DNA from: a virus
Direction: 5' to 3' (one strand)
Length of the DNA: 64,000 nt
IMG/VR virus record: IMGVR_UViG_3300021956_000014
The translations under genes and the position numbers were made by a program. The notes beneath the pieces are model-generated. The model worked only from the letters and a program-made list of their open reading frames with translations, was not told where the DNA came from and did no database searches. Within the stretch, counting starts at the first letter, position 1, and each line of letters opens with the position of its first letter. This document shows positions 1 through 64,000 of the stretch, piece after piece.

Positions 1-133
1 GCCAAAAACGCATAAAGTGACTGAGTATGGGGTGGAATATCAATCCGCGATGAGCTTGTCCGCGGTGCAGAAAAACTGTGACACATATGATAGTGATATG
101 TGTCATCACCAGAGTTGCTATAATAGGAGACAT

Positions 134-571
134 TTAGGCCTTTAGGCTTGCACGTAACATCCAACCGTGTTTACGATGTGCATCCATGCGTTCTGCAAGG
201 AAATTACTGAAGCCATGCTCACCTGCTTGTTCAGCTAGGTCATAGGCCATTTTTAATACAACGATCATCTTTTCGTTGTCTTCGTACAATGTGTGTAACA
301 TTAATCCAGGACTTAAAATGTCTGTGGTATCTTCAATTTCGGACAACATGCTAAAGCGGGTGTATGAGCCAGGCATGTAACTACCAATGGCACGAATCTT
401 TTCTGCAAAGTCATCAATGCTACCATATACTTCTTCGTAGATCATGCCAAACAGTTGGTGATGTTCTAAAAAGTCATGTCCTTCTACATTCCAATGAAAG
501 TTGTGTGCTTTTAAATAAAAGCTAAATTCACTGGCGAATGCTACCTTTGCGGCTTCTGCTAATGTTGTCAT
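134..571 (-). CDS. dps: Dps-like ferritin-fold DNA-binding/iron-storage protein
   Basis: 145 aa; ferritin-like Dps pattern (HWNVEG..F..H...E, conserved His/Asp/Glu ferroxidase-type residues), length typical of Dps. Confidence 0.7.
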   Translation of the reverse strand: MTTLAEAAKVAFASEFSFYLKAHNFHWNVEGHDFLEHHQLFGMIYEEVYGSIDDFAEKIRAIGSYMPGSYTRFSMLSEIEDTTDILSPGLMLHTLYEDNEKMIVVLKMAYDLAEQAGEHGFSNFLAERMDAHRKHGWMLRASLKA

Positions 572-3500
572 AGATCGTATCCTGCTTTACGCATCATATT
601 TAAACGAGTTTCCATCATTTCGTTTTCTTTTTCTCGTTGTGCGTGTCGACGTGCATCATTTTCGCCTTGGCGTAATGTTGCTTTAGTAATCTTTTTAAAG
701 TACTCGTGGCCTTTATCGTAGTCACCAGCACGGTCCGCGGCACTGGCACGTACTCCAAGTTCTTTCTTGTAACGTCCTAATAGTTCGTTACTTAGCTCAC
801 TAAGTTCCTCAGACATACCATGTTGTCCTAGTAGCTCTTTGGCTTGTTGTAATTCACGAACTTGTCCCATTAAGCGATCATAATCTGCTTTACCTTGACT
901 ATACGTGTTTCTAGCGCCATATTGATATTCATGATAGGCACGTTGAATCGCTGGTTTTAATTTAGCAATTTCAGCATCAATGTCTACACCGGCGTACTTT
1001 GTTTTAGTTTGTTCTAAATGGTCGGCCGCATCTTTTGCGGCTTTGTCTGCCCAGAATTTATCTGTGCGAACTTTAGCACGATCCAATCCTTGCTGACGTT
1101 TGGCCGCAATAGCAAGGTTCTTTTCACGCTCTTCGGGACTACGAGCAAAACCTGCACCCATTTGTGCTACAGCTTTGGCCATATTTGCTTTGCGATAGTA
1201 GTCACCTAAGGAAACTTCTGTTATACCTTCGTCTACTGTGCCCATGTAATGATGGTCATGTACTTTGTAACCTTTGCGACGGTAGTGTGCAATGGCGGCA
1301 TTGATAGCTTTGGCAGGATCTTCTCCGGGTACACGCACAGTCTTTTGTATAGTCTCGCCACGCTTGCTAACCATTGGGTGGTTGGGGTCAGTTACGGTTA
1401 AACCAATACGGTGTTTAACTGGAGTGTTGCTTTTCCCCATACTTTCGTTCTGTGGCTCATAGTACCAACCCATACCTGGGTCATCACTGCCTGCTCGTTT
1501 AGGATTGTCAAACTTAAAATAGGCAATTTGATCGTCATCCCAATAACCTTTGAATACGCCAGTGGCATCATCAAAGTCTTCGCGATCAAAATGGTCAGCT
1601 TCAAAGCGCCCAAAGAAGTCTATGCTACGACTATAGTGTTCTGGCTGTGGGTGCTTGTATGGATCTTCTCCGCCGTCATCTCTGCCATCGCCGTTACCAT
1701 TTAAAAATTCATTTAGTAATTTACCTAATCTGCTTTCTGTTAGGTCATCACTATTATATTTCATGAGAGCATCTTCTACTTGACTAACTAAATCTTCCAG
1801 GTCTTTATTTTTTATTTCTTCTGGACGATAGTAACCCATGGCTTCTAAATCATATACTACTTCTTCTACTGTGCTTTGACCAAACTCTTTAAATATGTCC
1901 GGGTAATGTGTATGAATGTAGTTTAGAATAACCATAGGCATATCATCACCACTATTACCGCCGCCGGCTGGCGCAAATTCTTTTACAACGCTTTCTGCTG
2001 GTGCTGTTTCTGGTGCTGTTGCTTTTGCTTTGTCTATTGCCATTTGTCTGCTTTTTTCTTGCCCAGCTTGTCTTTGTTTTTGTTTTTCTGCAGGACTTAG
2101 AACAGGCTTTTCAGCAGGTGCAGAACCATTGGCTCTAACAAAGTTATTTGGCGTTGGCATTTCTAGTCTCAGTGGATGATTTAATAATTCTGGATCCTTG
2201 GCCGCGGCCTTCCCAGGAACCAAATAGAATCCCACTAACATACCTTGCCAGGGAATAGTGCCAGTTTGTGTTGGAACCACTTCTTCAAATTCTTTGCCTT
2301 GTTTTCCAGTTTTATAACTATGCGTCAGTTCCTGGTATATATCAGCAACATCGTTTGGTGCTGTCTTAAGTTTGTTGCCAGGGGCCGATATTCCACCGGT
2401 TTGTTGTTGCCAAGCATCTAATTCGTCTTTAGACAACTGGTTATCTTTATTAGCATCAAATTGACTTAGATACTTTAATTGAGTTTGATTGAAATCATTT
2501 CTTTTTGCATTTGCTAGACCTCTGGTATTTTTGCTTTGACTGGTTCCTAAGGTTTTGTATCTTGACTCTAGCGCATTGCGATCAATGACAAATACAACTT
2601 GATAATTTCTGCCGACGTCAGCACCGCTAAGTTGGTATTCTAAACTTCTACCAAAACTTACAGTGGGTAATTTAGTCTGAGCATCAGTAGGAGCCTGCGC
2701 CGCTTGCTTCCCTCCTTTGAATACACCTGATTGTAATATTGCCTTGGCAGTAGCGGCATCTTGTGTAGAATGGTACAGATAGTTTCCACCCACTGCTTCA
2801 TTTACAGCAAATTCTCTTAGGTTTTTCTTTTTGTATTCGATATAGGGCTTCACGAAATCATCGATCCATGTACCTTCTTTGACAGCCCAGGCAAAGTCTA
2901 CAAGTCGTCCACCGCCCCCGCCAATCTCTCCAAACAGTTTTGCAAGATGCATGACTTCTTCTTTGCTGGCGCCGGTGCGGTCTTGAATTAGTCCAATGAT
3001 CCACTCAATGTTGTCATTGTCAATGGAGTCAGAATACTTTTCCCACAGCATTGGATTTTGAACAATCATAGAACCCAACTGACCTAGTTTTTTAACCAAC
3101 TGACGTTCACGATCAAATGGCTCAGCATCTTCCGCCATACCTTTGGCGACACTTTTTCTTTCACTTGCCGCCAATCTTTTGTGTTTTTCGTATGCTTTTT
3201 TGTAATGATCGGCCATCAGTGAATTTCCACTACGAACCGCCGCAATATATGCTTCGTGAGCTAATCTGGCCAGTTCTGAGTGACTTTTGGCACCTTCGGT
3301 CATGCCTTCATGACCAGCAACTTGTTTAAGTTCCTGTTCAATTCTAATTAGATTCTTTGGTGATACTTCAGCAATGATGCTGTCTAGGTCACCTTCGTAT
3401 TGGTCCCAGTATTGTGAGAACAGTGGCGCACTGGTATTCAAATACTCTAGTGCGTCATCACCTTGGTCATAAATCTGTTGATATAATTGACGAATAGTAT

Positions 3501-4608
3501 TACCAATATTTTCTGAGCCTTCCGCCATACCTTGTCTTTTTAGCCTGTCTGTGCCTTGTCTTATTAAAGTGTTTAATGTAAGTAAAGCATCTCCAGCGGC
3601 TCGTTTTTGTATACTTGGGTCTGCATCGACTGTGTCGCGCATGGCGTCATAGGCTTTTTTTAGTTTTGGTAATCCAGACTGCTCAACATCGTCAAAGTAG
3701 TCGCCCAATTCGTCAACGATGGTATCAGTCATGTCGCTACCAGCTTTTGCGCCGTCGTAGATTTCTTTGGCCACATAAAAAACTGCTTTAACTAAATCAA
3801 CATCAATGTGAATTGCCTCTGTAACACCTTGTGTACCTTTTTTCAAATAACTGGCCGCGCTGTCTATGGCATCTTGCTTGTCATCTGTGTGGTAGTCGGC
3901 TTCGGGGTTGCGGTGCCCACCTTCATAAAACTGTACCACATATTCGTTCCACTCGACATTTTTGTATACTTTAACAGCACGTTGCCCTTCTTCGTATTTG
4001 GCCAGTAGGCGCATGCCGTTGGCTGAGCCCTCTGCTACACTCGGTTCTTTTTTCTTTTGCTCATCAGCATAGGCCATTAGGCGTTCCCAGGCCGCATCGC
4101 TATCGGATTTGGCCTTATCTTGTTCTGCAGGGCTTAGTCCAGGCTTACGTGGACGATTGCTAAACTCTGCACGAGCCGATGCTGTATTTGCTCGGCGTGC
4201 TTCAGCAACACCGCGTAGTTCATCTGCAGGCCAACTCATATAACTGTCGCCATGGACATCACCGGCACGTACTACAAACACCCCAGGCTCGTCTTCATAT
4301 CCTTCGTCTTGACCAATTTCCCAACCAGCCGCCATCAGTGTTTGTTCAATTCGAGGATCTTCATTGCCGTTGTACCATTGGGCGGCAAGAAGCTTGAGCG
4401 TGTCATCGCTGAAACCATCATCGCCGCCGTCACCATCACCTGCGGGTGCAAATTCAGCCAATTGACTTTCTTTGATCAGCTGTGGCTTTTTTCTTTTGTT
4501 TTGTTGTGATAAGTCGTATAAGTTCATATTACTTTTGTCCCGGAACTGGTGCGCCAACAGCGCCAGCGGCCGTCTGTTGCATTTGTTGTTGTTTCTTTTG
4601 CTCGGCAC
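568..4608 (-). CDS. very large (1346 aa) multidomain protein, likely virion-associated/ejected; function unknown
   Basis: Single uninterrupted ORF with coiled-coil-rich C-terminal third. N-terminal 27 codons overlap the upstream gene, whose TAA stop lies 1 nt before internal Met28 (ATG 4527..4525); true start probably there. Confidence 0.5.
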   Translation of the reverse strand: MPSKRNNNKCNRRPLALLAHQFRDKSNMNLYDLSQQNKRKKPQLIKESQLAEFAPAGDGDGGDDGFSDDTLKLLAAQWYNGNEDPRIEQTLMAAGWEIGQDEGYEDEPGVFVVRAGDVHGDSYMSWPADELRGVAEARRANTASARAEFSNRPRKPGLSPAEQDKAKSDSDAAWERLMAYADEQKKKEPSVAEGSANGMRLLAKYEEGQRAVKVYKNVEWNEYVVQFYEGGHRNPEADYHTDDKQDAIDSAASYLKKGTQGVTEAIHIDVDLVKAVFYVAKEIYDGAKAGSDMTDTIVDELGDYFDDVEQSGLPKLKKAYDAMRDTVDADPSIQKRAAGDALLTLNTLIRQGTDRLKRQGMAEGSENIGNTIRQLYQQIYDQGDDALEYLNTSAPLFSQYWDQYEGDLDSIIAEVSPKNLIRIEQELKQVAGHEGMTEGAKSHSELARLAHEAYIAAVRSGNSLMADHYKKAYEKHKRLAASERKSVAKGMAEDAEPFDRERQLVKKLGQLGSMIVQNPMLWEKYSDSIDNDNIEWIIGLIQDRTGASKEEVMHLAKLFGEIGGGGGRLVDFAWAVKEGTWIDDFVKPYIEYKKKNLREFAVNEAVGGNYLYHSTQDAATAKAILQSGVFKGGKQAAQAPTDAQTKLPTVSFGRSLEYQLSGADVGRNYQVVFVIDRNALESRYKTLGTSQSKNTRGLANAKRNDFNQTQLKYLSQFDANKDNQLSKDELDAWQQQTGGISAPGNKLKTAPNDVADIYQELTHSYKTGKQGKEFEEVVPTQTGTIPWQGMLVGFYLVPGKAAAKDPELLNHPLRLEMPTPNNFVRANGSAPAEKPVLSPAEKQKQRQAGQEKSRQMAIDKAKATAPETAPAESVVKEFAPAGGGNSGDDMPMVILNYIHTHYPDIFKEFGQSTVEEVVYDLEAMGYYRPEEIKNKDLEDLVSQVEDALMKYNSDDLTESRLGKLLNEFLNGNGDGRDDGGEDPYKHPQPEHYSRSIDFFGRFEADHFDREDFDDATGVFKGYWDDDQIAYFKFDNPKRAGSDDPGMGWYYEPQNESMGKSNTPVKHRIGLTVTDPNHPMVSKRGETIQKTVRVPGEDPAKAINAAIAHYRRKGYKVHDHHYMGTVDEGITEVSLGDYYRKANMAKAVAQMGAGFARSPEEREKNLAIAAKRQQGLDRAKVRTDKFWADKAAKDAADHLEQTKTKYAGVDIDAEIAKLKPAIQRAYHEYQYGARNTYSQGKADYDRLMGQVRELQQAKELLGQHGMSEELSELSNELLGRYKKELGVRASAADRAGDYDKGHEYFKKITKATLRQGENDARRHAQREKENEMMETRLNMMRKAGYDL

Positions 4609-5227
4609 TGGCCTGCGTAACTAAATCTTTAAATTTGCCTTGTAGCTGGGGATTGGCCATGATAGGTGCTAATACTGTACCCGCAGTGGCAACTGCGCCT
4701 TTATCTCCGGGTGTCAATGGTTGCTGGTCATCTACTTTATCAAATGCTTTGACAACTTGTGCAGGATTGCTGACAGCGGCTCCGGCCGCTTTTAAACTGG
4801 CTACACCTTTTTGTAAGTTGGCTTGATCCATTTTTTCTTGTTGCGCCAACTTTTGTTGTGCGGCCTGTTGAGCAGGGTCTGGTTTTTGCTGTTGTTGTGG
4901 TGTACCGGGTTTGGTCAAATCTGTGCCCAGTGTGGGCTTGTTGGGTTGCGGCTGTTGTTGCTGTTGCGGTTGGTTGGGCTGTACCGGAGCTTCTTTAATA
5001 AAGTCTCTGTATTCACGCATCAAGTCTCTTGCGGGCGATTCCTGTAGCGCAGATTCTAAATCACGTAGAATACTTTCACCGCCAACATATTTGTCTTTGG
5101 CCGCACTGGCTGGATCTGTACCTCGCCACTTGCCTGTGTGTTTTGGACCTGTAGGTTTTTTCTTGGCGTCGGCCATTGTGCCTTCGTCAAGTGTATCTAA
5201 CTTACCTAGTAGGCCTCGCATGTCCAT
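4529..5227 (-). CDS. low-complexity Gln/Pro-rich protein
   Basis: 232 aa with PQQQQQPQPN, QQQQKPDPAQQAAQQ tracts; stop 1 nt upstream of Met28 of the giant ORF (translational coupling). Confidence 0.45.
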   Translation of the reverse strand: MDMRGLLGKLDTLDEGTMADAKKKPTGPKHTGKWRGTDPASAAKDKYVGGESILRDLESALQESPARDLMREYRDFIKEAPVQPNQPQQQQQPQPNKPTLGTDLTKPGTPQQQQKPDPAQQAAQQKLAQQEKMDQANLQKGVASLKAAGAAVSNPAQVVKAFDKVDDQQPLTPGDKGAVATAGTVLAPIMANPQLQGKFKDLVTQASAEQKKQQQMQQTAAGAVGAPVPGQK

Positions 5228-5715
5228 TAATATACGCCTTTACCAATCTTGGGCTGTTTTGTTTTCATTGCGTTACCATACTTTTTAGTGGCGGCTGATT
5301 CTTGCTTGACACGGCGTTGTGTTGGAACTGCTTCTTCCACCGGCCCAGTCGCAAATCCAGCTGATACACTGGCTCCAACACTAGCAGACTCTGCCACTAT
5401 ATCTTCAAAGCGGCGCTCTGCATCTTCAAAGGCAAACGCAGGCATTGAGCTTTTTTCTTGTTCAATGTTTTCGTAGCTTAGATACTCGTAAACAGTACGT
5501 AGATAATCGTTAGCTAACGTGATCTTCTCGCTAACCCAACCTTCTAAGTTTCCAGTTTCTTTTACACCTTGTAAAATCTTGTGTAACTTAATAGCATAAT
5601 CTGCGGCATTGTAACAATCGGCGCGGGCCATTTGCACTTCGTGGTCGCTGTGCATTTCATCGGCATCTTGTGCAATAAATGGGTTGTGTTCTACGATAAA
5701 TTCTGTTGGTTTCAT
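5227..5715 (-). CDS. hypothetical protein
   Basis: 162 aa ORF, ATG start, coding strand consistent with neighbours. Confidence 0.45.
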   Translation of the reverse strand: MKPTEFIVEHNPFIAQDADEMHSDHEVQMARADCYNAADYAIKLHKILQGVKETGNLEGWVSEKITLANDYLRTVYEYLSYENIEQEKSSMPAFAFEDAERRFEDIVAESASVGASVSAGFATGPVEEAVPTQRRVKQESAATKKYGNAMKTKQPKIGKGVY

Positions 5716-5744
5716 GTCAAAAATCCTGTTATTCTATATTTATG

Positions 5745-6023
5745 TTACACTATATTGAATACTGTATTACCAGCTGGGGGTATTCCATCTAGCTTTATTT
5801 GTTCTACAGTAAATGTGCCCAATGCTGGATCTACATTTTCTACTCTTAATCGATGCTGTCCCACCGGAGCTTCTAATATAACTGTTTCTTCAATGTAATG
5901 ACTAGAGCCCCACGTAAATGTGCGCTCCGTGATTAAGTCATTATCAACATACACACGATATCTAGGTGGATCTCCATCATAGTAACAGTAAACATCAAAT
6001 TTTAATTCTGCGTGGCGTAGCAT
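5745..6023 (-). CDS. hypothetical protein
   Basis: 92 aa ORF tightly packed between neighbours. Confidence 0.4.
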   Translation of the reverse strand: MLRHAELKFDVYCYYDGDPPRYRVYVDNDLITERTFTWGSSHYIEETVILEAPVGQHRLRVENVDPALGTFTVEQIKLDGIPPAGNTVFNIV

Positions 6024-6026
6024 ACA

Positions 6027-7004
6027 TTATCCTCTGTGTTTGAAGTACTGTACTTGACGCTCTCTTTTCTCGGCGCCGCTTCGGCTTGGGTAAGTACCTA
6101 GATTTTTTCCTGTGTGACTGACTAATCTGTAGCCACCTTTGACTTTGCGTATTGTTTCAGCAACACCACCCACCGGGCTGGTGCTGTCTACGCTATTGAT
6201 GCCATTGTAAGCATTGGCATCTTCGCTGAGGTATTTGTCTAATATTTGCTGTGCGCCACGTGGATTCTTGGGATATAAATCGCCAACAATCTCGGCTTTT
6301 TGTTTTGGGCTGGCTTTTGGCCACATGTTGCGTATTTGTGTAGCACTAGTGACGCCACTAGGCCCTGCAGGAAACTCTACAGTAGGCAAATAAGCCATGT
6401 AACCATTTTGGCTCATTGGTTGTGGATTTTTGCTGTATGGTTGTAGGTACGACGGACTTCCATCTTTCTTGACGCCGCCGGCATGCGGCGGTTCATCTCG
6501 ATCTTTCTCACTGCGAGCAAAAACCAGAACAGTTGAGTTGGGGTCGTAGTTGGCTGTGATTTCTTTGGCTTGAAATGGGCTTTTAACTTGTACAAAATGC
6601 CCCGGTGGTACACCGGCAATTTGTGCTAGGCGTGCTTTGTCAGCAATATCAAATGGTCTATTGGCCTTGTCGTTTGTGGCCGCATAGTAAATATCGGCGC
6701 CGGGAAAGGCTTTTTGTGCTGAATTGTATAGGCTAAGGTGCCCTGGGTGGAAAGGGTGAAAACCGCCAGGTAGTATGACCACAGTTTTCTGTGCTGGTTT
6801 AGCTTCAAACAATTCAAAAATAAACATAGTATTGTATTTAGCTATAAACAAAAAAGGCCCTTGCGGGCCCTTTTTAGATATTTTCCAGTAACCACAAGTA
6901 AAACGGGCTGTTAAATTTAAGCTCGTATGTACCATTGAACCCAAAATTAATACAATGTGGCAATTCTGTTGCACCCGGACTTGGAAAGTCTTGTGGAGCA
7001 TCAT
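6027..7004 (-). CDS. nucleotidyltransferase, NMN/NaMN adenylyltransferase- or cytidylyltransferase-like
   Basis: GGFHPFHPGH (GxFxPxHxGH, HxGH motif) plus C-terminal VTSATQIR (ISSTxxR-type motif); N-terminal 59 codons of the maximal ORF overlap the upstream gene and look non-coding, likely start Met60 (ATG 6827). Confidence 0.55.
   Translation of the reverse strand: MMLHKTFQVRVQQNCHIVLILGSMVHTSLNLTARFTCGYWKISKKGPQGPFLFIAKYNTMFIFELFEAKPAQKTVVILPGGFHPFHPGHLSLYNSAQKAFPGADIYYAATNDKANRPFDIADKARLAQIAGVPPGHFVQVKSPFQAKEITANYDPNSTVLVFARSEKDRDEPPHAGGVKKDGSPSYLQPYSKNPQPMSQNGYMAYLPTVEFPAGPSGVTSATQIRNMWPKASPKQKAEIVGDLYPKNPRGAQQILDKYLSEDANAYNGINSVDSTSPVGGVAETIRKVKGGYRLVSHTGKNLGTYPSRSGAEKRERQVQYFKHRG
6850..6880. 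terminator. bidirectional intrinsic terminator hairpin
   Basis: AAAAAAGGCCCttgcGGGCCCTTTTT: GC stem flanked by A-run and T-run, at the 3' end of gene 6874..7347. Confidence 0.55.
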
Positions 7005-7347
7005 ATTTGAACACGCTTAACATCTGAGTTAGTGTACCTAGTTCAATATCGTCAACTTCAATATCAATAAGATTTAACAGCATATCTTTAACAATCACAT
7101 GATTGTCTGGATCAGTGACGTCTGTAACAGTATCTTCTACTGCTTTGTTATCTAATCGAATTTTTAACACATGCTCTGCATCTTCTTCCACAGAGCAGTC
7201 AAACTCAACATATTCAACTTCATCAGAATCCTTGGTAATGTATGCATTGACACACTCTTTATCGTCAACGCTGATTATATAGTGGGGTTTCTTGTCCCAA
7301 TATGTACCGCTTAGTTTGATTTTAAAGTGTATCTTTTCCATTGACAT
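6874..7347 (-). CDS. hypothetical protein
   Basis: 157 aa ORF followed by terminator hairpin. Confidence 0.45.
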   Translation of the reverse strand: MSMEKIHFKIKLSGTYWDKKPHYIISVDDKECVNAYITKDSDEVEYVEFDCSVEEDAEHVLKIRLDNKAVEDTVTDVTDPDNHVIVKDMLLNLIDIEVDDIELGTLTQMLSVFKYDAPQDFPSPGATELPHCINFGFNGTYELKFNSPFYLWLLENI

Positions 7348-7350
7348 AAT

Positions 7351-8232
7351 TTATGCCTCCTGGGGTGCGGCCTTGGTGGCCATATTAATAGCATCACGCA
7401 ATGCGGCAGGAGCAGTTTCCGGGACTCCAGCAACTTCATTGCCAAATTTTGGCATCTTACTAAGGTCTCCGGCAAACTCGTAGTGACCGATATGGTTCAA
7501 CAGAACCTTACCATGTGCCCAAATCTCGCCGCCGATTTTAGCCCAGCGTCGGCAGAACAACCAATCCTCACTAAGATAATGTCCGCGCTCGTCAATATTG
7601 CAATCAAAGATGGAATACATCATTGGCTCGTACTGTTTACCCAATCCCACATCATCAACATACTTGCATTCTGGGTGTGCTTGGATTAGTTTTTCATATA
7701 CATGACGCTTGAACATCAAAAAGCCTGTGCCCATAGTGTCAACTGTAAAGATGTCACCTTGAATCTTTGTTTCTGGACGCAAGTTAATCACATAGTTAAC
7801 TGGCAATGCTTTTTTAGGATACAAACCACCGATTACATCTTTGTCACAGGCCATCATTTTAAGAATAGCATCCGGCTCAAAGCGAATGTCAGCATCAATA
7901 AACATAAAGTGAGTGGCTTCTTTGTTGGTCATCATTTTAGCCATTAAGTTATTGCGAGCGCGAGTAACCAAGCTCTCATTGACCATGGTATCTAGACTCC
8001 AGTTTAACCCCGCTTGTTGCGCCAATAGAATAAAACGCAAGAAGCTAGTCATGGTTGGTTCACTGACCATGCCACCATAGCAAGGAATACCAATATGTAA
8101 ATGATATTTACGGAAATCAAACGGTACACCTTGTTGTTGTGCTGGTGCTTGTGCTTGTTGTGCTCTCGCGGCCGCGGCTTTTTTTATCAAATCTACAGCG
8201 GCAGATTGATTAATCTTTTTATCTTTGCTCAT
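7351..8232 (-). CDS. putative GT-A fold glycosyltransferase
   Basis: 293 aa; HIGIPCYGG...ARNNL...FIDADIRF with DxD-type motif (IDAD), resembling family-2-like glycosyltransferases. Confidence 0.45.
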   Translation of the reverse strand: MSKDKKINQSAAVDLIKKAAAARAQQAQAPAQQQGVPFDFRKYHLHIGIPCYGGMVSEPTMTSFLRFILLAQQAGLNWSLDTMVNESLVTRARNNLMAKMMTNKEATHFMFIDADIRFEPDAILKMMACDKDVIGGLYPKKALPVNYVINLRPETKIQGDIFTVDTMGTGFLMFKRHVYEKLIQAHPECKYVDDVGLGKQYEPMMYSIFDCNIDERGHYLSEDWLFCRRWAKIGGEIWAHGKVLLNHIGHYEFAGDLSKMPKFGNEVAGVPETAPAALRDAINMATKAAPQEA

Positions 8233-8252
8233 TGATTACTTTCTTTGGTTAA

Positions 8253-8417
8253 TTATGCTTTACTAACTTCAACAACTACGCCCTGTCCTAGTAGCTCTTC
8301 GGCTACTGATGCTAGTGCAGTTAAAGTGTCAGTGCTGGCAATGTCGTGTCCGGGGTCGTCATTTTTAACTAGTTTACTAATAGTGATGACAATCACCTCT
8401 TCTTGAATCTTAGCCAT
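8253..8417 (-). CDS. small hypothetical protein (54 aa)
   Basis: Sub-threshold ORF with RBS AAGGAGAAG 5 nt before ATG; MAKIQEEVIVITISKLVKNDDPGH...; fills an otherwise empty 215-nt gap. Confidence 0.35.
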   Translation of the reverse strand: MAKIQEEVIVITISKLVKNDDPGHDIASTDTLTALASVAEELLGQGVVVEVSKA

Positions 8418-8447
8418 TGGCTTCTCCTTGAATATACAAGTATTTAT

Positions 8448-9167
8448 TTAGGTGACAACCACTGGATGAATATTTAATATACAGCCCGGATGTATTAGCT
8501 CTAAAAAGGTTGTGACTTTTTCGTCGTTGGCGTAAAACCAAATATTCCAAAAACCATCAAATTTTGAACTTAGCATTCGTTTGACACCCCCAGACACCTT
8601 GACTTCGTCTGTACCAAGTCCTTCTAAGTAGTTGAGCATCTGCTGTTTAGTAATAACATTACATCGCCCGTCACGCAATACAACCTTGTATTTGTAGGAA
8701 AAGTTTTTTTTGCGTATAATTACTCCGCTCTTAAGCAGGTTTTGTGTCTGCTGGTTGGCAGGACCGGATATGCCCAGGACAATGTGTCGGTATTTTGGGC
8801 CCAGCTGATCAACGATTGTTTTTAATTCGTTTTCAGTTTCGGCATAGAACTGTATTTCGGGTTCTTCAACACGAATCTTTACATTTGGATTATTGTCTTT
8901 TACAGCACGAATAACATGTAGAAGAGCCACATCAATCTTATCTAGGTTATGTGTGGATGCTCTGCCCCAATAGCCACCGGGATTAATCTGCCTAAAGTGG
9001 CGCCTTGCTGTAATAGCGGTTTCGTAGTCGGTGCTTTCCTGTACAATTCGGCCACCATAGACTTCTAGCCTCATACGGTACAGGTATTTTCCAAAAAATT
9101 GTTTTGTAGTCTCTTCGAATTTAACCGAATAATTTTTACTTTTCCAGTACGATATATCCATGCTCAT
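8448..9167 (-). CDS. hypothetical protein
   Basis: 239 aa ORF immediately downstream of clpA, 32-nt overlap. Confidence 0.45.
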   Translation of the reverse strand: MSMDISYWKSKNYSVKFEETTKQFFGKYLYRMRLEVYGGRIVQESTDYETAITARRHFRQINPGGYWGRASTHNLDKIDVALLHVIRAVKDNNPNVKIRVEEPEIQFYAETENELKTIVDQLGPKYRHIVLGISGPANQQTQNLLKSGVIIRKKNFSYKYKVVLRDGRCNVITKQQMLNYLEGLGTDEVKVSGGVKRMLSSKFDGFWNIWFYANDEKVTTFLELIHPGCILNIHPVVVT

Positions 9168-11415
9168 CTACAGTAGGGGGTGCTTCAATGCTAATGCGAC
9201 TGTCAAACGTAAATTCTGTTCCTGTCCAGTCAACAGTAATTGAACTATTAGGAGGTACACGCTCAAACAATATCTTTTTACTTAGCGGAACCTTAATTAA
9301 ATCGTTGATTTTACGACCCAGCGGCCTTGCGCCCATTTTGCTATCATAGCCAACTTCAGCTAAATGATCAACTGCGGCTTCAGTTAGTCTAATCTTAATA
9401 GATTTTTCACTTAGCAATTCGTTAACTTCGTTAATAAACTTGGCAACAACCTTCTTAATACTCAATTGATCGAGTTTATTAAATTTACAAATGCCATCTA
9501 GGCGGTTACGGAACTCAGGTCTGAAAAATTCCTTAACAGCCTTGTCGTCTTCACCAGTTTTTTCCTGTGTACCGAAGCCAATACTGTTGCGCTCGTTGTC
9601 GGCCGCTCCCAGGTTACTGGTTAGGATAATAATGGCATTACGTGCATCAGCTTTTTTGCCATTGCTGGATGTAACAGTACCTTCATCCATTAGCTGTAAC
9701 AAGACATTGCTGACATCTGGGTGTGCTTTTTCAATTTCGTCAAACAAGATAACAGCATTACTGTTCTTTTCTAAATCACTGATTAGTAATCCGCCACCAA
9801 GATTGCTGTCTTCGTAGCCTACATACCCCGGGGGCGCACCAATCAGCTTACTAGCTGAGTGCTTTTCTTGGTATTCACTCATATCATAACGTAATAGTTT
9901 CATCCCAAGGTTTTCGGCTAATAGTTTAGCCAATTCAGTTTTACCTGTACCAGTTGGTCCTAGGAACAAGAAACTGCCAATTGGCTTGTTAATACCTTTA
10001 AGTCCGGCACGACTAACATAGATGCGCTCAAGGATAGTATCAACAACTTGTTCTTGTCCATACAACTTAGCTTTAATGTTACCTTCTAGGTTGTCCAGAC
10101 TGCGTACAGTTTCAGCACCAATTTGATCTGCGGGTATTTTAGTAAACTTGCTCAGTGTATCAATGATATGGCTCTTGTTAACCACCCAATCTTTTTCTAC
10201 TAGTTTAGTTCTAGCACATGCGCTGTCAATTAAATCAATGGCCTTGTCGGGTAAACGCTTGTCTGTTTGATATCGTACACTGAGATCAACAGCACTATCA
10301 ATCGCTGAATCATCAATGACGCCGCCGTGAAACTCTTCAAAGTAGCCACGTAGGCCACGCAAAATGTCTTTGGCCACAGAAGGTGTTGGTTCTTCTACCG
10401 GTAGCCTATGGAAACGGCGCATTAGCGCACGATCCTTTTCAAAACTCTGTGTGTATTCTTCCCAAGTAGTTGATGCAATGACTTTAATCTGACCTTTGCT
10501 GAGTGCAGGTTTGATCATATTGCTAAAGTCCACACTACTTTGACTACCTGATCCGGCGCCCTGCATTTGATGTGCTTCATCAATGAACAAGATACACTTG
10601 CCACGTGCTATTAATGCTTCAATTACATCCTTGACCTTTTCTTCAAACTCACCGCGATATTTACTGCCTGCTAGGATACTACCAATGTCTAAGTTAAACA
10701 CAGTATAATCTAACAAATACTCAGGAACTTCTTTATTAAAGATATTTCTGGCCAGCCCCTCAGCAATGGCGGTCTTACCTACACCCGGATCGCCTACTAA
10801 CAAGATATTGCTTTTGTTGCGTTTGGCCAATACTTGTGCAATTTCATTAATTTCAAACTCTCGACCAATTACGGGATCGATGTTGCCTGCGGCGGCCGAC
10901 TCGCTAAGATTAGTACAATACTCGTCAAGGATATCGTGTCCTCGCATTTTCCTTGCGGCTCTAGCCTGTTTGGCTTCTTGATAGTTTTCGTTATAGAACT
11001 CAATTAGTTTTTGTCTATCAAGTCCGTACTTGAGCATGAAGTATGCGGCGTGGCTGTTAGTTTCGTTTGTGATACTCAAGAAGATATCAATAACTTGAAT
11101 GTGTGTACGCCCACTAAACAATACTTGAGTAAATGCACGATTAAACATACGCTCAAGAGCATGTGTTTTCTTTGGTTCACAACCATTTTCTTTGCTGACT
11201 AGATAAGTCTGCGACATTAAAAATGTGTGCAATTCAATGACCATGCTGTCAACATCAGCGCCAAAATTCTGGCAAAGCTCGTAAAATGGTTTATACAACA
11301 TAACCGCTTTGAGCAAGTGCTCTAAAGTCACATACTCGTGGTTAAGCTCTTTAGCTGACTTAATAGCCGAACTAACAATTACTTCAATTTCGGGATTTGG
11401 TTGTATAGTCATCAT
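9136..11415 (-). CDS. clpA: ClpA-type AAA+ unfoldase (ATP-dependent Clp protease ATP-binding subunit)
   Basis: 759 aa; Clp N-domain; two Walker A boxes (GDPGVGKTAIAEGLA, GPTGTGKTELAKLLA); KLIGAPPGYVGY; ERNSIGFG aligning with the ClpA IGL ClpP-docking loop; no ClpB middle domain. Confidence 0.9.
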   Translation of the reverse strand: MMTIQPNPEIEVIVSSAIKSAKELNHEYVTLEHLLKAVMLYKPFYELCQNFGADVDSMVIELHTFLMSQTYLVSKENGCEPKKTHALERMFNRAFTQVLFSGRTHIQVIDIFLSITNETNSHAAYFMLKYGLDRQKLIEFYNENYQEAKQARAARKMRGHDILDEYCTNLSESAAAGNIDPVIGREFEINEIAQVLAKRNKSNILLVGDPGVGKTAIAEGLARNIFNKEVPEYLLDYTVFNLDIGSILAGSKYRGEFEEKVKDVIEALIARGKCILFIDEAHQMQGAGSGSQSSVDFSNMIKPALSKGQIKVIASTTWEEYTQSFEKDRALMRRFHRLPVEEPTPSVAKDILRGLRGYFEEFHGGVIDDSAIDSAVDLSVRYQTDKRLPDKAIDLIDSACARTKLVEKDWVVNKSHIIDTLSKFTKIPADQIGAETVRSLDNLEGNIKAKLYGQEQVVDTILERIYVSRAGLKGINKPIGSFLFLGPTGTGKTELAKLLAENLGMKLLRYDMSEYQEKHSASKLIGAPPGYVGYEDSNLGGGLLISDLEKNSNAVILFDEIEKAHPDVSNVLLQLMDEGTVTSSNGKKADARNAIIILTSNLGAADNERNSIGFGTQEKTGEDDKAVKEFFRPEFRNRLDGICKFNKLDQLSIKKVVAKFINEVNELLSEKSIKIRLTEAAVDHLAEVGYDSKMGARPLGRKINDLIKVPLSKKILFERVPPNSSITVDWTGTEFTFDSRISIEAPPTVDEHGYIVLEK

Positions 11416-11438
11416 GTTTAAGGTATTGTTGTTCTATA

Positions 11439-11467
11439 AGTATACAGTAAAACCAGTATACCTGCAA
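11439..11467 (-). promoter_or_regulatory. sigma70-like promoter upstream of clpA
   Basis: Minus strand TTGCAG-17 nt-TATACT, about 25 nt upstream of the clpA ATG. Confidence 0.4.
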
Positions 11468-11479
11468 CCTTTAAAATAT

Positions 11480-12334
11480 TTATTGGTTAGATTGGATTTG
11501 ACGTATTAATTCTAACTGCTGTTCAGTTAAGTGTTTAGGTACACTGACTGCGATTTCAACTAACAAGTTACCGCGAACGTTATGATTCAAATGATATAGG
11601 CCTTCGCCACGCACACGCATCATGGTTCCGGGTTGTGTACCGGGTGGTACTTGCAATTCAAACATTCGACCATCTAGTCCTGTAATTTCTGTAACGCCAC
11701 CAGTGATTGCGTCAAGACAATTTATAGAGACTTTAGAGATTAAGTCAACTCCGTCTATTCTAAATCTATGGTCTGGAGTAACATTAAAAACAATATACAA
11801 ATCACCGCGAGGTAATGTGTTGAACATATTGTCCCCTAGACCTGGATACTTTATCTGTGCTCCTGCGTGTATTCCTCTTGGTACAGTTACTTCTACAGTT
11901 TCTCTATGTCCTGTTGTTGTTTGTACACTTAATGTTTTCTTTTGTTCTTGTAGTGTTTCTGCTAACGGCATTACAACTTCAACTCTAAGATCTTTGTTTT
12001 TTCTAGGATGACGCTGTCCAAAAGGACTGCCATGACCAAATGGGCCTCCAGGAAAACCAAAGCCTCTAAGAATGTCTTCCATACCCGGCGGCATTTGGTC
12101 GAAGTCGTTACCGTTTACAGTAAAACGGAACCCACCAGGATTGCGACGTTCGTTGTCATACTGTGCTCGTTTGTTTGGGTCTTCTAGTACAGCGTATGCG
12201 GCCTGTATTTCTTGAAACTTCTGTGTGTCACCACCTTTGTCCGGGTGATGTTTGCTCGCGAGACTACGATATGCTTTTTTAATTTCGTCGGCCGTTGCAT
12301 TTTCGGCAACACCTAGTGTAGCATAATGAGTCAT
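11480..12334 (-). CDS. DnaJ/CbpA-type J-domain co-chaperone
   Basis: 284 aa; N-terminal J domain (YATLGV...KKAYRSLASKHHPDKGGD, HPD motif), no Cys-rich zinc finger, C-terminal DnaJ_C-like domains: CbpA-like architecture. Confidence 0.8.
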   Translation of the reverse strand: MTHYATLGVAENATADEIKKAYRSLASKHHPDKGGDTQKFQEIQAAYAVLEDPNKRAQYDNERRNPGGFRFTVNGNDFDQMPPGMEDILRGFGFPGGPFGHGSPFGQRHPRKNKDLRVEVVMPLAETLQEQKKTLSVQTTTGHRETVEVTVPRGIHAGAQIKYPGLGDNMFNTLPRGDLYIVFNVTPDHRFRIDGVDLISKVSINCLDAITGGVTEITGLDGRMFELQVPPGTQPGTMMRVRGEGLYHLNHNVRGNLLVEIAVSVPKHLTEQQLELIRQIQSNQ

Positions 12335-12342
12335 ATTCTCTT

Positions 12343-12383
12343 ATTATAAATGAGAAACCGGATAGTGTCAAGCTATCCGGTTT
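12343..12383 (-). promoter_or_regulatory. perfect-consensus sigma70-like promoter overlapping a terminator-like hairpin
   Basis: Minus strand TTGACA-17-TATAAT ending 8 nt before the dnaJ-like ATG; -35 and spacer lie inside hairpin AAACCGGATAG(N7)CTATCCGGTTT that follows the upstream gene. Confidence 0.5.
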
Positions 12384-12398
12384 GTGAGTAATTTCTAA

Positions 12399-12614
12399 TT
12401 ACTTCTTTTTAGTACCGTCTGGTACTTTTTCACCTTCAACTTTTTTGTGGACTTTGATGGTCTTACATACCTGTTGTGGCTTTCCATCTTTACCGTTTAC
12501 TACCTTGCCGGCTTTGTCTTTTTTATCTTCACAGACTTCTTTTTTCTCACCACCGGCATAAGCAGTTGACGCAACTGCTAAACATAGTCCTGCTACAAAT
12601 ATATAATTTTTCAT
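12399..12614 (-). CDS. small secreted Lys-rich protein
   Basis: 71 aa; signal peptide MKNYIFVAGLCLAVASTAYA; mature part K/E/G-rich. Confidence 0.45.
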   Translation of the reverse strand: MKNYIFVAGLCLAVASTAYAGGEKKEVCEDKKDKAGKVVNGKDGKPQQVCKTIKVHKKVEGEKVPDGTKKK

Positions 12615-12623
12615 TTTGTTTCC

Positions 12624-13154
12624 TTAAATCAATGGTTGTGGTGTATCGGGAACTATTTTCTTTCCTGATGCAGTTGTTGCAGGTACGCTTCCAAATCCGC
12701 TTGAATCAAAGCCTGTTGATGCTGGTTGTGCTGTTTGCGTAAATCCAGTCGATCCCGCTCCAAAGCCTGAACCACTGTTAAAGCCTCCCGCTGTTGCCCC
12801 GAATCCTCCTGTTGGTGCAGGGCTAGGTGCTGTAAACCCGCTTGGTGCAGGGGTTGATGTTTGTGCTCCGCCATTGTTTGCTCCGTTAAGTTTTTCTTGT
12901 GTACGACCAAATGCCGCAATACCAAGAACTGCACCCATTGCGATATGGAATAAGCCGGCACCTTGTAAGGTTAATGGATTCCATTGTGTAATAGGACTGT
13001 GTGTTAGGGTTTGTAATAAACTCCACAAGATCGGAAATACTACCATGTCCATCATACAGACGACCATGTACATCCAACCCATCATTGGACGCCATTTACT
13101 GTTCATCCAATCTTCTTTTTTCTGTTCGCTTGCGCTTTTTCTTTCTTCTGACAT
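12624..13154 (-). CDS. membrane protein with Gly/Ser/Thr-rich FG-repeat tail
   Basis: 176 aa; two predicted TM segments then disordered tail with repeated GFG/GF motifs (SGFGAGSTGF, GFDSSGFG). Confidence 0.45.
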   Translation of the reverse strand: MSEERKSASEQKKEDWMNSKWRPMMGWMYMVVCMMDMVVFPILWSLLQTLTHSPITQWNPLTLQGAGLFHIAMGAVLGIAAFGRTQEKLNGANNGGAQTSTPAPSGFTAPSPAPTGGFGATAGGFNSGSGFGAGSTGFTQTAQPASTGFDSSGFGSVPATTASGKKIVPDTPQPLI

Positions 13155-13189
13155 GTATGGCTCCTAATCGAATTATTTTTAATATTTAG

Positions 13190-13774
13190 TTAAAACCACA
13201 GTAATAAGCCTTGGCTACTTAATAAGACCCCAATGCCTGCTACTGCAAAACTGCCCCAGAATAACGGCATGCTAACAGCAAGAATACTAGCCGATAGTAG
13301 CACGATGCTTAACTGATAGGCAGTACTTGCATATCCAATCCACGGGCTACGCAATTTAGCTTGATCACGTTCAGCTTCTAATGCACGAGCTTTGGCTAAT
13401 AAATCTTTTTTACCATCCTTGGGTTCGTTTTCGTAACGATCAATCTTTGCGGCTAACTCTTCGGCACGTTTTTTATCGCCTGCTCGCAGAGCATCATCGC
13501 GGGCATATTCAGCCATTGTTTGTTTTAAACTCTTGGCTTGATAAAAGCTGTAAGTATCGTTGGCTTTAATTGTATTGTTAAGTATAGTAGAACTTAACCC
13601 GCCGCCATACCAAGCATTAATAGCAAGCAATAATGCAAACACGTTAATAACCATACCGGCTTTGTCTTTGATCTTTGCTTCACGTTCGCTACGTGAGCCC
13701 ACCGGTGGCTTGGGTGCGTCTGGATCTTTTGGGGTTTTGTTTACTAACCCTAATACTGAATCTATTAATGCCAT
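13190..13774 (-). CDS. membrane protein (holin candidate)
   Basis: 194 aa; hydrophobic segments near residues 40-60 and two at the C-terminus; charged coiled-coil middle; position next to lysis genes. Confidence 0.35.
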   Translation of the reverse strand: MALIDSVLGLVNKTPKDPDAPKPPVGSRSEREAKIKDKAGMVINVFALLLAINAWYGGGLSSTILNNTIKANDTYSFYQAKSLKQTMAEYARDDALRAGDKKRAEELAAKIDRYENEPKDGKKDLLAKARALEAERDQAKLRSPWIGYASTAYQLSIVLLSASILAVSMPLFWGSFAVAGIGVLLSSQGLLLWF

Positions 13775-13797
13775 TTACTTCTTCCTTCTAAAAATTG

Positions 13798-13986
13798 TTA
13801 TGCTAGTTTCATTGCTATGTTGCACGCCTGTACAACATATCTGAATAATTGTTCATTGCCGGCACATTCATTTGCGGCTCTAACATCTCGTATCTCTGTC
13901 AACAGATAATCTCTCTCTTCTGCACTGATGTTACCTAGTTGACATTGTTCATTGATTGCTTGGATTTCTTGCTCTAGTGGATGCAT
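13798..13986 (-). CDS. hypothetical small protein
   Basis: 62 aa ORF in the lysis region. Confidence 0.3.
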   Translation of the reverse strand: MHPLEQEIQAINEQCQLGNISAEERDYLLTEIRDVRAANECAGNEQLFRYVVQACNIAMKLA

Positions 13987-13987
13987 A

Positions 13988-14347
13988 TTATCTTCCTTGC
14001 CATGCCGACCGTGCGGCTTCTATTCTTTGTTGGGCTGTTTTTTTGCCTAGTTCACAAAATGTTTTACTGCCGCCTTTGGCCATACGTTCAGTATGTGCCA
14101 ATAGGCCCTTCATGTTAGCGGTCTGCGGATCCTTACGCCATTCGGCATATTGTGCTAAAACTTCGGCATTGCTGTGTGCCTGAGACCAATCTGGTCGTTC
14201 ACAATCAACATGCTTGATTGCAATGTCTGTAGTTATCAAGTGGTTAAACATAACAGGATCGTGGTCACGCGGCCAATACTGTTTTAAATCTTGTATGGTT
14301 GAACAACCCGACAACAACACAACAGCAATACAGGCAAGTTTTTTCAT
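13988..14347 (-). CDS. lipoprotein
   Basis: 119 aa; lipobox LLSGC after signal peptide MKKLACIAVVLLSG-C. Confidence 0.5.
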   Translation of the reverse strand: MKKLACIAVVLLSGCSTIQDLKQYWPRDHDPVMFNHLITTDIAIKHVDCERPDWSQAHSNAEVLAQYAEWRKDPQTANMKGLLAHTERMAKGGSKTFCELGKKTAQQRIEAARSAWQGR

Positions 14348-14613
14348 TTCTTTAGATCCTCATGTATTTTCTTTTGTATTTGATACCATTCCTGCCAAGC
14401 ATCTGCTTTTACAGCACATTCATAATAGGTGCTGTAGTTTATTGTGATTGTTTTTGCTATGTCGCTTAACTTAGCTTCTTCGGATATTTTTTCTAAGTTA
14501 GGGCAACGTACTGTAGCCGCATTACTGGGAGGCTCGGGGAACTTGGTCACTACAGGCACAGAAGATGCACAGGCAGTTAACATGATAGACAATGCAATTA
14601 TCGAATATTTCAT
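14344..14613 (-). CDS. outer-membrane lipoprotein, o-spanin (Rz1-like) candidate
   Basis: 89 aa; lipobox MLTAC; Pro-rich mature N-terminus (PVVTKFPEPP); extra Cys; directly follows i-spanin-like gene with 4-nt overlap. Confidence 0.5.
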   Translation of the reverse strand: MKYSIIALSIMLTACASSVPVVTKFPEPPSNAATVRCPNLEKISEEAKLSDIAKTITINYSTYYECAVKADAWQEWYQIQKKIHEDLKK

Positions 14614-15092
14614 TTCGGTGGCTCCGCCGCATCATTTAATGCTTTGATAAATTCCTTAGGAATTTCACATTGACCGCCAGGGGCAAATTTAACATCATAC
14701 TTGACTACCTCACGGTCAACGTACTGTTTAATATATTCGGTACGTCCTTTGATATATTTGATTTTTCCGTCCATGGCCTTGGCTAGTTTGGCATTGGCTT
14801 CTTGCGACTCTGCTTCTGCTTTAGCTACTCGTGATTCTGCTTCTGCTACCCGGGCTCGCCAGTCTGCTTCTGTCTGGTAACTGCCTTTAAAATAAACTCC
14901 AGCCAACAACACAGCCGCACTTAGTAATTGTATAAAAGTTATATAAGGAGCCAACGGAGGGAACCAGCGCAATATTCTGTTGATTACAAAATAACTTAAG
15001 AATGTTGCAACCGCACCCAATATCAAAATAGCATTAACTACATGTACCAGTATTGAGTCTGGAACAAAACTTAGTAGCCACATGTTAGACAC
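14610..15092 (-). CDS. i-spanin (Rz-like) candidate with two N-terminal TM helices
   Basis: 160 aa; N-terminal hydrophobic segments then long Ala/Glu/Lys coiled coil (ARVAEAESRVAKAEAESQEANAKLAKA); overlaps endolysin 3' end. Confidence 0.45.
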   Translation of the reverse strand: MSNMWLLSFVPDSILVHVVNAILILGAVATFLSYFVINRILRWFPPLAPYITFIQLLSAAVLLAGVYFKGSYQTEADWRARVAEAESRVAKAEAESQEANAKLAKAMDGKIKYIKGRTEYIKQYVDREVVKYDVKFAPGGQCEIPKEFIKALNDAAEPPK

Positions 15093-15717
15093 CTAGTACA
15101 TGGCAAGCATGGTTGTAATGTTTGATGCGATCTTCTAAGCCAATCGTACCACCGTTGATGCGTTTGGTCAGTGTTAAGATGTCACCTTTGTCTGCCCACT
15201 GGTTTAAGTTGTTGGCTTCCCAGAACCAACAGGCTGATTGTACGCAACCTTCAAATGTAGTCAAGTGCTCGCTGGCTTCTTCTACGCTGATCTCAAGACT
15301 CTGTGCATAGCGAGTATAGTTGTCTTTGCCAGTTAACTGTATTAGGCCGCGACCGCAATATCGATATCCATCGCCGGACTCTTCTGGGCCGTTGCCCATA
15401 CGGTTGGAATAGATGCGATTTGCAATAGCCTCTTGTTTGTTGGGCATAGAGCAATAGCGTTCTGCTGTAGGCAAATCAAAATACTTTTTAAACAACTGCA
15501 CCAGTGTTGCTGGTCTGTAGTTTAAGTTTTCTTTAATGGCTTTGAAGCCACCCGACTCATGAGCACATTGTGCCAAGAAGGCCGCTAGTCGTTGTGGTGT
15601 GTTTATATCATAATCTGGGCATATTTCGCATATTGCTTCATGCCAATGCTCGATATAAGGATTACCGGGTACTATTTGTTTTAATTGGTCGACTGTAAAG
15701 TCAAAATCGAATGCCAT
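15085..15717 (-). CDS. endolysin, glycoside hydrolase family 19 (chitinase-like lysozyme)
   Basis: 210 aa; FLAQCAHESGGF...YRYCGRGLIQLTGKDNY, the GH19 catalytic Glu-containing signature found in phage endolysins. Confidence 0.85.
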   Translation of the reverse strand: MAFDFDFTVDQLKQIVPGNPYIEHWHEAICEICPDYDINTPQRLAAFLAQCAHESGGFKAIKENLNYRPATLVQLFKKYFDLPTAERYCSMPNKQEAIANRIYSNRMGNGPEESGDGYRYCGRGLIQLTGKDNYTRYAQSLEISVEEASEHLTTFEGCVQSACWFWEANNLNQWADKGDILTLTKRINGGTIGLEDRIKHYNHACHVLGV

Positions 15718-16565
15718 TGCTTGTCTCCTAGGATAGCTTCAGTATTTAGCCTTCTTTGGATTAAGAATTGTTGCCACTTTATTAATTGGTCTGGTGTTAG
15801 TAAACTGTAAGCTCGACGATGTATGCTGGCTGTTAATAATTTTTTATCAGTTAACATCCTATTGTAATGTTCGTCAAAATTATCAACATCAGAATCTGCA
15901 ATGTTACAACAACTATAATATTGGGTTTTATTATACAACCGCTCGTACGTGCCGTGCCTAGACAATACAAAACTAGAATATAGATGAAACTCTGTAATTA
16001 GGTGTGGGTACCTGACATTGGTTTGAAAAAATTCTATAAAATCGCCGTAACTGTTTATTAGTTCTTTAACTGTTGCAGTATGGAACACAAAAGGAACACC
16101 TTGTGGTCCTATAACCACTGGCATTTCTACACTATAATATTTTTCAAGGAATTCTCTGCTACTGTCAAATACAGGGAACACTGGCACAGTACCGGCGGTA
16201 ACACGTTCTTGGTCGTCAAATAGTTTTGTTAAATCTAGCGGTTGTATAAACCAAGTTTTAGCATCTAGACTTATGCTCCATGGACTTTCGGCTTGCCCGG
16301 CCGCAAGCAATTTACAAAGCTGTTGGTTTTCCCATCCATTGATTCTACTTACGTAGTTCCAGTAACTATAAGGGATGATTTTAACTTTTGATTGGTGCGT
16401 ACCCCACCAGGCGGTGTCTATGAGATCTACAACATCATCCCAATCATTGACAACAACGTAAATGTTGCCAATGTCTGACTGCTGTGTATATAGTTCTATA
16501 GATCTTGCTTGAACTTGTAAGAAGTTTAATTCTTCTTGAAATACAATAGTAACTAAGTCAATCAT
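15681..16565 (-). CDS. hypothetical protein
   Basis: 294 aa ORF; no motif I can assign. Confidence 0.45.
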   Translation of the reverse strand: MIDLVTIVFQEELNFLQVQARSIELYTQQSDIGNIYVVVNDWDDVVDLIDTAWWGTHQSKVKIIPYSYWNYVSRINGWENQQLCKLLAAGQAESPWSISLDAKTWFIQPLDLTKLFDDQERVTAGTVPVFPVFDSSREFLEKYYSVEMPVVIGPQGVPFVFHTATVKELINSYGDFIEFFQTNVRYPHLITEFHLYSSFVLSRHGTYERLYNKTQYYSCCNIADSDVDNFDEHYNRMLTDKKLLTASIHRRAYSLLTPDQLIKWQQFLIQRRLNTEAILGDKQWHSILTLQSTN

Positions 16566-16570
16566 TGAGA

Positions 16571-17152
16571 TTAACGAATACCAGCCGCAATCCTTAGACT
16601 TTCTGTATATTCGTTTTTAGGAGCTTTGGTTTTAACTTTAATACCGGCCGCATTACGCATTGCGTCTAGGTCTCGATCATCACCTTTTTCTTTGTCTTCT
16701 TCTTTGTCCTTGTGCCCGAACTTTTGATTGTATTCTTCGGGGGTACTGGGAATTAAACTACGTAAACTGTCGACGTCCAGTTTATGATCTTCTTGGCTGG
16801 TATAGTAACGAACACGCCATTCTTCGGGCTCTTGTTCAGTGACATTCATAATGTCACCCATCATTTCATACAGATCTCGAGCCAAGTTAGGTGTGCGGTC
16901 TGCTTCTATAAAAACAATGTAATCACCGTCATCCATTTCGCCTGAACTGACGTCAGCATCAATAACCCACTCATAACCCTTTTCAATAAAGTTAACTAGG
17001 TCTTGTGCTGGTTCTTTGCCTTTGACTTTAAAACTAATAACCACGGTATCTTCGTCTGCACCCAACTTGCTTTTAAACTCGTCAATGTGCAATTCGTTGT
17101 GAATTAGTCTTTTTAAATCGCCGTGTTCTAGGCCTTCAAATAGTTGTTTCAT
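16571..17152 (-). CDS. acidic hypothetical protein
   Basis: 193 aa, strongly acidic (DKEEDKEKGDDRDLD). Confidence 0.45.
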   Translation of the reverse strand: MKQLFEGLEHGDLKRLIHNELHIDEFKSKLGADEDTVVISFKVKGKEPAQDLVNFIEKGYEWVIDADVSSGEMDDGDYIVFIEADRTPNLARDLYEMMGDIMNVTEQEPEEWRVRYYTSQEDHKLDVDSLRSLIPSTPEEYNQKFGHKDKEEDKEKGDDRDLDAMRNAAGIKVKTKAPKNEYTESLRIAAGIR

Positions 17153-17154
17153 AG

Positions 17155-17730
17155 TTATGCCGCCGGTGCTGGTGCAGGTGCTCCTGCGGGTGCTGGTGCA
17201 GGTGCGGCAGGTGCTGGTGCTCCTGCGGCCTGACCTTGTGTTTCAATTTCGTCGGCGCCAGTTTCGTAAGCTGATTCAACGTCTTCGGCTTCTACGCTTT
17301 CGCTTTCTAATTCTAAAGATCCACGTTCAATTTCAAACATTAATTTCTTGGGCATAGTAATTTCTACTAGCCATACAGGAACTTTACCAAGTCTTGGAAC
17401 TTTGGTTCCGGGCTTGAAGTCTGTGGGCTCTTTAACTTTAACGGGATATTCTAATACGTCTTTGGTCCACTTAATTTCGCAGTCGTATTCCATTAAACGC
17501 TCTGCGCCACGTGGATCGGGCATTAGTTTGTGTGGCCACATAAATGTACAAGTAACAAAATATTTTTCGTATTTTGGTCCTACAACTAATTCACCTGCTT
17601 TCCAATTTTTAAACACATACATGTCTAGTTCGTCAAGCACACGCTCAAAATCCATGAGGGTGCTTAAAGCACTATCGCTCATATAGATATCTTTGGTGTT
17701 TTGTATTACATCTTTAATATGATTGGCCAT
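17155..17730 (-). CDS. hypothetical protein with Ala/Pro-repeat C-terminal tail
   Basis: 191 aa ending AAGAPAPAAPAPAPAGAPAPAPAA, encoded by tandem GGTGCTGGTGCAGGTGC-like DNA repeats at 17157-17230. Confidence 0.45.
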   Translation of the reverse strand: MANHIKDVIQNTKDIYMSDSALSTLMDFERVLDELDMYVFKNWKAGELVVGPKYEKYFVTCTFMWPHKLMPDPRGAERLMEYDCEIKWTKDVLEYPVKVKEPTDFKPGTKVPRLGKVPVWLVEITMPKKLMFEIERGSLELESESVEAEDVESAYETGADEIETQGQAAGAPAPAAPAPAPAGAPAPAPAA

Positions 17731-17770
17731 AATTCATTCCGCTTTTGTATTATTTAGCCTAATAATACAT

Positions 17771-17980
17771 CTACGGTTGTTGTCTTTGCCATGAAATTTT
17801 GTTCCATACACGCTCATGTATCCAAAATAGGAATATTTTAGTCATTATTTCAGTAAGCGCGATTCCACTGGCTAACAACGCTTGTCCGGTGATAAGCCAA
17901 CTAATAAGAAATGTGTCAATAGTCCCAGTTACCCGCCAACTAACCGCTTTTGCTAAACTGCGTAAAGGTGTATCAACCAT
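17771..17980 (-). CDS. small membrane protein
   Basis: 69 aa with two hydrophobic helices. Confidence 0.3.
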   Translation of the reverse strand: MVDTPLRSLAKAVSWRVTGTIDTFLISWLITGQALLASGIALTEIMTKIFLFWIHERVWNKISWQRQQP

Positions 17981-18668
17981 GCTGTAATTTATTCAAAGTA
18001 GTCTGAGTTTTTTCTGTTACTACTCCAGTAATCTGAAATGTAACCCTAGGATGAAACCCAGCATTAGCGGTACAATGAGGAATGTTAGCCCAATCAAACG
18101 TAGTTATATCCCCGGCCCGCCACTGATAATAGTGATAATTACCATATTCCCAAAATTGTCCAGGAGCCCAATCAGTTAACTGTATCATTATACGCATAAC
18201 GCTTGCGGGATTGTTAGGAGCCCATTTTTGTAGTTTGTCTAAATGCAAATTCCAAACTTCACCGGGCATTTGTACATGAATACGATTCATACAATCTTCG
18301 AGGCCGAATTCGTCGCTTAACTTTTGTAGACTGCTAGGTATGCGCCAATTAAGATGCGTAATTGGTAAATCTTTACTCATACCATGTCTGATCAAATCGT
18401 ATTCTTCCATAGCAAGATCTTCTCTAGGAGCTTCTATACCCTCTCCCTTGTAACCGCGTGTAGCCCATGTTGCAGGCCTAGCATTGTCAACAATAGCACT
18501 TAAATCATCAATCCAAGTCGGTTCTACATAGCCTAAGTATTGCATGACGTCGTTGGGATTATCTTGACGCTTTGAGTCAAAATGATAATTACTTTTTGCT
18601 TTTGATGTTTCCCAGTTGCTTAACATATTACTTCTACCCTTACATCGCTTACGCCATAATTTTGCCAA
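17973..18668 (-). CDS. cupin-fold oxygenase, aspartyl/asparaginyl beta-hydroxylase (LpxO)-like
   Basis: 231 aa; PGEVWNLHLD ... DITTFDWANIPH ... spacing resembling the HxD...H iron-binding facial triad of Asp/Asn beta-hydroxylase-family 2OG oxygenases. Confidence 0.35.
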   Translation of the reverse strand: MAKLWRKRCKGRSNMLSNWETSKAKSNYHFDSKRQDNPNDVMQYLGYVEPTWIDDLSAIVDNARPATWATRGYKGEGIEAPREDLAMEEYDLIRHGMSKDLPITHLNWRIPSSLQKLSDEFGLEDCMNRIHVQMPGEVWNLHLDKLQKWAPNNPASVMRIMIQLTDWAPGQFWEYGNYHYYQWRAGDITTFDWANIPHCTANAGFHPRVTFQITGVVTEKTQTTLNKLQHG

Positions 18669-19279
18669 TATTCGTCTGACGGTATTGATATACCCAACAG
18701 TCTTGCTAGTTGACGATTTGTGTTGGCGATTTGAGTTGGGTAGTTTAACATAGCCCCGGTTATACCATCATTTTGTTTTTTAATAATCTCTGCCATAGTC
18801 CTAAGATTTTTATAGTAGAGAGCATAGTCGGGGTAGGTAATATCAAAGTGCCCACATTTAACCCACCAACCTAAACAGCTATCGTTGTCTCTATATACTA
18901 ACACCACAGGACATTCGGGCCATAGTTCTTTCAAATAATCTATGTTGTCTCGATAGCTAAAAATATGACTTTTAATAATTCGAACACCATTGCCATTGAA
19001 TGGTCTGTCAAATAATTCCTCTGCCTGTTTTCTAGTCAAAGTCGACATACTTTCGGGTAAGTCGAATTCCATGCCCGGGTCAAAGTACGCACCTAAGTGC
19101 ATTAAATCCATAGTACCACCGGCATCGTGGTAATAGGTTCTAGCATCACTGTAGTCACTGCGATCAATGTCGGAGCTATAGTAAATGTTTTTAACAACCG
19201 AGCTCCACTTAGATCCTGGTGCACCAGCTACAAAAATGTATTTCATTCTGGTTTGATCCTTTTGGCAATGGGTTGCCAA
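18620..19279 (-). CDS. P-loop-like protein, possible sulfotransferase/kinase fold
   Basis: 219 aa; KYIFVAGAPGSKWSS resembling a 5'-PSB/P-loop and VLVYRDNDSCLGWW resembling a sulfotransferase 3'-PB (RDxxxS) element; weak. Confidence 0.3.
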   Translation of the reverse strand: MATHCQKDQTRMKYIFVAGAPGSKWSSVVKNIYYSSDIDRSDYSDARTYYHDAGGTMDLMHLGAYFDPGMEFDLPESMSTLTRKQAEELFDRPFNGNGVRIIKSHIFSYRDNIDYLKELWPECPVVLVYRDNDSCLGWWVKCGHFDITYPDYALYYKNLRTMAEIIKKQNDGITGAMLNYPTQIANTNRQLARLLGISIPSDEYWQNYGVSDVRVEVIC

Positions 19280-20199
19280 GTTTGTTGCAATCTCATCATT
19301 GAGGCACGCACACCAGCTGGAGTGTGCTCATCGGGTGTGGTGTACATCATGTTTTCACGAAACTTTTCTGCCGCTTCAGCTGAGCGTATAGCGGGTACAA
19401 AACGGTCAGCATACCATTTTTGTATGTCTTGTGGCGTGCCTGGCGGTAATACTATGTTCCAACATCCGTGTATGCTAAGTCCGGGGGCGGCCTTGCTCAT
19501 TAGCGGCGCAGATTCTAATCCTGGTAAAGGCTTTGTGTCGGCAATACCAATTAGTTTTAATTTGCCGGTTAACACATGCGGATAACCCACGGCCACTGGA
19601 GTAACTCCAAATTCTACATGCCCGCCCATAACATCTAGTAACGCTTGTGCTGGTCCTTTGTACATAACGGTTTCAACCCGGTCCCCTCCGGGTACTCGTA
19701 GTTTATCCACTAGATATTCTACTGCTAATCTATGCCCACCGCCACCGATGGCAAATGTTACAGACCGTTCCTTTTTACGAATGGCCGCAATTAATTCATC
19801 GGGGGTATTGATTGTGCTCTTAGGATTTGCCCAAAATGCCAGCGGGCTTCTAGCAATATTAGCTACAGGTTCTAGGTCCATGGGATTATATTTTACCATG
19901 TTACTGTACCATATTTCGGGTGTGACCCAGTTGCTTTGACAAGCGGGTACACTTATGGTATGTCCATCTGCAGGCATAGTTACAAAGTGATTAAGAGCGA
20001 TGTTGCCATCTGCACCCGGACGATATTCGGGATTGAATTTGGCTCCAGTCTCACGCTCTACTATACTGGCTACAATGCGAAACGATATTTCGTTTCCTGC
20101 TCCGGGACCATTGGGAAATATAACGGTCACTGGCCGTGTGGGTTGCCACGCAAAAGCCAAAGCGGGAAGTAATGCCAGCAGGGCGAGAAGTTTTTTCAT
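19243..20199 (-). CDS. TctC/Bug-family periplasmic solute-binding protein (tripartite tricarboxylate transporter receptor)
   Basis: 318 aa; signal peptide MKKLLALLALLPALAFA; EYRPGADGNIA, FAIGGGGHRLAVEYL, LLDVMGGHVEFGV matching the Bug-domain pattern. Confidence 0.65.
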   Translation of the reverse strand: MKKLLALLALLPALAFAWQPTRPVTVIFPNGPGAGNEISFRIVASIVERETGAKFNPEYRPGADGNIALNHFVTMPADGHTISVPACQSNWVTPEIWYSNMVKYNPMDLEPVANIARSPLAFWANPKSTINTPDELIAAIRKKERSVTFAIGGGGHRLAVEYLVDKLRVPGGDRVETVMYKGPAQALLDVMGGHVEFGVTPVAVGYPHVLTGKLKLIGIADTKPLPGLESAPLMSKAAPGLSIHGCWNIVLPPGTPQDIQKWYADRFVPAIRSAEAAEKFRENMMYTTPDEHTPAGVRASMMRLQQTWQPIAKRIKPE

Positions 20200-20278
20200 G
20201 TAGATTTCCTTTGATTAAATACTTATAGAAAAAATTGCACTTGGTGCAAATTTATTTATCAAATAGGAAAAATTTTTA

Positions 20279-21001
20279 ATGAATACTAAAATTTTTGCAC
20301 TCTTAACAAAAAATTTGTCTGAGGCATTTAATTTACCCAAGTACGCCAACATAGTCATAGACGAAACAACTGTAGTGGATAAACTACCCTGGACTCCTGC
20401 TCGCTATCGCAAATTTAAAGATGCGGTTGAAGCAGAATTAAGTCTACCCTGCGACTACATTGGTACTCTTAAAGATATAACACATGATTTAAGTGAGCGT
20501 TATACACATCGTTTCTTTGCAGAAATCTGGAAGCCTAGAACCAACGACTACGATTATACAGGCTGGCAATTGGTTGAAGAAGTTAATCAATTGAATCCAA
20601 AATCTGTATTAGATGTAGGCTGTGGCTACCATCCTTTTAAGGGACGTATCAACAATCTAGTAGGAATCGATCCCTACAACAACTGTGCAGACTATATGGT
20701 TGACATTTTAGAATATGTTGGCAAGCACGACGTTATCATTGCCTTGGGCAGTATTAACTTTAACAGCCGCGATGAAATTGAAGCTCGTTTTGCTCGTTGT
20801 GTTAGTATACTAGAGGAAGGTGGGACATTTTTTCTAAGAGCCAATCCAGGTATTCCTCACAAAACTGGACCATACGTTGATATATTTCCATGGACATTTG
20901 AAGTAGTTAAAGAGTTTGGTGACAAGTACAACCTTAAATTGGAAACTTTTAAGAAAGATGCCAACGATAGGTTGTACTTTGTATACTCTAAATTAGTTTA
21001 A
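20279..21001 (+). CDS. class I SAM-dependent methyltransferase
   Basis: 240 aa; motif I VLDVGCGYHPF and acidic post-I residue (GIDPY); plus strand between two minus-strand tctC-like genes. Confidence 0.55.
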   Translation: MNTKIFALLTKNLSEAFNLPKYANIVIDETTVVDKLPWTPARYRKFKDAVEAELSLPCDYIGTLKDITHDLSERYTHRFFAEIWKPRTNDYDYTGWQLVEEVNQLNPKSVLDVGCGYHPFKGRINNLVGIDPYNNCADYMVDILEYVGKHDVIIALGSINFNSRDEIEARFARCVSILEEGGTFFLRANPGIPHKTGPYVDIFPWTFEVVKEFGDKYNLKLETFKKDANDRLYFVYSKLV

Positions 21002-21003
21002 GA

Positions 21004-21924
21004 TTACTTAACTTCTATGCCTTTGGTATAATATTCAAATCGTTTAGAAGTATCTGCATACCACTTAGTAAGATCTCCTGGGTTCGACATATACGCTTCC
21101 TTGCTGGCAAAATCGGTGCGATACAAAGTTTGCACAGCTTCAGCTTTCTCGGCCTTTAAGAAAATTTGTTGCAATTCATCAACCGTTGCTTGTGGTGTAT
21201 CTTTAGGAACATAAAAAGCAAAAATACCTTGCAGTTCTATCAAGTCACTGTAACCTTGCGAAGCCAGTGTAGGAATACCTAAGAATGAGGTTTTACCAGT
21301 TAAACCAATCAATGTTGTGTCCGGCATTGCTTTAGCCTTGGCATCACCTAAGAATTCAAATGTTGCATCTGTATGCCCACCCATCACACTTAAGAAGGCT
21401 TCATTAGTGCTGGCAAAGTGAACCATTTGGACATCCTTAGTAGGATATTTTTTCTTGATATCTCTGGCTAGAGCCTCTAACATTAAATGAATGGTTGATC
21501 CTGTGCCTGCGGTGGCAAAATTAATTCGATCTTGCTTGATCAATTGGTCTAATGTTTTACCTTTGGTGATCAATGCGGCTGGGCTAATAGCCATAACCAT
21601 TACAGGTTTAAACTCCGACAACTTAAAAGTTGACTCTGGATACAAGTAAGGTCGAATAAACTGTGCCGTGCTGTTAGCATATACAACAGGACCATTTTTA
21701 TATGCTAGTGCATAACGTGCGGCAATAGATCCCCCGGCACCTGGACGGTTTTCAAAGATGAATTCATATTTGGATTGATTCTTATTTGCTTCTTCAAGGA
21801 TAGCTCGTATGTAAGTTCCTTGAGTGCTAGTAGGAATCCACCCCCAAATTGCTGGTGTTTTGATTGTTTGAGCTTGCGCTACAAAACTCGCGGCGGCAAA
21901 TAAAAGCGCCAATAGCTTTTTCAT
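21004..21924 (-). CDS. TctC/Bug-family periplasmic solute-binding protein, second copy
   Basis: 306 aa; signal peptide MKKLLALLFAAASFVAQA; ENRPGAGGSIAA, ATAGTGSTIHLMLEALA, SVMGGHTDATFE (Bug-domain pattern); RBS AAGGAAAA. Confidence 0.7.
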   Translation of the reverse strand: MKKLLALLFAAASFVAQAQTIKTPAIWGWIPTSTQGTYIRAILEEANKNQSKYEFIFENRPGAGGSIAARYALAYKNGPVVYANSTAQFIRPYLYPESTFKLSEFKPVMVMAISPAALITKGKTLDQLIKQDRINFATAGTGSTIHLMLEALARDIKKKYPTKDVQMVHFASTNEAFLSVMGGHTDATFEFLGDAKAKAMPDTTLIGLTGKTSFLGIPTLASQGYSDLIELQGIFAFYVPKDTPQATVDELQQIFLKAEKAEAVQTLYRTDFASKEAYMSNPGDLTKWYADTSKRFEYYTKGIEVK

Positions 21925-22106
21925 GTGATTTTCCTTAAATTTAATAAAGTTTGTTTTCGAACTGGAATGTATGCCCCTTTGGCATCAGTGCTGGCCTAAC
22001 TGAACAGCTAGGCAGACTAATATTTAGTCAAGTTGTAAAAAGAAAAACACATAGTTAATTCAGAATGTGACCTCTCGTTAAATACCTTTGTAAACAACAT
22101 TAAATT

Positions 22107-22919
22107 TTGGTTTACACAAAAATGCAAAGTTCAAACATTTTCAGCGTTAACAATAAGGAGAAACATTTGTCCAAACGGCGCAACAACCGAGCATTGGCTC
22201 AACAATTTCAAGACCCAACGCCAACTGTAATAAACAAACCACTTCAACTAGATCATTACAGAAAGCAACCGCGCAAAGTTCACTTAGTACCTAGAACTCG
22301 TTCTCAAGAAAGTTATTTAGAGTTACTAGACAATCCCGATAAATTAATAGTTTTTGCCACTGGCCCAGCTGGTACAGGTAAAACAATGATGGCTGTATTG
22401 GCCGCATTGCGAGCTTACCAAACAGGCGAGTGCAGTAAAATTGTCATCACACGTCCTGCCGTCGGCGTTGATGATGAAGAGCATGGATTCCTTCCTGGGG
22501 ATCTTAATGCAAAAATGGCACCATGGACTAGACCTATAATGGACTACATTGCAGAATATTATAGACCTCAGGACATTAATGCTATGCTAGAAGACCAGTT
22601 GATCGAGATTTCTCCACTAGCATACATGCGTGGACGGACATTTAAAAATGCGTGGATCATTGCAGACGAGATGCAAAACGCTACGCCAAACCAAATGAAA
22701 ATGCTGTTAACACGACTTGGTGAAGGAAGCAAACTGATTGTTACAGGCGATACTCAACAAACCGACCGCCGTGAGAGCGAAAACGGATTACTAGATTTTA
22801 AGAGGCTAGTAAAAGAGTACGAAGCCTGTCGATATGTTGCAGGTATAGAGTTTGGGGGTCGAGATATCCAGCGCCATCCTGCTGTACTAGAAATTTTAAA
22901 GATTTACAAGGAGATCTAA
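22107..22919 (+). CDS. phoH: PhoH-like ATPase
   Basis: GPAGTGKTMMAV Walker A, ...AYMRGRTF..., IIADEMQN (Walker B-like), GDTQQTD: classic PhoH; likely start TTG at 22164 preceded by AAGGAG 6 nt upstream. Confidence 0.85.
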   Translation: MVYTKMQSSNIFSVNNKEKHLSKRRNNRALAQQFQDPTPTVINKPLQLDHYRKQPRKVHLVPRTRSQESYLELLDNPDKLIVFATGPAGTGKTMMAVLAALRAYQTGECSKIVITRPAVGVDDEEHGFLPGDLNAKMAPWTRPIMDYIAEYYRPQDINAMLEDQLIEISPLAYMRGRTFKNAWIIADEMQNATPNQMKMLLTRLGEGSKLIVTGDTQQTDRRESENGLLDFKRLVKEYEACRYVAGIEFGGRDIQRHPAVLEILKIYKEI

Positions 22920-22931
22920 TATAAGTATTGG

Positions 22932-23897
22932 ATGTACAAATATTCTGACATCCGCTATGTTCATTTAGAGATATCAACCAGGTGTAACGCCGCTTGCCCT
23001 GGTTGTCCTAGAAATTTATGCGGCGTTGATGTAATCGATGATTTTCCGCTTCACGACATGACGTTGGCCGAAGCAGAACGAATATTTACTCCCAAATTCC
23101 TTCAGCAAATTAATAGGATGCACATTAATGGCAACCTCGGAGACTTTATCACAGCCCGAGATGGCCTGGCCATTGTGCGTTACTTTAGACAACACAATAA
23201 AGATCTAATAATTGACATCAGCACCAATGCTGGCGTTCGATCTGATATTTGGCCCGAGTTGGCACACTTAGGAGCCATTGTGCGTTTTTGCCTAGACGGA
23301 TTAGCGGACACACACGAACTGTATCGGCAACAAACACGCTGGTCTACTGTTATAGATAATGCCAGTCAATTTATTGCGGCAGGTGGTCATGCTATTTGGA
23401 AGATGATTAAGTTTGACCATAACCAGCATCAAGAAGCCGAGTGCAGGCAACTAAGCAAAGAGCTAGGATTCCGCGGATTTGAATTTGTTGACCATGGGCG
23501 AAATGCTTTCCCGGCATTTGATCAAAAGGGAAGATTTCGACACCACATAGGCTCTCACGATCAACCTATTGCGTTTGAACAGGTGCTATGGATACACTAT
23601 GATGGAATGGACGGACAACGAAGTTTGCCTGTAAAACCAAAAACAATTAGTTGCAAATCCGTCAACGATCGATCTGTTTATATATCAGCAACCGGAGAAG
23701 TATACCCTTGCTGTTGGCTTGGCTTTTATCCCCGCACCATGTATCATTTGGGCAATGACCGCATAGCCGAGATGTTACCTGCTAATAACAATGCATTAGA
23801 TGTTGGTATAGAGCAAGCAATTGGCTGGTTTGATCAAGTCAAAGACAGTTGGTCCGGGGACCAACTGATACAATGCAACACTGAATGTGGTAGTTAA
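22932..23897 (+). CDS. radical SAM protein with Cys-rich C-terminal (SPASM/twitch-like) region
   Basis: 321 aa; CNAACPGC (CxxxCxxC) near N-terminus; additional Cys cluster (YPCCWLG ... QCNTECGS) at C-terminus. Confidence 0.6.
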   Translation: MYKYSDIRYVHLEISTRCNAACPGCPRNLCGVDVIDDFPLHDMTLAEAERIFTPKFLQQINRMHINGNLGDFITARDGLAIVRYFRQHNKDLIIDISTNAGVRSDIWPELAHLGAIVRFCLDGLADTHELYRQQTRWSTVIDNASQFIAAGGHAIWKMIKFDHNQHQEAECRQLSKELGFRGFEFVDHGRNAFPAFDQKGRFRHHIGSHDQPIAFEQVLWIHYDGMDGQRSLPVKPKTISCKSVNDRSVYISATGEVYPCCWLGFYPRTMYHLGNDRIAEMLPANNNALDVGIEQAIGWFDQVKDSWSGDQLIQCNTECGS

Positions 23898-24478
23898 GCA
23901 GTTATAAGCTCGTATACTTGCTTCCAGTTTTTCATCACAGGAACATTCTCATGATAGAAGTGCATGTTATGACCATGTTCTATTAGAATACTACGCAGGC
24001 CCATGTGGTGCCCAACCATGGCATTTTCGGGCTTGTCTTCGACCCACCAGCAACCAGTATTCTCATATGGTTTTAAGGCATTGTTCTTGTCAGCCCCTGT
24101 AGCCAAGCATACAACTTTTTCAAATGCTGTATCTCCAAATAATTTGGCAAGGTTCATTTCACGCAATTTACCTGCGGCTGGATCTAGACTCAAACTGGTG
24201 ATGCAGTGAAACACATATCCGTGTTCTTCATGCAGTCGTTTAACATAATACATGGCATCACGCAGTGGCGGGAGGAATCCAATAGCGGCTGACTCATTGA
24301 AGATCTTAATTAACTTACGTCCTTGTTCATGATCAATGCCGTAACGTTCACCGATGTCGTAATTGAACTCACTACCGGGCACCTTACTAAAACCGTGTGT
24401 GTCCATCCAGATAGCAAATGCATATTCCCAATTAAGCAATACACCATCTGCATCTACTAGAATAACTGAATCTTTCAT
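23894..24478 (-). CDS. HAD-superfamily hydrolase, 5'(3')-deoxyribonucleotidase-like
   Basis: 194 aa; N-terminal LVDADGVLLNWE (DxDGV nucleophile motif) and WVEDKPEN resembling NT5C-family phage nucleotidases. Confidence 0.5.
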   Translation of the reverse strand: MKDSVILVDADGVLLNWEYAFAIWMDTHGFSKVPGSEFNYDIGERYGIDHEQGRKLIKIFNESAAIGFLPPLRDAMYYVKRLHEEHGYVFHCITSLSLDPAAGKLREMNLAKLFGDTAFEKVVCLATGADKNNALKPYENTGCWWVEDKPENAMVGHHMGLRSILIEHGHNMHFYHENVPVMKNWKQVYELITA

Positions 24479-24502
24479 TTTATTAAATCCTTTTCATCCA
24501 TG

Positions 24503-24901
24503 TTAGACTTTTTCAAATACTGTTATAGTTTCGAGATTGTGAATAACAAAATTGCCGCAGTTAACATGAAACTGATCAAAACTTGTAATAAGCTCCGGCT
24601 CAATGGGAAGTTGGTATGCAGTTAACCAAGTTTTAATAACACGACAAGTATCTATGTGACTAAATCGATTTAGCATGTACGATATATAATCATCTGCTAA
24701 TGCGTTCATTGCTTTAGCATCAGACTTGCACCCCACCATTTCTTCGGCCCAGCGATGGCACAATTTTTGTGGGTCTGACTTTAACATGGCCCACATGTAT
24801 TCTTGATCTTCAGTCATCCATGACCTCCAGTCGTTTAATATCTTTGAGCTTAGGCGAAATAATGTTGTGTACTGTGCCTTCGTATTTAACAGGCAAGTCA
24901 A
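24503..24901 (-). CDS. hypothetical protein
   Basis: 132 aa ORF. Confidence 0.4.
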   Translation of the reverse strand: MTCLLNTKAQYTTLFRLSSKILNDWRSWMTEDQEYMWAMLKSDPQKLCHRWAEEMVGCKSDAKAMNALADDYISYMLNRFSHIDTCRVIKTWLTAYQLPIEPELITSFDQFHVNCGNFVIHNLETITVFEKV

Positions 24902-25052
24902 CTTGGATCATAACCAATGGTGCAATTTCGCGTACAACTGATCCAATAAAAGGAATCCGATTCCAGTGACCAAATACTCTATCGCCCGAATTATACTTGG
25001 GCCGGGGCAAATCTGCGTCCCTGCGAGCAAAGTAGTCTGCTAAATTACTCAT
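24810..25052 (-). CDS. hypothetical small protein
   Basis: 80 aa ORF; overlaps the downstream gene by 92 nt in another frame, start uncertain. Confidence 0.3.
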   Translation of the reverse strand: MSNLADYFARRDADLPRPKYNSGDRVFGHWNRIPFIGSVVREIAPLVMIQVDLPVKYEGTVHNIISPKLKDIKRLEVMDD

Positions 25053-25272
25053 CTGGGTCTATCCCGCCGGCAAAGTATGCTTCTGCCAATTCTCGGGCTT
25101 CTTGCACACTTGACGCCGGCACCGTTACCAGTGCAGTTCGGTTAACAATGTGCATGGTGTAAGGTACAGTACCATAAAAGGTGAAGTTTTCGGGTACATC
25201 AATTTGAACTTCAAATTCACGTAGGCCTTTCATCCCAATTTCGATATCTTCAATAAAGTCTTTAGCATCCAT
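25045..25272 (-). CDS. hypothetical small protein
   Basis: 75 aa ORF. Confidence 0.35.
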   Translation of the reverse strand: MDAKDFIEDIEIGMKGLREFEVQIDVPENFTFYGTVPYTMHIVNRTALVTVPASSVQEARELAEAYFAGGIDPDE

Positions 25273-25273
25273 A

Positions 25274-25534
25274 TTAGATCCTTTTCAAATAAACAAAAAA
25301 GTTGTTTTTACTGCGCGGTTGCCAGCTCTTACCGCTCTTGCCACATACTTCTTCTCGCACACGGGCAACATTGCAACCTTCATAGTGACCCTTGCTGGTT
25401 GTTCCAGTAACTGGATTATACTCGGGCTCTTTCCAAGTTAGTTTACAGTTCCAAAAATAGTAATTGGTGTTAAGCATTCGGTCCAACCAGCTGGCTGTGT
25501 TGTGAACGCAATCTCTACAAGTTACTTCAGTCAT
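25274..25534 (-). CDS. Cys-rich small protein (possible zinc-binding)
   Basis: 86 aa; CRDC ... C ... C spacing. Confidence 0.35.
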   Translation of the reverse strand: MTEVTCRDCVHNTASWLDRMLNTNYYFWNCKLTWKEPEYNPVTGTTSKGHYEGCNVARVREEVCGKSGKSWQPRSKNNFFVYLKRI

Positions 25535-25994
25535 TGTTTCGTTCCATTTCTCGAGTTAATTCTGCTACCATTAAAAAATGATCGTATGCCAACCGAACCG
25601 CTGGGTTAGTTAGCAATTGATCTGCTTCCGCTATCATAGCCTTGACCGCTTCTTCGGCAACTTCTCTGGCACTGGGCAAGGTCAACATCCGTGCATCTTC
25701 ACCAAATTCTTTTACCAGATTTTCCCATGCCCGTTGTTGACCCGCTGTAATGGGTGCTCGTTTAGGACGCAAGTCGCTGGCTTTTCTTATAGCTTCACTA
25801 ATCTTATCTTCTGCTACACGACCGGCCGCAATCATTGGTGCATAAGCAGGATCAACATTGTAGCGAGTGCTTTGTCCACCCGGATAGCAAATCACAAGAT
25901 GACTACCTTTGGGGAAACTATCCATGAGTGTTTGGTCGTACTCATTCACAGGCACATACCTGCGTCCACGTTTTTCATAATAGATTTTTTTCAA
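25527..25994 (-). CDS. hypothetical protein
   Basis: 155 aa ORF. Confidence 0.4.
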   Translation of the reverse strand: MKKIYYEKRGRRYVPVNEYDQTLMDSFPKGSHLVICYPGGQSTRYNVDPAYAPMIAAGRVAEDKISEAIRKASDLRPKRAPITAGQQRAWENLVKEFGEDARMLTLPSAREVAEEAVKAMIAEADQLLTNPAVRLAYDHFLMVAELTREMERNND

Positions 25995-26212
25995 AGTACT
26001 TTACCAATCGCTGTATAAATCAACTCGTCTAATTCTCGTTGATAGTCTTGTCCCAGTCTACGCTTTTCGTAGATTTGTGTAACAAGTTCGGTGGGAGTTT
26101 CGCTTGCAACCTCAAAGCCCTTGCCCCTACGTTCAAGTTCTTCAATAAGATCATCGTCGTCGAAGTCTTCCAAATCTACATCAACTTCTACTTCTACATA
26201 AGCTGTCGGCAT
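25991..26212 (-). CDS. acidic small protein
   Basis: 73 aa; DLEDFDDDDLIEELE. Confidence 0.35.
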   Translation of the reverse strand: MPTAYVEVEVDVDLEDFDDDDLIEELERRGKGFEVASETPTELVTQIYEKRRLGQDYQRELDELIYTAIGKVL

Positions 26213-26221
26213 GTTATCTCC

Positions 26222-26578
26222 TTACCATGAACTATTATAAAACACTCGCAAGCCAGTAAACAATTCTGCTCGAGCTCTGCGAATAAATTCGAGATCTTGA
26301 TCTCGGTAGTAATCATCTGCACCGTCACCAAAGAAAAATCCCTGTGTGGCGGGCAATCGATTTTGTTCAATATCACGTTCGAGAATGTCGAGGTCTTCCC
26401 ATACCAGCTCTAGTTCAACACCGTTGAATGTTCTGTATGAGAGACCTTTCGCCTCCGCCAACTTCTCCATCCAACCATGCAGGTTAGGATGTTTGCGCCA
26501 ATAAGCGATTTCGCGTTGTTCTGTTTCCCAGTCTGCACCTGCTTTGGTGGCAGTATATGCATACATATCGAGTCCCAT
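26222..26578 (-). CDS. hypothetical protein
   Basis: 118 aa ORF. Confidence 0.4.
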   Translation of the reverse strand: MGLDMYAYTATKAGADWETEQREIAYWRKHPNLHGWMEKLAEAKGLSYRTFNGVELELVWEDLDILERDIEQNRLPATQGFFFGDGADDYYRDQDLEFIRRARAELFTGLRVFYNSSW

Positions 26579-26671
26579 GCTCTTACTCCAATAACAATGT
26601 TAACAATGACAAAATTAATGCCCAGAACATGTGTCCTGTGACTACTAAAATTATAACAGCGATCCAAGGTA

Positions 26672-27340
26672 TCATGCTACCTCCTTGACATAATTTAGGT
26701 AAGTGACTTTGCCATTGTTGTTGTAATGACTGACACTTTGTGATTTAACACGACCTTGGATGCGTCCAGTTTCGATTTTTTTCTTATTAAGGAAACCGAT
26801 CAAGTTTCCGTTGCCGTCGTGTCCCAGATGTCGAAAGCAATTATACTCGCGAACAAATCTAACAGAAATTGGGAAATAATCTAGCTCAATTTTTTCTTTG
26901 ATCCGCCCCACATACACACTGGTAATGGCATGGTGTGCAATGTTTTCTTTGTTGTCACTTTGTTGAACCATGTCAACATACAATTTTGGAGCCCAGACAA
27001 CACGACCCAAATCAAATTGATGTACATGCTCTCGGCTAACAATGGTGTTGATGTCTGCAATAAAATCGCTGGTCTCTTTACCAACCAGGGTATTCATAAT
27101 TACTTGTTGCTGAATGTACTCGGGAATAAGTTTTCCAATTTCGCGATCGGCATCCGTTACTTCAATAGGCACGGTGTTGTTGAAATGTGCAACAATTCTT
27201 TCTTTGCTAGACACCTGCTGAACCTTGGCCACAAAATCAAAATCACCGCGATTAATTCGGTTGCCCTCAAGTCTGAAAATGGCCTGTGCCACAGCCAGCA
27301 CTTCGGCGGTGTCGAATTTTGGAAAATCTTTCTTGGCCAT
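26672..27340 (-). CDS. hypothetical protein (first long gene downstream of promoter cassette P1)
   Basis: 222 aa ORF. Confidence 0.5.
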   Translation of the reverse strand: MAKKDFPKFDTAEVLAVAQAIFRLEGNRINRGDFDFVAKVQQVSSKERIVAHFNNTVPIEVTDADREIGKLIPEYIQQQVIMNTLVGKETSDFIADINTIVSREHVHQFDLGRVVWAPKLYVDMVQQSDNKENIAHHAITSVYVGRIKEKIELDYFPISVRFVREYNCFRHLGHDGNGNLIGFLNKKKIETGRIQGRVKSQSVSHYNNNGKVTYLNYVKEVA

Positions 27341-27349
27341 ATTCAGTCC

Positions 27350-27487
27350 TTAGTAATGCAACGGGTTACGACGACGAAGGTGTGCCAGGGCGGCCTCTTT
27401 AGTGTCAAAGCGACCCGAAATCGGGGTTTGGTGTGCGCCACGCACAATGAACCAACCTGACAATAAACTATTGTAAATGACTTTCAT
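27350..27487 (-). CDS. small protein (45 aa) directly downstream of promoter cassette P1
   Basis: MKVIYNSLLSGWFIVRGAHQTPISGRFDTKEAALAHLRRRNPLHY; RBS GGAGCC 7 nt upstream of ATG. Confidence 0.4.
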   Translation of the reverse strand: MKVIYNSLLSGWFIVRGAHQTPISGRFDTKEAALAHLRRRNPLHY

Positions 27488-27517
27488 TGCGGGCTCCTTT
27501 TAACTTACTATGCCACT

Positions 27518-27546
27518 ATTATACAAAAGATTCCATTTAGTGTCAA
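27518..27546 (-). promoter_or_regulatory. promoter cassette P1: perfect sigma70 consensus
   Basis: Minus strand TTGACA-17-TATAAT then AGTGGC ... AAAGGAGCC RBS ... ATG; same cassette repeated at 27889-27917 and 62786-62814. Confidence 0.55.
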
Positions 27547-27583
27547 ATGAGAAAAGTAGTACTTTTGTAGTACTACTTTAGTA

Positions 27584-27862
27584 TTACTCGCGCTGGGCGA
27601 GCTTGTTGTACACGGGACGTGGTATAGACACTTTGACAGTGAGTGCATTGGCACGGACACGCAGAGTTTCTACGACAGCGTCTACTTGCGTTAAAGTGGC
27701 GTCCTCGGGGTTTAAATCTACTAGAAACAAGGCTTTGTTTGCAGTAAATTCTGCGAAGGTGTGTGCTACAATACGCAGGGCTGTTATGGTGTTTGAGTAG
27801 GGCTTGCGTTTAAAATTTACTTTTAAATACAAAGTACTACTGGGTGCGGAATTAAACAACAT
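27584..27862 (-). CDS. hypothetical protein downstream of promoter cassette P2
   Basis: 92 aa; RBS AAAGGAGCC. Confidence 0.45.
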   Translation of the reverse strand: MLFNSAPSSTLYLKVNFKRKPYSNTITALRIVAHTFAEFTANKALFLVDLNPEDATLTQVDAVVETLRVRANALTVKVSIPRPVYNKLAQRE

Positions 27863-27888
27863 AGTGGCTCCTTTATTGTTAAGCCACT

Positions 27889-27917
27889 ATTGTACTAAAG
27901 ATTCCTTTTTGGGTCAA
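27889..27917 (-). promoter_or_regulatory. promoter cassette P2
   Basis: Minus strand TTGACC-17-TACAAT then AGTGGC ... AAAGGAGCC ... ATG; spacer conserved with P1 (GGAATCTTT). Confidence 0.5.
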
Positions 27918-28153
27918 CGGCGTCTGGCGACGCTATCGTGCAGGGCCTGCAGGTATTGAGTTTGATTGCGTAGTTTGGCTTCTAGAGCTTCAACCCGGGC
28001 TGTCATCATCTGAACTTGTTGCTCCATGGCTTCGATGGTTTGTTGTGCTGTACGAAGTTTGACTTCGTGTGTCATTAAGTTTGGGCGTGGTGGAGCATTT
28101 GGGTCCACCGGACGCTTCTTCTTAATTTTATACATGTCTTGAATGTAGCTCAT
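27914..28153 (-). CDS. small coiled-coil protein
   Basis: 79 aa, heptad-like EALEAKLRNQTQYLQAL. Confidence 0.4.
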   Translation of the reverse strand: MSYIQDMYKIKKKRPVDPNAPPRPNLMTHEVKLRTAQQTIEAMEQQVQMMTARVEALEAKLRNQTQYLQALHDSVARRR

Positions 28154-28473
28154 ACTAGATATTTATCGTTTAGCACCCCGGGTACTTTTACTACCAGAGT
28201 GTCGGTATCTTCAAAGTATTCACATTCAGCAACTTCGCCTGGGTGAAAAATTACACCTTGTCCTGCGGTGTACAGTTCTCCATTGATCTTGACCAAACCG
28301 CGTGTGACCAAATTGACTTCTGTGGCAATTTTGTGATAGTGTGGCTCGCTGATCTCACCTTTGTAGTTGGTTTGAAATGCCACTTCGCAGGCATCAGTTT
28401 TAAGAACAGCACGTTCAAACTGTCCCACAAACCAGCCCCTTTCCCCTGCTTCTCTCATATGAAAACGTTTCAT
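28150..28473 (-). CDS. cupin-domain protein
   Basis: 107 aa; EPHYHKIATEVNLVTRG and GVIFHPGEV cupin motifs. Confidence 0.5.
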   Translation of the reverse strand: MKRFHMREAGERGWFVGQFERAVLKTDACEVAFQTNYKGEISEPHYHKIATEVNLVTRGLVKINGELYTAGQGVIFHPGEVAECEYFEDTDTLVVKVPGVLNDKYLV

Positions 28474-28474
28474 G

Positions 28475-29659
28475 TTACCTCCAATACTGCTTGAATTCTG
28501 GAACCACTTCCAGTACGCTTTCGTTTCTAAGTTGATCTAATTTATCGGTAAACCGACAGGTTTCGTGCCACGAACCAATTGGTGCCTCTGACATGTAACT
28601 GATAATACCATCCGCTCTTGTTTGTTGTTCTTTGTAACGACTGCAAGACAGTAATCGTTGACCAGCTAGATCTTTTAATTCCTGTGGTAAGTTTTTAATG
28701 TTTAACTGTGCTGGAAAATGGCAAACAGTCAAGTCAATGGGATCGAATGTGTTTCCATTGGCGTAGGCAAAATCCAGCATCTTGTCAAGGTACAGTACAT
28801 TGTAAACGCTGACCACACAATTGAACTTGATCTTTACTCCGGGAAATTGTCGGACTGTTTCGATGTTGCGTAATAGCAAGCTCCAGTCTAAACCCGAGCG
28901 TATGTATTCTCCCAGTTGTTCCGTAGCATCTACACTGACAATGAACAACACATTGGAAAAATGCTGTAAGTAATCTTCTAGTCGGTGCTGACCAAACTGT
29001 AGCTTGGTCAGGTTGGTTGTGTAGGTTAGGCGTATGTCTGTTAGTCCCAACTCTATTAGGCGATCCAATAACTCCCAGTGTTCTTGCTGGAATAAACTTT
29101 CGCCGCCGGCAAAGTAAACTTCTTTTAGTTGACTGAGATCTCCATAGCGCAACATATCAACTTGTTCGTTGAGTGCATGGATAACATAGTTGGTCCGTGG
29201 CTCGCGGTTATAGACTGCTACAGAGTCTGTACCCCAACTATGGCTATAGTCTGGACCGCACATACGACATTTTAAGTTACAGATGTTTGAAAAACGAATG
29301 TCCCAATACTGTAGTGCAAAGTCTTGTAAATAACCGTCGGCTGAAGTTTTGGCCAACAGTCCGTCGACATCAATATTTAAATGATCTATGTCTTGATTTT
29401 TAGCAGTACGGAAACTAGGAAGTCCGTGGGACTCTTCTTTATAACAACCTGCACAGGCCCGCGGCTGGTTACCGGCTAACATTTCTGTACGCACACGGCG
29501 CATGGCCTCTGTGTTTGCTACAGAGCCAGCATCGGTAAAGTCTTGTATGTTACCAAAGTTGCCTTGAGCCGCACAGCAAGGTTTTATTTTGCCCGTTGGA
29601 TCATGGAAGAAATGTATCCAAGGTAAAATACAAAACGTCTTACTGGGCAGGTTGCTCAT
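28475..29659 (-). CDS. radical SAM protein with extra N- and C-terminal Cys clusters
   Basis: 394 aa; CNLKCRMCGP (CxxxCxxC); additional N-terminal Cys cluster (residues 10, 28, 29, 68, 71) and C-terminal Cys residues; 1-nt gap to the cupin gene. Confidence 0.6.
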   Translation of the reverse strand: MSNLPSKTFCILPWIHFFHDPTGKIKPCCAAQGNFGNIQDFTDAGSVANTEAMRRVRTEMLAGNQPRACAGCYKEESHGLPSFRTAKNQDIDHLNIDVDGLLAKTSADGYLQDFALQYWDIRFSNICNLKCRMCGPDYSHSWGTDSVAVYNREPRTNYVIHALNEQVDMLRYGDLSQLKEVYFAGGESLFQQEHWELLDRLIELGLTDIRLTYTTNLTKLQFGQHRLEDYLQHFSNVLFIVSVDATEQLGEYIRSGLDWSLLLRNIETVRQFPGVKIKFNCVVSVYNVLYLDKMLDFAYANGNTFDPIDLTVCHFPAQLNIKNLPQELKDLAGQRLLSCSRYKEQQTRADGIISYMSEAPIGSWHETCRFTDKLDQLRNESVLEVVPEFKQYWR

Positions 29660-30017
29660 TGGCTTGAGCTTCTTTCATTTCTGCTTCTAACTCATCCAAT
29701 ATTGCTGTTAGGTAAGTAGGATCCAATTGTTTCATTACTGCGGTAATGTATTGGTCGTATCCACCAAAGTAATACTTGAAGAAACTTTTAAAGTCTCGGT
29801 CATCGTTGAATGTGTTGCGTTGTACAGATTTTTGGCTTAGGTTTAGTATTACATTGGCCATTGAACTACTTTTCTTTTGGCCTCGAGTAATTTCGACTTT
29901 TTCGTCATACTGAAGATTGTTTTTATCGTTCATCCAGCCCTTAACTGAGGTATTAACACCTTTGCGTGGTTTCATTCCGTAGAATGCCACAAGATAAATG
30001 TCGTGTTTATTTGTCAA
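29640..30017 (-). CDS. hypothetical protein (position compatible with a gp62-like clamp-loader small subunit)
   Basis: 125 aa, immediately 3' of the gp44-like gene with 11-nt overlap; no motif support. Confidence 0.3.
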   Translation of the reverse strand: MTNKHDIYLVAFYGMKPRKGVNTSVKGWMNDKNNLQYDEKVEITRGQKKSSSMANVILNLSQKSVQRNTFNDDRDFKSFFKYYFGGYDQYITAVMKQLDPTYLTAILDELEAEMKEAQANEQPAQ

Positions 30018-30930
30018 TTTGGCATAACTCCACTAGTGTTGCTGAAAGATTAATTTCGGGGTCGGCAACCATTGAGTGATTTACCATGCCCTTGCGTATT
30101 GCTAGAATTGCTTCGTCCTGACCTTCGGGAGTCTTGCTCCACATCTCAAGGTTGTCGTACATCCAGCGGAACATTTCGTTGATGTCTTCCACAGCGGCCT
30201 GTGTGCAGATTACGCTACGAGCTTGGCGGATAGCACCCATCTTCATAAAGTTAACTGCTTCTAGTTTCCAATCCTTAACACCACGATCATTTTCACTAGG
30301 CTTAGATAGTGTGCCTGTGGTTGTATTACTCTGCAATAAATTTAAGCACTTACGCAGATCTGGATAAGTGGCTTTGACGTAACTGTCTAGAGTGTCTAAA
30401 TCAAATTCTATATTTTCATTAACCAAGACTGTTGCCGCACGAGCAGTAAACTCTGTGACATCACTTTTATCAATATGGAAACTCTGACACCGACTGTGTA
30501 AGGCATCCATGATCTTGTGTGGCATATTGCAAGTAAAGATAAAGCGAGCTTGGCTGGCGTAAGTCTCTAGTAAGCCACGCATAATACCCTGTGCTGGGGG
30601 ACTCAAATAGTCGGCCTCATCCATCAGCACGACTTTGAATTGGCCAAAAGGCATGGTCTGCACAAAGCCTTCCACCGACTTCTTGATAAAGTCTACACCG
30701 TTGTCACGACTGGCGTTAATCTGTAGCACATCATAATCGTCTACACCCAGTTCGTTAATCAGTATCTTGGCCAGGGTGGTCTTACCTGTGCCGGGACTGC
30801 CACTGAGTAAGATATGCGGAATAGTACCTTCTTTGACCCATGACTCAACAATTTGTCTTTGATTGGTGTCAGTAAACACATAGTCACTGACTGTGCGTGG
30901 TCTATACTTTTCTGTCCAAAGTTCTTTCAT
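30007..30930 (-). CDS. clamp-loader ATPase subunit (T4 gp44 / RFC small-subunit-like)
   Basis: 307 aa; EKYRP box, Walker A GSPGTGKTT, Walker B MDEAD, SRC arginine-finger motif (LHSRC). Confidence 0.7.
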   Translation of the reverse strand: MKELWTEKYRPRTVSDYVFTDTNQRQIVESWVKEGTIPHILLSGSPGTGKTTLAKILINELGVDDYDVLQINASRDNGVDFIKKSVEGFVQTMPFGQFKVVLMDEADYLSPPAQGIMRGLLETYASQARFIFTCNMPHKIMDALHSRCQSFHIDKSDVTEFTARAATVLVNENIEFDLDTLDSYVKATYPDLRKCLNLLQSNTTTGTLSKPSENDRGVKDWKLEAVNFMKMGAIRQARSVICTQAAVEDINEMFRWMYDNLEMWSKTPEGQDEAILAIRKGMVNHSMVADPEINLSATLVELCQIDK

Positions 30931-31256
30931 ACGTTTCCTAATCCTATTCTACTGTAACCTAATTTACTGATTGTTTCTTTATCTAAAACTCTTGGGGTTT
31001 TAAAAATCTTTGGTTTAGTTGGCCAATACCTTGTATCCACAGTTTCTCCAGTTAGTTCATAACGAAAGTCTGGATCATATACCATAGCGCCATCAGAACG
31101 ATATGCTGGCTTACCGTCTCGGTATCTAAATGTTACACCACGACACATACAGAATGAACTACCTTTGTTTGTCCATACTTCACCGTTTACGGTACCAACA
31201 TATTTGACTACATTACCTTTGTGCATTTCTATTAGTGCTTGGTGATGATCAATCAT
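30927..31256 (-). CDS. hypothetical protein
   Basis: 109 aa ORF. Confidence 0.4.
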   Translation of the reverse strand: MIDHHQALIEMHKGNVVKYVGTVNGEVWTNKGSSFCMCRGVTFRYRDGKPAYRSDGAMVYDPDFRYELTGETVDTRYWPTKPKIFKTPRVLDKETISKLGYSRIGLGNV

Positions 31257-31555
31257 TAGTATCTGCTTCCTGGTTGGCCTGGATCATTGCTGTTGGTACA
31301 GGCTAGGTTGTGGTCTGTTGAATGTGGGCAACGTTTGTTTCCGCAGACAGGACAAAGAATCATACGACTTGCAACGTATGGCAATACATGTCCTGGTTCT
31401 GTGTAATCTTTGTTGCAATTATAACACCAACAGTTGAGTTTCGCTACGGTATCTTGGTTTTTCTTTTTACCAAATATACGATCAAAGTTCGTGCCAAATT
31501 CCTCTTGGCTTACGCTAAATGGTCTTGGGCTACTGCCCTTTCCTCCGTCACTCAT
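31256..31555 (-). CDS. Cys-rich zinc-finger-like protein
   Basis: 99 aa; CWCYNC ... CPVCGNKRCPH. Confidence 0.4.
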   Translation of the reverse strand: MSDGGKGSSPRPFSVSQEEFGTNFDRIFGKKKNQDTVAKLNCWCYNCNKDYTEPGHVLPYVASRMILCPVCGNKRCPHSTDHNLACTNSNDPGQPGSRY

Positions 31556-31790
31556 CTTCTGTTACTTCCTCTAATTCATCTAGTCCCGAACCGGTGTGGT
31601 GGTTGTATGTGATGTCGCCTACTACCCAGGTGTTGGTCCAAAATCGTTGATTATTACTGCTGGTATGTGGTACAAGTCGTAGCATTGTTTCAACTTGTTT
31701 GCGCTCTTGTCCTTTGAGTATGCGGTGTTTTTTTAGTAGACCGGCCCTTTTTAAAAAAGCCCGAGCTTCTTCAGGTGTCATGTTGTTCAC
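31548..31790 (-). CDS. hypothetical small protein
   Basis: 80 aa ORF. Confidence 0.35.
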   Translation of the reverse strand: MNNMTPEEARAFLKRAGLLKKHRILKGQERKQVETMLRLVPHTSSNNQRFWTNTWVVGDITYNHHTGSGLDELEEVTEDE

Positions 31791-31925
31791 ACCAGCTCTT
31801 CCGCAATGCCCAATAGTTCGGCAAAAATTAACAAGAAGCCGGCAAAGAACAAGTTACCTTGTATCAAGCATCCGCCTGCTCCGATTCGGATAATACTTTT
31901 TACAAGGCTAATATAAAAATGGCCT

Positions 31926-32180
31926 TTACTTGTGTCTTTTGGTTGAATTTCCACGTTTAAGTATCCTCATTACTTTTTCTTGCTCTTGTTCTTTGAGCCA
32001 TTCTTCTTCGCCGGCAAATGTGCTAGTAGTTTCAAGCATTTCATCTATGGCAAATTTTACACGATATAGATCTTGTTTGCAAGGCCAGTTGTTGTATCCG
32101 GTTACATACGGATCATTGGCACCTGCCCACATTCTACTGCACTCACCAATAACCCGTTCAACATTCCAATCGATTATCAT
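31926..32180 (-). CDS. hypothetical protein (start trimmed to Met50)
   Basis: Maximal ORF 31926..32327 overlaps the GroES-like gene by 143 nt; an ATG 4 nt after the upstream TAA gives an 84-aa product. Confidence 0.3.
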   Translation of the reverse strand: MIIDWNVERVIGECSRMWAGANDPYVTGYNNWPCKQDLYRVKFAIDEMLETTSTFAGEEEWLKEQEQEKVMRILKRGNSTKRHK

Positions 32181-32184
32181 GCGC

Positions 32185-32607
32185 TTAGTCAAACTGAGTT
32201 CTTGACTTACGTTCAGCTTGAACTGCACTACTAATAGTGTCATCCTCGTTAGGTTCTTCGTCGCTGACAAAAATAATACAAGCAGGATCGGCCTTGCGTA
32301 CAGTAAACGTTTCTCCGTCAATCTCAACTTCTAAACCACGACTCCAACGCCCGTGTTCGATGAACACCCACTGACCAACCTTGACATCTTGTTGGTCGGG
32401 TCCGACAGCATACACCTTGGCCCAACGTGGGCGGATACCATCAGTTTTGCCATCATCGTTAAGCAAGTAGATTCCACTGCTAAGTTTACGTCCACCAAAG
32501 TTCATGTCACGTACAATCACATGATCATATAATGCCTTTAGTCCGGCAATTTGATTGATTTGTTTGAGTTTATTACTTGCTTGAAATAACGGTTCTTCTT
32601 TGGGCAT
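32185..32607 (-). CDS. GroES/gp31-like co-chaperonin
   Basis: 140 aa; DHVIVRD...SGIYL...AKVYAVGPD...VKVGQWVF...IDGETFTVRKADPACIIFVS matches the Cpn10 pattern. Confidence 0.5.
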   Translation of the reverse strand: MPKEEPLFQASNKLKQINQIAGLKALYDHVIVRDMNFGGRKLSSGIYLLNDDGKTDGIRPRWAKVYAVGPDQQDVKVGQWVFIEHGRWSRGLEVEIDGETFTVRKADPACIIFVSDEEPNEDDTISSAVQAERKSRTQFD

Positions 32608-32608
32608 A

Positions 32609-33073
32609 TTAAATCCTTGTTGGGCCTGTGGGCTTACGTGGGTCTTTGATTAATTCTTGTTTGTGTACGGTGGGTGCGGCCATTGACGAAGCTAGAGATC
32701 CGCGCAACTTTGGAACCGGATCTTCCTTCGTAGTTGGTTCGATAATTTCTTCTTGGGCTTCTACCACTGGTGGTTCGGGCACTGGCTCAGGCATTGGAGT
32801 GCCTTGTGTTACTTTTGCTCCAGATCTCGCTTGTTGTCTAATGGCAATTTCTGCATCAGGATTGGCAATCTCTTGAGGTACCTGTGTATTCAAACGGTAG
32901 TATGCGTCTTGTGTTTGATTTCGCGTTTCGGCAATTCTTCCGCCAGCACCAAGTTTGTCTCCCCGGGCATTGACTTTCATATTACCTACTGCAATAGTTT
33001 CTTCGTTGGCAATACGCAGACCTTCGATGTCGATTTGCTTGCCCTGTGCTGTGGTATAAATGTGTTTACTCAT
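32609..33073 (-). CDS. hypothetical protein
   Basis: 154 aa; Pro/Glu-rich middle (PMPEPVPEPPVVEAQEE). Confidence 0.4.
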   Translation of the reverse strand: MSKHIYTTAQGKQIDIEGLRIANEETIAVGNMKVNARGDKLGAGGRIAETRNQTQDAYYRLNTQVPQEIANPDAEIAIRQQARSGAKVTQGTPMPEPVPEPPVVEAQEEIIEPTTKEDPVPKLRGSLASSMAAPTVHKQELIKDPRKPTGPTRI

Positions 33074-33096
33074 AATGTTCTCCGTTATATGTGTAC

Positions 33097-33621
33097 TTAT
33101 CGTAAAAATTCATGGATGTCTAAATCATAGTACATGCTGTCAATCTTATGTACACCAATCAAATATAGTACATAACTGGCTACACTACTGCCTCTTCCCA
33201 ATCCCCAAACAACCCCATTTGATCGCATGGTATCTACAAAATACTTTAAGTAACGCAACAAATCAAACATATCACGTTCTTGGTATAATAGCAACTCTTC
33301 GCCTACCCGTTGTAACTTTGGATCAGTGTCGCATTGATCCAATAGCCATTGTGCAATATCTAAAGTTTTATATTCTTCGGGCATGTACCAGTTTTGTTGT
33401 TGTACATTGTCAAACAATTCTACAGGCACATCTTCTTTGTAGTCAATGGGCACATATCTTTTTAGAATAGGGAAATCGCTGAATGTGATTTCCCGTGCTT
33501 GGTTATACTGCCCAGGATCCTCAACTTGAAATCTACTGATGTCTAAATCGGGATTGCTGTACAATAACTCAAACAACTCTTCGGCGTCGGTATAGGCTTG
33601 CCCAAACTTGTTATACTTCAT
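33097..33621 (-). CDS. hypothetical protein
   Basis: 174 aa ORF. Confidence 0.4.
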   Translation of the reverse strand: MKYNKFGQAYTDAEELFELLYSNPDLDISRFQVEDPGQYNQAREITFSDFPILKRYVPIDYKEDVPVELFDNVQQQNWYMPEEYKTLDIAQWLLDQCDTDPKLQRVGEELLLYQERDMFDLLRYLKYFVDTMRSNGVVWGLGRGSSVASYVLYLIGVHKIDSMYYDLDIHEFLR

Positions 33622-33866
33622 GAAATGTCAATAATGCCTTTAAAGCCCTTGCCATTTTTGCTGGCACGTTCTTCCATATCCTTCATTAGCTTTTCTTGTC
33701 TGCGAGACAGTTCTGCTTGATAATCTTGCATCAGCATTTGAATTTGCGGAATAACTTGGCTGGGCCCTGACCGATATGCCTGCCCCAGTCTTTTGCTCAG
33801 TTCGTTGAATTTGTTGGCAACTTCTTCGTCAGTGAGTTTAGATAGGTCTGGGGCAAGTGGATGCAT
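33618..33866 (-). CDS. hypothetical small protein
   Basis: 82 aa ORF. Confidence 0.35.
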   Translation of the reverse strand: MHPLAPDLSKLTDEEVANKFNELSKRLGQAYRSGPSQVIPQIQMLMQDYQAELSRRQEKLMKDMEERASKNGKGFKGIIDIS

Positions 33867-34279
33867 TAAAGGTCTCCGTCTTTTCGATTTTCGCTATAGT
33901 ATGGATCAAATGCTCCACCGGGGTAGCGACTTTGTAACTTATTTACATTTTCTGCGATGACCTCGTTTGGATCTAGGTTCAAAGCGCGACAAGCATTGAC
34001 CCAATACCACATGATATCGCCCAACTCCCGTTTCATATGGAAACGAGCTTCTTCATTGTAGGGTTTGCCTTGAAAGAAAATTTTCTTGGGAATTTCAGCG
34101 AACTCACCTGCTTCTGCCGCCAACCCGATTACAGCGGTCAATAACAAACTGGGATTCATTGCAGGATCTTCTTGATATCGTAAGTTGTTTACTACACGCT
34201 CGAGATGATCGTAGTTGTTGGACTCTTTGCTGGTCACTGCATCGACAAAATTAGAATAGCGGTTTAAATCAATTTGCAT
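33866..34279 (-). CDS. mazG: MazG-like nucleoside triphosphate pyrophosphohydrolase
   Basis: 137 aa; AAEAGEFAE ... KRELGDIMWYW: EExxE/D metal-binding helix pattern of MazG/NTP-PPase. Confidence 0.75.
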   Translation of the reverse strand: MQIDLNRYSNFVDAVTSKESNNYDHLERVVNNLRYQEDPAMNPSLLLTAVIGLAAEAGEFAEIPKKIFFQGKPYNEEARFHMKRELGDIMWYWVNACRALNLDPNEVIAENVNKLQSRYPGGAFDPYYSENRKDGDL

Positions 34280-34283
34280 AAAA

Positions 34284-34327
34284 GAAAACTCCTAGTAGCA
34301 CATAGTATATACTATAGCACACTAGGA
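34284..34327 (-). terminator. long hairpin between the fibre module and mazG, enclosing the mazG RBS
   Basis: GACTCCTAGT ... ACTAGGAGTT stem with inner palindrome ATAGTATATACTAT; 3' arm contains AGGAG 9 nt before the mazG ATG, followed by TTTCTTTT. Confidence 0.45.
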
Positions 34328-34347
34328 GTCAAACTCAGTATAACCAA

Positions 34348-35046
34348 TTAACCGATTTTATACCATTTGTTTTCGGATTTGTGGAAGAAGTACTGAACTC
34401 CGGTTCCGCCAGTTAGCGTTACGTTGGCGCCGGGGGTTAACGTACAGCCCGAATTTGGGTTAACTTGCAAGTTGGTAACTGTTGCAGTAGATGAAAGGGT
34501 AACAACCATTCCGTCAATGTTAGCACTAGGTAGTGTAACAGCCATGTTGGTAATTGTACCAGTTGGGTCTAGGATAAATCTACTTATGTTACTCCACATT
34601 GTGTAAGTAGCATTGGTTGTTGGTGCATAGTACTGATAACCTGTGGTAACTGTAGTGCCAGTTGTATACAAGTTGGCTATGTTGGCATTACCATTGACAA
34701 CAACGTTGTTAAGATACGCACTGGTATTGTACAAGTTACCAGTTAAGTTTGTACTGCCTGAAACATTTAAGTTGGCATCTAGTGTAGCCGCACCAATTAA
34801 GTGCGTAGTTTTATTTACAGTCAATCCCTGGGCAATGTTACCGTAATAGGCTTCTACGTTGCCGTTGCTTTGTACAACAGTTTGAATAGCGGTTGTTGAG
34901 TTTTGCAAGTCGCTGATTTCTGTAGCCGCAAAGCTGAAATTGTTTAAAATATTGGTAAAGTTGTCACGAAAACCCTGACTATCATTGTCCTGGCCTGCAA
35001 CGGGAAAATTACCGTTAATATTGTTTGGGTTTATGTTTGATGACAT
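34348..35046 (-). CDS. tail fibre / receptor-binding-like protein
   Basis: 232 aa, Asn/Thr/Gly-rich beta-rich composition, in fibre gene cluster. Confidence 0.45.
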   Translation of the reverse strand: MSSNINPNNINGNFPVAGQDNDSQGFRDNFTNILNNFSFAATEISDLQNSTTAIQTVVQSNGNVEAYYGNIAQGLTVNKTTHLIGAATLDANLNVSGSTNLTGNLYNTSAYLNNVVVNGNANIANLYTTGTTVTTGYQYYAPTTNATYTMWSNISRFILDPTGTITNMAVTLPSANIDGMVVTLSSTATVTNLQVNPNSGCTLTPGANVTLTGGTGVQYFFHKSENKWYKIG

Positions 35047-35080
35047 TAAATGGGTGCTCCGATATTAGCTATATTTATAT

Positions 35081-38000
35081 TTAGTTGAATACGTTAAGTC
35101 GCGGAAACTTCAAATACTTCTCGCCTGTAATCATTAAAGGATCAATTCTTTCCCATTTTCCAGTCTGGAACACCAGAGATCCTGGCACATTTGTAGTGGC
35201 TCTGTAATATTGATTCTGATATTTTACCTTACTGCTTACTGGGTAATAGGTATTAACAGCCCAGCTGGCTATAACGTCAGTATCGATGTCAAGCGGTCTG
35301 TCTCTGTTGTCAAAGAACTTAGTTCCGTTGCCGTCAAAGCTAGTGCGGCCACCATCGGCTCCGTTATAAGTAATGACGTTTGGTACTTTATTAAAGTCTG
35401 GAACTGTGTGCCCAGTTTCTATACTATGGCTGTACTGAACAAAACTTTGACCGTGGCTTCTGCCATCCAGTACTTTCACTACAGATCCTTGGCTTAGTTC
35501 TTTTACAAATTGCAATCTAATAGTTGAAGTGTCTTCATTAATTTGTACTTCCCATATCCCGGCTCGCTGATTCTCAATGTAATAACCCATTAAATCCCCA
35601 ACACGAATGCTGGTGGTAAAATCTGGGTCATAGTTTTCTAGTGTAATTACATTGTCAACAATGTTAGCAATTCTAGTGCCAGTGGCAATGCCATATCCTG
35701 AAACAGCATTTTCGATTAGTGCTAGTTTGTCTCCTATAGCTGGCGGGAACGATGCAGAATCAACAGTTATAGTATTGCCATCAACTGCGGTAACAATTAA
35801 ATATGATTCAACTTTGATTGTGGCCCCCACAGCCGCAGTTCCAACAGTTGTTTTGTTTAACGTCAATTTCCAGCTTAATGTACCTGTGCTGTTGTCGGCA
35901 ACTTGATTTGTAATTACAGTATTGTCATCAACAAAGCTACTGGCTTTGATCATTTTGCCAACATAGTTTACACTAACAATATAAGGAACGTATAGGTATT
36001 GGTCACCAACTGTCACGGCTCCTGTTAAACCAGGCTCTTGTGTCTTGGCGGCTTTTTCTGTATAACCCGGTATGATATAAGAACTGTCAAAGCCAGCAGA
36101 GTCATAGTATGCTGTGTCAACTGAATCGGTTGCGTCTGAATAGTTACCTACAAATAGATCTCTGTAATAAATCCAACCATCGTTTGGAAAATTAGTAGTA
36201 AAGTTTTCTTGTTTGGCAAATATTATTCGGTCGCCGGTTCTGAAAGAAGTAACGCCATCAATGCCACCGCGATCGTTTACATAGGTAACAAGTTGGTTGT
36301 TAATGCTGGCAAATGTTTGCTCAGCCGCGTAGTTCACAACATCAAAGGATGTTGAATCTACTAGACTTAAATAGTCAAATGTTGTTTGTCTACTAGAGGC
36401 AAACTCGTCGGCAGTGATATTAAAGTTTTCGCTGAGTACGTTATCTAATAAGTAACGGTCGGCAGTGAAGTTAAAGGAATCTAAAGATATTCCTTTGTTT
36501 TGTATACGCCAAGCAATCTTCTTAGCCTGACCGGGTTTGGTATAGGCCAGTACCACAGCACGTTTAAATCCCAATACTGTTTTATCTTCCTGTACGCTAG
36601 TCATCCAATCAGGAATAACACCCTGTGCGCTGTAACCTAAATTTTGACTGATACGAGTTTCCATATTGTCAAATGTATTTGGGTTTAAGATATAATGTTC
36701 TTGCCCGGTGGTGTCATAGTATGGATTCTTTATGGTGTTTATACCTGAGTACAAGTTGGTCTCAATGGCCACGTCGGCATTGTCTGGGTTAAACGGATCT
36801 ACTATATCAGCATAAACTACTTCATACTTAACAGCATAGTTGTTGTTGGGGTCTGTAGCAATGGCTGTTTTAATTTCCGAAAACTTGATTGTTTTATTTT
36901 GGAAATTCTTTTGCATGGCGGCCATATAGTCAGATAGACTGCTTGGAGCTACGCCGGGCACCGCTAAGAATTTTATCTCTTTAGCTTTGCCAAAGTTTGG
37001 GTCATCAAGTCTGTAAATCAAATCGTCTGGGAACAAGCCACCATCGGTTGGATCTTTGAGTATATCGTTAAACAATCTACGTTGCTCTATAGTAGTCAAT
37101 GCCTTCATGTATAAGTTTTCATAAGGCACTTCATACAAATTGCTGACTTTGATAGTAAAGGTTTTTTCGTCAGATACTGTTTGATCTATAGATTCTGCTT
37201 GTACAGTAAATGTGTAGATAGTGTCGAAGTTTGTTCTACTACCATCAATGGTAGTTGCACCAGTATCCAATTGGAAATGTCTAAATGACGCACGACCCAC
37301 AATGTGACCAGACGGCAACAATTCTAGTCCTTGCGGTAAACTAACTTCTATCGGGGTGTTGTATCCTTCGTCAGTTAGTGCTGATCCGTCCTCTGCTGTA
37401 CCATGTACAATTTTGTAGATCATCTTCTTACCGGGCGTGGTCTCGTCGTCTACATATAGGGTGCTGTGGGCATTAATAGTTAATTCGCTAACTGAACCAT
37501 TGACAATAGTTCCAACTAAACTGTCAGTGTCCCAGACAATCTTGTTATTAACGTCACCAAGCACAGTCAACTGGTATTGCACTGGAGTACTGGTTAAAGT
37601 GCCATCAAATGTTATATTTCCTGCAGGAGTACTTGATGCGGTATCGGAAATTTCTAATGTGTTATTGGCACTAAAAACACGCAAGACCTGCTGACTATTT
37701 GTAAACACATTAGACTGTACATACATGCCAGCTCTAATTCCAGCTGTGCTGTTGACAATTAAATTTGTGTTGCTGTAACCTCCAGCAACATACGTGGCTG
37801 TAACAATGCTGGTGCCCGGAGTATTATTTGCGGCTGTTATATAAAATGTGTAGGTTTGTTTGTAGTCGCTTTGATTACCGATGTGCCCAGACAGCCACCC
37901 TGTGTTTGAGTTGAGTGTTAAACCAGGAATTAAGTTAGCAATATTTGTATTTCCGCTGATGTCGGGACTAGACCAATACAGCGGGCTAGTATTATAATAA

Positions 38001-38947
38001 TCAACGGCGCTGAATTTAAAAGCAAAATTACTGTTTTCGCGAACGTCGGGCAAACTAGTAATAGCCGTAGTTATAATAGGAACATACAGTTGATCGGCGT
38101 CGGTTGTAATAACGTCGTCATCAACAGTATTAAGATCGTTATCCGTAGTCCACGAACCTTTAGAAACAACTTTAATTGTGTATATTTGTGTGTCATATTT
38201 GGCACCATCAAATACCTGTACTGTAAAAGTATAATTCTTGTTAGTAGATAGGGATACGCTGTAATCGTATGGTAGTTCTTCATACAACTGTGTACTACCA
38301 AACGGTGTTTGTGTTTCTAATCTATACGGTTGTGCGTTACCAGTAAAGTACTGGTTGTCGGGCACAGTAACATTGGCTGTTGGCGAAAACAGTATTTGAA
38401 TCTGTGATGGTTTACCTTCGTATCCAAGTCTGTCGCTGGTTGTAACAGATTCTGCTTGACCAACAAATCCTACTAGTCGGCCATCGGTGGTCAATTCAAT
38501 TCCTGGTGGAAGTTCTCCGTCTTTGATGGTCCATGTTAACACAGCAGATGGGTTGGCTTCAATGGCATCCAATGCTATATCAATCTGTGTGCCATCAAAG
38601 AACTCACCCAGTAGTGTTTCTTCTGGGACAATAACCGGTGGTTGTATGTTGCTGACTGTAAAACTAAATGTACGGTCTACTACCACCACAGGTGTTTGGC
38701 AACTGGCTCGTATTGTAAATTTGTATGTACGTGTCTCAGCGTCAGGCTTTGGATCTAATACAACCGGCACGCCTTGTAGTATACCCGATCGCACTACTTG
38801 TAGACCGGGTGGCAATTCGCCTGACAAGAAAGTAAAAGTAACAGGTGTACTGGTTGGGTTATTGACTTCCAATGGTAGTGAATAAAATTCCAACTCAGGA
38901 AATGTCCCTAGGTTACCTCCGGGAGTGATCCATACTGGTCTTGACAT
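35081..38947 (-). CDS. large structural protein with repeated Ig-like domains (fibre/baseplate/adhesin)
   Basis: 1288 aa; recurring LPPGL/LPPGIEL ...G.I.G.P Ig-like (He_PIG-type) repeats at N-terminus; Thr/Asn/Val-rich. Confidence 0.55.
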   Translation of the reverse strand: MSRPVWITPGGNLGTFPELEFYSLPLEVNNPTSTPVTFTFLSGELPPGLQVVRSGILQGVPVVLDPKPDAETRTYKFTIRASCQTPVVVVDRTFSFTVSNIQPPVIVPEETLLGEFFDGTQIDIALDAIEANPSAVLTWTIKDGELPPGIELTTDGRLVGFVGQAESVTTSDRLGYEGKPSQIQILFSPTANVTVPDNQYFTGNAQPYRLETQTPFGSTQLYEELPYDYSVSLSTNKNYTFTVQVFDGAKYDTQIYTIKVVSKGSWTTDNDLNTVDDDVITTDADQLYVPIITTAITSLPDVRENSNFAFKFSAVDYYNTSPLYWSSPDISGNTNIANLIPGLTLNSNTGWLSGHIGNQSDYKQTYTFYITAANNTPGTSIVTATYVAGGYSNTNLIVNSTAGIRAGMYVQSNVFTNSQQVLRVFSANNTLEISDTASSTPAGNITFDGTLTSTPVQYQLTVLGDVNNKIVWDTDSLVGTIVNGSVSELTINAHSTLYVDDETTPGKKMIYKIVHGTAEDGSALTDEGYNTPIEVSLPQGLELLPSGHIVGRASFRHFQLDTGATTIDGSRTNFDTIYTFTVQAESIDQTVSDEKTFTIKVSNLYEVPYENLYMKALTTIEQRRLFNDILKDPTDGGLFPDDLIYRLDDPNFGKAKEIKFLAVPGVAPSSLSDYMAAMQKNFQNKTIKFSEIKTAIATDPNNNYAVKYEVVYADIVDPFNPDNADVAIETNLYSGINTIKNPYYDTTGQEHYILNPNTFDNMETRISQNLGYSAQGVIPDWMTSVQEDKTVLGFKRAVVLAYTKPGQAKKIAWRIQNKGISLDSFNFTADRYLLDNVLSENFNITADEFASSRQTTFDYLSLVDSTSFDVVNYAAEQTFASINNQLVTYVNDRGGIDGVTSFRTGDRIIFAKQENFTTNFPNDGWIYYRDLFVGNYSDATDSVDTAYYDSAGFDSSYIIPGYTEKAAKTQEPGLTGAVTVGDQYLYVPYIVSVNYVGKMIKASSFVDDNTVITNQVADNSTGTLSWKLTLNKTTVGTAAVGATIKVESYLIVTAVDGNTITVDSASFPPAIGDKLALIENAVSGYGIATGTRIANIVDNVITLENYDPDFTTSIRVGDLMGYYIENQRAGIWEVQINEDTSTIRLQFVKELSQGSVVKVLDGRSHGQSFVQYSHSIETGHTVPDFNKVPNVITYNGADGGRTSFDGNGTKFFDNRDRPLDIDTDVIASWAVNTYYPVSSKVKYQNQYYRATTNVPGSLVFQTGKWERIDPLMITGEKYLKFPRLNVFN

Positions 38948-38950
38948 ACG

Positions 38951-40489
38951 TTATACTCTGCCTACAACAATTTCTATTACGCCAACTTCACTGCTATTAT
39001 AGTTTTGCAAGGCTTTACCTATAACAGTACCGATGTGTGGGCCAAAAGGTGGCATACAAGAGGTTGCTACACCCGCGATATCACTGGTGATCATCATGTC
39101 TCCTCGGCGTATCAATCCAACCACCTTACATGGCACACGACCTTGTAGTGCAATGGCTACGCCTTCGGCTTCACTGTTCATTAAGTAAGCAGGATTAGTA
39201 GTTACAACCCCGGCTACACGGTTGTCTTCTCGTCTGGAACTGATGGTAACTTCTGTGTCTGTGCCGAATATTAAAACTGTGCCAGGCTCGTAGTTGGCAT
39301 CTGATTCATAAACCTCAGCCAAGTCGGCGTATTTGGCTGTGGTACTGGTACCATAGAAATTAACACCGTAAATATTGGCAAAATATGCAGTAGTAGATCC
39401 AATGTTTACTGCGGCATTAGAGTTTGGCAATATAGCACTGGCCTGTACAGTCCCACCATAAGTTGGTAAGTAAGCCGCCACGTTGGAGTTTCCGTATGTG
39501 GTAGGTATAGATAATGTTGTTGCATAATTGGTACCGTTGGCCCAGAAAAGTCCACTGGTGGTAACTAAATTACCAGAGCTGGTTACGTTGCTGGCCAATA
39601 GTGTTGTAAACACACCCGAGCCTGGAGTGACATTACCGATTGCTGTAGATTGAATTCCGCCTGCTGTAAGTGTAGTGAAGGTTGCCGCACCGGTGTGTGT
39701 GCTAGTACCAGTTACACTAAATGTTCCGCTGGCTGATATGTTGGTAAACGCACCTGTACCCGGAGTAACATTACCGATTGCTGTAGCTTGTAAACTAGCA
39801 CCTGTGATGGTATTTAAAGTACTGGCTCCAGCAACGGCTAAACTAGGTAGTGTTCCTAGTGTTAAGTTTGTTGCTGTTAAATTTGTAAATTGTGCTGTAT
39901 TAGCAGTGATAGTTCCAGAAACTGCAACATTGCCTGCGGCCGCATTGCCGATTAAGTTTGTAGCCCCAGCAACAGTTAGCGATGCAACAGTTGTAGCACC
40001 CGATGCACTTAAAGTTCCAACACTAGCATTGCCTGATGAAAATACACCACCAACTGATAAGTTGCCGGCAATGCTGTTGACAGTACCACCGACGTTGATA
40101 TTACCACGGATACCTACACCGCCATATGCCTGTAGCATACCAGTTGTTGTGCTGGTGCTGACGTCGGTGTTAGAGAAAATACCATACAAGCTAACATTAC
40201 CGCCGTTCCAACTACCCGAACTTGATGTTAAAACTTCAGAACCGCGAGAGAAAACAATACCGCCATAGACGTTTAATCCGTAAACTGCCCCGGAATTCGC
40301 GCTGATGTCACCAGATGCACTTATGTTGGTAACCGGATAAGCCTCGGCCTGTGCGGCTGTGCCATTTAGCTGATTGTTAAGTTTGTTGGTGTTTGAGTTA
40401 ACAATGGTAAAAGCATCTCTGATGGTTGAACCATCACCAGAGTTGGCTGTACTACCGGTGTTTACACTATCTAAATGAACAGTTGTCAT
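38951..40489 (-). CDS. tail fibre protein
   Basis: 512 aa; N-terminal NTGSTANSGDGSTIRDAFTIVNSN motif shared with the 42138..45527 fibre; Ala/Thr/Gly beta-helix-like repeats; distinct C-terminal globular domain. Confidence 0.6.
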   Translation of the reverse strand: MTTVHLDSVNTGSTANSGDGSTIRDAFTIVNSNTNKLNNQLNGTAAQAEAYPVTNISASGDISANSGAVYGLNVYGGIVFSRGSEVLTSSSGSWNGGNVSLYGIFSNTDVSTSTTTGMLQAYGGVGIRGNINVGGTVNSIAGNLSVGGVFSSGNASVGTLSASGATTVASLTVAGATNLIGNAAAGNVAVSGTITANTAQFTNLTATNLTLGTLPSLAVAGASTLNTITGASLQATAIGNVTPGTGAFTNISASGTFSVTGTSTHTGAATFTTLTAGGIQSTAIGNVTPGSGVFTTLLASNVTSSGNLVTTSGLFWANGTNYATTLSIPTTYGNSNVAAYLPTYGGTVQASAILPNSNAAVNIGSTTAYFANIYGVNFYGTSTTAKYADLAEVYESDANYEPGTVLIFGTDTEVTISSRREDNRVAGVVTTNPAYLMNSEAEGVAIALQGRVPCKVVGLIRRGDMMITSDIAGVATSCMPPFGPHIGTVIGKALQNYNSSEVGVIEIVVGRV

Positions 40490-40577
40490 AGAGCGAAAAT
40501 TCCATTATTATATGTTATTTATCGCTCTGGGAAAGTATGCTGTGTTTGGGTTATGTGCGTATATTATTGATAGACAA

Positions 40578-41318
40578 TTATATCAATCGCTCAATACAGA
40601 TAAAGTTCTTTGTATAACCGGGTCCAATCATCAGTGTGACTCTGTAGAAACGCTGATTTGTAGTATCATTAACTAGATATGTTGAACCGTCGCCTGCGTT
40701 AGGGAAACTCCAACCAAACCACGATCCACTTGGGGTTGTTGTGTAAGTAACAGGTGCGGTAGTTGCCGAGCCACCAACACCGTTGACATATCCAAATGTT
40801 CCAGAGATACTAAGAGCCGCTGTGCCGCTAACTGTAGCACAGCTCAAGCCTCTTTGCCCTCCTGTTGTTACAGTAAACTTGAGATTATCTAGTGTTACAA
40901 ACTGTCCAGCATCTACGTACCCTGAGGCTTTCCATACCAATTCGCCAGCAACACCAGTGGGCGCCTTACTTAAATCAATGTGAACACCTCGAGCAGATCC
41001 GCCTTGTTCAAAGATACGCAGACGATTTTGATAGGCATCAATGGTAATGCCACCATTTAAAGTACCGTTAGGTGGTTTTGCTAATTGTATTTCACCACCT
41101 TCATCGCCCGAAGCATTGGTTGAAACCAAGTAAGGTCCGGAAGCATTACCGTCTTTTCCTGCTGGACCTGGCTCTCCAGGATCACCTTTGATGCCAATGC
41201 CCTTTTCGCCTTGTGGACCGGGAATGCCTCGTACATTGCCTGCGTCGATTACTGTACCCTCGTCTGTTACAAATATAAGGTGTCCATTGTCGTTTAATGT
41301 TGCGTTGATAATAGCCAT
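40578..41318 (-). CDS. collagen-like repeat fibre protein
   Basis: 246 aa; GIPGPQGEKGIGIKGDPGEPGPAGKDG = nine G-X-Y triplets. Confidence 0.6.
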   Translation of the reverse strand: MAIINATLNDNGHLIFVTDEGTVIDAGNVRGIPGPQGEKGIGIKGDPGEPGPAGKDGNASGPYLVSTNASGDEGGEIQLAKPPNGTLNGGITIDAYQNRLRIFEQGGSARGVHIDLSKAPTGVAGELVWKASGYVDAGQFVTLDNLKFTVTTGGQRGLSCATVSGTAALSISGTFGYVNGVGGSATTAPVTYTTTPSGSWFGWSFPNAGDGSTYLVNDTTNQRFYRVTLMIGPGYTKNFICIERLI

Positions 41319-41319
41319 G

Positions 41320-42168
41320 TTATGTTAATCCTAATCTCCATTTTGTATTCAAATACTGCTCAACAGCCGTTTGCTCCGACGGAGTTAATGCTCGAGTCCA
41401 GATCATAATTTCGCCAATGTAACCATCCATGTACTGCCCAGTAAATGTTGGATTAACTGCCGAACCTCTATTGTCGCCACCAAAGAACCAATAGCTTGGT
41501 GTGCCGGTGGTTGTACCAACTGTGCCAGTAAACGTCAATGCTTTTTCGTACAAGTCGTAGATAAATGTCAATTTACCTGCGTTGGTGCTTTGTGTGCCAT
41601 CGTATACTAGACCGTATATATGGAACTTGCTAGTATCGTCTGTGAGTGATACGGTACCGTAATTGCTAACCGAATGTCCAACGGTCCAATTTGATCCATT
41701 CCACCAAATGCCAAAGTTAGTATCTGTAACCACCAAGGGAAACAAAGTACCGGGCAAGCTAGTAGGACGAGCAACAATATAAACTGTAAGTCCCGACAAG
41801 TTTTGTGACCACGATGTTGGGTTAATGTCGAGATTATTACCACTGGCGCTAGAGTACAATACTGCGCCAAGGCCTTGTTGTACAGGTATAGCATACGTGG
41901 GTTGCTTGCCAGTACCACCGTTGACGTTAGCAGGATGTCCTGCACCGGACAAGTCAGACCATGATGATATGGTAGTACCATTGGTTACTGCCCCGGAAAA
42001 GTTATTGATGCTAACACCGTTGACCACTGTGGCACTTGCAGAAGCATTGTACCACAGATTTAAGCTAGGAACACTCGATGGCCGCACATCGCCGTATTGG
42101 CCAGCGGCACCCATACATGGCATGATAATACCTGACATTATGCTAGTCCCACACCCGACACAAACCAA
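41320..42168 (-). CDS. structural protein (fibre-associated)
   Basis: 282 aa, Thr/Gly/Asn-rich, 31-nt overlap with the upstream fibre gene. Confidence 0.4.
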   Translation of the reverse strand: MVCVGCGTSIMSGIIMPCMGAAGQYGDVRPSSVPSLNLWYNASASATVVNGVSINNFSGAVTNGTTISSWSDLSGAGHPANVNGGTGKQPTYAIPVQQGLGAVLYSSASGNNLDINPTSWSQNLSGLTVYIVARPTSLPGTLFPLVVTDTNFGIWWNGSNWTVGHSVSNYGTVSLTDDTSKFHIYGLVYDGTQSTNAGKLTFIYDLYEKALTFTGTVGTTTGTPSYWFFGGDNRGSAVNPTFTGQYMDGYIGEIMIWTRALTPSEQTAVEQYLNTKWRLGLT

Positions 42169-45100
42169 GTATCTGTTGCTACTTTTTGCATCGTGGCCAT
42201 ACCATAGCTGGCTAACGTTCTAGTACTTGACGTTGAATTACCAGCCATGTACATAGTAACACCCACGCCAGGGGCTATTGTAATTGTGCCTGTGCCTTGA
42301 TTGATAATATTGATTGCCGCCCCGGTACTAAATGCCACAGATGCATTGTTAGCCACAGTCAATGTATAGTTAGTTGCAGATGTTGAGTAGTAGTGTTTGC
42401 CGGCATCACTGAGTGCAATAGTTGTGTTGCCTGTAAACGATATCTGTGGAATATCTCTGTAGCCAATGGCAAATCCATTGGTACTGCCCTGCACGTTACC
42501 GTATAATTGTGTTATACCACTTGCGTTGCCGATATAAGTCCCAATGGTAGCACCACCTGCTAGATAAACTGTAGTAGGTGTTGTATTAACAATATAGGCG
42601 GTTCCGGCACTAGTTCTGAAGTATCCGCCCTGTGCCCATACGTTACCTGTAGCCACAACACTACCAGCGACGTTAACGTTACCGTTAGCGGCACCAATGT
42701 TAACTGTCGTGGCCGCACCAGCAAAGTTTACAGTTGTGGCAGTTGTATTAACTAACGGGAATGTAGATTGGTTGGTAGTGACACCACCGCTGGCATTTAG
42801 TGCCAATGGAACATATGAAGTGAGTGCGGAAGTTGAAATAGACCCATATTGGCTCATTGTTGCTGAGCCATTGGCAGTAGTAGATGCCAGCAAGTTAAAG
42901 TATATTACACCACCTTGCAGAGTGATTTGAGAAACACCACCAGTTCTATATGCAATCGGGCTTCCGGCAGAGTTATAGTTAATGTTATAACTCAACGATG
43001 TAGCAGTACTCAACGGATCTGTTCTTAGCGAAGATACGCTACCTACTTGTAGTGTTGGAGCATTAGATGTATATAAAACAGGAACAGCATTACCAATAAC
43101 AATATTGTTAGATGTCGTTAGGTACGCAGTTACATTAGAATTACTGTATGTTGTACCACTGTTATACGTAGCATTGGCGTAGGTATAAAAACTGCCAATA
43201 TTGGCCTGTAATGTTGTGATGGTTGGATCGGTTGATAAGTAAGCCGCAACGTTGGTGTTGCTATAAGTTCCCGATCCACCTGTTACAGTAGATAGGATGT
43301 TTACACCGTTGGGGAACAAGAAGTTTGGAGAAATTACATTAGCTAATGTAGTAATGTTGCCTGCGGTGTATATACTGCCCGATACACCAATGCCACCTTT
43401 GACTGTTAATGCACCGGTGGCCGCGCTTGTACTATCTGTGGTGGTGGTAACAACAACGTTACCACTAGAATCAAGTTTGACATAAGGCACCGACGAAATT
43501 GCCCCAACAGGAGTCGCTTCTAATATCAGTGCAGTACCTTGTGCTGAATCTGTAAAGTTTTCAGTGGCTACAATGTACATGCCTGGAGCATCGCCTGTTG
43601 CGGTGTAACCAGTAGCACCATAACCTCTAAAGTAAATGGCACCGATTGTGTCGCCTGACTGTACTGCTGTTGGTGTTGCGTTAGTTCCTCTTGCATGACG
43701 ACCAAAGAAACTTGATACACCAGTGCCATACGAATCGGCTAAGAATGTGGCATTGTAGTTTACGCCGGCACTATAGTGTACACCAGCGCGACCAATAATT
43801 GGTGTATCTGTTACACCATAACCCAAAATTGTCAATACACTATCGCCCGACGCAGATACAGAGTTGGCTGTACCCAACACCAAGTTACCGCGAATATTGT
43901 GATAATTTGTTCCCGGTGTGGTACCTGCAATTAAATTACCAACAACAGTTAAGGCCTGTACATTACCTGAATAGGTTGGCAAGTACGAGGCCACATTGGC
44001 ATTGGCATAACTGCTAGTACCAAATGTTGTATTGGCATAAGTGTAGAAACCGCCGATGTTGGCATTAATACTGTTAATTGAGGTCTGTTGAGAAGCCGCA
44101 TTGGCGTTGGCACCGAGTATACTGTTATACAAGCCAGCTACGTTAGCATTGGCCCAAGTATAATAGCTACCAATGTTGGCCTGCAATGTTTGCACTACAG
44201 TATTGGCACCAGTGATCTGACTCAGTTGAGTTGCGGCATTTGCAGTCCATGCAGTAGTAATAGCACTATCTTGTGCATCAACATAGGCCTTCATTGCTGT
44301 GTTGGCTGTAACAATAGCCGCATTAGCACCAGCAATCTGGTTTGCTTGTGCGCCAGCATTTGCAGTCCATGCAGTAGTAATAGCACTATCTTGTGCATCA
44401 ACATAGGCCTTCATTGCTGTGTTGGCTGTAACAATGGCAGTATTAGCTCCTGTTACGTTTGCGTTAATAGCATCTATAGTAACACTGGTGATGGCACCAA
44501 CTTGCAACGGGTCATATACAGCATTAGTGAAATCTATAGTATTACCGGGTTCAGGAGCAATGTTGCTAAACAATTTCCATTGTCCAGTGGTGGCTTGACG
44601 TACTAAACCAGTATGCTGATATGTGCCATTGTTAAAATGTCCAGCAAAACCAATGTCTAAACTGTTGGCTGGATTGGCATTGGCAACATAAATGATGTTG
44701 TCGTTAATTACCAACGTATTAGCACTGACTGTAGTTGTTGTACCATTAACAATCAAGTTGCCACCAACTGTTAGGTTACCGCTGGTAGTTAAACTGCCAA
44801 TTGTGCTAGTAGACAAATAAGTGTTAACATTGGTGTTGGAGTATACTTGTCCTTGTAGGGTGGTTATTAAGCCTTGCTGAGTTGCCGCGTTAGCTGTCCA
44901 TGCAGTAGTTACCGCATCAACGTAGCCTTTCATTGCTGTGTTGGCTGTAACAATGGCCGCATTGGCGCCAGCAATAGCATCAGCCTGCACACCAGCATTA
45001 CTTTGTAGTGTATCAATTAAGCCTTGCTGAGTTGCCGCGTTAGCTGTCCATGCTGTAGTAATAGCACTATCTTGTGCATCAACATAGCTCTTCATTGCTG

Positions 45101-45527
45101 TGTTAGCACTGATAATCTGATCAGACTGTGTGGCCGCATTAGCTGTCCAGGCCGCAGTAACGGCCGCATCTTGGCTATCTACATAAACTTGACTAGCACC
45201 ACTTGTTGATGCAAATTTTGTGTCAACATAAGTGGTTGTTGCATAACTAGAGTCGTTAGTGAATAAGCTAATATTCGATCCAGTTATGGCCGCATCAACT
45301 AAAGAATCTAATTCGCCCGAACTTACTGCACCGGTAATGTCGTCTACAGTCAGTACAATATTTCCGGTACGACCAGCTACTGCGGTAACGGGTGCGTTAA
45401 CTGTAATATCTACTTCCCCTGTGGAGATTTTGTAGAAGTTTTGATTAATTTTGTTAAATGCCGTGCGTAGCGGATCACCTGCGTGATCTCCGGCTCTGTT
45501 GCCAATGTTTACATTACTAAAGCTCAT
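42138..45527 (-). CDS. giant tail fibre with tandem internal repeats
   Basis: 1129 aa; N-terminal NIGNRAGDHAGDPLRTAFNKINQNF motif; at least four copies of TANTAMKAYVDAQDSAITTAWTANA. Confidence 0.65.
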   Translation of the reverse strand: MSFSNVNIGNRAGDHAGDPLRTAFNKINQNFYKISTGEVDITVNAPVTAVAGRTGNIVLTVDDITGAVSSGELDSLVDAAITGSNISLFTNDSSYATTTYVDTKFASTSGASQVYVDSQDAAVTAAWTANAATQSDQIISANTAMKSYVDAQDSAITTAWTANAATQQGLIDTLQSNAGVQADAIAGANAAIVTANTAMKGYVDAVTTAWTANAATQQGLITTLQGQVYSNTNVNTYLSTSTIGSLTTSGNLTVGGNLIVNGTTTTVSANTLVINDNIIYVANANPANSLDIGFAGHFNNGTYQHTGLVRQATTGQWKLFSNIAPEPGNTIDFTNAVYDPLQVGAITSVTIDAINANVTGANTAIVTANTAMKAYVDAQDSAITTAWTANAGAQANQIAGANAAIVTANTAMKAYVDAQDSAITTAWTANAATQLSQITGANTVVQTLQANIGSYYTWANANVAGLYNSILGANANAASQQTSINSINANIGGFYTYANTTFGTSSYANANVASYLPTYSGNVQALTVVGNLIAGTTPGTNYHNIRGNLVLGTANSVSASGDSVLTILGYGVTDTPIIGRAGVHYSAGVNYNATFLADSYGTGVSSFFGRHARGTNATPTAVQSGDTIGAIYFRGYGATGYTATGDAPGMYIVATENFTDSAQGTALILEATPVGAISSVPYVKLDSSGNVVVTTTTDSTSAATGALTVKGGIGVSGSIYTAGNITTLANVISPNFLFPNGVNILSTVTGGSGTYSNTNVAAYLSTDPTITTLQANIGSFYTYANATYNSGTTYSNSNVTAYLTTSNNIVIGNAVPVLYTSNAPTLQVGSVSSLRTDPLSTATSLSYNINYNSAGSPIAYRTGGVSQITLQGGVIYFNLLASTTANGSATMSQYGSISTSALTSYVPLALNASGGVTTNQSTFPLVNTTATTVNFAGAATTVNIGAANGNVNVAGSVVATGNVWAQGGYFRTSAGTAYIVNTTPTTVYLAGGATIGTYIGNASGITQLYGNVQGSTNGFAIGYRDIPQISFTGNTTIALSDAGKHYYSTSATNYTLTVANNASVAFSTGAAINIINQGTGTITIAPGVGVTMYMAGNSTSSTRTLASYGMATMQKVATDTWFVSGVGLA
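44237..44436 (-). repeat. tandem coding repeat (80-nt identical core, 120-nt period) inside the giant fibre gene
   Basis: Identical 80-mer at 44237-44316 and 44357-44436; diverged copies near 44880-44950 and 45030-45110. Confidence 0.8.
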
Positions 45528-45591
45528 GTGAGGTGACCTATCGTTTATGCTGTATTTAGCAAAAACGGGTAGGTTACTCTACTGGGCTTAT

Positions 45592-45918
45592 TTAGGCAGG
45601 GCTAAAACTGCTTCCGCAACCACAAGTTGTTTGTGCGTTGGGATTTTCAATTGAAAAACTAGACCCCATGAGGTCTTCTTTGTAGTTGATTTTGGCTCCC
45701 TGCAGGTATTGACTGCTCATTGAGTCTACCAGCAGGTGTACGCCATCGAGTTCTAGATCAAAATCATCTTCGTTGACCATTTCGTCAAACGTAAATCCAT
45801 ATTGCATACCCGAACACCCACCCCCTTGCACAAATATGCGTAGTTTAATATTGGGGTTGTTTTCTTCGGCAATTAAATCGCGTACCTTGTCTGCGGCCGC
45901 TTCGCTTAGTGTAATCAT
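45592..45918 (-). CDS. iscA: A-type Fe-S cluster carrier (IscA/ErpA/HesB family)
   Basis: 108 aa; aligns with E. coli IscA: GGGCSG ... C-terminal TCGCGSSF (the three conserved Cys). Confidence 0.85.
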
Positions 45919-46466
45919 TCTGATCCTGATAGTCTGTGGTTAACGACGTTCCAATCTATGATTCGCCATAGATTGTCTAGATATTTGCCTTTGTTTGATC
46001 CATAATCGTTGACCCAGGCGTGTTCCCACCAGTCAACAAGTAAAGCAATATCTGTACGTTTAGCATGGTTGCTGATTGTTTTGATAACGCCAGACTTATT
46101 CAAATAAATCCAATTGCTACCTTGCAGTTTCATGGCTTGGTCTTTGAATTCTTTTTTAAACGCATCAAAAGATCCAAACTTTCTAGTGATCAAGCTGTCG
46201 ATGGTTCCTGTGGGCTTGTTGCCAGTGCGCGGTGCACGGAATTGTGTAAACCAAATACGGTGTAAGAAAGCACCAGCTTCGTTAAACGTGCGGTCACCTT
46301 CTTTGTTGTTGTAACGGTCAACATAAGATTTGTAAAGTTTACCATAGTGCAGGTCCACAGTAGTCTTACTAGTCACTGGACTTAACGCACCTGCGCTGTA
46401 GGGCAGTTTAACCTGCTCTAGATCTTGGTCGCTTTTTGCTTCAATTAAGTCAATTATGTCACGCAT
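45915..46466 (-). CDS. sod: Fe/Mn superoxide dismutase homologue
   Basis: 183 aa; aligns along full length with E. coli SodB (LPY..AL.P..S..T...[19 protein letters not shown]); all four metal ligands present (His in LHYGK, His in FLHRIW, Asp+His in DWWEH); second-sphere HH of the HHxKHH motif replaced (LY). Confidence 0.7.
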
Positions 46467-46473
46467 GTAGTAT

Positions 46474-46692
46474 TTATTTGTTTCTATATACTACTCGCCC
46501 GCGAGTTAAATCGTAAGGGCTCATTTCTACTTCGACGCTGTCACCTAGCAATATGCGTATATTATTTTGACGCAGTCTGCCGCTAATGGTGGCAGTGATG
46601 GTATGGTTTTCGTTAATCTTAACTCTAAACATAGCATTGGGCAATACATCTTCTACTTTGCCCTCGAGACGAATTAGATCTTCTTTAGCCAT
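46474..46692 (-). CDS. infA: translation initiation factor IF-1
   Basis: 72 aa; near-colinear with bacterial IF-1 (MAKED.I...G.V...LPN.MFRV...N.H...A.ISG..R.N.IRIL.GD.V.VE.SPYDL..GR.V.R). Confidence 0.9.
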
Positions 46693-47341
46693 GATACTTC
46701 AACATGATTCCATGCCTTTCTTTCAATTTTAAAAACTCCTCTGCTGAAAATCCTATGCTTAATTGCACCCTACTGTGCTCTATACCCACTACAGCGTGAA
46801 TAACTTTTCCAAATATTGCAGTCCACGACTTTTCGGGAATTACTGTAGACTTGATTAGTGTTAAGTTTTCCCCTTCGGGAAACTGTAAAGCAGGACCTTC
46901 CCTAATTAGGTCATAATTTTGTTCTTGAAACCATTGGGTCATTACCTCGGGTCCGCCCGCATCTATCAAATAATTTAATATGTATCGTCTTGGTCCACCA
47001 TCAGAGTGCGGGGTGAATGCTTGTCCTGCAAACATTAACTGACTACCCACTTGCCCAAATTCTCCAATGTTTTCTTTGACCCATTCAGCCACACGGTCTG
47101 GTAAGTTATATCTGCGATAAGTGGCACGTTTATATGTATGGCCATTCAAATGAAATTCTTTTGTACTCTTAAATTTTTTCAACAGCTCAGGAGACAATTC
47201 TCCGGTCTTAGGATCGTAGGTTGGTCTAGTTACAAATTGAATATCATTACCGAGATGTATTGATTTTCTTACTTCGTTAACTACCCACTTAGGAGGTTCG
47301 GGTAAATCACACAAACAATAAAAATCTAAATCATCCACCAT
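46685..47341 (-). CDS. putative 2OG-Fe(II) oxygenase
   Basis: 218 aa; FTPHSDGG (HxD) and downstream His ([13 protein letters not shown]) consistent with the facial triad. Confidence 0.4.
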
Positions 47342-47342
47342 A

Positions 47343-47750
47343 TTATCTACGCATATTACTTATGGCCACAGCGTCTTCTTGTGCAAATACCGGCACAGCA
47401 TTAGATTTGTGCATAGTAGCAATGCCCAGGACTTTGGTGCCAGTATACACTTTAGCTGGAGCAAGAGTAGCAGTACCACCAGTGTCTCTGCTAGGGATAT
47501 CTTTAGTAGTTGCACGACCTGGGGGTGGGGCCAACTTATAGGTCAGTGTTTCGGCCTTCATAGCACGACGACGTTTTTTGTCGTCAGCTTCAACTGCCCA
47601 TTTCTTTTGCAGTTCTTTCCAGCTGGCATCAAGCTCACGTGCCTTGCGAGCTTCTTCGGCATTGCGGAATTTGACCCGGCCTTTCTTTTTACCGTTAAGG
47701 CTAAGGCTGGGGTGATGTAGGTGCATGGTCATGATTGCAGTTTCTCCCAA
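47343..47750 (-). CDS. basic hypothetical protein
   Basis: 135 aa, Lys/Arg-rich. Confidence 0.4.
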   Translation of the reverse strand: MGETAIMTMHLHHPSLSLNGKKKGRVKFRNAEEARKARELDASWKELQKKWAVEADDKKRRRAMKAETLTYKLAPPPGRATTKDIPSRDTGGTATLAPAKVYTGTKVLGIATMHKSNAVPVFAQEDAVAISNMRR

Positions 47751-47959
47751 GTGTATTCGATGTCACGCATGTGGGCAACAGGATTGAGCCAACCATTGTT
47801 GATACATTCTGCAATGATCAGTCGATACTCGCGTGGGCACTGATTGTTGATTTCAAATGCCGCTCGGGGCACCAGTCTCAAACCGTCGGGTGAGAATGTA
47901 AAATCAGCATCACTGGGACGCAAAGTTTTGTGGGGTTGACCGGCAGAAATCTTAATCAT
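47729..47959 (-). CDS. hypothetical small protein
   Basis: 76 aa ORF. Confidence 0.35.
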   Translation of the reverse strand: MIKISAGQPHKTLRPSDADFTFSPDGLRLVPRAAFEINNQCPREYRLIIAECINNGWLNPVAHMRDIEYTWEKLQS

Positions 47960-47975
47960 GCTTTATTATAGCAAA

Positions 47976-48302
47976 TTAGCCTTTTTTAGTCAAATCCGCA
48001 ACTGCTTTTTTTAGCGTCTCTGCGTAATTTAGGGCTTGCTGTTGAGTCATAATAATAGTGGATTCGTACTCAATATACCCTCGGGTCAAAAGTGTCCAAA
48101 TGGTCCGCCAACGGCTTTGTTCCCACCATTTTGATTTTTGCTGTGTGTAGGTAGTAACAATGACTCTTTCTGTGTCGTCTGCTTCAATCCATACATTATG
48201 ATCGTGGTTGCTGTCACCACATTCGCAGACTACTTGATAAGTTACCGTATCACCCCAATCATTGCGTTTTAGAATACCTTCTGCTGGTTTTTCTGCTTTC
48301 AT
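47976..48302 (-). CDS. hypothetical protein
   Basis: 108 aa ORF. Confidence 0.4.
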   Translation of the reverse strand: MKAEKPAEGILKRNDWGDTVTYQVVCECGDSNHDHNVWIEADDTERVIVTTYTQQKSKWWEQSRWRTIWTLLTRGYIEYESTIIMTQQQALNYAETLKKAVADLTKKG

Positions 48303-48676
48303 TGAATTTCTTTAATAGTATATTTGAGCTCGTGGAATCCTTGATATTTCACCAACTTCCAATCGGTGTTTGCTGTAACAACTTCTTCAGTAGGCAACAA
48401 GAATACATGGTTAGGAAATCTTTGGCGGATAACTGAAATAACTTCATCTACTGTTTGCCCCTGTCCTAAAAATGCATGATTATCTTTGTCAAACCAATAT
48501 GTAACACCGTTGACAACTTCAACGTCAACTCTGTGAATAATTTTATCAAGATAGGCTTTTATCTTGCTTACTTCTTGTTCACGCTGTTCTGCCCAGGACT
48601 TGGCAAACAAATTGGCAACTTTAAAAATGAAATAGTAAAATAAAGCCCAGCCCAGCAATTCCATAAAATTGTCCAT
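48299..48676 (-). CDS. N-terminally membrane-anchored hypothetical protein
   Basis: 125 aa with N-terminal TM helix. Confidence 0.4.
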   Translation of the reverse strand: MDNFMELLGWALFYYFIFKVANLFAKSWAEQREQEVSKIKAYLDKIIHRVDVEVVNGVTYWFDKDNHAFLGQGQTVDEVISVIRQRFPNHVFLLPTEEVVTANTDWKLVKYQGFHELKYTIKEIQ

Positions 48677-48704
48677 TTAGATCTCCACTACAGTTATTTA
48701 CACA

Positions 48705-49532
48705 TTATGTCCAAAGACCACGCCGGATCTTAACCAGTCGAATCATCATTTCTTCGTCTTCGAGAAAATGCGCTTCTTCAATTTCATGAACACGATCAAA
48801 GATGCCGCTTCTTTGCTTACGTTCTTGTGGCGTAAGTTGTTTATCATCAGGGTCAAACTCTGTGATACTATACTTGGTTTCCATTTGGGCATTAAAGGCG
48901 TTATAGCCGGCTTCTTCATATGGATCCAACCGATTTGGTCTGATGTCTTTCCACCAAGTATACAATGTCAGTGTTTCACGAGCATGTTCTGCTTGACTGG
49001 GGTTGCGATCCTGTGCAGGTAAAGCTGGATCATCTAAGGTCATGCACCATTTTAGGTAATCAATGCCGGCTTCGGGACAGCGCCACTCACGCCAGTAAAA
49101 CAACCAATTTCGACGCCACCAAGGCATCATGTATTTTTTACGAGCTTCTTCATCCCAAACGCAGGTGTGCCATGCCTGTTCAACTTCCACAAAGTTCACA
49201 AGCTCGGTAAACATTCCATGCAAAATGCGAGATTCGTATTCGTGCCATTTACCGAGTTCAAGGTCGGTATGCACCATGTGCGTTTGTCTAAGAAAACGAT
49301 TACGCAGGTAATAGCTAAGATTGTAAAAAGGATCAACAGACCATTCGGCTGGTTTTTCTAACCAGTCTGGCAATGTTTCTGTTACAAAGTAAGCAACAGG
49401 TCGTTGAGCTTTTAATTCTTTTTCCCACTTAGCCCATCCGCCCCAAGGCAAGGCATAGGGTTTTTCAACTCGGAAAACAGAGTTTCTTAGCCAGTTAAAC
49501 AACCAACTGTCTTGATAGTGTCTTGAGGGCAT
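48705..49532 (-). CDS. Trp-rich hypothetical protein
   Basis: 275 aa, unusually Trp-rich (WLFNWLRN, PWGGWAKWEK, MMPWWRRNWLFYWREWR). Confidence 0.45.
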   Translation of the reverse strand: MPSRHYQDSWLFNWLRNSVFRVEKPYALPWGGWAKWEKELKAQRPVAYFVTETLPDWLEKPAEWSVDPFYNLSYYLRNRFLRQTHMVHTDLELGKWHEYESRILHGMFTELVNFVEVEQAWHTCVWDEEARKKYMMPWWRRNWLFYWREWRCPEAGIDYLKWCMTLDDPALPAQDRNPSQAEHARETLTLYTWWKDIRPNRLDPYEEAGYNAFNAQMETKYSITEFDPDDKQLTPQERKQRSGIFDRVHEIEEAHFLEDEEMMIRLVKIRRGLWT

Positions 49533-49807
49533 TATGTGTTCTTTAGTATATCCATTACACTACCAATTTTAAACTCCATTTGAGTTTCTGTCAAATGTTT
49601 TGGTTGGAAATGAACATGTTCTCTGAGATGGAATGTGGCAAAAACATCAAATCCGCCCCACAAGTCTTTCCATTTTTCGGGATTGTGATAAGTTTTGGTT
49701 CCGTCGACTATAAGGAAATATTCATCCTCTCGCAGTTCAACGGTCAATTTTACTCGCATAGGAGCAACTCGTTTTTGCACAACATCAACAAATGGTATTT
49801 CAATCAC
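49532..49807 (-). CDS. hypothetical small protein
   Basis: 91 aa ORF. Confidence 0.4.
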   Translation of the reverse strand: MIEIPFVDVVQKRVAPMRVKLTVELREDEYFLIVDGTKTYHNPEKWKDLWGGFDVFATFHLREHVHFQPKHLTETQMEFKIGSVMDILKNT

Positions 49808-50802
49808 TTTAAATTGGGGTTTACTTCAATTACAATTTTACCAGTCACTGATCTAGTAGAGGCAAACTTCAGTGCTTCCACAGCATCGTCGAGGCTATAT
49901 CTAGCAGTGATGTTGGGTTTAATTTTTCCGTTCTTGACCCAATTTAGCAGTATGCCCAAATTGGTCATGGCTTCTTGTCCTCGCTTCTGAGACCAAATAC
50001 CAGTGTAAACACCAATTATACTACGTTCTTTCAATAACGCCAAATTTAATGGTATATTTGGTATATCACCGGCCGCAAAACCAATTACCAAATAGCGTCC
50101 TCTAAATCCCAAACTACGCATAGCTGGTTCTGCGTACTTGTCGCCTACCGGATCAAATACTACATCAACACCTTCGCCGAGAGTTTGATTGACAATAAAT
50201 TTTCGCAGATCTTCTTCGTCGTAGTTAATAACTTGGTCTTCTCTGAGGTTAAATGTTTTTCTACAGTAGTCTAGTTTTTCTTCAGTGCTACAGGCCACTA
50301 GTATTTTAGCTTTCATAGCCTGTGCAATTTCAATGGCCGCACTACCGGTGCCGCCCGAACCACCAAGGATTAATACAGTTTCGCCTTCTTGTAGCTGTGC
50401 CATGTCTTTGAGGGCATGTAGAGAAGTGGCATAAGCAGTACTCAGTGTAGATGCAACGTCTAATGCAACTTCATCGGGCAACGGTCTAACTCGGAACTGG
50501 TTAACAACAATTTGTTCTGCCATACCACCGGTACCGGAACTGACTATAACTCGATCACCAGCTTTTACAGTAGTAACACCGGGACCTATACTTCTAACAA
50601 TACCTGAACATTCGTGCCCGGGTACAAATGGAAGTTTAGGTTTAACTTGATACAGTCCTTGCACAATTAATGTATCAGGAAAGTTAACAGCCGCATACGC
50701 AACATCAACCAACACTTCACCGCGGTTTAACTGAAGTGTAGGCCACGGACGAACACGCATGGTGTCCACTGGACCAAATTTGTGACAAACTAACGCTTTC
50801 AT
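49804..50802 (-). CDS. zinc-binding dehydrogenase / NADPH:quinone oxidoreductase (MDR superfamily)
   Basis: 332 aa; GroES-like N-domain (PGHECSGIV...GDRV), Rossmann motif ILGGSGGTGSAAIEIA. Confidence 0.8.
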   Translation of the reverse strand: MKALVCHKFGPVDTMRVRPWPTLQLNRGEVLVDVAYAAVNFPDTLIVQGLYQVKPKLPFVPGHECSGIVRSIGPGVTTVKAGDRVIVSSGTGGMAEQIVVNQFRVRPLPDEVALDVASTLSTAYATSLHALKDMAQLQEGETVLILGGSGGTGSAAIEIAQAMKAKILVACSTEEKLDYCRKTFNLREDQVINYDEEDLRKFIVNQTLGEGVDVVFDPVGDKYAEPAMRSLGFRGRYLVIGFAAGDIPNIPLNLALLKERSIIGVYTGIWSQKRGQEAMTNLGILLNWVKNGKIKPNITARYSLDDAVEALKFASTRSVTGKIVIEVNPNLK

Positions 50803-51173
50803 AAGTATTTCATCCTAAAAAATGTTTCGGCGGCATCATCGTAAAAGTCTAGACATACAGACTCTCTATATCCCGGTCCCAAGTCACTGTCGTCAATCCA
50901 GTGCTGATGGTATCTTGTAGTAAATCCCAGTTCACGCCGCATGGTTTCCCTGATTAGCAATACACTGGGTTTCCAGCTGTATTCTTCTTTCAGCTGTTTA
51001 CGAATACGAGTCCATTCTGATACGGTTAATACGATCATTTGCTGTACTTCAATTTCCAAAAAGTATAATCTTTTTCGCCCAATTCGCCTACTACAGTTAT
51101 TCGATATCCGTAGTTGTTGGGATCGGTGTTGACATAAAAGGTTGGCTCGGTAACGCAATGCTCCATACACCAT
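50799..51173 (-). CDS. small paralog-family protein (member 1)
   Basis: C-terminus DDAAETFFRMKYL matches the family motif. Confidence 0.4.
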   Translation of the reverse strand: MVYGALRYRANLLCQHRSQQLRISNNCSRRIGRKRLYFLEIEVQQMIVLTVSEWTRIRKQLKEEYSWKPSVLLIRETMRRELGFTTRYHQHWIDDSDLGPGYRESVCLDFYDDAAETFFRMKYL

Positions 51174-51283
51174 CGACCTGACTCAGTCTGTTGCCAAGCC
51201 CACAGGGGCTCAGCCGCATACAGTTCGGGGTCTTCAACATCACCCATTTTAAATTCGTGCAATAAGGTTTTGATTAAAGCCAT
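51035..51283 (-). CDS. small paralog-family protein (member 2)
   Basis: C-terminus KDYTFWKLKYSK; conserved Trp pattern. Confidence 0.4.
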   Translation of the reverse strand: MALIKTLLHEFKMGDVEDPELYAAEPLWAWQQTESGRWCMEHCVTEPTFYVNTDPNNYGYRITVVGELGEKDYTFWKLKYSK

Positions 51284-51528
51284 TGAGTCATTTTTGCCAT
51301 GTGTTCTACTGTTATTTCGTCTTCAGTACGTCGGTGTCCTGCTGATTTTAATTGAAACATCAGTGCATCCTGCTCATTATCAAACGTAAAATCCATATAT
51401 GACTGAGTGGGGTGAAATTGCATACGGTCGCTGGGCAAGCCAAATGTTTCCACGGTCCATGCTAGTAACTCATTCCATGCATCACCGTGATTATACGGAT
51501 CTGACCAGGGTACTCTAATAGTTATCAT
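51274..51528 (-). CDS. small paralog-family protein (member 3, C-terminally extended)
   Basis: Internal NEQDALMFQLKS motif followed by a 25-aa extension. Confidence 0.4.
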   Translation of the reverse strand: MITIRVPWSDPYNHGDAWNELLAWTVETFGLPSDRMQFHPTQSYMDFTFDNEQDALMFQLKSAGHRRTEDEITVEHMAKMTQWL

Positions 51529-51529
51529 G

Positions 51530-51760
51530 CTAACTCCATTTTAATGCAAAAAGTGTTTTGGCTTCATCGTTGCAAAATTTTATAATCATTCCAGTTCTTT
51601 TACAACCATGTACATCCAACCAATCATCGATGATCTCTGCGTAGTCCGCGTAGTAGTTGTAGTCTTCAATTATAGCACCATCATCAAAAAAGATAAATCT
51701 GTTTTTCATGCCCAACGTAATGCAAATAAGGTTGCATCTTCTTCGTACCGAAAATACCAA
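51530..51760 (-). CDS. small paralog-family protein (member 4)
   Basis: C-terminus NDEAKTLFALKWS. Confidence 0.45.
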   Translation of the reverse strand: MVFSVRRRCNLICITLGMKNRFIFFDDGAIIEDYNYYADYAEIIDDWLDVHGCKRTGMIIKFCNDEAKTLFALKWS

Positions 51761-51984
51761 ACGCTTTCGACTTGTTTATTAAACAAACTGTCAACTGGGT
51801 CAATGCCCAGTTTGTACCAAGTATGATTAAATTCTCCAATGTTTTGTTCACACCATTCTTGAGCCAACGGCCAATCGTTGTTGTGTATGATTACTTGATA
51901 TTTTAAATCCAAATTCATACTATGACCACCGCAATGCAAATAAGGTTGCATCTTCTCCGCGTTTGAATGCAAAGTAAGACCCAA
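51706..51984 (-). CDS. small paralog-family protein (member 5)
   Basis: C-terminus YEEDATLFALRWA. Confidence 0.45.
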   Translation of the reverse strand: MGLTLHSNAEKMQPYLHCGGHSMNLDLKYQVIIHNNDWPLAQEWCEQNIGEFNHTWYKLGIDPVDSLFNKQVESVWYFRYEEDATLFALRWA

Positions 51985-52094
51985 CGTTGCGCCAATCCCG
52001 ACTACGCAAGTTTTCGTAGCACCAACGTTCTTTGGCTTCTACATCATCGCCGGTGGTAATCTGATGGGGCCAATATCGTTTATTTAGAATTCTC
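51918..52094 (-). CDS. small paralog-family protein (member 6, 58 aa, below ORF-track threshold)
   Basis: Hand translation MRILNKRYWPHQITTGDDVEAKERWCYENLRSRDWRNVGSYFAFKRGEDATLFALRWS; the DNA stretch GCAAATAAGGTTGCATCTTC recurs in the member 5 gene. Confidence 0.4.
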
Positions 52095-52095
52095 A

Positions 52096-52404
52096 TTATT
52101 GACTTACCAAATCAAAAGCTGTTGCATATTGTATTTCTGGTTCCATATGAAAGCCTGTACCCCACACTACCCATACCTTACGTTTGAATATTTTTTCCCA
52201 CCAAACATATCTACCTGCAATGGTCTTAACAGGCCAATAGGCAAATACTTCACGCCACGGATAACAGTCTGCTCCATCGGTAATAATCTGTGTAATAGTC
52301 AAAGTCCAATACTCCCCTGTACCTGGGTTCTTGGGAATGTACTTAACACGCTTGAGCCACTTAATGTTGTCATTGACGCTTCTGCTCCACAATATCATGA
52401 CCAT
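52096..52404 (-). CDS. Trp-rich small protein, possibly a distant family member
   Basis: 102 aa; C-terminus EIQYATAFDLVSQ loosely matches. Confidence 0.35.
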   Translation of the reverse strand: MVMILWSRSVNDNIKWLKRVKYIPKNPGTGEYWTLTITQIITDGADCYPWREVFAYWPVKTIAGRYVWWEKIFKRKVWVVWGTGFHMEPEIQYATAFDLVSQ

Positions 52405-52613
52405 CTCAACAAAAATGCTGTGATATCTTCTTCTCTAGTGAATCTAAATGTATCAAAACTTGTGCGCCTTGCTGTAGGTATATATTCCCAACACCAATGC
52501 TGTATAGGATCCATTAAGGCTTCATTTAAGATATAACCGGGATTGCTATAATCAGAAAATGTCATGTTGGCCACAGTCAAGTCCATGTCTTGTCTAGTCC
52601 ACTTCATGCCCAC
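52395..52613 (-). CDS. small paralog-family protein (member 8)
   Basis: C-terminus REEDITAFLLRWS. Confidence 0.45.
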   Translation of the reverse strand: MGMKWTRQDMDLTVANMTFSDYSNPGYILNEALMDPIQHWCWEYIPTARRTSFDTFRFTREEDITAFLLRWS

Positions 52614-52831
52614 CTCAATGCAAATGCAGTGGCATCTTCGGGATTCTTAAAAGAAAAGGTTGTGTTGCCAAACATACTGTGCATAACCCAAATCTTGTCT
52701 TCCATGCCTTCCCATTTAACGGGACTGCTGTAGGTCCACCCACCTTCACCGATGAACTCTCTGCACCAACGCTCCATTTCGCCGTTTAGGTGGTACTGGC
52801 GTTTAGTAAGGGTAATTTCGTTCATCGCCAC
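52604..52831 (-). CDS. small paralog-family protein (member 9)
   Basis: C-terminus NPEDATAFALRWA. Confidence 0.45.
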   Translation of the reverse strand: MAMNEITLTKRQYHLNGEMERWCREFIGEGGWTYSSPVKWEGMEDKIWVMHSMFGNTTFSFKNPEDATAFALRWA

Positions 52832-53052
52832 CTCAGACGAAATAGCGTTGCTTGCTCTGGTGAAGGGAAATCAAAAGACCATGTGTCGCTGGGGAACTGG
52901 CTTCTAAAAGTCCATGAGTCTGTGCCGATTTCACGATCACACCAATCGATGATGTCAAAGACATCTTTGTTTGAACAATCTAAGGTTACACTAGTCATAC
53001 TATATTGTAACATTGATGTCTTTATAGGTCTTGCTTTTTGAGTGTTTCCCAA
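52822..53052 (-). CDS. small paralog-family protein (member 10)
   Basis: C-terminus SPEQATLFRLRWR. Confidence 0.45.
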   Translation of the reverse strand: MGNTQKARPIKTSMLQYSMTSVTLDCSNKDVFDIIDWCDREIGTDSWTFRSQFPSDTWSFDFPSPEQATLFRLRWR

Positions 53053-53405
53053 ACTTCTTTTTGTTCCCGAAACTTGTCACGTAGTTGTCTATATCGAATG
53101 CCGGCTTCTTTGAGTTCATCAAACTCTTTTTCTAGTGCTGAATCCATCTTCATAACCCCCAACATTTCTTGAATGCCTTCTAGAGTTTCTGTTAGGCTGA
53201 CTCCGTTTATTTTAAGGTCTGCGTTTTTGCCTTTTAATTCCAATGTGCCACTTTGTTGTAGTGTGGCCGCAGTATCGAGGACGGGGCTGACCCAATTTGT
53301 TCCGTTGGTGCCTGTTGAGGTATAAATGTATCCGGGGTTTGTTATACCCGGGGTAGTAATAGTTACATTGCCATATGTATATGGCGAACTGATCATGTAT
53401 GACAT
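53022..53405 (-). CDS. hypothetical protein (Thr/Gly-rich N-terminus, coiled-coil C-terminus)
   Basis: 127 aa; start ATG only 6 nt downstream of a consensus -10 element. Confidence 0.45.
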   Translation of the reverse strand: MSYMISSPYTYGNVTITTPGITNPGYIYTSTGTNGTNWVSPVLDTAATLQQSGTLELKGKNADLKINGVSLTETLEGIQEMLGVMKMDSALEKEFDELKEAGIRYRQLRDKFREQKEVWETLKKQDL

Positions 53406-53411
53406 AGTAAC

Positions 53412-53440
53412 ATTATATATCTTTGTACGCCGGCCGTCAA
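53412..53440 (-). promoter_or_regulatory. consensus sigma70-like promoter implying a leaderless transcript
   Basis: Minus strand TTGACG-17-TATAAT-gttact-ATG: start codon lies at the predicted +1. Confidence 0.45.
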
Positions 53441-53467
53441 CTATAAATATCTCAAAGGACTGTCAAA

Positions 53468-53839
53468 TTGTTAGTTATTCGAAACGACTGTACTAGACCC
53501 GACATCAATATACCTTGGAGTTTTGATTACATCAAAGCAACCAATGATCACACTCTCAAGTCAGTGGCAGATTCGTATGCAAAGTTTGAAACGCTGACCG
53601 CGGATCTTACACACGGCTGGCAACAAAAGATAATTAGAAGCGATGATCTATCGCATATCTACTACTTAGATATATTTGGTCCACATGTAACTATGGAAAG
53701 CATAGAACATGTGAACCATTTATATCGGGTAAAATACGAACGGGAGTTCGCTAAACCCTGGTACGACTGGGCAGTAGCTTATCGTATGCGTCACGGAATA
53801 ACACTTGAACGCAGTATCGTTCAAATATCAAATCCGTAA
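53468..53839 (+). CDS. hypothetical protein (plus-strand, TTG start)
   Basis: 123 aa ORF, AAAGGA 9 nt upstream of TTG; converges on the phosphoesterase gene with 19-nt overlap; fills an otherwise 415-nt gap. Confidence 0.3.
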   Translation: MLVIRNDCTRPDINIPWSFDYIKATNDHTLKSVADSYAKFETLTADLTHGWQQKIIRSDDLSHIYYLDIFGPHVTMESIEHVNHLYRVKYEREFAKPWYDWAVAYRMRHGITLERSIVQISNP

Positions 53840-54663
53840 GTAGGATCAAAGTCGTCAGCCCGACCTTCATATCCTTTGTAACCACGCGGGTTGCAAATAA
53901 TACGAGTTTCACCAATCATGTAGTCAAACACATCATGCGTGTGTCCGTGTGTCCAAACCTTGATTTCGGGGTTGTCCAAAATCAACTCGCTCAGATCACT
54001 GCTGTATGCTCCATTCATGATGGTGTCATTTAAGTAGCGTGGCTTGATAGAAGCCTTGCTAGGTGCATGATGCGTCATTACTACTACCGGCAACCGGCGA
54101 CCGTTGGCACGATTTTCTTCCAGTATCTGCTTGATGTAAGCACGACTCCGGTAGTGATCTGCCATAGTCTTTTCGGGCTGTAATCTATGGTAAACGTTCT
54201 TAGTCTCATTAAACATAGTAACTTGACGGTAGTCGTTCATCATTGACTTCATATGAAACAGGGTAAGCTCATCACCTTTGTTCATGTCGGTCCACAATGT
54301 TGCACCAACGAACAGCACACCATCTAGCTCATAGCACTCGTTTTCCAACAGATGCACATTGGCGGGCAGTTGTGATTTGATGTGATCGTAGGTCTTATGG
54401 TATTGGAAACCATAATGCTCGTGATTACCCATGACCATAAACACTTCACGATACTTGCTACATTCTTCTTCGAAGAATCGATTGAAACGATCGGGACGTT
54501 GATCCTTGCGTTCGTGCTCAAGCAAGACCATGTTGGGATTGTACATATCTGGTTTCATGCGCTTGGCTTCGCAGATATCCCCAGACAGGATCAACACATC
54601 ACCGCCGGGCAACTCAAGGTCTGCAAAATCCAAATGCAAATCGCTCATAACACTAACACGCAT
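53821..54663 (-). CDS. calcineurin-like metallophosphoesterase
   Basis: 280 aa; DLHLD, GDxxE/D-like (SGDICEA), GNHE (MGNHEHY), later HH and GHTH motifs; RBS AGGAG. Confidence 0.7.
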   Translation of the reverse strand: MRVSVMSDLHLDFADLELPGGDVLILSGDICEAKRMKPDMYNPNMVLLEHERKDQRPDRFNRFFEEECSKYREVFMVMGNHEHYGFQYHKTYDHIKSQLPANVHLLENECYELDGVLFVGATLWTDMNKGDELTLFHMKSMMNDYRQVTMFNETKNVYHRLQPEKTMADHYRSRAYIKQILEENRANGRRLPVVVMTHHAPSKASIKPRYLNDTIMNGAYSSDLSELILDNPEIKVWTHGHTHDVFDYMIGETRIICNPRGYKGYEGRADDFDPTYGFDI

Positions 54664-54712
54664 AATTTTCTCCTATAATAGTAATTATACTATCAATTCC
54701 GTTGCTGGACAA

Positions 54713-54748
54713 ATAAAAAAAGGCCCCGGGGGGCCTTTTGGGTCACGC
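54713..54748. terminator. bidirectional intrinsic terminator
   Basis: AAAAAAAAGGCCCCGGGGGGCCTTTTGGG: perfect GC hairpin with A- and T-runs. Confidence 0.6.
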
Positions 54749-54754
54749 CAGGGA

Positions 54755-55026
54755 TTAGACCAAACCCATTGCCAAGGCTTTGTAACCAGCGGCCACAACC
54801 TTACGGCTTGGCTTACCATGCACATACTCAGTAACATGGACACCGTTACCGGCTTTACGTCCATTTGCATGGATAGCAAAACCAGCTTGGCGGATACGCG
54901 AAACTTCGGCAGACAAATTGCCAATGCCAAAACGCTTGCGAGCTTCAGCCGCGGTCAAAGTTTGACCTTCGAGGACCATGGCTTTAAAAGCCTTACCGGT
55001 CTTAGTTTCTAGATTAATCATCATTT
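54755..55026 (-). CDS. small putative HTH DNA-binding protein
   Basis: About 90 aa from ATG 55026 (RBS AAAGGA); LTAAEARKRFGIGNLSAEVSRIRQAGFAI resembles a helix-turn-helix; maximal ORF 54755..55096 has an N-terminal extension I do not favour. Confidence 0.35.
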
Positions 55027-55105
55027 TTCCTTTAAAAGTATTTGCAGTAATCTCAACTGCTGATGCTAGTATAGCAGGTGCTAACTTAAAAATCAACGAT
55101 TATTT

Positions 55106-55315
55106 TTACCGTTTGTAATAAGTTTGTCCATAATATATCTTACGGCAAACTTCTTGACCTTGGAGAAGTCGGGTTGTATTGCAATCTTGGTGGTAATGGT
55201 CGCTTAGGGCATGACTGGCTACTGTTTTTCCGGTTGTAGCAGTCACACCCAAATCAACTACGGTCATAGCACAACCTTGAATAACTACAAACAATAATAT
55301 GAGTAGTTTATTCAT
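55106..55315 (-). CDS. small lipoprotein
   Basis: 69 aa; signal + lipobox VIQGC. Confidence 0.4.
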   Translation of the reverse strand: MNKLLILLFVVIQGCAMTVVDLGVTATTGKTVASHALSDHYHQDCNTTRLLQGQEVCRKIYYGQTYYKR

Positions 55316-55847
55316 CTCGATACTCTACTGGTTGCCATCCTAGTTGTTTTAGGTCCGCTTCGATTTCTTCAGTAACCACGCCTTCGGCGACATAGCCCTC
55401 GCCTGATGCTTTACCTAGCCCAAAGCCTTGTTCAGCCGATCCAATGCCCGAACAATACCAATCAATGTAGTCCCCGGACTCGCGCATGTCAGCAATGATG
55501 CCACCGGCATAACGCCAGCTACAACCCCAGCGTTGGTCTTGGAGAATGGGCATGACATCCAGTCGTTGCCATTCCATATTGCACATAGCCGCATAGAGAT
55601 TTTGTGCGTAAGCATCACTGGCCCTAACCTTAGCTAGGATCCAATCGGTGCTACGCAGGTCGTATTCCAAATTATCTTTTTGCCATTCGGGGTTGGCTTC
55701 ATTGGCCCTTTTCTGTTCGTCAATGGTTTTGAACATTTCAATATATTCTTCGCTAGGAGCTTCACCGGCTTCTGCTTTGCGAGCGAGATATCGTTCCTTT
55801 TGGAAACTATTGCGTTTTGGGCTATTAGAAAGTTTGGTCATATGCAA
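55308..55847 (-). CDS. hypothetical protein
   Basis: 179 aa ORF. Confidence 0.45.
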   Translation of the reverse strand: MHMTKLSNSPKRNSFQKERYLARKAEAGEAPSEEYIEMFKTIDEQKRANEANPEWQKDNLEYDLRSTDWILAKVRASDAYAQNLYAAMCNMEWQRLDVMPILQDQRWGCSWRYAGGIIADMRESGDYIDWYCSGIGSAEQGFGLGKASGEGYVAEGVVTEEIEADLKQLGWQPVEYRDE

Positions 55848-55959
55848 TTATAAACTATTTTGAGTTTTGTGTCAACTAAATTGTCTGCCGTGGCGTTGTA
55901 TATATGTAACAAGAAAAACCTTGTTATAGTTTCAAAACTAACCCGAATGGAGAAACAAA

Positions 55960-56183
55960 TGAAACAACTTATCACTCTTATTGCTACCATTGCCACTGCT
56001 TCTGCTTTTGCGGCTGAACCTGCTAAAGCTCCTGCAACCGCTCCTGCCGCTAGTGCCCCGGCTGTAACTGCACCAGCGCCTGCTAAGAAGGACGAAAAGA
56101 AAGCCAAACAGGAGGCAGTTAAGACTGACGCCACCAAAAGTGCGCCGGCCCCTGCCCCCAAAGCCGAAGCTACTAAGAAGTAA
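55960..56183 (+). CDS. secreted Ala/Pro/Lys-rich (histone-H1-tail-like) small protein
   Basis: Start at internal Met (RBS GGAGAAACAA); signal peptide MKQLITLIATIATASAFA then AEPAKAPATAPAASAPAVTAPAPAKKDEKKAKQE...; one of few plus-strand genes. Confidence 0.45.
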
Positions 56184-56388
56184 TCCATTAAGGTTTGGTC
56201 TTATCCGGTTGCGTGGTACTGACCCGTACGATGCACCGGATGACGAATACTTATGTGCCAGTAGCATCCGTAAACCGAAGATTGTAAACTCCGAGCCTGC
56301 CAACGCAGATGACGATGAAGAGCTTTCGGATTATGTGAAAATTAGATTACTTATAGCTCGCACAAGAGCTATGCAAAAATACAAAGAA

Positions 56389-56420
56389 GTCTGGGGATAA
56401 AATTTTCCCCAGGCTTTTTT
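56389..56420 (+). terminator. intrinsic terminator
   Basis: CTGGGGAtaaaattTCCCCAG + GCTTTTTTT. Confidence 0.5.
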
Positions 56421-56490
56421 TGTGACTAAGTATTATTGTGACAACAGTCACAGCTCGTGTTTAACACACATACACACAAAGGAGAAAAAT

Positions 56491-56718
56491 ATGAGCAAAA
56501 CACCTTACGAGATCCGTCTCGAACTACTCAAGATGGCCAACGAAATACTCGTGACGCCAATCTTCCAAAAGCGCGATGCCCTGATGCAGGAATATCATTC
56601 CAAGCTAACAGACGCCAACCGCGGAACCCTTCCGTTCCCAACCTTACCTGATTTTCCATCCAGCACGGATGTGGTCAGCAAGGCCGAAGAACTGAAAAAG
56701 TTTGTAGATCAGGCGTAA
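56491..56718 (+). CDS. small hypothetical protein
   Basis: 75 aa from ATG 56491 with RBS AAGGAGAAAAAT; followed by terminator. Confidence 0.45.
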   Translation: MSKTPYEIRLELLKMANEILVTPIFQKRDALMQEYHSKLTDANRGTLPFPTLPDFPSSTDVVSKAEELKKFVDQA

Positions 56719-56746
56719 AAAAAGGCCCTACGGGGCCTTTTTAGTT
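56717..56746. terminator. bidirectional intrinsic terminator
   Basis: AAAAAAAGGCCCtacGGGGCCTTTTT. Confidence 0.6.
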
Positions 56747-56973
56747 AGTGTAACTTCTTGGGTTTTTTCGTCAATGCCCCAAGTTAGTTCATCACCAATC
56801 TTCCACCCGTTGGCCTCCAACGCCTCCATTGGCAAGGGCATAACAACATCACCAGTCTCTGGATCCTCTTCCAACTCAACTATCCAAGTTGTTTCGGTTT
56901 GACGGGTAATCTTAGGTTCTAGCACACTTGGCTCAATCTTGCTTTTCATCCAAAATCCTAATGTCTGTGACAT
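56728..56973 (-). CDS. hypothetical small protein
   Basis: 81 aa ORF. Confidence 0.35.
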   Translation of the reverse strand: MSQTLGFWMKSKIEPSVLEPKITRQTETTWIVELEEDPETGDVVMPLPMEALEANGWKIGDELTWGIDEKTQEVTLTKKAP

Positions 56974-57238
56974 TCATCACACGAAAAGCTCTCCATTTGC
57001 TTTTATCTAAACACCACACACTTAATGATTCGGGTTTGTACAAACGAGTTTGGTGATGCTCGTTCACAGCACGTTGGGGCATGGCTTCTGCCCGCAAGGT
57101 GCAAGGCATGGTGCGTACTGTTCCGTCCACTTTGGTAAAAGTGATTTCGCAGTCGTGCTTGCCCAGCAGGTTACGGATGTAGCGATTGCGACTGTCGGCA
57201 TCGCCGGCTAATTCTAGCAACATTTCAGCTGATGTCAT
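56933..57238 (-). CDS. hypothetical protein
   Basis: 101 aa ORF. Confidence 0.4.
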   Translation of the reverse strand: MTSAEMLLELAGDADSRNRYIRNLLGKHDCEITFTKVDGTVRTMPCTLRAEAMPQRAVNEHHQTRLYKPESLSVWCLDKSKWRAFRVMNVTDIRILDEKQD

Positions 57239-57401
57239 TTTTCGCCTTTGTTACGACTAGTGCGTTGACGTGAGTTCTCTTGTTCAATGGCAACAAAACT
57301 ACGAATAAAGGCACCACGTTGATGGTTGTCCTGGATCAATGCGGCCGCACGTTTTACACTCTTGCTGATTTTAACAGCCTTTGGATCATATCCTCTACAG
57401 G

Positions 57402-57656
57402 TCATTTGTTTTCCTTTTTAAATTGTTCAACTTGTTTTCTACGGCATTCTTCTCTTACTTTGATTGGAACGTCGGGAGTAATTTCAACCCATGTGCAATT
57501 ATACACTACAGTTCTATTGTCGGACAAGAGCATTTGGCTACTGATTATTCCAATCCAAAGAATAGCAACCGAAGAAAAAAGAATAACAAAATCCAACGCC
57601 AATACCGCTCGACGATGCCAACGTTCGCGGTCTAGGTCGATGGGAATATATTTCAT
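57402..57656 (-). CDS. small membrane protein
   Basis: 84 aa with one strong TM segment. Confidence 0.35.
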   Translation of the reverse strand: MKYIPIDLDRERWHRRAVLALDFVILFSSVAILWIGIISSQMLLSDNRTVVYNCTWVEITPDVPIKVREECRRKQVEQFKKENK

Positions 57657-57853
57657 GCTATGCGGTCCACGTTTTGTCCAGGTCGATTCATTCGACGATT
57701 CATTTCAATACGTTTTTCTTCGTTGTCTTTTAATTGTTCTTTGACACGTTGTTCTTCCAGTAGAAGTTCTTCGTGCCGCTTGTCCAGTTGTTTAATTTCA
57801 ACTTGTCGATAAATTTCTGCATTTTGTACAGTTACTCTACTAACATCTGTCAT
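57653..57853 (-). CDS. small coiled-coil protein
   Basis: 66 aa, charged heptads. Confidence 0.35.
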   Translation of the reverse strand: MTDVSRVTVQNAEIYRQVEIKQLDKRHEELLLEEQRVKEQLKDNEEKRIEMNRRMNRPGQNVDRIA

Positions 57854-59145
57854 ATTTTTTCTCCGGGTTCAAAGCCCCGGAAACGCAAAAATCGTGGAAA
57901 GCGCAAACTGTATGTGCCATCTTGGTTCTGTGTAATAGCGTCGGCACGTACTTCAACTACATGCCCATCAACACGACAGTTCCAAAAGTCTTCGCGTTGT
58001 TGATCGCTAAAACCAGATCCAACATTAACGCGAATCTCACGCTCGTCGTCAACGCCTTCGCAGACCAATGCGCCCAGCTTACCCACATTTCGCCCGGTGC
58101 CTTCTTCTGTATTTACGACAGTAAGGCTAACTTCAATAAAGGGTTTTTGTTTGAGCCAAGCGGTACTGCGTTTGCACTCGTACACAGCATTAGGGTCTTT
58201 GATCATAATGCCTTCGTAACCACCGGCTATTGCCTGGGTATTAATCATTTTAAAACGAGCCGCGCCTTGATGGGTGTCGAGGTCAACCAGTTCTTGTCCC
58301 ACAATAGTAACATTGGGCATATGATCCATTAAGGGCAAGTACCAGCCACGCAAGCGAGCACTACGCTGATGTTGCACTTCGGTGCTTACGCCTGCTTGGA
58401 ATTCGCGCAGGGGCAGAATATCAAACAAGTTGAGCACAGCATCATCAGCTTTAGCATCACTTTTACGATGGATCTGCTTCATCAAGTCTTGGAAATTGCC
58501 TGACATGATTTCACCATCCAGCACCATCGGTTCCTTAAAGAACACGGCGTGCTTGGCAATTTGACGTTTCACTTCTTCAAAGTTAACCAGCTCTTTGCCA
58601 TTGCGACTGTACTGATCAACTTGACCCGACGGGTACACAATAGTAATTACACGCACACCATCCAGTTTTACTTCAATGAGTTTTTCACCAGAGACCTTGC
58701 TTTCGTGTTTGGCACCGTCGTGTGCCAGTTGGCATTCAAACACAGGCACATGAAACTTGGGGTCAGCATGTTTGTTGATAGTACTGTCGCTGGTGCCGCA
58801 TCGCATGTCCTTGATCAGGATGCGTCGGTACCACTGATTCCATTCTGCTTCTTTAGCATTCATACGCAGATAGTTAACTGCGGTAATGGCCGCATTGCCA
58901 GTGACACGACGCTCGGCTAGGTCTTGTGCAGTTTTCCAAAAAGCATCGGCGGTAATACCTTTACCGTCGCCCGACTTCTCTTCGACTTTCTTGACACCAA
59001 ACGTGATCATAGCATCGTATGCCGCACGGAATCCACGAAACAATTCAGTATTGTCTGCCGCACTTTCGCGACGGATGATAGCTTCTTTTGCCAGTCGACT
59101 ATTATCAGCTTCTAGCTCTGCAACAACGTCCCATGGTTTATTCAT
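57850..59145 (-). CDS. ATP-dependent DNA ligase
   Basis: 431 aa; adenylation motif I KLDGVR (EVKLDGVRVI); size and order typical of T4/T7-type phage ligases. Confidence 0.8.
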   Translation of the reverse strand: MNKPWDVVAELEADNSRLAKEAIIRRESAADNTELFRGFRAAYDAMITFGVKKVEEKSGDGKGITADAFWKTAQDLAERRVTGNAAITAVNYLRMNAKEAEWNQWYRRILIKDMRCGTSDSTINKHADPKFHVPVFECQLAHDGAKHESKVSGEKLIEVKLDGVRVITIVYPSGQVDQYSRNGKELVNFEEVKRQIAKHAVFFKEPMVLDGEIMSGNFQDLMKQIHRKSDAKADDAVLNLFDILPLREFQAGVSTEVQHQRSARLRGWYLPLMDHMPNVTIVGQELVDLDTHQGAARFKMINTQAIAGGYEGIMIKDPNAVYECKRSTAWLKQKPFIEVSLTVVNTEEGTGRNVGKLGALVCEGVDDEREIRVNVGSGFSDQQREDFWNCRVDGHVVEVRADAITQNQDGTYSLRFPRFLRFRGFEPGEKI

Positions 59146-59961
59146 TTATTTTCCTACGGGCAAGTTAGGCACAACGCCTGCACCAAGTACCAGCGTACCA
59201 CCTTTGAAGTTGCGAATACCTTCGGCAAGAATAATCTGTGCTTCGGCCTGCTTCATACGAGCTTGTGCATCCATGTATTGGATAGCGCCAGCATTGGAGT
59301 TCAGCGCGGCAATGCGTCGAGCTTCAGCCTGTGCAGTTGCCACTTCAACTTCTTTCTGTTTCAGTTCGTTCTTGGCCTTGACCAGTTCATTGGCGCTGGC
59401 AACGATAGCATCAGCAGGCACAATATTACGGATCAACACTTGGCTGACATTGATCATACCATCCAGCTTTTCGTCTGCTAGAGTGCGAATAACAATTTCT
59501 CGAATGTCTGCTTCCATGGCTTGACGGTTGTCAGCCATGTCCAAGGCTTCGTATTTGCGCGATGCTTTGTAGATAGCGTTACGAGTTGCATTGAACACAT
59601 AGTTGTACATCAAGTAAACATCGCCGCCATGATTGGCGTGGAATGATTTGTTCTTGGTGTTGTACAAGTCGCTGACATTGGCTTGATTGATGTTGTACAC
59701 AACCACAGCATCAAAGTCTTTCATTGTGCTGTTATCCTTGGCCAACGGAGTCATGTCCTCAACTTTGACCGTGACATCCTTGATAGGAAAAGTTAGTACA
59801 CTACCAACAATAGTTTGGTTGAACGAGCCGGGCAAAAGTTCATTACCGCTGACTTGTTTGTCAAAGCCCACACGCAGACCAACTTCGCCAGTTTCAATTC
59901 GAGTACAACCAGTTGCCAGGATGGCGGCGGCAACAATACCAGTAAGAGCAAAACGTTTCAT
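59146..59961 (-). CDS. SPFH/band-7 (HflK/HflC, prohibitin-like) lipoprotein
   Basis: 271 aa; lipobox LATGC; SPFH-domain pattern (GEVGLRVGF..., DAVVVYNI) then Ala/Gln/Glu coiled coil. Confidence 0.7.
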   Translation of the reverse strand: MKRFALTGIVAAAILATGCTRIETGEVGLRVGFDKQVSGNELLPGSFNQTIVGSVLTFPIKDVTVKVEDMTPLAKDNSTMKDFDAVVVYNINQANVSDLYNTKNKSFHANHGGDVYLMYNYVFNATRNAIYKASRKYEALDMADNRQAMEADIREIVIRTLADEKLDGMINVSQVLIRNIVPADAIVASANELVKAKNELKQKEVEVATAQAEARRIAALNSNAGAIQYMDAQARMKQAEAQIILAEGIRNFKGGTLVLGAGVVPNLPVGK

Positions 59962-60057
59962 TTAAATAACTCCAGTTGAAAAAAGATAAAAACACACAAC
60001 GAACCCGAAGGCAAAATACAAAGGCCGGAGCCAGAAATCATTGATCATATCAATTCC

Positions 60058-60234
60058 TTAAAAAAGAACTACAAGGGCGATTAAAAATCCCATTGTAAGT
60101 ATAGCACAAAACGCACTATAAGTCAAGAGCTTGGTTAGTTCCCAACGCTCTTTTCCAGTCATGGCTCTTACAGCACGAATGCCAACAAAGAACAAACCAA
60201 AAACAATAGCAAAAGCAAAGATGACCCGGATCAT
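60058..60234 (-). CDS. small membrane protein (58 aa)
   Basis: Hand-found ORF MIRVIFAFAIVFGLFFVGIRAV... with two hydrophobic helices; ATGA start/stop overlap with the upstream gene; preferred over the overlapping 60116..60322 ORF. Confidence 0.3.
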   Translation of the reverse strand: MIRVIFAFAIVFGLFFVGIRAVRAMTGKERWELTKLLTYSAFCAILTMGFLIALVVLF

Positions 60235-60467
60235 TTTGAATTCTCCAAATAAAACATTCCAACTCTAACCATTGCCTCTGCATGTTCGCGATCACGCGGA
60301 ATAACCACAGACTCACCAGCACACAATTTTCTGTATTCTTCTGCGTATTCTGCTAATAGCAATTCAGCAAACTCTTCCATATTGTGAGGAAAAACTTGCC
60401 ACGGTGATATACCAACTTGCTCCATGTATTGTAAAATATTTTTTTTCATACACTCAGCAAAGCCCAA
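60231..60467 (-). CDS. hypothetical small protein
   Basis: 78 aa ORF. Confidence 0.4.
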   Translation of the reverse strand: MGFAECMKKNILQYMEQVGISPWQVFPHNMEEFAELLLAEYAEEYRKLCAGESVVIPRDREHAEAMVRVGMFYLENSK

Positions 60468-60769
60468 ACAGTTGTTGATTGTAAATCATTTTCAAACTCG
60501 GGATACACTTCATCTAGCTGAGTCAAGTTGATTGTTTTGTATCCACGGTTCTCTTTCTTATCACAGAGCTTGCTGGCTTCCCATTGACCGAAATTGCGAT
60601 GTATCTTGGTTTGAAGCTTTGCTCCTCGGCGGCCCCAGAACGCTACATAGTCGTTATCCCATGTACTGTCGGTGAGTTTGATAAGACCCCACACTTTGTC
60701 CGAGGTTCCTTCCTTACAATGTCCAATCCAGTAATAGTTCATAGTTTTTCCTCTTGTAGTGTTTCCCAC
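60446..60769 (-). CDS. hypothetical protein
   Basis: 107 aa ORF. Confidence 0.4.
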   Translation of the reverse strand: MGNTTRGKTMNYYWIGHCKEGTSDKVWGLIKLTDSTWDNDYVAFWGRRGAKLQTKIHRNFGQWEASKLCDKKENRGYKTINLTQLDEVYPEFENDLQSTTVWALLSV

Positions 60770-61110
60770 ATCATTTTCTTTTCACATTCTTCGCGAAACT
60801 GTTTGCGAAGTTCCTTATTGTTGCACCAAGCCCGGATGTTGTCATAACTGCCCTGCGCGGCCTCAGGTAAATTTTCTCGTACCCACATGGCAGTGGCCCA
60901 AAATACCGTACGGCTGTGCGTGTCTGCGTTGAACAATGCACGTTCATAGTCACGTGCCAACATGGCCTCCATGTGCCCACCGGGCATAAGGCCGTCAAAC
61001 AAGTAACGATCCATTGCGGCTTTTTGATCATCACTCCACCGCATGCCAACATATTTGCCGTTATGATACATGCTCTGATCGTAATCGATTGATTGTGGTC
61101 GGTAAATCAT
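60739..61110 (-). CDS. hypothetical protein
   Basis: 123 aa ORF. Confidence 0.4.
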   Translation of the reverse strand: MIYRPQSIDYDQSMYHNGKYVGMRWSDDQKAAMDRYLFDGLMPGGHMEAMLARDYERALFNADTHSRTVFWATAMWVRENLPEAAQGSYDNIRAWCNNKELRKQFREECEKKMMWETLQEEKL

Positions 61111-61364
61111 TAATACTCTCCGCTGATAAGATACATGGTCAAGTCTGGACCCTCGACCCTAACACATTGATTACTGTAGCGACTTGTGTCACTGTAGCCA
61201 ATGCCACTACGAGGCGATTTGTATGCCCACTCTACACGAATTTGTTTGGGCGAAAATCTAATAATCTTGCCCAGTTTCATACCACCATAGGGTGCAGGAA
61301 AAACCACATAGTCACCAATGGCAAGCTCGCGATTAAGAAAGTCTTTGTGAGCTATGTCTGTCAT
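61110..61364 (-). CDS. hypothetical small protein
   Basis: 84 aa ORF. Confidence 0.4.
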   Translation of the reverse strand: MTDIAHKDFLNRELAIGDYVVFPAPYGGMKLGKIIRFSPKQIRVEWAYKSPRSGIGYSDTSRYSNQCVRVEGPDLTMYLISGEY

Positions 61365-61846
61365 TTTGCACCTTCAAATTCTTTAACATGTTTACAAGCA
61401 CCACGGAATCGGAATCCGCTACAAGTGCAATTATACTGACCTTCTTCCAACGTCACAATATATACGTCACCCTTACTGCCAGTGACTTCCCAACGGTTGG
61501 GATTTGTAGTCTCTTCAATTTCAAATTTGGGTTGCTCTTTGGCCACTTCAAACTTACGACCACGGGTATCAATGCGAATGGGGTTTTTAAATTTAAATAC
61601 CGCTTTGTCTCCGGGCTTGATGTAAGCATACATTTTGGTTTTGGCATCATCCAACAAGTAAATACCGTTAGGCATTGAGTCGGGCCATACAGTAGTTTCT
61701 TGGTAGAATTTCATTGCGTCTCCATCATTCGCATAAAGGCCCGCATCATTGCTTGAGCTTGGGCTAAATTTTGTTCTGGCGTTTGTTGTTGAACACAGGC
61801 CGCAGTCACATTCTGACGATGAAACTGTGCCAGGTGCGACTGGCAA
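61361..61846 (-). CDS. SWIM zinc-finger protein
   Basis: C-terminal CTCSGFRFRGACKH = CxCx8CxH SWIM signature; likely start at internal Met (MKFYQETT...). Confidence 0.45.
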   Translation of the reverse strand: MPVAPGTVSSSECDCGLCSTTNARTKFSPSSSNDAGLYANDGDAMKFYQETTVWPDSMPNGIYLLDDAKTKMYAYIKPGDKAVFKFKNPIRIDTRGRKFEVAKEQPKFEIEETTNPNRWEVTGSKGDVYIVTLEEGQYNCTCSGFRFRGACKHVKEFEGAK

Positions 61847-61938
61847 GTGTTCTGATCTGCATAGGTGCCAACTGTAGTGACACCTGTGGCAAGTACAAGG
61901 ATTAGATTGTACATGTTAGTCGGCACGTGAACAAGCAT
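61711..61938 (-). CDS. small secreted protein (uncertain)
   Basis: Signal-like MYNLILVLATGVTTVGTYA; overlaps neighbours. Confidence 0.25.
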   Translation of the reverse strand: MLVHVPTNMYNLILVLATGVTTVGTYADQNTCQSHLAQFHRQNVTAACVQQQTPEQNLAQAQAMMRAFMRMMETQ

Positions 61939-62347
61939 AAGCCTTCAAGCCTGCTTTACGCAAAACTTCAGCAAACGCATGAGCACCGGCTTCTTTGATG
62001 TCCATGCTCTGCGTGAACGAACCGCCGGGGTTCCAAACCGTCAGGCATTTTGGTTTGTAATCTTTCTTGAAACCTGCCGCAATCAATTCCTTAGCAATTT
62101 TAGAATTGGTGCGATCAACATAAACTTCGACCCAACCAAAACCACAGTAGCCAGGCTCACCGTGCTGGGCACGAAAATCTGCTTCGGCTTGACGGGCGGC
62201 AGTAAAAGCTTCTTCAACGATTTGACTCAACATGTCTAACTCCTTTTTAACTACAATGAAACAATTATACAATAGAATGGGTAAAACTGTCAACCATTTT
62301 TGACACTGGACCAATGTACTCCAGTTCTTTGGGACTGTACCAAGCAA
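61916..62347 (-). CDS. hypothetical protein
   Basis: 143 aa ORF. Confidence 0.4.
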   Translation of the reverse strand: MLGTVPKNWSTLVQCQKWLTVLPILLYNCFIVVKKELDMLSQIVEEAFTAARQAEADFRAQHGEPGYCGFGWVEVYVDRTNSKIAKELIAAGFKKDYKPKCLTVWNPGGSFTQSMDIKEAGAHAFAEVLRKAGLKAYACSRAD

Positions 62348-62534
62348 CCTTTTGCATGGAGCCCACCGGCAGAACCAAACTTACATCACCGCGGTCGTTA
62401 ACTTCTGCTACCACAGCCAGCGTACCAAATTTGGTCCAAACTGCGTCTAGGGGTTTGAGTTTTTTGGTTTTCATATTACATACTCCAATAAGTTTCAGAG
62501 TCGGGGCGGCAACACCAGGGAGTGTCTGCATCAA
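62265..62534 (-). CDS. hypothetical small protein
   Basis: 89 aa maximal ORF; probable start at MKTKKLKPL. Confidence 0.35.
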   Translation of the reverse strand: MMQTLPGVAAPTLKLIGVCNMKTKKLKPLDAVWTKFGTLAVVAEVNDRGDVSLVLPVGSMQKVAWYSPKELEYIGPVSKMVDSFTHSIV

Positions 62535-62754
62535 TTTCTACGTCCTTACCCGACATCAAATTCTTAACGGTGATTTTGGGAGCCCGGTAAGTGTCGCGAG
62601 CAACAATGGTCAATTCGCTGACGCTCCAACCTGCTTTGTTGCAGAGACGGGTACGAGTGGCCTTAGCGGCACCAAAAGTTTTGTAGGCACGGGTTTTGTT
62701 GGGACCATCGGTAACAATAAGTCCGGTACCTTTTGCAACGATTACATATGACAT
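62476..62754 (-). CDS. hypothetical protein downstream of promoter cassette P3
   Basis: Start ATG 62754 (MSYVIVAKG...) preceded by AAAGGAGCC RBS. Confidence 0.4.
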   Translation of the reverse strand: MSYVIVAKGTGLIVTDGPNKTRAYKTFGAAKATRTRLCNKAGWSVSELTIVARDTYRAPKITVKNLMSGKDVEIDADTPWCCRPDSETYWSM

Positions 62755-62785
62755 TTGGGGCTCCTTTACTAGCTTCAATACATGT

Positions 62786-62814
62786 ATTGTAATATAGATG
62801 CCATTTCTCGTCAA
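62786..62814 (-). promoter_or_regulatory. promoter cassette P3
   Basis: Minus strand TTGACG-17-TACAAT ... AAAGGAGCCCC ... ATG; spacer shares AAATGGCATCT with P1/P2. Confidence 0.5.
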
Positions 62815-62849
62815 ATTTTGGGCAAAATAGTTGTTGCAAAAAAGCCACA

Positions 62850-62890
62850 AAAAAGCCCCAAAAATGGGGCTATTTTTTGTAATACTAGAG
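62850..62890. terminator. intrinsic terminator after the OMP gene
   Basis: AGCCCCAtttttGGGGCT hairpin with T-runs on both sides. Confidence 0.55.
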
Positions 62891-62899
62891 TATTACTTT

Positions 62900-63445
62900 T
62901 TAGAATGCAAACCCAAGTCCCAAGCCCCAAGCATTTTCTTTGATGTCTTGGTAGCTCTTGCTAACATTAAGGTTCAAGCTGACTTTGTTGGCAACAGGGA
63001 TTGAGTAAGTACCAAATGCCACTGTTTGATTTGTCATATTGGCTTCTGTGCTACCAACTCGGGTTTTCACACCAACCAAAGCAAAACCTGGGCCTGCTTT
63101 GAAACCAGTTGTTGCGCCAACCAAACCGTAGTTGTATGCGGCACCTTGGGCACCGTTAGCACCGTTGTCATGACCCCAGCCAATGAATGGAGTGATAGCA
63201 CCAACTGCTTTACCAGCAGTCAATTCCAGGCTGTTGTACATGCCACCCGAGGCAGAAACACTGGTACGGCTTTGTAGACCGGCTTGGATGCCACCAATTT
63301 CTTTACCAGCACGAACATATTGCGCGGTACTGTTGGCGTATCCTTGATTGCTTTTAACATGATCAACATCAACGCTGACATAGTCAGCGGCAGATGCCAA
63401 ACCAGCGGCCAAAGCGATAGCTGTTGCGATTGCGATTTTCTTCAT
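62900..63445 (-). CDS. outer-membrane beta-barrel protein (Lom/OmpX/Ail-like)
   Basis: 181 aa; signal peptide MKKIAIATAIALAAGLASA; alternating amphipathic beta-strand pattern; C-terminal GLGLGFAF with terminal Phe typical of OMP barrels. Confidence 0.55.
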   Translation of the reverse strand: MKKIAIATAIALAAGLASAADYVSVDVDHVKSNQGYANSTAQYVRAGKEIGGIQAGLQSRTSVSASGGMYNSLELTAGKAVGAITPFIGWGHDNGANGAQGAAYNYGLVGATTGFKAGPGFALVGVKTRVGSTEANMTNQTVAFGTYSIPVANKVSLNLNVSKSYQDIKENAWGLGLGFAF

Positions 63446-63494
63446 TTAAACTTCCTTTTTTAAAATCATGGAGCCTTGTTTTTGCCCATGTGTT

Positions 63495-63523
63495 ATTATA
63501 TAGCCTTCACTATTGAAGAGCAA
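63495..63523 (-). promoter_or_regulatory. sigma70-like promoter for the OMP gene
   Basis: Minus strand TTGCTC-17-TATAAT about 50 nt upstream of ATG; RBS AAAAAAGGAAG. Confidence 0.35.
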
Positions 63524-63532
63524 TATATTCAG

Positions 63533-63910
63533 TTAATTTTCGGTAAAAATTTGTTTGATTTTCCGAAATGATGCATTGGTTTTAGTTTCTGGATCTATTA
63601 CCACTAGACAATATGTCCACCGTTCAGCGCCCGGCGTATAGATATTATGGGGGATACCTACTTGCACAATACTAGGGTTTGCTACAGCTGAGGTATAAAT
63701 GAGTTCTACTTCATTTTCGTTATATCTTTTATACGAACTGCCTGTTGCGGCGCCGGTTAGGTGTTCTTTGGGTATTTTGTTCAGCAGTTTGTACCACTTC
63801 ATTACACTACCCTCTCCACCAAATACCCAATTAATTTTTGCCCTATCTCCGTTTTGATTATCTACGTGAATGGGCATATGGTGCTCTATGCCTGCTGGGT
63901 AGTAAAACAA
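63533..63910 (-). CDS. putative cupin/2OG-Fe(II) oxygenase-like protein
   Basis: 125 aa; HMPIHVD (HxD) and later GIPHNIY His. Confidence 0.35.
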   Translation of the reverse strand: MFYYPAGIEHHMPIHVDNQNGDRAKINWVFGGEGSVMKWYKLLNKIPKEHLTGAATGSSYKRYNENEVELIYTSAVANPSIVQVGIPHNIYTPGAERWTYCLVVIDPETKTNASFRKIKQIFTEN

Positions 63911-64000
63911 TTCAGCTCTGTAAGCATATAAGTTCTTAGCTTTTAATTTATCAAGCCAGTAGGGATTTATTGCCGCAAGATCTATGTCGACGTGACAAAT

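Follow-up and report, generated by a model that had tools for sequence, protein, structure and literature searches.

Related phage systems and the analysed window

The repertoire of ClpA, DnaJ, ClpP, ClpS and Hsp10 in jumbo phages has been described previously (PMC6102473, 2018; PMC7824862, 2021), and the former paper already presented the DnaJ/ClpA pair of Agrobacterium phage Atu_ph07. In that phage (gp293 for DnaJ, gp292 for ClpA) and in Sinorhizobium phage Phosso, the dnaJ-like gene lies directly upstream of the Clp ATPase gene on one strand, as in the locus presented here, with a peptide deformylase gene placed between the two in Phosso. Both phages encode ClpP, ClpS, ClpX and ClpB, none of which was seen in the ~74 kb that we examined. 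The moraphages, another aquatic jumbo-phage lineage (≤ 307 kb, predicted hosts Bacteroidota), have ClpA as a near-core gene and took up their DnaJ and DnaK recently from hosts. Phage RB43 carries Rki, a J-domain-only protein acting on host DnaK, as cited in PMC12619734. Since the same ClpA/DnaJ/GroES-like set has already been annotated in cultured jumbo phages, the set described here adds a fresh example to a known kind and is no new discovery.

The window is the whole 64-kb stretch of DNA that was analysed; together with 9.9 kb beyond it, ~74 kb of a genome of likely ~350 kb was examined. It is most closely related to IMG/VR viral contigs, the longest of 374 kb, and to the cultured phages Atu_ph07 and Phosso, in agreement with the phage context given in the initial annotation. 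The window belongs to the genome of a jumbo phage, a member of a large clade of uncultivated phages with Atu_ph07 and Phosso, also jumbo phages, as distant kin (at most 44% identity). The GC content is ~42% and uniform over the window. Other host-like stress genes were also present, namely those for ferritin, Fe/Mn-SOD, an IscA-like protein, IF-1, PhoH and SPFH. The three chaperone genes and orf237 are:

8448..9161, minus strand: orf237, 237 aa, conserved and clade-specific, starting at M3 of a 239-aa ORF
9136..11415, minus strand: ClpA-like ORF, 759 aa
11480..12334, minus strand: DnaJ-like ORF, 284 aa
32185..32607, minus strand: Cpn10-like ORF, 140 aa

The chaperone ORFs are intact, with the same boundaries as initially annotated, and Pfam domains, motifs and alignments upheld all three identifications.

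The ClpA-type unfoldase

Judged by its motifs, the product of 9136..11415 is a catalytically competent, ClpA-type class-I Hsp100 double-ring AAA+ unfoldase of a phage-specific lineage. Pfam assigned Clp_N, two AAA+ modules (D1 and D2), AAA_lid_9 and ClpB_D2-small, and E. coli ClpA aligned end to end with the phage protein (residues 7–729 against 3–734, E = 3e-179, 41% identity), as expected of the full-length ClpA first proposed. The domain order and the ATPase and pore-loop motifs are those of E. coli ClpA (ClpAP/ClpS; PDB 1KSF, 6W1Z). Walker A/B, the KYR and GYVG pore loops, the sensors and the Arg fingers are canonical and conserved across 81 clade sequences, so that the pore-loop and sensor residues are not those of the pseudo-ATPase considered in the initial annotation.

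The predicted ClpP-docking loop, noted from the sequence at the outset, occupies the place that it has in E. coli ClpA:

9574..9582, minus strand: ClpP-docking loop IGF (residues 612–614), aligned with E. coli IGL

The tripeptide is IGF in 77 of the 81 clade sequences, IGM in two, and IGI and IGL in one each, and is thus hydrophobic in all. IGF is also found in all three cultured-phage ClpAs (Atu_ph07, Phosso and PA 30-3).

The best family was TIGR02639 (ClpA), with a score of 820 bits, under the 993-bit NCBIfam equivalog cut-off, and phrog_4871 matched at 3e-239. Between the D1 lid and the D2 Walker A lie 98 aa, compared to 101 in ClpA and 158 in ClpC, and the M-domain is absent, both in keeping with a ClpA-type architecture. 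The ClpAs of Atu_ph07 and Phosso (40–44% identity) likewise lack the M-domain. The N-domain is only 27% identical to that of E. coli, so that adaptor and substrate specificity may differ. The residues at the ClpS-contact positions, which we take from ClpA-N/ClpS structures to be E23, E28, T81 and R86 (E. coli numbering), are conserved in 68–81 of the 81 sequences. Both the docking loop and these positions therefore appear to be under purifying selection. Our literature search found no experimental work on any phage ClpA.

The class-B J-domain protein

The product of 11480..12334 is, by its domains and motifs, a class-B (type II) J-domain protein. It consists of a J domain, a G/F-rich linker and DnaJ C-terminal domains I/II (Pfam DnaJ 3e-23, DnaJ_C 1e-34), and it matched Thermus DnaJ2 (6psi, 4j80) and the Klebsiella CbpA-like protein 3lz8 over the full length. 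The HPD motif sits inside a bona fide J domain and is kept in 77/77 clade J-proteins:

12239..12247, minus strand: HPD, residues 30–32 of the J-protein

The zinc finger CxxCxGxG is absent from this protein and from all 77 clade members, so the layout originally read from the sequence holds in each part. In NCBIfam, the protein reaches neither the DnaJ nor the CbpA equivalog cut-off. Its architecture is that of Thermus thermophilus DnaJ2 and E. coli CbpA; unlike them, it is phage-encoded, co-transcribed with clpA and without a cbpM-like partner gene. The Atu_ph07 and Phosso J-proteins are also zinc-finger-less class-B proteins, 32% identical to it over the full length. RB43 Rki and the moraphage J-proteins are, like it, encoded by phages and suggested or demonstrated to act with host DnaK, but Rki is a J domain only, whereas the protein described here is a full-length class-B member and, unlike moraphage DnaJ, anciently linked to clpA.

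Operon structure

From gene order and spacing, dnaJ, clpA and orf237 form one conserved operon. The arrangement recurs in ~76–79 of 80 related viral contigs; dnaJ and clpA are adjacent in 79 of the 80 loci, as well as in Atu_ph07 and Phosso, with a median gap of 5 nt in the related loci. Two elements overlap upstream of dnaJ:

12343..12371, minus strand: sigma70-type consensus promoter TTGACA-17-TATAAT, 12/12 match, 8 nt upstream of the dnaJ-like start codon region
12355..12383, minus strand: hairpin with an 11-bp GC-rich stem followed by a T-rich tail, from a terminator-like scan

The window contains four perfect sigma70 consensus sites, all on the coding strand, where 0.05 would be expected by chance, and a near-consensus promoter precedes dnaJ in 49/77 related loci. 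The initial annotation gave strong promoters to both dnaJ and clpA; that of dnaJ stands, whereas that of clpA does not. TTGCAG-17-TATACT does occur upstream of clpA, but its -35 hexamer matches at 3/6 positions, the promoter scan of the window did not report it, and a promoter-like site is present there in 1/79 related loci. We therefore rejected it; clpA is the second gene of the operon, without a promoter of its own.

The hairpin (ΔG -15.1 kcal/mol) holds the promoter -35 hexamer in its loop and is conserved in 34 of the 49 loci that have the promoter; its stem shows compensatory changes, e.g. CCGGATAG/CTATCCGG versus GCCGGTAG/CTACCGGC. It overlaps the operon promoter and probably terminates transcription of the small-ORF/holin-like genes upstream.

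The start of orf237 lies within clpA, the two genes sharing 26 nt at the clpA 3′ end, and the clpA stop is overlapped in this way in 76/76 loci. We regard orf237 as a candidate ClpA partner, i.e. an adaptor, regulator or substrate. No sequence homologue was found downstream of clpA in Atu_ph07 or Phosso; one Atu_ph07 protein is a weak structural match (TM 0.35).

The Cpn10-like co-chaperonin

The gene at 32185..32607 lies outside the operon, at a distance of ~20 kb. Its product is a homologue of Cpn10/GroES-gp31-type co-chaperonins, as first annotated: Pfam Cpn10 scored 27.6 bits against a cut-off of 21.1, phrog_931 ("head morphogenesis") matched at 5e-13, and many of the 1617 homologues are labelled GroES by JGI. 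The structure model confirmed the Cpn10 fold, the top four Foldseek PDB matches being GroES (8wuw), T4 gp31 (1g31), GroES (4pko) and human Hsp10 (4pj1). Sequence similarity to GroES is weak (E = 0.006). The β-barrel is shared with gp31, the PHROG match being gp31-type, but at 140 aa the protein is longer than GroES (~97 aa) or gp31 (111 aa), and it is extended by 20 aa at the N-terminus and ends in an acidic tail. The mobile-loop region contains a hydrophobic I-Y-L, and the GroES-like mobile loop was modelled with low confidence.

Probable partners of the phage ClpA

We consider it fairly probable that the phage ClpA docks on ClpP, probably that of the host, and that the phage supplies co-chaperones to host DnaK and GroEL. 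Intact genes, conserved motifs, the operon, the lineage and the occurrence of ClpP, ClpS and DnaK among relatives are shown by the data, whereas we infer the partners, substrates and expression timing of these chaperones. The host sigma70 RNA polymerase would most likely transcribe dnaJ-clpA-orf237 from the consensus promoter overlapping the upstream terminator. The phage ClpA would most likely form a ClpAP protease, since its docking loop and ClpS-contact positions appear to be under purifying selection, and the diverged N-domain would steer both unfolding and degradation towards substrates chosen by the phage. The co-transcribed J-protein would most likely bring Hsp70 to phage clients (host DnaK; a few relatives encode their own), and the separately encoded Cpn10/gp31-like protein would most likely cap host GroEL in the manner of T4 gp31, so that large structural proteins of the phage can fold.

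Neither tblastn nor Pfam scans of ~100 ORFs detected ClpP, ClpS, DnaK, GrpE or GroEL in the window, which bears out the absence of the first three noted earlier, and the search for these three over ~74 kb gave the same result. The host ClpP is the probable partner because the slot that holds a phage clpP in relatives is empty here:

59140..59151, minus strand: empty clpP slot, the junction of a 271-aa gene (59146..59961) and the DNA ligase gene (57850..59145)

In ~22 uncultivated related phage contigs (loci L262, L264, L266, L269, L273–276, L292–294, L298–299, L311, L315 and L324–328), tblastn synteny gave the order 271-aa homologue, ClpP, ligase, with ClpPs 51–72% identical to that of Atu_ph07, whereas in the window the two flanking genes abut.

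It is possible, though we think it rather unlikely, that the phage encodes a complete ClpA-ClpP-ClpS system of its own and hijacks nothing, with clpP and clpS outside the 74 kb. We saw some one-fifth of the genome expected, and either gene may lie in the rest. Among cultured phages, all three groups that have this ClpA lineage (Atu_ph07, Phosso and PA5oct-type) encode ClpS and a bona fide ClpP, 46–64% identical to E. coli ClpP, and Atu_ph07-like ClpP occurs in > 563 IMG/VR viral contigs, many of which have it flanked by homologues of window genes. The empty slot speaks against such a system, as do the eight closest relatives (L250–L257, 77–95% identity in the 271-aa protein), which lack ClpP up to 6 kb away from the 271-aa gene, and the 80 loci with neither ClpP nor ClpS within 10 kb on either side of clpA. 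The hijacking of host proteostasis suggested in the initial annotation is thus plausible, but its host-ClpP part is not established, since the cultured groups encode ClpP and ClpS and many uncultivated relatives carry clpP at the slot that is empty here. Five relatives carry dnaK.

Less probable still is a mainly ClpP-free role, in which ClpA would be a remodelling or disaggregating unfoldase that works with the J-protein and DnaK as a phage bi-chaperone system assembling or activating phage complexes, with orf237 as client or regulator. The coupling to a J-protein could point in this direction: phages with ClpAs of only ~40% identity have strictly kept the dnaJ-clpA linkage, whereas the normal partner gene of bacterial clpA is clpS, as in E. 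coli, and we know of no bacterial clpA locus with such tight coupling. P1 RepA is activated by E. coli ClpA alone and by DnaK/DnaJ, and the ClpP-independent activity on RepA was reportedly described by Wickner et al. in 1994. In the Atu_ph07 paper, ClpB and DnaJ are placed together as chaperones that clear aggregates, and the empty slot and the lack of ClpP over ~74 kb fit this role too. However, a chaperone that acts without ClpP would not need a hydrophobic docking tripeptide, which is kept in 81/81 clade sequences and is IGF in the three cultured-phage ClpAs. The protein also lacks the M-domain, the part that couples ClpB to DnaK, and relatives co-encode ClpP and ClpS. Docking on ClpP, probably the host's, remains the reading that we prefer.

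Origin of the operon

Whether clpA is host-derived had been raised at the outset, and the comparisons indicate that it is not. Identity within the viral clade is 63–94% over at least 493 viral contigs, compared to ~41% with bacterial ClpA and ≤ 42% for any GTDB match, and the phage ClpAs cluster together, apart from bacterial ClpA and ClpC, as would an old phage-specific lineage. A recent capture of host heat-shock genes (moron/auxiliary), or host-DNA contamination of the viral bin, without phage-specific function, is very improbable: the other host-like stress genes of the window and the recent host transfer of moraphage-lineage DnaK and DnaJ would favour it, but it conflicts with these identities and clustering, with the uniform composition, with the conserved, phage-specific genes flanking dnaJ-clpA, and with Atu_ph07 and Phosso as the best phage matches to the J-protein.

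Sequence features of ClpA and the J-domain protein

The ClpA-like, DnaJ-like and Cpn10-like reading frames named in the initial annotation were present, together with a further gene adjoining clpA:

8448..9161, minus strand: orf237, 237 aa, its start overlapping the clpA stop
9136..11415, minus strand: ClpA-like ORF, 759 aa
11480..12334, minus strand: DnaJ-like ORF, 284 aa
32185..32607, minus strand: Cpn10-like ORF, 140 aa

The description of a full-length ClpA with both AAA+ modules and an IGF tripeptide at the ClpP-docking position was borne out by Pfam and by alignment with the E. coli protein. Pfam detected Clp_N, two AAA+ modules (AAA, AAA_2), AAA_lid_9 and ClpB_D2-small, and residues 7-729 aligned end to end with residues 3-734 of E. 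coli ClpA (E = 3e-179). The Walker A/B, sensor-1, sensor-2 and arginine-finger residues of D1 and D2 were canonical and at least 90% conserved in an alignment of 81 sequences. Each of the pore loops, i.e. KYR within AGSKYRGEFE in D1 and GYVG within GAPPGYVGY in D2, also reached at least 90% conservation across the clade of IMG/VR viral contigs with related ClpA. With pore loops, sensors and Walker motifs canonical, the alignment gave no sign of the pseudo-ATPase against which the initial annotation had cautioned. The docking tripeptide IGF comprises residues 612-614 (nt 9574..9582), and SIGF aligned to SIGL of E. coli ClpA; among the 81 ClpA sequences, 77 had IGF, two IGM, one IGI and one IGL.

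The absence of a coiled-coil M-domain sets ClpA apart from ClpB and ClpC. The D1 lid and the D2 Walker A motif were separated by 98 aa, a spacing like that of E. coli ClpA (101 aa) and unlike that of ClpC (158 aa), so the M-domain is missing from the phage protein; the latter aligned gap-free with E. coli ClpA. TIGR02639 (ClpA) was the best NCBIfam family, with 820.2 bits against 645 bits for ClpB, and this score lies under the TIGR02639 equivalog cut-off of 993.15 bits. Judged by its sequence, the protein belongs to a divergent ClpA lineage and is not a curated equivalog. An exact-protein look-up of ClpA and of the last ORF of the window matched no record.

The neighboring protein was likewise as first described, with an HPD motif and DnaJ C-terminal domains and no zinc finger. 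The J domain (Pfam DnaJ, 3.1e-23) spans residues 2-60 and DnaJ_C (1.4e-34) residues 117-266. The HPD motif (residues 30-32) is located between helices II and III of the J domain and occurred in 77/77 clade members, while CxxCxGxG zinc-finger motifs were found in none of these 77 sequences. The linker is G/F-rich (PGGFRF...GFGFPGGPFGHGSPFG). The protein matched, over its full length, the zinc-finger-less DnaJ2 from Thermus and a CbpA-like structure, and it scored below the curated cut-offs of both TIGR02349 (DnaJ; 210.8 vs 377.2) and NF007618 (CbpA; 125.4 vs 403). We assign it, on domain composition, to the class-B (type II) J-domain proteins of the CbpA/DnaJ2 type.

The Cpn10-like co-chaperonin

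The claim of a GroES-like co-chaperonin gene also held. The encoded protein exceeded the Pfam PF00166 threshold (27.6 vs 21.1 bits) and matched the gp31-type PHROG "head morphogenesis". In a Foldseek search with its AlphaFold model (pLDDT 75), the four best PDB matches were GroES, T4 gp31 and human Hsp10, with a probability of 0.99-1.00, and the model thus shows the Cpn10 beta-barrel fold. The segment SSGIYLL, aligned to the mobile-loop region of GroES, where this type of co-chaperonin has its GroEL-binding hydrophobic tripeptide, was modelled at a low pLDDT of 57-65, as would be expected of a flexible loop. Directly upstream of the Cpn10-like region, a 174-aa ORF (33097..33621, minus strand) matched no more than a part of DNA polymerase III alpha (Pfam DNA_pol3_alpha; phrog_11127 "DNA polymerase"), and may represent a split or fragmented polymerase gene.

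The dnaJ-clpA-orf237 operon

The initial annotation assigned a strong sigma70-like promoter to both dnaJ and clpA. The one upstream of dnaJ, TTGACA-17-TATAAT, is a perfect consensus. The window contains four perfect TTGACA-N16-18-TATAAT sites, where chance predicts 0.05, and each lies on the coding strand. Judged by these consensus matches, the phage appears to have a subset of its transcription units read by the sigma70 RNA polymerase of the host. The four sites, and the hairpin that overlaps the first of them, are:

12343..12371, minus strand: perfect promoter, the dnaJ promoter (read 12371..12343; also returned by the promoter scan)
12355..12383, minus strand: GC-rich hairpin of 11 bp with a T-rich tail, its loop containing the dnaJ promoter's -35 hexamer
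27518..27546, minus strand: perfect promoter
55847..55875, minus strand: perfect promoter
62264..62293, minus strand: perfect promoter

The clpA promoter was the one part of the earlier observation that did not stand, all else being confirmed. TTGCAG-17-TATACT does occur in the sequence, but its -35 hexamer matches the consensus at 3/6 positions, and the site was absent from the scanner output. In related loci, a near-consensus promoter was located upstream of dnaJ in 49/77 cases and upstream of clpA in 1/79. Moreover, the distance between the dnaJ stop and the clpA start had a median of 5 nt, and orf237 overlapped the clpA stop in 76/76 related loci. Because the promoter is found almost exclusively at dnaJ, the gap is short and clpA and orf237 overlap, we read dnaJ-clpA-orf237 as one operon and not as two separately promoted genes.

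The hairpin at 12355..12383, kept with compensatory stem changes in 34/49 related loci, resembles a terminator overlapped by a promoter, or else a stem-loop with a regulatory function. It is probably a terminator for the genes upstream that overlaps the promoter of the operon. The gene order was conserved across 80 loci: a holin-like gene, a small ORF, dnaJ, clpA, orf237 and a 293-aa glycosyltransferase-like gene. Immediately upstream of the operon, the window encodes a holin-like 3-TM protein (GTA_holin_3TM) and a DUF4337 protein (12624..13154 and 13190..13774, minus strand), and GH19 endolysin-like and Rz1-like LysC ORFs lie somewhere in 13798..31790. Given these neighbors, the chaperone operon may border lysis genes.

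The conserved start of orf237, MDISYW, corresponds to M3 of a 239-aa ORF. The protein matched no Pfam or PHROG family, and our search for a homologue in cultured phages found none. Its predicted model is confident and made of ferredoxin-like modules; its matches in the viral structure library were confined to uncharacterised proteins from uncultured Caudovirales (TM 0.84), apart from a weak one to a protein of the Agrobacterium phage Atu_ph07. Orf237 is a clade-specific protein and, because of its strict translational coupling to clpA, a candidate ClpA partner.

Origin of the dnaJ-clpA pair

The ClpA from the window shares 41% identity with E. coli ClpA and at most 42% with any protein among the matches listed from GTDB species genomes, in a scan that used two peptide patterns in place of an exhaustive phylogeny and listed mostly ClpC. 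The ClpAs of Atu_ph07, of the Sinorhizobium phage Phosso (both cultured jumbo phages) and of the PA5oct-like Pseudomonas phages are 40-44% identical to it. Relatives were present on at least 493 IMG/VR viral contigs; the best 80 were 63-94% identical, the longest of their contigs measuring 374 kb. The initial annotation had proposed a phylogeny to decide whether ClpA is host-derived. In our rough neighbor-joining tree, phage ClpAs formed one group, separate from bacterial ClpA and ClpC, and a recent host origin was not borne out. Taken with the low identity to bacterial ClpA, this grouping effectively excludes recent capture from a host.

The best phage matches of the J-protein were the DnaJs of Atu_ph07 and Phosso, the same phages that head the ClpA list. 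Atu_ph07 has its DnaJ gene (gp293) next to and upstream of the ClpA gene (gp292), as in the window, whereas in Phosso a peptide deformylase gene (5433..5951 of the Phosso locus, L164) is the sole gene separating the dnaJ-like gene from clpA. The tree, the shared best phages and the gene order in these two genomes together argue that the dnaJ-clpA pair is an old phage module rather than a recent host capture. In Phosso, the deformylase gene ties this module to nascent-chain processing.

Distribution of ClpP, ClpS and DnaK

As first claimed, no ClpS, ClpP or DnaK is encoded in the window; tblastn and Pfam scans of about 100 ORFs also detected no GrpE, GroEL or Hsp20. An overlapping metagenome contig, ena:ERZ27251979:k141_435251 (73,759 bp), matches window 1..10571 at 100% identity and continues for 9.9 kb beyond position 1, and this extension was also negative for ClpP, ClpS and DnaK. 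It carries (L330, 10439..20438) a fatty-acid desaturase, a family-B DNA polymerase and a methyltransferase. Past the opposite end of this contig, the window runs on for about 4.4 kb, and so it comes from a different, longer assembly.

As reported for Atu_ph07, its genome encodes ClpX, ClpA, ClpB, ClpP (gp676), ClpS (gp708) and DnaJ (PMC6102473). Our tblastn searches of Atu_ph07, Phosso and every PA5oct-like phage recovered ClpS as well as a bona fide ClpP with 46-64% identity to the E. coli protein, and an Atu_ph07-like ClpP was present on more than 563 IMG/VR viral contigs. In about 22 relatives (loci L262, L264, L269, L273-276, L292-299, L311, L315 and L324-328), a bona fide clpP gene, its product 51-72% identical to Atu_ph07 ClpP, lies between homologues of two genes of the window:

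57850..59145: DNA ligase gene
59145/59146 junction: clpP slot, where the two genes abut with no clpP between them
59146..59961: 271-aa gene

The canonical clpP site is therefore empty in this phage, as seen in the 64-kb window. Next to the 271-aa gene, the eight closest relatives have neither clpP nor the ligase gene, so the region is mosaic. The top-80 lists for ClpP and for the 271-aa gene had no contig in common with the top-80 ClpA list.

Five relatives (L019, L025, L031, L043, L044) carry dnaK 6-9 kb upstream of clpA, and the nucleotide-binding domain of their DnaK is 73-75% identical to that of E. coli. This similarity suggests a proteobacterial host and variable Hsp70 carriage in the clade. 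Since relatives differ in carrying them, clpP and dnaK are variable accessories of the family.

Proposed roles of the operon

The positions E23, E28, T81 and R86 (E. coli numbering), which we take to be ClpS contacts from published ClpA-N/ClpS structures, were kept in 68-81 of the 81 ClpA sequences; with the contacts so assumed, their conservation is suggestive and does not amount to a test. In the best-supported reading, the ClpP-docking loop and these positions are under purifying selection, which argues for a ClpA that forms the ClpAP protease. A functional ClpA would then pair with ClpP, here probably that of the host, the class-B J-protein would recruit Hsp70, and the gp31-like co-chaperonin would serve host GroEL. 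The earlier interpretation, in which the phage remodels or hijacks host proteostasis, is thus partly supported.

Two main rivals to pairing with host ClpP have to be weighed. ClpA may act as a chaperone independently of ClpP, coupled to the J-protein; P1 RepA is a comparable case, as ClpA and DnaK/DnaJ each act on it as chaperones. Alternatively, the phage may encode a full ClpAPS system, with the remaining genes beyond the window, as the co-encoded ClpP and ClpS of Atu_ph07, Phosso and the PA5oct-like phages would suggest, but neither partner was found in the window or in the adjoining 9.9 kb, and the syntenic clpP slot is empty. We consider it improbable that the operon encodes a phage-specific machine in which the J-protein, with or without DnaK, selects clients and passes them to ClpA, and orf237 replaces ClpS as a new ClpA adaptor or regulator. 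If real, it would couple Hsp70 targeting to a Clp protease without an intermediate, an arrangement that, to our knowledge, is not known in bacteria.

That jumbo phages encode homologues of ClpA, DnaJ and GroES has been on record since 2018-2021 or earlier: the proteins ClpA, ClpX, ClpP, ClpS, DnaJ, Hsp10 and Hsp20 were described in Attai et al. 2018 (PMC6102473) and in Iyer et al. 2021 (PMC7824862). The ClpA, DnaJ and GroES homologues of phages go unmentioned in a 2026 review on the biology of jumbo phages, the literature searched yielded no experiments with a phage ClpA, and neither the PA5oct omics paper nor PhageExpressionAtlas gave data on phage Clp expression. Our additions are incremental, i.e. 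that dnaJ-clpA is part of a conserved operon of three genes, the third of them specific to the clade, with one consensus promoter, and that clpP has a defined slot, empty in this phage. They refine known biology without overturning it. The dnaJ-clpA pair emerges as an ancient, tightly coupled operon in a very large clade of environmental phages (at least 493 contigs). As clpP and dnaK come and go within the family, it offers a natural comparison of whether ClpA uses host or phage ClpP. The same comparison bears on its substrates, which could be host proteins for defence or housekeeping, or intermediates of phage assembly.

The genome and its other genes

Nearly all genes of the window are on one strand and many are ORFans. 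They include a T4-type ligase, tail-fibre-like proteins, PhoH, MazG, the holin-like gene and lysis genes, and the window looks like part of a jumbo phage. Megablast found no DNA-level match to the region among INPHARED phages, and no tRNAs were found in the window. In the "moraphage" lineage, ClpA is near-core, and DnaJ and DnaK are carried too (PMC12619734). Our phage is probably not a member: contigs of its relatives reach 374 kb, compared to at most 307 kb there, and the DnaK of its relatives is of proteobacterial type (74% to E. coli), compared to a Bacteroidota origin there.

We also observed a host-like stress and housekeeping set, comprising a ferritin/Dps-like protein (134..571), an Fe/Mn superoxide dismutase, an IscA-like Fe-S assembly protein and IF-1, along with PhoH, MazG, an SPFH/Band 7 protein, a MazE-like antitoxin and a WYL_2 protein. 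Apart from ferritin, the bulk Pfam scan placed these to the ORF batches 134..31790 or 32609..63910. TctC/Bug-family periplasmic solute receptors are unusual in phages and typical of Betaproteobacteria. The window encodes two homologues, one at 19243..20199 (minus strand) and a second within 134..31790, which may hint at the host.

Follow-up and report, generated by a model that had tools for sequence, protein, structure and literature searches.

A phage lineage of TctC/Bug-family binding proteins translationally coupled to a putative sulfotransferase in uncultured large phages

Described receptors and the phage locus

The orphan Bug/TctC receptors, among them BugD, BugE, Bug27, AdpC and TphC, have counterparts in two proteins, here called Bug-1 and Bug-2, that are encoded on a 64-kb stretch of DNA (64,000 nucleotides, the window). 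The cellular and phage proteins agree in Pfam family, length and possession of a signal peptide; full-length alignment indicates a common two-lobe type II SBP architecture, and both kinds of gene often lack an adjacent TctA/TctB and lie beside enzymes. Orphan status is common among accepted Bug proteins. The differences are that Bug-1 and Bug-2 are phage-encoded and that their ligand pincers are altered; the Bug-1 clade has P-G-S-G-N-E in place of the near-universal P-F-x-A-G-G-x-x-D, and a shortened pincer 2, while pincer 1 of Bug-2 reads S-T-Q-G-x-Y-x-R.

To our knowledge, PstS is essentially the only solute-binding protein described from phages, and it is host-like and stand-alone. Cyanophage PstS is a virus-encoded periplasmic phosphate-binding protein without a permease of its own, and is presumed to use the host transporter (PMC12713726). 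It is of the ABC class, whereas the phage Bug proteins are of the secondary TTT family; and Bug-1, unlike PstS, is without a close cellular homologue, shares an operon with tailoring enzymes and is accompanied by TctA in relatives. Matches to a tctA domain have been recorded as 'AMG' on contigs of SUP05 viruses, their role being stated as unknown (PMC4164917), but these concern the membrane subunit alone, whereas the Bug-1 module has a binding protein at its core, a full-length TctA in some relatives and a defined gene partnership. Sulfotransfer_3 genes in OM43 phages and Synechococcus phage S-SRM01, together with viral cysC, have also been noted, and the function of the sulfotransferases is described as unclear (PMC10580990; PMC12713726). 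The literature that we found on these genes reports no linkage to a transporter component, and the module sulfotransferase differs from them in being compact (208 aa), below the Pfam threshold and translationally coupled to a secreted TctC. Lastly, SlcHFG is a TTT system for 3-sulfolactate, which places organosulfur anions, beyond di-/tricarboxylates, within TTT reach (PMC5812351); we liken it to the phage module by description. Unlike the module, it belongs to cells, serves catabolism and has all three components. Our search of the literature found no report of a phage TctC, nor of a link between TctC and a sulfotransferase.

The window is phage DNA. It carries an endolysin, a tail-fibre-like gene, PhoH, a ligase and a Clp ATPase of jumbo-phage type, whose affinity is with jumbo phages of diverse hosts, and its relatives are IMG/VR contigs of up to 383 kb; there are no tRNAs in the window. 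Megablast of the region against deposited phages (INPHARED) gave no near match, and at the protein level the same collection yielded one weak match to Bug-1 and none to Bug-2. PHROGs holds no family for Bug-1, Bug-2, the sulfotransferase, the methyltransferase or the oxygenase, and an NCBIfam scan of the module proteins returned nothing useful.

A preliminary description of this DNA had reported two proteins of about 310 aa on either side of a divergent methyltransferase, with sulfotransferase-like and Asp-hydroxylase-like genes upstream. The three reading frames (318, 306 and 240 aa) lie exactly where it placed them. The two enzyme genes are indeed nearby, but they are downstream of Bug-1, in its overlapping operon (ATGA and ATGTTAA junctions), in which the order is Bug-1, sulfotransferase, putative Fe/2OG oxygenase and DUF2061, the putative class I methyltransferase (MT) being divergent. 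The features are as follows.

17771..17980, minus strand: small DUF2061 protein of 69 aa, predicted to lie in the membrane; overlaps the oxygenase-like gene at the latter's end; the identical gene of the related locus L051 matches PF09834
17973..18626, minus strand: 'AspH-like' protein of 217 aa, putative Fe(II)/2-oxoglutarate oxygenase; the gene's start (true start 18626) and the sulfotransferase stop overlap in ATGTTAA
18620..19246, minus strand: putative sulfotransferase, 208 aa; an ATGA overlap of the Bug-1 stop with its start (true start 19246) couples the two translationally
19243..20199, minus strand: Bug-1, 318 aa, a periplasmic solute-binding protein of the TctC/Bug family; its gene opens the operon
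20200..20278, unstranded: divergent intergenic region of 79 bp
20279..21001, plus strand: putative class I SAM-dependent methyltransferase, 240 aa; motif I VLDVGCGY invariant
21002..22070, unstranded: block of about 1.07 kb comprising Bug-2 and its 5' region
21004..21924, minus strand: Bug-2, second TctC/Bug-family binding protein, of another subfamily, 306 aa

Two exported binding proteins of different origin

Membership of the TctC/Bug family, as first proposed, is borne out by a profile search, in which PF03401 scored 75.1 bits with Bug-1 and 59.0 bits with Bug-2 against a gathering score of 27 bits. By sequence, both align over most or all of their length with solved Bug/TTT proteins (e.g. 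2DVZ, 5OEI, 7NDR, 8HKA). Residues 19-308 of Bug-1, which matched 11 PDB sequences in all, can be aligned with residues 16-301 of 2DVZ, and residues 41-268 of Bug-2, whose PDB matches are terephthalate-binding TTT proteins, with 8HKA. Purifying selection acts on both: dN/dS is 0.05 for Bug-1 (against L012) and about 0.05 for Bug-2 (against L010, with dS saturated). The elements that bear on export and ligand binding are listed here.

20149..20199, minus strand: predicted Sec-type signal peptide of Bug-1, aa 1-17, MKKLLALLALLPALAFA, cleavage before W18 (MKKLLALLALLPALAFA-WQ); manual reading, conserved across the clade
20089..20118, minus strand: first pincer loop of Bug-1, F-P-N-G-P-G-A-G-N-E, placed by alignment to 2DVZ; a variant of the canonical motif
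19732..19746, minus strand: second pincer of Bug-1, GGGGH
21871-21924, minus strand: predicted Sec-type signal peptide of Bug-2, aa 1-18, MKKLLALLFAAASFVAQA, cleavage MKKLLALLFAAASFVAQA-QT; manual reading

On manual reading both N-termini comprise an MKK n-region, a hydrophobic core and an AxA-type site, and neither has a lipobox Cys or a twin-Arg. The cleavable signal peptides of the preliminary description are not artefacts of a wrongly chosen start, because a strong ribosome-binding site, AAGGA, stands 7-8 nt 5' of the ATG in both genes and both N-termini are conserved across dozens of homologues.

The canonical beta1-alpha1 pincer, P-F-x-A-G-G-x-x-D, holds carboxylate-bridging waters, and some accepted Bug proteins likewise deviate at this position (PMC5812351). 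Its AGGxxD is missing both from Bug-1 (P-N-G-P-G-A-G-N-E; clade signature PG[SA]GNExxFR) and from Bug-2 (I-P-T-S-T-Q-G-T-Y; family signature WG[WF]xPxSTQGxYxR, together with a canonical AGTGSxxH), each variant being conserved within its own clade, so that classic carboxylate binding is not assured. The second pincer is the beta7-alpha7 turn, which is of GxGSxxH type as read from Bug-2, the Bug-2 family and the aligned solved proteins. AGTGSTIH in Bug-2 fits this type; the GxGxxxH signature once ascribed to both proteins is present in Bug-2 (GTGSTIH) but not in Bug-1, where GGGGH is two residues shorter.

At 80-88% identity Bug-1 has over 120 cluster representatives as relatives, and those of their contigs that were examined are phage-like. 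When 185,579 cellular genomes were searched with six Bug-1 octapeptide patterns no relative was found, and the sole match to the clade signature in that set was a mis-binned phage contig in a Haliscomenobacter MAG; no near-identical cellular gene was thus found for Bug-1 in these genomes, and the clade is apparently restricted to phages. GC3 is typical for the phage, and recent capture from a host can be rejected on these grounds.

Bug-2 has a separate history. It is 27% identical to Bug-1, belongs to a different subfamily and is an insertion; the closest relative, L012, is without the Bug-2 block and has PhoH directly after the MT gene. The two are consequently not recent duplicates. Both Bug genes are real as first reported, they are not a pair, and the interpretation first given for them is supported in part. 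A protein of about 390 aa ('F1') that partners Bug-2-type genes offers an SGGxDS motif alone, with no Pfam or PDB match.

Operon enzymes and conservation of the module

We assign the sulfotransferase fold to the 208-aa product. Its own match to PF13469 (E=0.073, 13.7 bits) is under the 27-bit cutoff, and a Foldseek search of its model against the PDB gave nothing significant, with generic P-loop kinases on top. Across its family, weak matches to Sulfotransfer_1/2/3 occur in 15 of 21 members (best 1.6e-4), and a BFVD homologue carries the automatic name 'Sulfotransferase family'. A G-x-P-G-S-[KR]-W-S loop after strand 1 is invariant, as are H94 and R119, while K92, S93 and D122 are nearly so; in the family alignment, these residues are compatible with a 5'-phosphosulfate-binding loop and catalytic residues. 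IMG/VR holds at least 546 relatives of this protein, and metagenomes contain some one to four thousand relatives of every protein in the module.

The evidence that the 217-aa protein is an oxygenase is weak: H128-x-D130...H184...R194 is invariant, there is a weak profile match to AtsK (E=0.14), one of 19 family members matches PF05118 (0.002), and hhalign against a PF05118 protein returned a probability of 26%; a single-sequence AF2 model had a pLDDT of 30. For the MT family, weak below-threshold matches were obtained to Methyltransf_23 (17 of 18 members) and Methyltransf_25 (14 of 18), and the PDB profile match is 1WZN (E=0.22). DUF2061 is found near the module in 11 loci; it abuts an APS kinase in L016 and stands between APS kinase and TctA in L047.

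The intergenic region contains the inverted repeat TTGCAC-TTG-GTGCAA at 20235-20249, one base from the position originally reported. It is identical in L012 and L026, and L035 and L043 have other inverted repeats in its place, a suggestive conservation of position across these sequences. The palindrome is not statistically unusual, since at least one match at up to one mismatch arose in 36 of 100 shuffles, and a promoter scan of the region did no better than shuffles; its status as a significant element is without statistical support.

Bug-1 is directly upstream of the sulfotransferase in 61 of 67 sulfotransferase loci, the oxygenase-like gene is present in 66 and MT in 58, and the pairing of Bug-1 with the sulfotransferase is kept where identity has fallen to 30%, where the surrounding genes are unrelated and where the gene order is permuted. 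At five exceptional loci a full TctA permease and a TctC-like protein replace Bug-1 in the same slot. TctA occurs within the module in L086/87/89/91/93, L047 and L090, which argues for transport. In 26 of the 67 loci an APS kinase (PF01583) is encoded no more than 4 kb away, and it is directly adjacent in L015, L017, L018 and L047, the last of which unites Sulfotransfer_2, APS kinase, DUF2061, TctA, two binding proteins and the sulfotransferase in a single cluster. Since a single broad group of phages supplies most of the loci sampled, common descent accounts for part of this co-occurrence. The window has no TctA-sized multi-TM ORF, no TctB, in agreement with the preliminary description, and no APS kinase, and TctB was recognised nowhere in the window or in the relatives' loci; function in the present phage would therefore depend on host machinery.

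A proposed function and its alternatives

We propose that Bug-1 is a TTT uptake receptor coupled to phage sulfation chemistry and that Bug-2 is a separately acquired accessory receptor, a reading to which we give a probability of about 0.5. Bug-1 would be a secreted, functional receptor of the TTT family, made by the phage in the periplasm of the infected cell, where it would capture a small anionic solute and hand it to a TctA-type permease, that of the host in the present phage and a phage-encoded one in some relatives. The co-translated cytoplasmic enzymes, a PAPS-dependent sulfotransferase and the putative Fe/2OG oxygenase, may act in the same pathway together with the divergent methyltransferase, and the imported solute would be either the acceptor for sulfation or a feeder of sulfation chemistry. 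Bug-2, acquired independently and inserted beside the module, probably widens the range of solutes taken up by the infected cell. What the sequences show is family membership, export signals, purifying selection, coupling in an operon, the apparent confinement of the Bug-1 clade to phages and its co-occurrence with sulfotransferase, APS kinase and TctA; that transport takes place, that the host has a TctA(B) to match, in what order the pathway runs and on which substrate are our inferences. The Bug-1 clade and its sulfotransferase, with TctA in some relatives, point to a previously undescribed virus-encoded uptake-plus-sulfation module. More speculatively, the phage TTT lineage with its re-tooled pincer (PGSGNE for AGGxxD), its sulfotransferases, APS kinase and sometimes phage TctA could amount to a complete virus-encoded 'import and sulfate' pathway, through which an infected cell would come to produce a sulfated metabolite; sulfur oxyanions, organosulfur compounds and phenolic acids are candidates for what it might take up.

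It is possible, though we think it unlikely, that both Bug proteins are independent auxiliary scavengers of carboxylates for carbon or energy, in the manner of PstS, and that the adjacent enzymes reflect inherited gene order and not a shared pathway. Phage binding proteins working on host permeases have a precedent in PstS (PMC12713726), related phages supply most of the loci examined, Bug-2 stands alone as a moron-like insertion, and the region is mosaic, with 60% identity to L012 in the sulfotransferase against 92% in Bug-1. Such independence is difficult to reconcile with the maintenance of stop/start overlaps, with a pairing that persists through divergence, changed surroundings and permuted order, with the exact substitution of Bug-1 by TctA and a TctC-like protein, and with the joining of TTT and sulfation genes in the L047 cluster.

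Roles in the periplasm other than transport strike us as improbable, whether as decoys that sequester (an idea of the preliminary description), in superinfection exclusion or in signalling to sensor kinases of the host. Sensing has a parallel in Bordetella, where BctC signals through BctE. The bctDE two-component system lies upstream of bctCBA (PMC5812351), and the window without a permease and the altered canonical pincers of Bug-1 and Bug-2 would suit a non-transporting protein; yet TctA is directly inside the module in relatives, strong purifying selection over the whole protein and two lobes that are both retained are what a working SBP would have, and nothing in our data links the module to exclusion functions. 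There is still less to recommend the idea that the sulfotransferase, the Asp/Asn-hydroxylase-like oxygenase and the methyltransferase act after translation on a protein and not on a small molecule, be it the co-translated precursor of Bug-1 or some other exported product, for which it can be said that tyrosylprotein sulfotransferases are the closest structural neighbours predicted for the modelled sulfotransferase. That the region is a bacterial genomic island or assembly chimera bearing ordinary cellular Bug genes is scarcely credible, for although one relative was deposited in a Haliscomenobacter MAG and deposited phages gave no megablast match, that contig is syntenic with the window over phage genes, no cellular genome has the Bug-1 clade signature, and the phage genes of the window and its large IMG/VR relatives speak directly against it.

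A TctC receptor and a sulfotransferase thus form a conserved, translationally coupled unit in very abundant uncultured large phages. Two vague 'AMG' annotations give way to a single concrete and testable hypothesis, that phages reprogramme the uptake and sulfation of a specific solute. The TTT transporters are a poorly characterised family, and a subfamily in which the ligand pincer is altered could broaden the chemistry known for them. If true, the 'import and sulfate' pathway would represent a novel type of metabolic module in viruses, one that is common among large phages of the environment.

Family, pincers and origin of the two Bug proteins

Bug-1 and Bug-2 are members of the TctC/Bug family of TTT transporter binding proteins, as orphans with non-canonical pincers (the two ligand-gripping loops), and their reading frames, like that of the 240-aa gene between them, lie exactly where the preliminary description had placed them.

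Features of the window
9136-11415, ClpA/ClpB-like ATPase (phrog_4871, E=3e-239)
15681-16565, DUF6492 protein (PF20102, 33.9 bits), between module and endolysin
17155-17730, 191-aa protein with a C-terminal Pro/Ala-rich low-complexity tail, …APAPAAPAPAPAGAPAPAPAA
17771-17980, DUF2061 small membrane protein
ATG at 18626, putative oxygenase-like gene
ATG at 19246, likely sulfotransferase gene
19243-20199, (-), Bug-1, 318 aa
20279-21001, (+), class I methyltransferase, 240 aa, between Bug-1 and Bug-2
21004-21924, (-), Bug-2, 306 aa
22107-24478 and 28475-29659, PhoH, SPASM/radical-SAM, NT5C-like 5'-nucleotidase-family and second radical-SAM genes, adjoining the module

Both proteins exceed the PF03401 (TctC) gathering score of 27 (75.1 bits for Bug-1, 59.0 bits for Bug-2) and can be aligned with TTT binding proteins of solved structure (BugE, AdpC, TphC, Bug27, BugD and terephthalate-binding proteins), the alignment spanning all of Bug-1 and residues 41-268 of Bug-2. 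Each reads as having a Sec-type signal peptide, cleaved between …ALAFA and WQ in Bug-1 and between …VAQA and QT in Bug-2, with neither a lipobox nor a twin arginine. Because AAGGA stands 7-8 nt 5' of each ATG and the N-termini are kept among homologs, these signal peptides are genuine rather than artefacts of start choice. The earlier assignment stands as regards both family and export. Strong purifying selection acts on both genes (Bug-1 against L012, the closest related contig: dN/dS 0.05, dS 1.28; Bug-2 against the viral contig L010: dN/dS about 0.05, with dS saturated). Neither matches a PHROG family, and among deposited phages Bug-1 has a single weak match and Bug-2 none.

Searched exhaustively, 1.84 billion representatives yielded only 68 at E<=1e-30 to Bug-1; weaker matches can no longer be told apart from the Bug family at large (35,097 at E<=1e-3). 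The top ~60 representatives share a mature N-terminus of A-W-[QE]-P-x-[KR]-P and a pincer 1 of P-G-[SA]-G-N-E-x-x-F-R, where canonical Bug proteins have Y-P-x-[KR]-P and P-F-x-A-G-G-x-x-D; this last motif is described as almost ubiquitous in a TTT review, and its backbone holds a pair of water molecules bridging to the carboxylate of the ligand (PMC5812351). Pincer 2 of Bug-1 (GGGGH) is two residues shorter than the canonical-looking pincer 2 of Bug-2 (GTGSTIH), in which it is pincer 1 that is replaced, by S-T-Q-G-x-Y-x-R.

The preliminary description had likened both proteins to orphan receptors of Betaproteobacteria and proposed a check of such hosts for near-identical genes. Among 185,579 species-representative genomes, six Bug-1 octapeptides found zero relatives and the clade signature occurs at one locus, a 62.5-kb MAG contig labelled 'Haliscomenobacter sp.' (L050, NZ_JBBAKG010000036.1). 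Since synteny between this contig and the window extends across PhoH, methyltransferase, Bug-1, sulfotransferase, endolysin and Clp ATPase, we regard the contig as phage DNA mis-binned into a bacterial MAG. With no true cellular clade member among these genomes, and with GC3 in both genes typical of the phage, the data do not support a recent acquisition from a Betaproteobacterial host; the Bug-1 clade is apparently distinct and phage-restricted. The GC content of L050, 46.9%, is close to the value for Haliscomenobacter, at best a weak hint of the host.

Bug-1 and Bug-2 are 27% identical, fall in different subfamilies and do not form a pair. Bug-2 and its 5' region make up a 1.07-kb insertion (about 21002-22070) between methyltransferase and PhoH, missing in L012 and nearly all other relatives. 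Bug-2-type genes are also found on other viral contigs in different contexts, frequently adjoining a ~380-400-aa family (F1) with an invariant SGGxDS, PP-loop-like motif (L009, L010/L011, L036, L055, L057, L059, L063, L065), which has no Pfam or PDB sequence match and is absent from the window. At L063:6844-11584 the two alternate in tandem, as F1-Bug-Bug-F1-Bug.

Linkage of Bug-1 to a probable sulfotransferase

Our key finding is that Bug-1 is locked, in gene order across relatives, to the gene that follows it. This gene, previously called sulfotransferase-like, truly starts at ATG 19246 (MKYIFVAGAPGSKW, conserved in all homologs), which overlaps the Bug-1 TGA as ATGA; its TAA overlaps the ATG of the oxygenase-like gene as ATGTTAA, and the end of that gene is overlapped by the DUF2061 gene. 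The sulfotransferase lies immediately 3' of Bug-1 in about 42 of the 45 loci found through Bug-1. Sulfotransferase relatives number at least 546 in IMG/VR, and in the reverse direction, at 67 evaluable loci found independently via the sulfotransferase, a Bug-1-clade gene stands directly upstream on the same strand in 61, a 4-nt overlap being the commonest junction (27 loci); 66/67 have the oxygenase-like gene, 58/67 the methyltransferase and 26/67 an APS kinase <=4 kb away. The pairing is more than inherited synteny, because it is kept at about 30% identity in L045/46/48, contigs with one other gene in common with the window, beside a DNA ligase in L047, and in permuted order in L064, where methyltransferase, sulfotransferase and Bug follow one another on a single strand and overlap at their junctions.

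That the product is a sulfotransferase we consider likely: 15 of the 21 family members give weak Sulfotransfer_3 matches, none reaching the Pfam threshold, and a 59%-identical BFVD protein is annotated 'Sulfotransferase family', while Foldseek against the PDB returned nothing significant. In related phages a 375-aa gene opening MNVLILTPDRVGSTLL (L001:13035-14162(-)) lies beside an APS kinase (L001:14186-14980) about 2-3 kb downstream of the module; its opening is possibly a further sulfotransferase PSB loop. The methyltransferase family has an invariant VLDVGCGY, weak matches to Methyltransf_23 (17/18 members) and Methyltransf_25 (14/18), and a SAM-dependent methyltransferase as best PDB profile match. 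The third operon gene may encode an oxygenase-like enzyme, conserving H-x-D…H…R and weakly matching AtsK (TauD family) and an Asp/Arg-hydroxylase-family phage protein; this assignment is tentative because the single-sequence structure model failed.

The palindrome TTGCAC-TTG-GTGCAA reported in the divergent intergenic region is present, at 20235-20249 rather than 20236-20250. Its occurrence is within chance expectation, only L012 and L026 carry it unaltered, and a σ70 scan of the intergenic region scored no better than shuffles. At the corresponding site, with conserved sequence on either side, L035 and L043 have other inverted repeats (TTTGTGT-AGAA-ACACAAA; TTTTGC-GATAT-GCAAAA), a pattern compatible with a candidate small hairpin or operator that overlaps the promoter region of Bug-1 and is retained despite sequence turnover.

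Variable composition of the module

Six of the 67 sulfotransferase loci lack Bug-1, and in five of these (L086, L087, L089, L091, L093) the slot upstream of the sulfotransferase holds a TctA permease and a 350-aa secreted protein.

Features of related loci
L086:1447-2901, also L087, L089, L091, L093, L090; L047:7485-8942, phage TctA, directly upstream of the module sulfotransferase
L047:5926-11673, one strand, Sulfotransfer_2, APS kinase, DUF2061, TctA, TctC-like, Bug-1-clade TctC and coupled sulfotransferase, in that order
L016:13021-13224; L047:7240-7485, DUF2061 small membrane protein
L013:6448-7017, L019, L021, L024/25, L041; L086:896-1447; L075, glutamine amidotransferase / peptidase C26 homolog

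The TctA of those five loci is full-length (PF01970, E=2.6e-84, 12 predicted TM), and the secreted protein's N-terminal lobe aligns to the Bug-1 clade with an hhalign probability of 95.7%; TctB was not recognised at TctA-bearing loci. The phage TctA proteins score up to 284 bits, and each is followed by such a ~350-aa secreted protein with a TctC-resembling N-lobe. In L047 the Sulfotransfer_2 enzyme scores 38 bits, above threshold, and TctA 264 bits; the adjoining ligase is homologous to that of the window. Given the TctA loci and L047, the module in this phage group is a variable mix of TTT parts and sulfation enzymes, of which the window carries a minimal form: receptor, sulfotransferase, oxygenase-like gene, DUF2061 and divergent methyltransferase. 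APS kinase is absent from the window and so, throughout, is TctA, which bears out the earlier remark that the Bug genes lack this partner. DUF2061 accompanies the module in 11 loci, abutting APS kinase in L016 and having, in L047, APS kinase on one side and TctA on the other; it might be a small membrane subunit that takes the place of TctB. In several loci a homolog of class-I glutamine amidotransferase / peptidase C26 lies between Bug-1 and sulfotransferase; elsewhere it stands upstream of TctA, together with an AurF/RNR-small-subunit-like di-iron protein. The 191-aa protein is a kept neighbour of the module in many relatives, and the DUF6492 gene is kept in L012 and L035.

A proposed mechanism and its rivals

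The most likely mechanism, with a probability of about 0.5, is a TTT uptake receptor coupled to a phage sulfation pathway. After export to the infected cell's periplasm, Bug-1 would bind a small anionic solute and pass it on to a TctA permease, which here would come from the host but in some relatives is phage-encoded. In the cytoplasm the co-translated sulfotransferase would act in the same pathway along with the oxygenase-like enzyme and the methyltransferase, drawing PAPS from an APS kinase of phage or host. The analysis establishes family membership, export signals, selection, operon layout and gene co-occurrence; that transport takes place, that the host is compatible, the sequence of steps and the substrate are what we infer. 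The altered pincers leave room for a non-carboxylate ligand, perhaps a sulfur oxyanion or organosulfur anion, a precedent being SlcHFG, the TTT system for sulfolactate (PMC5812351).

The nearest rival is that these are independent nutrient-scavenging AMGs, which would suit the separately inserted Bug-2 better than the persistent pairing of Bug-1. Periplasmic signalling, or the decoy role raised in the preliminary description, is a less likely rival, against which the permeases of related loci argue. Less likely still is protein modification by a TPST-like enzyme, acting on Bug-1 or another exported protein. Weakest is the view that the region is not phage: the window encodes a GH19 endolysin (phrog_181, E=1.8e-75), a tail-fibre-like protein, PhoH, an ATP-dependent DNA ligase, two radical-SAM proteins and a Clp-type ATPase whose best matches are the jumbo phages Phosso, Atu_ph07, PA5oct and RaK2. 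Bug-1 relatives are carried by 38 viral contigs of IMG/VR, some as long as 300-383 kb, and L012, with a 92% identical Bug-1, keeps synteny with the window through a dozen genes; the window has zero tRNA genes and no nucleotide match to 50,697 deposited phages. The source is an uncultured large phage, probably a jumbo phage. Relatives further encode DnaJ and a Cpn10-like protein (L005:16310-19415), which with the ATPase form a chaperone set typical of jumbo phages. The samples are presumably freshwater.

In the searchable literature neither a phage TctC nor a link between TTT components and sulfotransferases came up; the reports there are limited to a tctA domain match in SUP05 viruses (PMC4164917), phage sulfotransferases whose function is unclear (PMC10580990) and viral cysC (PMC12713726). 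By analogy the Bug proteins would act like cyanophage PstS, a viral receptor using a host permease, but they differ in transporter class, in having no close cellular homolog and in their enzyme operon.

Follow-up and report, generated by a model that had tools for sequence, protein, structure and literature searches.

Conserved cassettes of a probable sigma70-type promoter and a Shine-Dalgarno sequence, resembling PeSLs, ahead of small ORFans in a jumbo phage distantly related to PA5oct

The closest described counterparts of the repeated elements analyzed here are the promoter-early stem-loop (PeSL) cassettes of the T4-type phages RB49/phi1, PST/T4 and nt-1/KVP40 (Arbiol et al., 2010, PMC2839356; Comeau et al., 2014, PMC4122927), for which promoter, terminator and mini-circle activities have been shown experimentally (PMC2839356; PMC4122927). 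A second point of comparison is the Pseudomonas jumbo phage PA5oct, whose transcription is rifampicin-sensitive and dependent on the host RNA polymerase, and in which 32 intergenic TTGAC/TATAATA promoters lie at transcript starts determined by RNA-seq (Lood et al., 2020, PMC7318152).

The window, that is, the whole 64-kb stretch of viral DNA analyzed, comes from an uncultured jumbo phage distantly related to PA5oct (Arenbergviridae). Its clamp loader is 56% identical in amino acids to that of PA5oct, gene order is common to both, and the best cultured matches belong to the PA5oct group and not to T4-type (Tevenvirinae-like) phages. A near-identity search of the region against cultured phages gave no match, and an Rfam scan of the whole window returned no family. 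Regarding the host, a Gram-negative bacterium is only suggested by the relationship with PA5oct and by a gene resembling those of outer-membrane proteins (OMP-like gene), every homologue of the latter being an unnamed metagenomic protein. This OMP-like gene has more than 1000 homologues, and a 118-aa gene near the cassettes is found in more than 534 viral loci. Three copies (P1, P2 and P3; Table 1) of an approximately 60-nt element are present on the minus strand, where the initial annotation had placed them. In our judgement, they are likely sigma70-type promoters fused to Shine-Dalgarno (SD) sequences, PeSL-like and read by the host RNA polymerase, which start units of small ORFans in this distant relative of PA5oct.

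Table 1. Cassettes, stem-loops, driven genes and further promoter sites of the window
Feature	Position	Strand	Description
P1 core promoter	27518..27546	-	TTGACA 27546-27541, 17-nt spacer with AAATGGAATCTTT, TATAAT 27523-27518
P1 leader	27485..27517	-	AGTGGC after -10; SD AAAGGAGCC 27500-27492, cgca, ATG 27487-27485
P2 core promoter	27889..27917	-	TTGACC 27917-27912, 17-nt spacer with AAAAGGAATCTTT, TACAAT 27894-27889
P2 leader	27860..27888	-	AGTGGCTTAACAAT; AGTGGC after -10; SD AAAGGAGCC 27874-27866, act, ATG 27862-27860
P3 core promoter	62786..62814	-	TTGACG 62814-62809, 17-nt spacer with AAATGGCATCTAT, TACAAT 62791-62786
P3 leader	62752..62785	-	ACATGTATTGAAGCTAGT; SD AAAGGAGCC 62767-62759, ccaa, ATG 62754-62752
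AT-rich stem-loop before P1	27553..27579	-	AAAGTAGTACT-acaaa-AGTACTACTTT, then TTTCTCATTT; -12.1 kcal/mol, z = -3.1; terminator-like
AT-rich stem-loop before P3	62879..62896	-	GTAATACT-ct-AGTATTAC, right after stop of OMP-like gene
GC-rich intrinsic terminator (predicted)	62848..62871	-	AGCCCCA-tttt-TGGGGCT + T-run, between AT-rich stem-loop and P3
45-aa ORFan (ORF45) behind P1	27350..27487	-	no Pfam or PHROG match
92-aa ORFan (ORF92) behind P2	27584..27862	-	between P2 and P1 cassettes (cassette-ORFan-cassette); no Pfam or PHROG match
92-aa ORFan behind P3	62476..62754	-	MSYVIVAKG...; no Pfam match; PHROG match marginal only
Weaker fourth relative	12343..12383	-	TTGACA-17-TATAAT before DnaJ-like gene (DnaJ, DnaJ_C domains); one mismatch to pattern
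Strong sigma70-like sites	12371, 27546, 27917, 34332, 47993, 49594, 53440, 55875, 60126, 62293, 62814	-

The three copies have in common the spacer core AAAnGGnATCTnT, the SD block AAAGGAGCC and a 17-nt spacer (3/3), and lie on the coding strand, 20-33 nt upstream of SD and ATG. Their hexamers match the sigma70 consensus at 12/12 positions in P1, as previously annotated, and at 10/12 in P2 and P3. Of the further details first noted, the AGTGGC that follows the -10 of both P1 and P2 and the SD block common to all three copies were recovered, but the ATG, placed 4-6 nt beyond this block, actually lies 3-4 nt after the 9-mer, or 5-6 nt after GGAG. P1 and P2, described as 370 bp apart and each ahead of a small ORF of 45 or 92 aa, have their -35 hexamers separated by 371 bp. 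The term "near-identical" has to be given up, as pairwise identity is 71-77% over ~62 nt and exact runs reach 9-10 nt at most. Among individual traits, P2 is packed against a preceding 79-aa ORF whose TGA stop falls inside the P2 -35, and in P3 a palindrome, CAATACA|TGTATTG, spans -10 and +1.

This architecture (TTGACn, 17 nt, TAYAAT and the common core) recurs beyond chance: TTGACN7GGNATCTN4TAYAAT has three exact matches and one match with one mismatch in the window vs 0.00 expected (100 shuffles), and AAAGGAGCC occurs three times in 64 kb, always at P1, P2 or P3 (0.56 expected). P1-P3 are themselves part of a set of ~11 strong TTGAC-N17/18-TAnnnT sites upstream of gene starts, all on the minus (coding) strand, seven of these cassette-like promoters falling between 47.9 and 62.8 kb, among small ORFs. 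On the plus strand of the window, no site with a 17/18-nt spacer and a TA[CT]A[ACT]T -10 precedes a gene start. AAGGAG-type SDs are rare (7 of ~110 genes in a rough map of the window), and four of the seven follow strong promoters.

The cassettes are also conserved in related loci, which are numbered here with the prefix L. Among the window, L001 and L006, 28/29 positions (97%) of the P1 core are invariant, and 28/30 positions of its leader are invariant in relatives, the level of comparison being 60/93 invariant third codon positions (65%) in ORF92. The P2 orthologues of the same two loci differ only at free spacer positions and at positions 3 and 5 of the -10 (TACAAT, TATACT and TATAAT, with TTGAC(C/T) as -35), T1, A2 and T6 being kept as the promoter code expects, and in L010 the upstream stop codon likewise lies inside the -35. 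Across related genomes, the non-coding cassette sequence thereby shows the signature of purifying selection. Consensus hexamers and spacing, the position on the coding strand ahead of gene starts, this selection, ~200 clade sites of the same format and the dependence of PA5oct on the host RNA polymerase all support the proposal, already made in the initial annotation, of repeated promoter/RBS modules of the strong early phage type that the host RNA polymerase would read.

On the reading that we favor, P1-P3 would be housekeeping-sigma promoters followed immediately by a leader of only ~20-25 nt that contains a strong SD. From them the host RNA polymerase would start units headed by small ORFans, with transcription predicted to begin ~7 nt after the -10. 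In P1 and P3 the cassette would be a composite, in which a stem-loop and T-run (with, for P3, the GC-rich terminator in addition) ends or attenuates the preceding transcript and is followed by promoter, SD and ATG. The likeness of the copies beyond the hexamers would have two sources: a promoter format common to the clade and, within one lineage, common descent or recombinational spread leading to the GGnATCTnT spacer variant of P1-P3. Sampling the clade blind to promoters yielded 199 sites that have one extended consensus in common: GG-TTGAC, a spacer that is first A-rich and then T-rich (for example CAATAATTCCCAATTTGC), TGn-TATAAT-A, a start region that is likewise conserved, and an A-rich AGGAG. 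The leaders of P1 and P3 conform to it. The ACWTGTAT leader type of P3 is found in at least 120 IMG/VR stretches. Moreover, spacers resemble one another more within a contig (8.9/18) than between contigs (6.55/18), and 0/2000 permutations attained the value observed. None of the promoter-blind samples contains the GGnATCT box, and the box pattern was found in 12 IMG/VR stretches from 10 contigs, before different genes; it appears to be a variant of a narrow sub-lineage.

Conserved blocks outside the hexamers are familiar from coliphages T5 and T7. Their early promoters have hexamers close to the consensus, 17 nt apart, as well as additional blocks of conservation within the spacer and between +1 and +20, and are read by the unmodified host RNA polymerase immediately after infection. 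The Bujard laboratory reportedly described, for the strong early promoters of both, homology that extends to the initially transcribed region, to the spacer and to an A/T block upstream. P1-P3 resemble these promoters in their hexamers, 17-nt spacing and additional blocks, but the sequences of the blocks are different, and a link with SD/ATG or with gene shuffling is not known from the T5/T7 description.

Searches outside the clade gave little. PA5oct is the nearest cultured relative and uses TTGAC/TATAATA promoters and the host RNA polymerase (PMC7318152). A 41-kb sample of its genome has sigma70-like sites, but at none of them is there a spacer box, a start region of the ACTTGTAT/AGTGGCATAG kind or the SD block AAAAAGGAG of the cassettes. 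BLAST with the consensus cassette returned only weak matches (E ~0.4-4), which cover the -10 and leader and come from phages of Vibrio and Lactococcus, among others; none extends over the whole cassette. A scan of the collection with the SD fixed at one distance from the -10 gave 0 matches, because leader length varies. The box pattern had 29 matches in bacterial genomes. All belong to unrelated MAGs and are without the phage leader, and one stands ahead of a tRNA; we rejected them as homologues or as a clue to the host and consider them ordinary sigmaA promoters.

The main alternative, which we hold to be unlikely, is that the box AAAnGGnATCTnT is an operator through which a phage or host protein switches P1, P2 and P3 jointly, as a sub-regulon apart from the other sigma70-like promoters. 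The box does divide the promoters into two classes (8-10/10 vs ≤7/10), six further copies that were not selected with the pattern scoring 8-9/10 and 33 other sigma70-like sites ≤7/10. Its ten positions are nearly invariant in box promoters and the adjoining ones vary freely, an invariance that is partly circular because most copies, L010 included, were retrieved with the pattern. At the P2-orthologous site of L010 the box is kept though the flanking proteins are only 35-58% identical, and P3-type cassettes have in addition the palindrome over -10 and +1. However, the box is asymmetric and never found outside a promoter spacer, and a candidate regulator did not emerge. The idea that the box also serves as a binding site of its own away from promoters was rejected, with 7 loose matches vs 5.2 expected, no excess over chance. 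Promoter-blind relatives use other spacer types at P3-orthologous positions and upstream of the 118-aa gene, and the homologues of the P3-driven ORF in L084, L097 and L058 follow cassettes with such non-box spacers. Finally, the box obeys the layout of clade spacers (A-tract, G/C cluster, T-tract) and may thus simply be one lineage's variant. It is, in the same way, a rather speculative idea that the box, the -10/+1 palindrome of P3 and the GTAnTAC stem-loop described below are recognition sites for dedicated phage factors. If so, the box would bind a spacer-binding regulator defining a sub-regulon of immediate-early genes, and the stem-loop a protein or nuclease promoting termination or cassette exchange, which would represent a regulatory or recombination layer undescribed for PA5oct-like jumbo phages and would bring modular gene shuffling of the PeSL type to a very abundant uncultured phage clade.

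Many jumbo phages encode their own transcription machinery, and recognition of the elements might fall to a polymerase modified by the phage, to a sigma factor of its own or to its own RNA polymerase, which would make them middle or late promoters. Conservation of spacer and leader would be compatible with an extra specificity factor, and the locus of a distant relative (L139) encodes a small protein with a match to Pfam RNA_pol_Rpb6 (omega-like). Against this very improbable reading, P1 is perfect at both sigma70 hexamers with the optimal 17-nt spacing, T1, A2 and T6 are kept in orthologues, and no RNA polymerase or sigma gene was found among ~35 window proteins scanned, which are a part of the window ORFs. 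The rifampicin sensitivity of PA5oct (PMC7318152) likewise argues for the host enzyme, and we infer that the host sigma70 holoenzyme uses P1-P3. Moreover, the gaps upstream of the large structural genes (38951-45527, ~35-45 kb) are free of such promoters, while small ORFans have them; together with the consensus hexamers and the ORFans downstream, this distribution suggests early timing.

Upstream of the promoters, the initial annotation did not include the stem-loops, nor ~8 other sigma70-like promoters or the link with gene-content plasticity. The core of the stem-loop before P1, GTAGTACTACAAAAGTACTAC, is identical in L001 and L006, and this structure is a putative weak intrinsic terminator or attenuator of the ORF92 transcript. 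Before P3, a 101-nt region comprising the GC-rich terminator folds with -30.6 kcal/mol (z = -3.5), and L135, L136, L137, L138 and L139 have equivalent terminators behind their OMP-like gene. In the window, GTAnTAC-N3-8-GTAnTAC is found only before P1 and P3 (0.04 expected), and the motif precedes promoters in 17 cases in relatives, including L003, L008, L009, L058, L135 and L136. The AT-rich GTAnTAC...GTAnTAC stem-loop with its T-run appears to be clade-specific, and its predicted activity would be that of a terminator. The composite of stem-loop and promoter is seen for P1 and P3 and not for P2, which abuts the upstream stop codon.

The cassettes are associated with boundaries of indels, replacements and shuffling between related genomes. 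ORF45 has homologues (84-93% amino acid identity) in L001, L006, L012, L084 and L097, and ORF92 in L001, L006 and L012 (83-86%); in L084 and L097 the ORF45 homologue lies in other surroundings, with a homologue of the P3-driven ORF ~270 nt upstream of it, indicating reordered modules. Paralogy of the two 92-aa ORFs was considered and rejected, neither retrieving the homologues of the other in the loci and the sequences looking unrelated by eye. Homology to L001, L006 and L012 stops at the P1 ATG (27483, a few bases past), where a 253-nt gene is inserted, and L010 is devoid of ORF92, P1 and ORF45, a single cassette running directly into the homologue of a 222-aa gene. At P3, ~105 nt (62855-62751) are the only DNA of the region that matches L008, L003 and L009 (76-85%), and each relative has different genes behind the OMP-like gene. 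A hypervariable stretch dense in promoters lies upstream of the 118-aa gene, and relatives have promoter arrays, with one promoter every 150-700 nt. As each small gene carries its own cassette, cassettes coincide with junctions of gene insertion, loss and reshuffling; for the same reason promoters would lie near indel boundaries anyway, so that the association is partly trivial. Recombination at the cassettes may have caused this plasticity. Current recombination between P1 and P2 is nevertheless doubtful, since their exact runs of only 9 nt are short for homologous recombination. As in relatives no second cassette stands behind the extra gene that follows P1, this difference may just as well be due to a simple indel at the microhomology AATGAA.

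Such breakpoints could also mean that the copies serve above all in mobility or recombination (as a MITE-like repeat, or as a homing or site-specific recombination site) and that their likeness to promoters is secondary, an explanation to which we give slightly less credit still than to a phage-borne machinery. The stem-loop is conserved in sequence, beyond structure alone, and a site-specific mechanism has been raised as possible for PeSLs (PMC2839356). The copies, however, have neither terminal inverted repeats nor target-site duplications, keep a fixed spacing to an SD and ATG, always on the coding strand, and follow sigma70 rules in their constraint; searches with Pfam and PHROG found no recombinase or homing endonuclease adjoining them.

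The promoter-cassette reading thus leads back to PeSLs. As in these, a stem-loop (terminator or attenuator) and a sigma70-like promoter are combined with SD and ATG at the 3' end, the genome holds several copies, the consensus of stem-loop and promoter is particular to the phage group, and cassettes stand beside ORFans in plastic regions, at sites of insertion, deletion and replacement between related genomes. The stem-loop may also overlap the promoter, here at 12371 and 34332. The differences are that the carrier is a distant relative of PA5oct (Arenbergviridae) instead of a T4-like phage, that the stem-loop consensus, GTAnTAC...GTAnTAC between an A-run and a T-run, is new, that P2 has none, that the copies of this window share exact stretches of no more than 9-10 nt, and that the activities of PeSLs are experimental, those of the present cassettes predicted. 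The non-T4-like genome touches formal PeSL membership only, not mechanism. The cassettes are real and conserved but of an ordinary phage promoter kind, closest to T4-type PeSLs, and reveal no new mechanism. They nonetheless offer a ready-made promoter model for a very abundant uncultured group of large phages, which is of use in defining transcription units, in telling probable early ORFans from structural genes and in locating gene exchange. They also indicate that a "stem-loop + promoter + SD" module tied to ORFan shuffling exists beyond T4-type phages.

That the elements are functionless chance sigma70-like sequences in AT-rich intergenic DNA is effectively refuted and has a negligible probability, for although a loose sigma70 scan of 16 kb gave 37 sites vs 36 expected from shuffles, the expectation for the specific pattern is 0.00, the strong sites that precede gene starts are all on the coding strand, and cores conserved above the synonymous-site level recur in dozens of related contigs.

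Finally, several hairpins were considered within or around the promoters. For P1 and P3, a leader hairpin sequestering the SD was rejected, folding being no better than that of shuffles. In the P2 leader, the inverted repeat AGTGGCT/AGCCACT forms a predicted hairpin of -12.0 kcal/mol (z = -4.5), strong but doubtful as an SD-sequestering structure, as transcription probably starts only behind its 5' arm and leaves that arm out; its pairing is down to 5 bp in L006, without compensatory changes. A spacer hairpin, AAAAG...CTTTT, is not conserved in P1 or P3. At the 12371 promoter, whose ATG lies 8 nt after the -10, the -35 falls within the loop of an 11-bp terminator-like hairpin (12355-12383; -15.1 kcal/mol, z = -5.4).

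The three minus-strand elements that the initial annotation had taken for copies of one promoter/RBS module are real, and that reading proved essentially right. P1, P2 and P3 each combine -35 and -10 hexamers, a 17-nt spacer with the common core AAA(A/T)GG(A/C)ATCT(T/A)T, whose GGnATCT is hereafter called the box, and the Shine-Dalgarno (SD) block AAAGGAGCC with an ATG 3-4 nt downstream of it; AGTGGC is found, as had been noted, directly 3' of the -10 in P1 and P2. Over ~62 nt, P1 and P2 are 77% identical and P3 is 71% identical to either, the longest exact runs being of 9-10 nt. In the window, TTGACN7GGNATCTN4TAYAAT has three exact matches and one with a single mismatch (0.00 expected), and AAAGGAGCC occurs only three times, always at these cassettes. 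The ORFs behind P1, P2 and P3 have 45 (ORF45), 92 (ORF92) and 92 aa, the first two as announced, and searches of all three returned no credible Pfam or PHROG family. P1, P2 and P3 are ordinary phage sigma70-type promoter/RBS cassettes, resembling the promoter-early stem-loop (PeSL) cassettes of T4-type phages, in a new and abundant clade of uncultured phages. From them, the host RNA polymerase (RNAP) would begin to transcribe units of small ORFan genes (i.e., genes without known family); at P1 and P3, an upstream terminator/attenuator stem-loop would insulate the cassette from the preceding unit, and the extra similarity among the copies would stem from the extended promoter format of the clade and from common descent of the cassettes. 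Our inferences comprise the early timing, the sites where transcription starts, termination at the stem-loops and recombination at the cassettes. Overlapping the -10 and +1 of P3 is also a perfect 14-nt palindrome, CAATACA/TGTATTG, akin to TACAATACTTGTATTG, which is present three times in the relative L009 and recurs in numerous further contigs; it could be a putative operator or a mere by-product of the conserved start region.

Positions of the features in the window (P1-P3 by sequence reading, position of the -35)
Feature	Position (nt)	Strand	Remark
P1	27546	minus	TTGACA-17-TATAAT
P2	27917	minus	TTGACC-17-TACAAT
P3	62814	minus	TTGACG-17-TACAAT
Palindrome at P3	62776-62789	minus
Promoters at gene starts	12371, 27546, 27917, 34332, 47993, 49594, 53440, 55875, 60126, 62293, 62814	minus
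Promoter within hairpin arms	34280-34347	minus	TTGACT-17-TATACT
SD-less promoters	55841-55875, 53405-53440, 47959-47993, 12334-12371	minus
Gaps with -10-only elements	63446-63532, 54664-54754, 55025-55105, 40490-40577	minus
Region of large structural genes	38951-45527
ClpA/B-like and DnaJ genes	9136-12334	minus	759 and 284 aa
Plus-strand island	20279-23897	plus
Radical-SAM-domain proteins	22932-23897	plus
	28475-29659	minus
118-aa ORF	26222-26578
1288-aa ORF	35081-38947
1129-aa ORF	42138-45527
Repeats in 1129-aa ORF	44202-45185		families D1, D2, D4, D6
Repeat family D5	51532-52643		five copies
OMP-like ORF	62900-63445	minus	181 aa
Hairpin family D11	6848-6873, 54714-54739, 56716-56741

Regarding the possibility that the motif be absent elsewhere or placed at random, TTGAC-N16-18-TAnnnT sites number 19 on the minus strand of the window versus 4 on the plus strand, and 11 of the 19, all sigma70-like, lie just upstream of gene starts. 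Seven of these 11 fall at 47.9-62.8 kb, among small ORFs, and the gaps ahead of the large structural genes hold no TTGAC/TAnnnT pair. SDs of the AAGGAG type are rare (7 of ~110 genes on a rough gene map) and four of the seven follow strong promoters, which would fit first genes of operons, unable to rely on translational coupling. Four consensus promoters have no SD and an ATG 5-8 nt past the -10 (TATAATtgcatATG, TATAATgttactATG, TATAATaaagcATG, TATAATaagagaatATG) and probably give leaderless mRNAs; this design is found in 36 of 199 promoter sites of relatives sampled blind to the promoter. Several gaps hold a TATAATA-like or TATACT -10 without a TTGAC -35 (e.g., ggctatataataac, gatagtataattac, acatataataatgg), and may belong to another class of promoters, perhaps of middle or late timing.

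Among the relatives' loci fetched from IMG/VR, L001 (contig 3300043409_000956) was reached via the gene downstream of P1 (79% aa). When the window is aligned with its orthologous regions in L001 and L006, 28 of 29 positions of the P1 core and 28 of 30 of its leader are invariant, as are 23 of 29 positions of the P2 core and 60 of 93 third codon positions of ORF92. The P2 differences are confined to free spacer positions or to -10 positions 3 and 5 (TACAAT, TATACT, TATAAT), the pattern of change that is expected of a sigma70 promoter under purifying selection. A tighter pattern fitting all copies, TTGACNNNAAANGGNATCTNTNNTAYANT, was used to search viral contigs and matched 12 stretches on 10 of them (up to 320 kb), ahead of many different genes. 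When all TTGAC-N18-TAnAnT sites of the window and of the pattern-retrieved loci were scored for the box, the spacer being left unconstrained, the 19 pattern-selected copies reached 10/10, six unselected ones 8-9/10 and 33 other sites at most 7/10, so that the box defines a distinct promoter class beside others.

Gene content changes at the cassettes. Colinear homology with L001, L006 and L012 (78-82% nt) stops at 27483, a few bases past the ATG of P1, where these loci have an extra 253-nt gene with a shared junction sequence, AATGAA; the alignment restarts at the 45-aa ORF, and in these loci a second extra gene precedes the 222-aa gene. The more distant L010 passes from a homologue of the 79-aa ORF through a single box cassette straight into the 222-aa homologue, without ORF92, stem-loop, P1 or ORF45, and P2-ORF92-stem-loop-P1 of the window is thus a cassette-ORFan-cassette unit. 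Around P3, only ~105 nt of the cassette match L008, L003 and L009 in DNA, with unrelated flanking genes. In L084, L097 and L058, homologues of the P3-driven ORF follow cassettes whose spacers are of other types; in L084 and L097 an ORF45 homologue lies ~270 nt downstream of them, and L097 has the 105-aa and 92-aa ORFs in the reverse of their order in the window. Since every small gene comes with a cassette of its own, these cassettes would also be junctions of gene gain, loss and reordering.

Directly upstream of P1 lies AAAGTAGTACT-acaaa-AGTACTACTTT and then a T-rich tail (-12.1 kcal/mol, z = -3.1; core identical in L001 and L006), and upstream of P3 GTAATACT-ct-AGTATTAC and then a predicted GC-rich terminator, AGCCCCA-tttt-TGGGGCT with a T-run. 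GTAnTAC-N3-8-GTAnTAC is present in the window upstream of P1 and P3 only (0.04 expected), and 17 occurrences in relatives have a TTGAC/TATAAT promoter no more than 75 nt downstream, usually as aaaaa-stem-loop-tttttgg-TTGAC. At P2, the TGA stop codon of the 79-aa ORF falls within the -35 and thereby leaves no space for a stem-loop, an arrangement that recurs in L010. Two other promoters of the window are embedded in hairpins: an 11-bp stem (-15.1 kcal/mol, z = -5.4) carries the -35 of the promoter at 12371 in its loop, and the promoter at 34332 is enclosed by the arms CTCCTAGT/ACTAGGAG, with the SD inside the 3' arm and TTTTCTTTT after it. The latter looks like a terminator with the next promoter in its loop; the arms of its L006 counterpart (around 11155), read by eye as CCTGG/CCAGG, look like a compensatory change.

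Two controls blind to the promoter were made. In loci fetched through homologues (67-87% aa) of the OMP-like gene upstream of P3, an AT-rich hairpin and/or a GC-rich terminator precedes a promoter and the downstream genes all differ; the box was found in none. In 80 loci fetched through the 118-aa gene family, the region upstream of this gene is hypervariable (222-aa homologue in ~9 of 79 loci) and holds promoter arrays, one every 150-700 nt, with no full box and a best score of 8/10. Moreover, a leader-anchored scan (TTGAC-N18-TAYAAT-ACWTGTAT) gave matches in at least 120 stretches of viral DNA; their spacers fall into several families, and none of these matches has the full box. The clade consensus from 199 unique sites, ttt-n-GG-TTGAC-caaaAAT-nnn-caTT-n-TGn-TATAAT-A-nana-CATA..A-rich-AGGAG, is well fitted by the leaders of P1 and P3, and spacers are more similar within than between contigs (8.9 versus 6.55 of 18; 0 of 2000 permutations reach the observed value). 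From these controls, the general promoter format is clade-wide and the GGnATCT box is restricted to a narrow sub-lineage, as a variant that probably owes its spread to duplication or recombination; that L010 has kept it is not unbiased evidence, since this locus was retrieved through the box. We consider it unlikely that dedicated phage factors recognise the box and the stem-loop with its conserved sequence.

As ordinary sigma70-type cassettes, P1, P2 and P3 have their closest described counterpart in the PeSL of T4-type phages. A PeSL combines an early promoter of the sigma70-like kind with a stem-loop, an SD and an ATG; it is repeated beside ORFans in hyperplastic regions, at indel or replacement boundaries, and has its own consensus in each phage group (PMC2839356, PMC4122927). 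P1 and P3 share all the sequence-level features of PeSLs; however, the window lineage resembles PA5oct and not T4, the consensus of the stem-loop is a new one, P2 has no stem-loop and exact homology between the copies is short. The Pseudomonas jumbo phage PA5oct, the nearest cultured relative, depends on the host RNAP and has 32 TTGAC/TATAATA promoters reported at transcript starts (PMC7318152). The box and leader are absent from the 41 kb of PA5oct sampled.

Finally, regarding the phage itself, nearly all genes of the window are on the minus strand, its GC content is ~42% and no near match was found among cultured phages. It encodes a ClpA/B-like ATPase, a DnaJ homologue, a clamp loader, an ATP-dependent ligase, two radical-SAM proteins and large tail-fibre-like proteins. 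Its clamp loader shares 56% identity with that of the PA5oct group, and PA5oct also has the order ligase, clamp loader, DnaJ, ClpA, then structural genes; the window thus belongs to an uncultured jumbo phage with a distant relationship to Arenbergviridae. The 118-aa family (MGLDMYAY...FYNSSW; PHROG 7971, unknown function; loci L169-L247) is found in >534 IMG/VR stretches, which makes this clade very abundant in metagenomes. The ClpA/B-like AAA+ ATPase adjoins the full-length DnaJ homologue (J domain and C-terminal domain), a pair present in PA5oct too, and the window has a single plus-strand island, which includes the gene of one radical-SAM protein. The OMP-like ORF, with a signal-peptide-like N-terminus and the C-terminal end ...GLGLGFAF, resembles outer-membrane beta-barrel proteins; neither Pfam nor PHROG gave a match for it, and it has >1000 metagenomic homologues, many on phage-like contigs up to 340 kb, and an identical protein is encoded on a metagenomic contig of 67,312 nt. 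Neither the 1129-aa nor the 1288-aa ORF has a PHROG match, and internal repeats of 120, 86 and 60 nt indicate that the former is a repetitive, fibre-like protein. The ~38-nt D5 repeats, spaced by ~100-475 nt, probably point to small ORFs that are paralogues of one family, and the terminator-like D11 hairpins are three near-identical GC-rich copies of AAAAAAAGGCCCnnnnGGGCCTTTT. In a distant relative (L139, 2798-3025, on a 340-kb contig), a 75-aa protein with a match to Pfam RNA_pol_Rpb6 (RNAP omega-like) is encoded close to the OMP-like gene; this protein may be an accessory subunit of RNAP encoded by phages of the clade.
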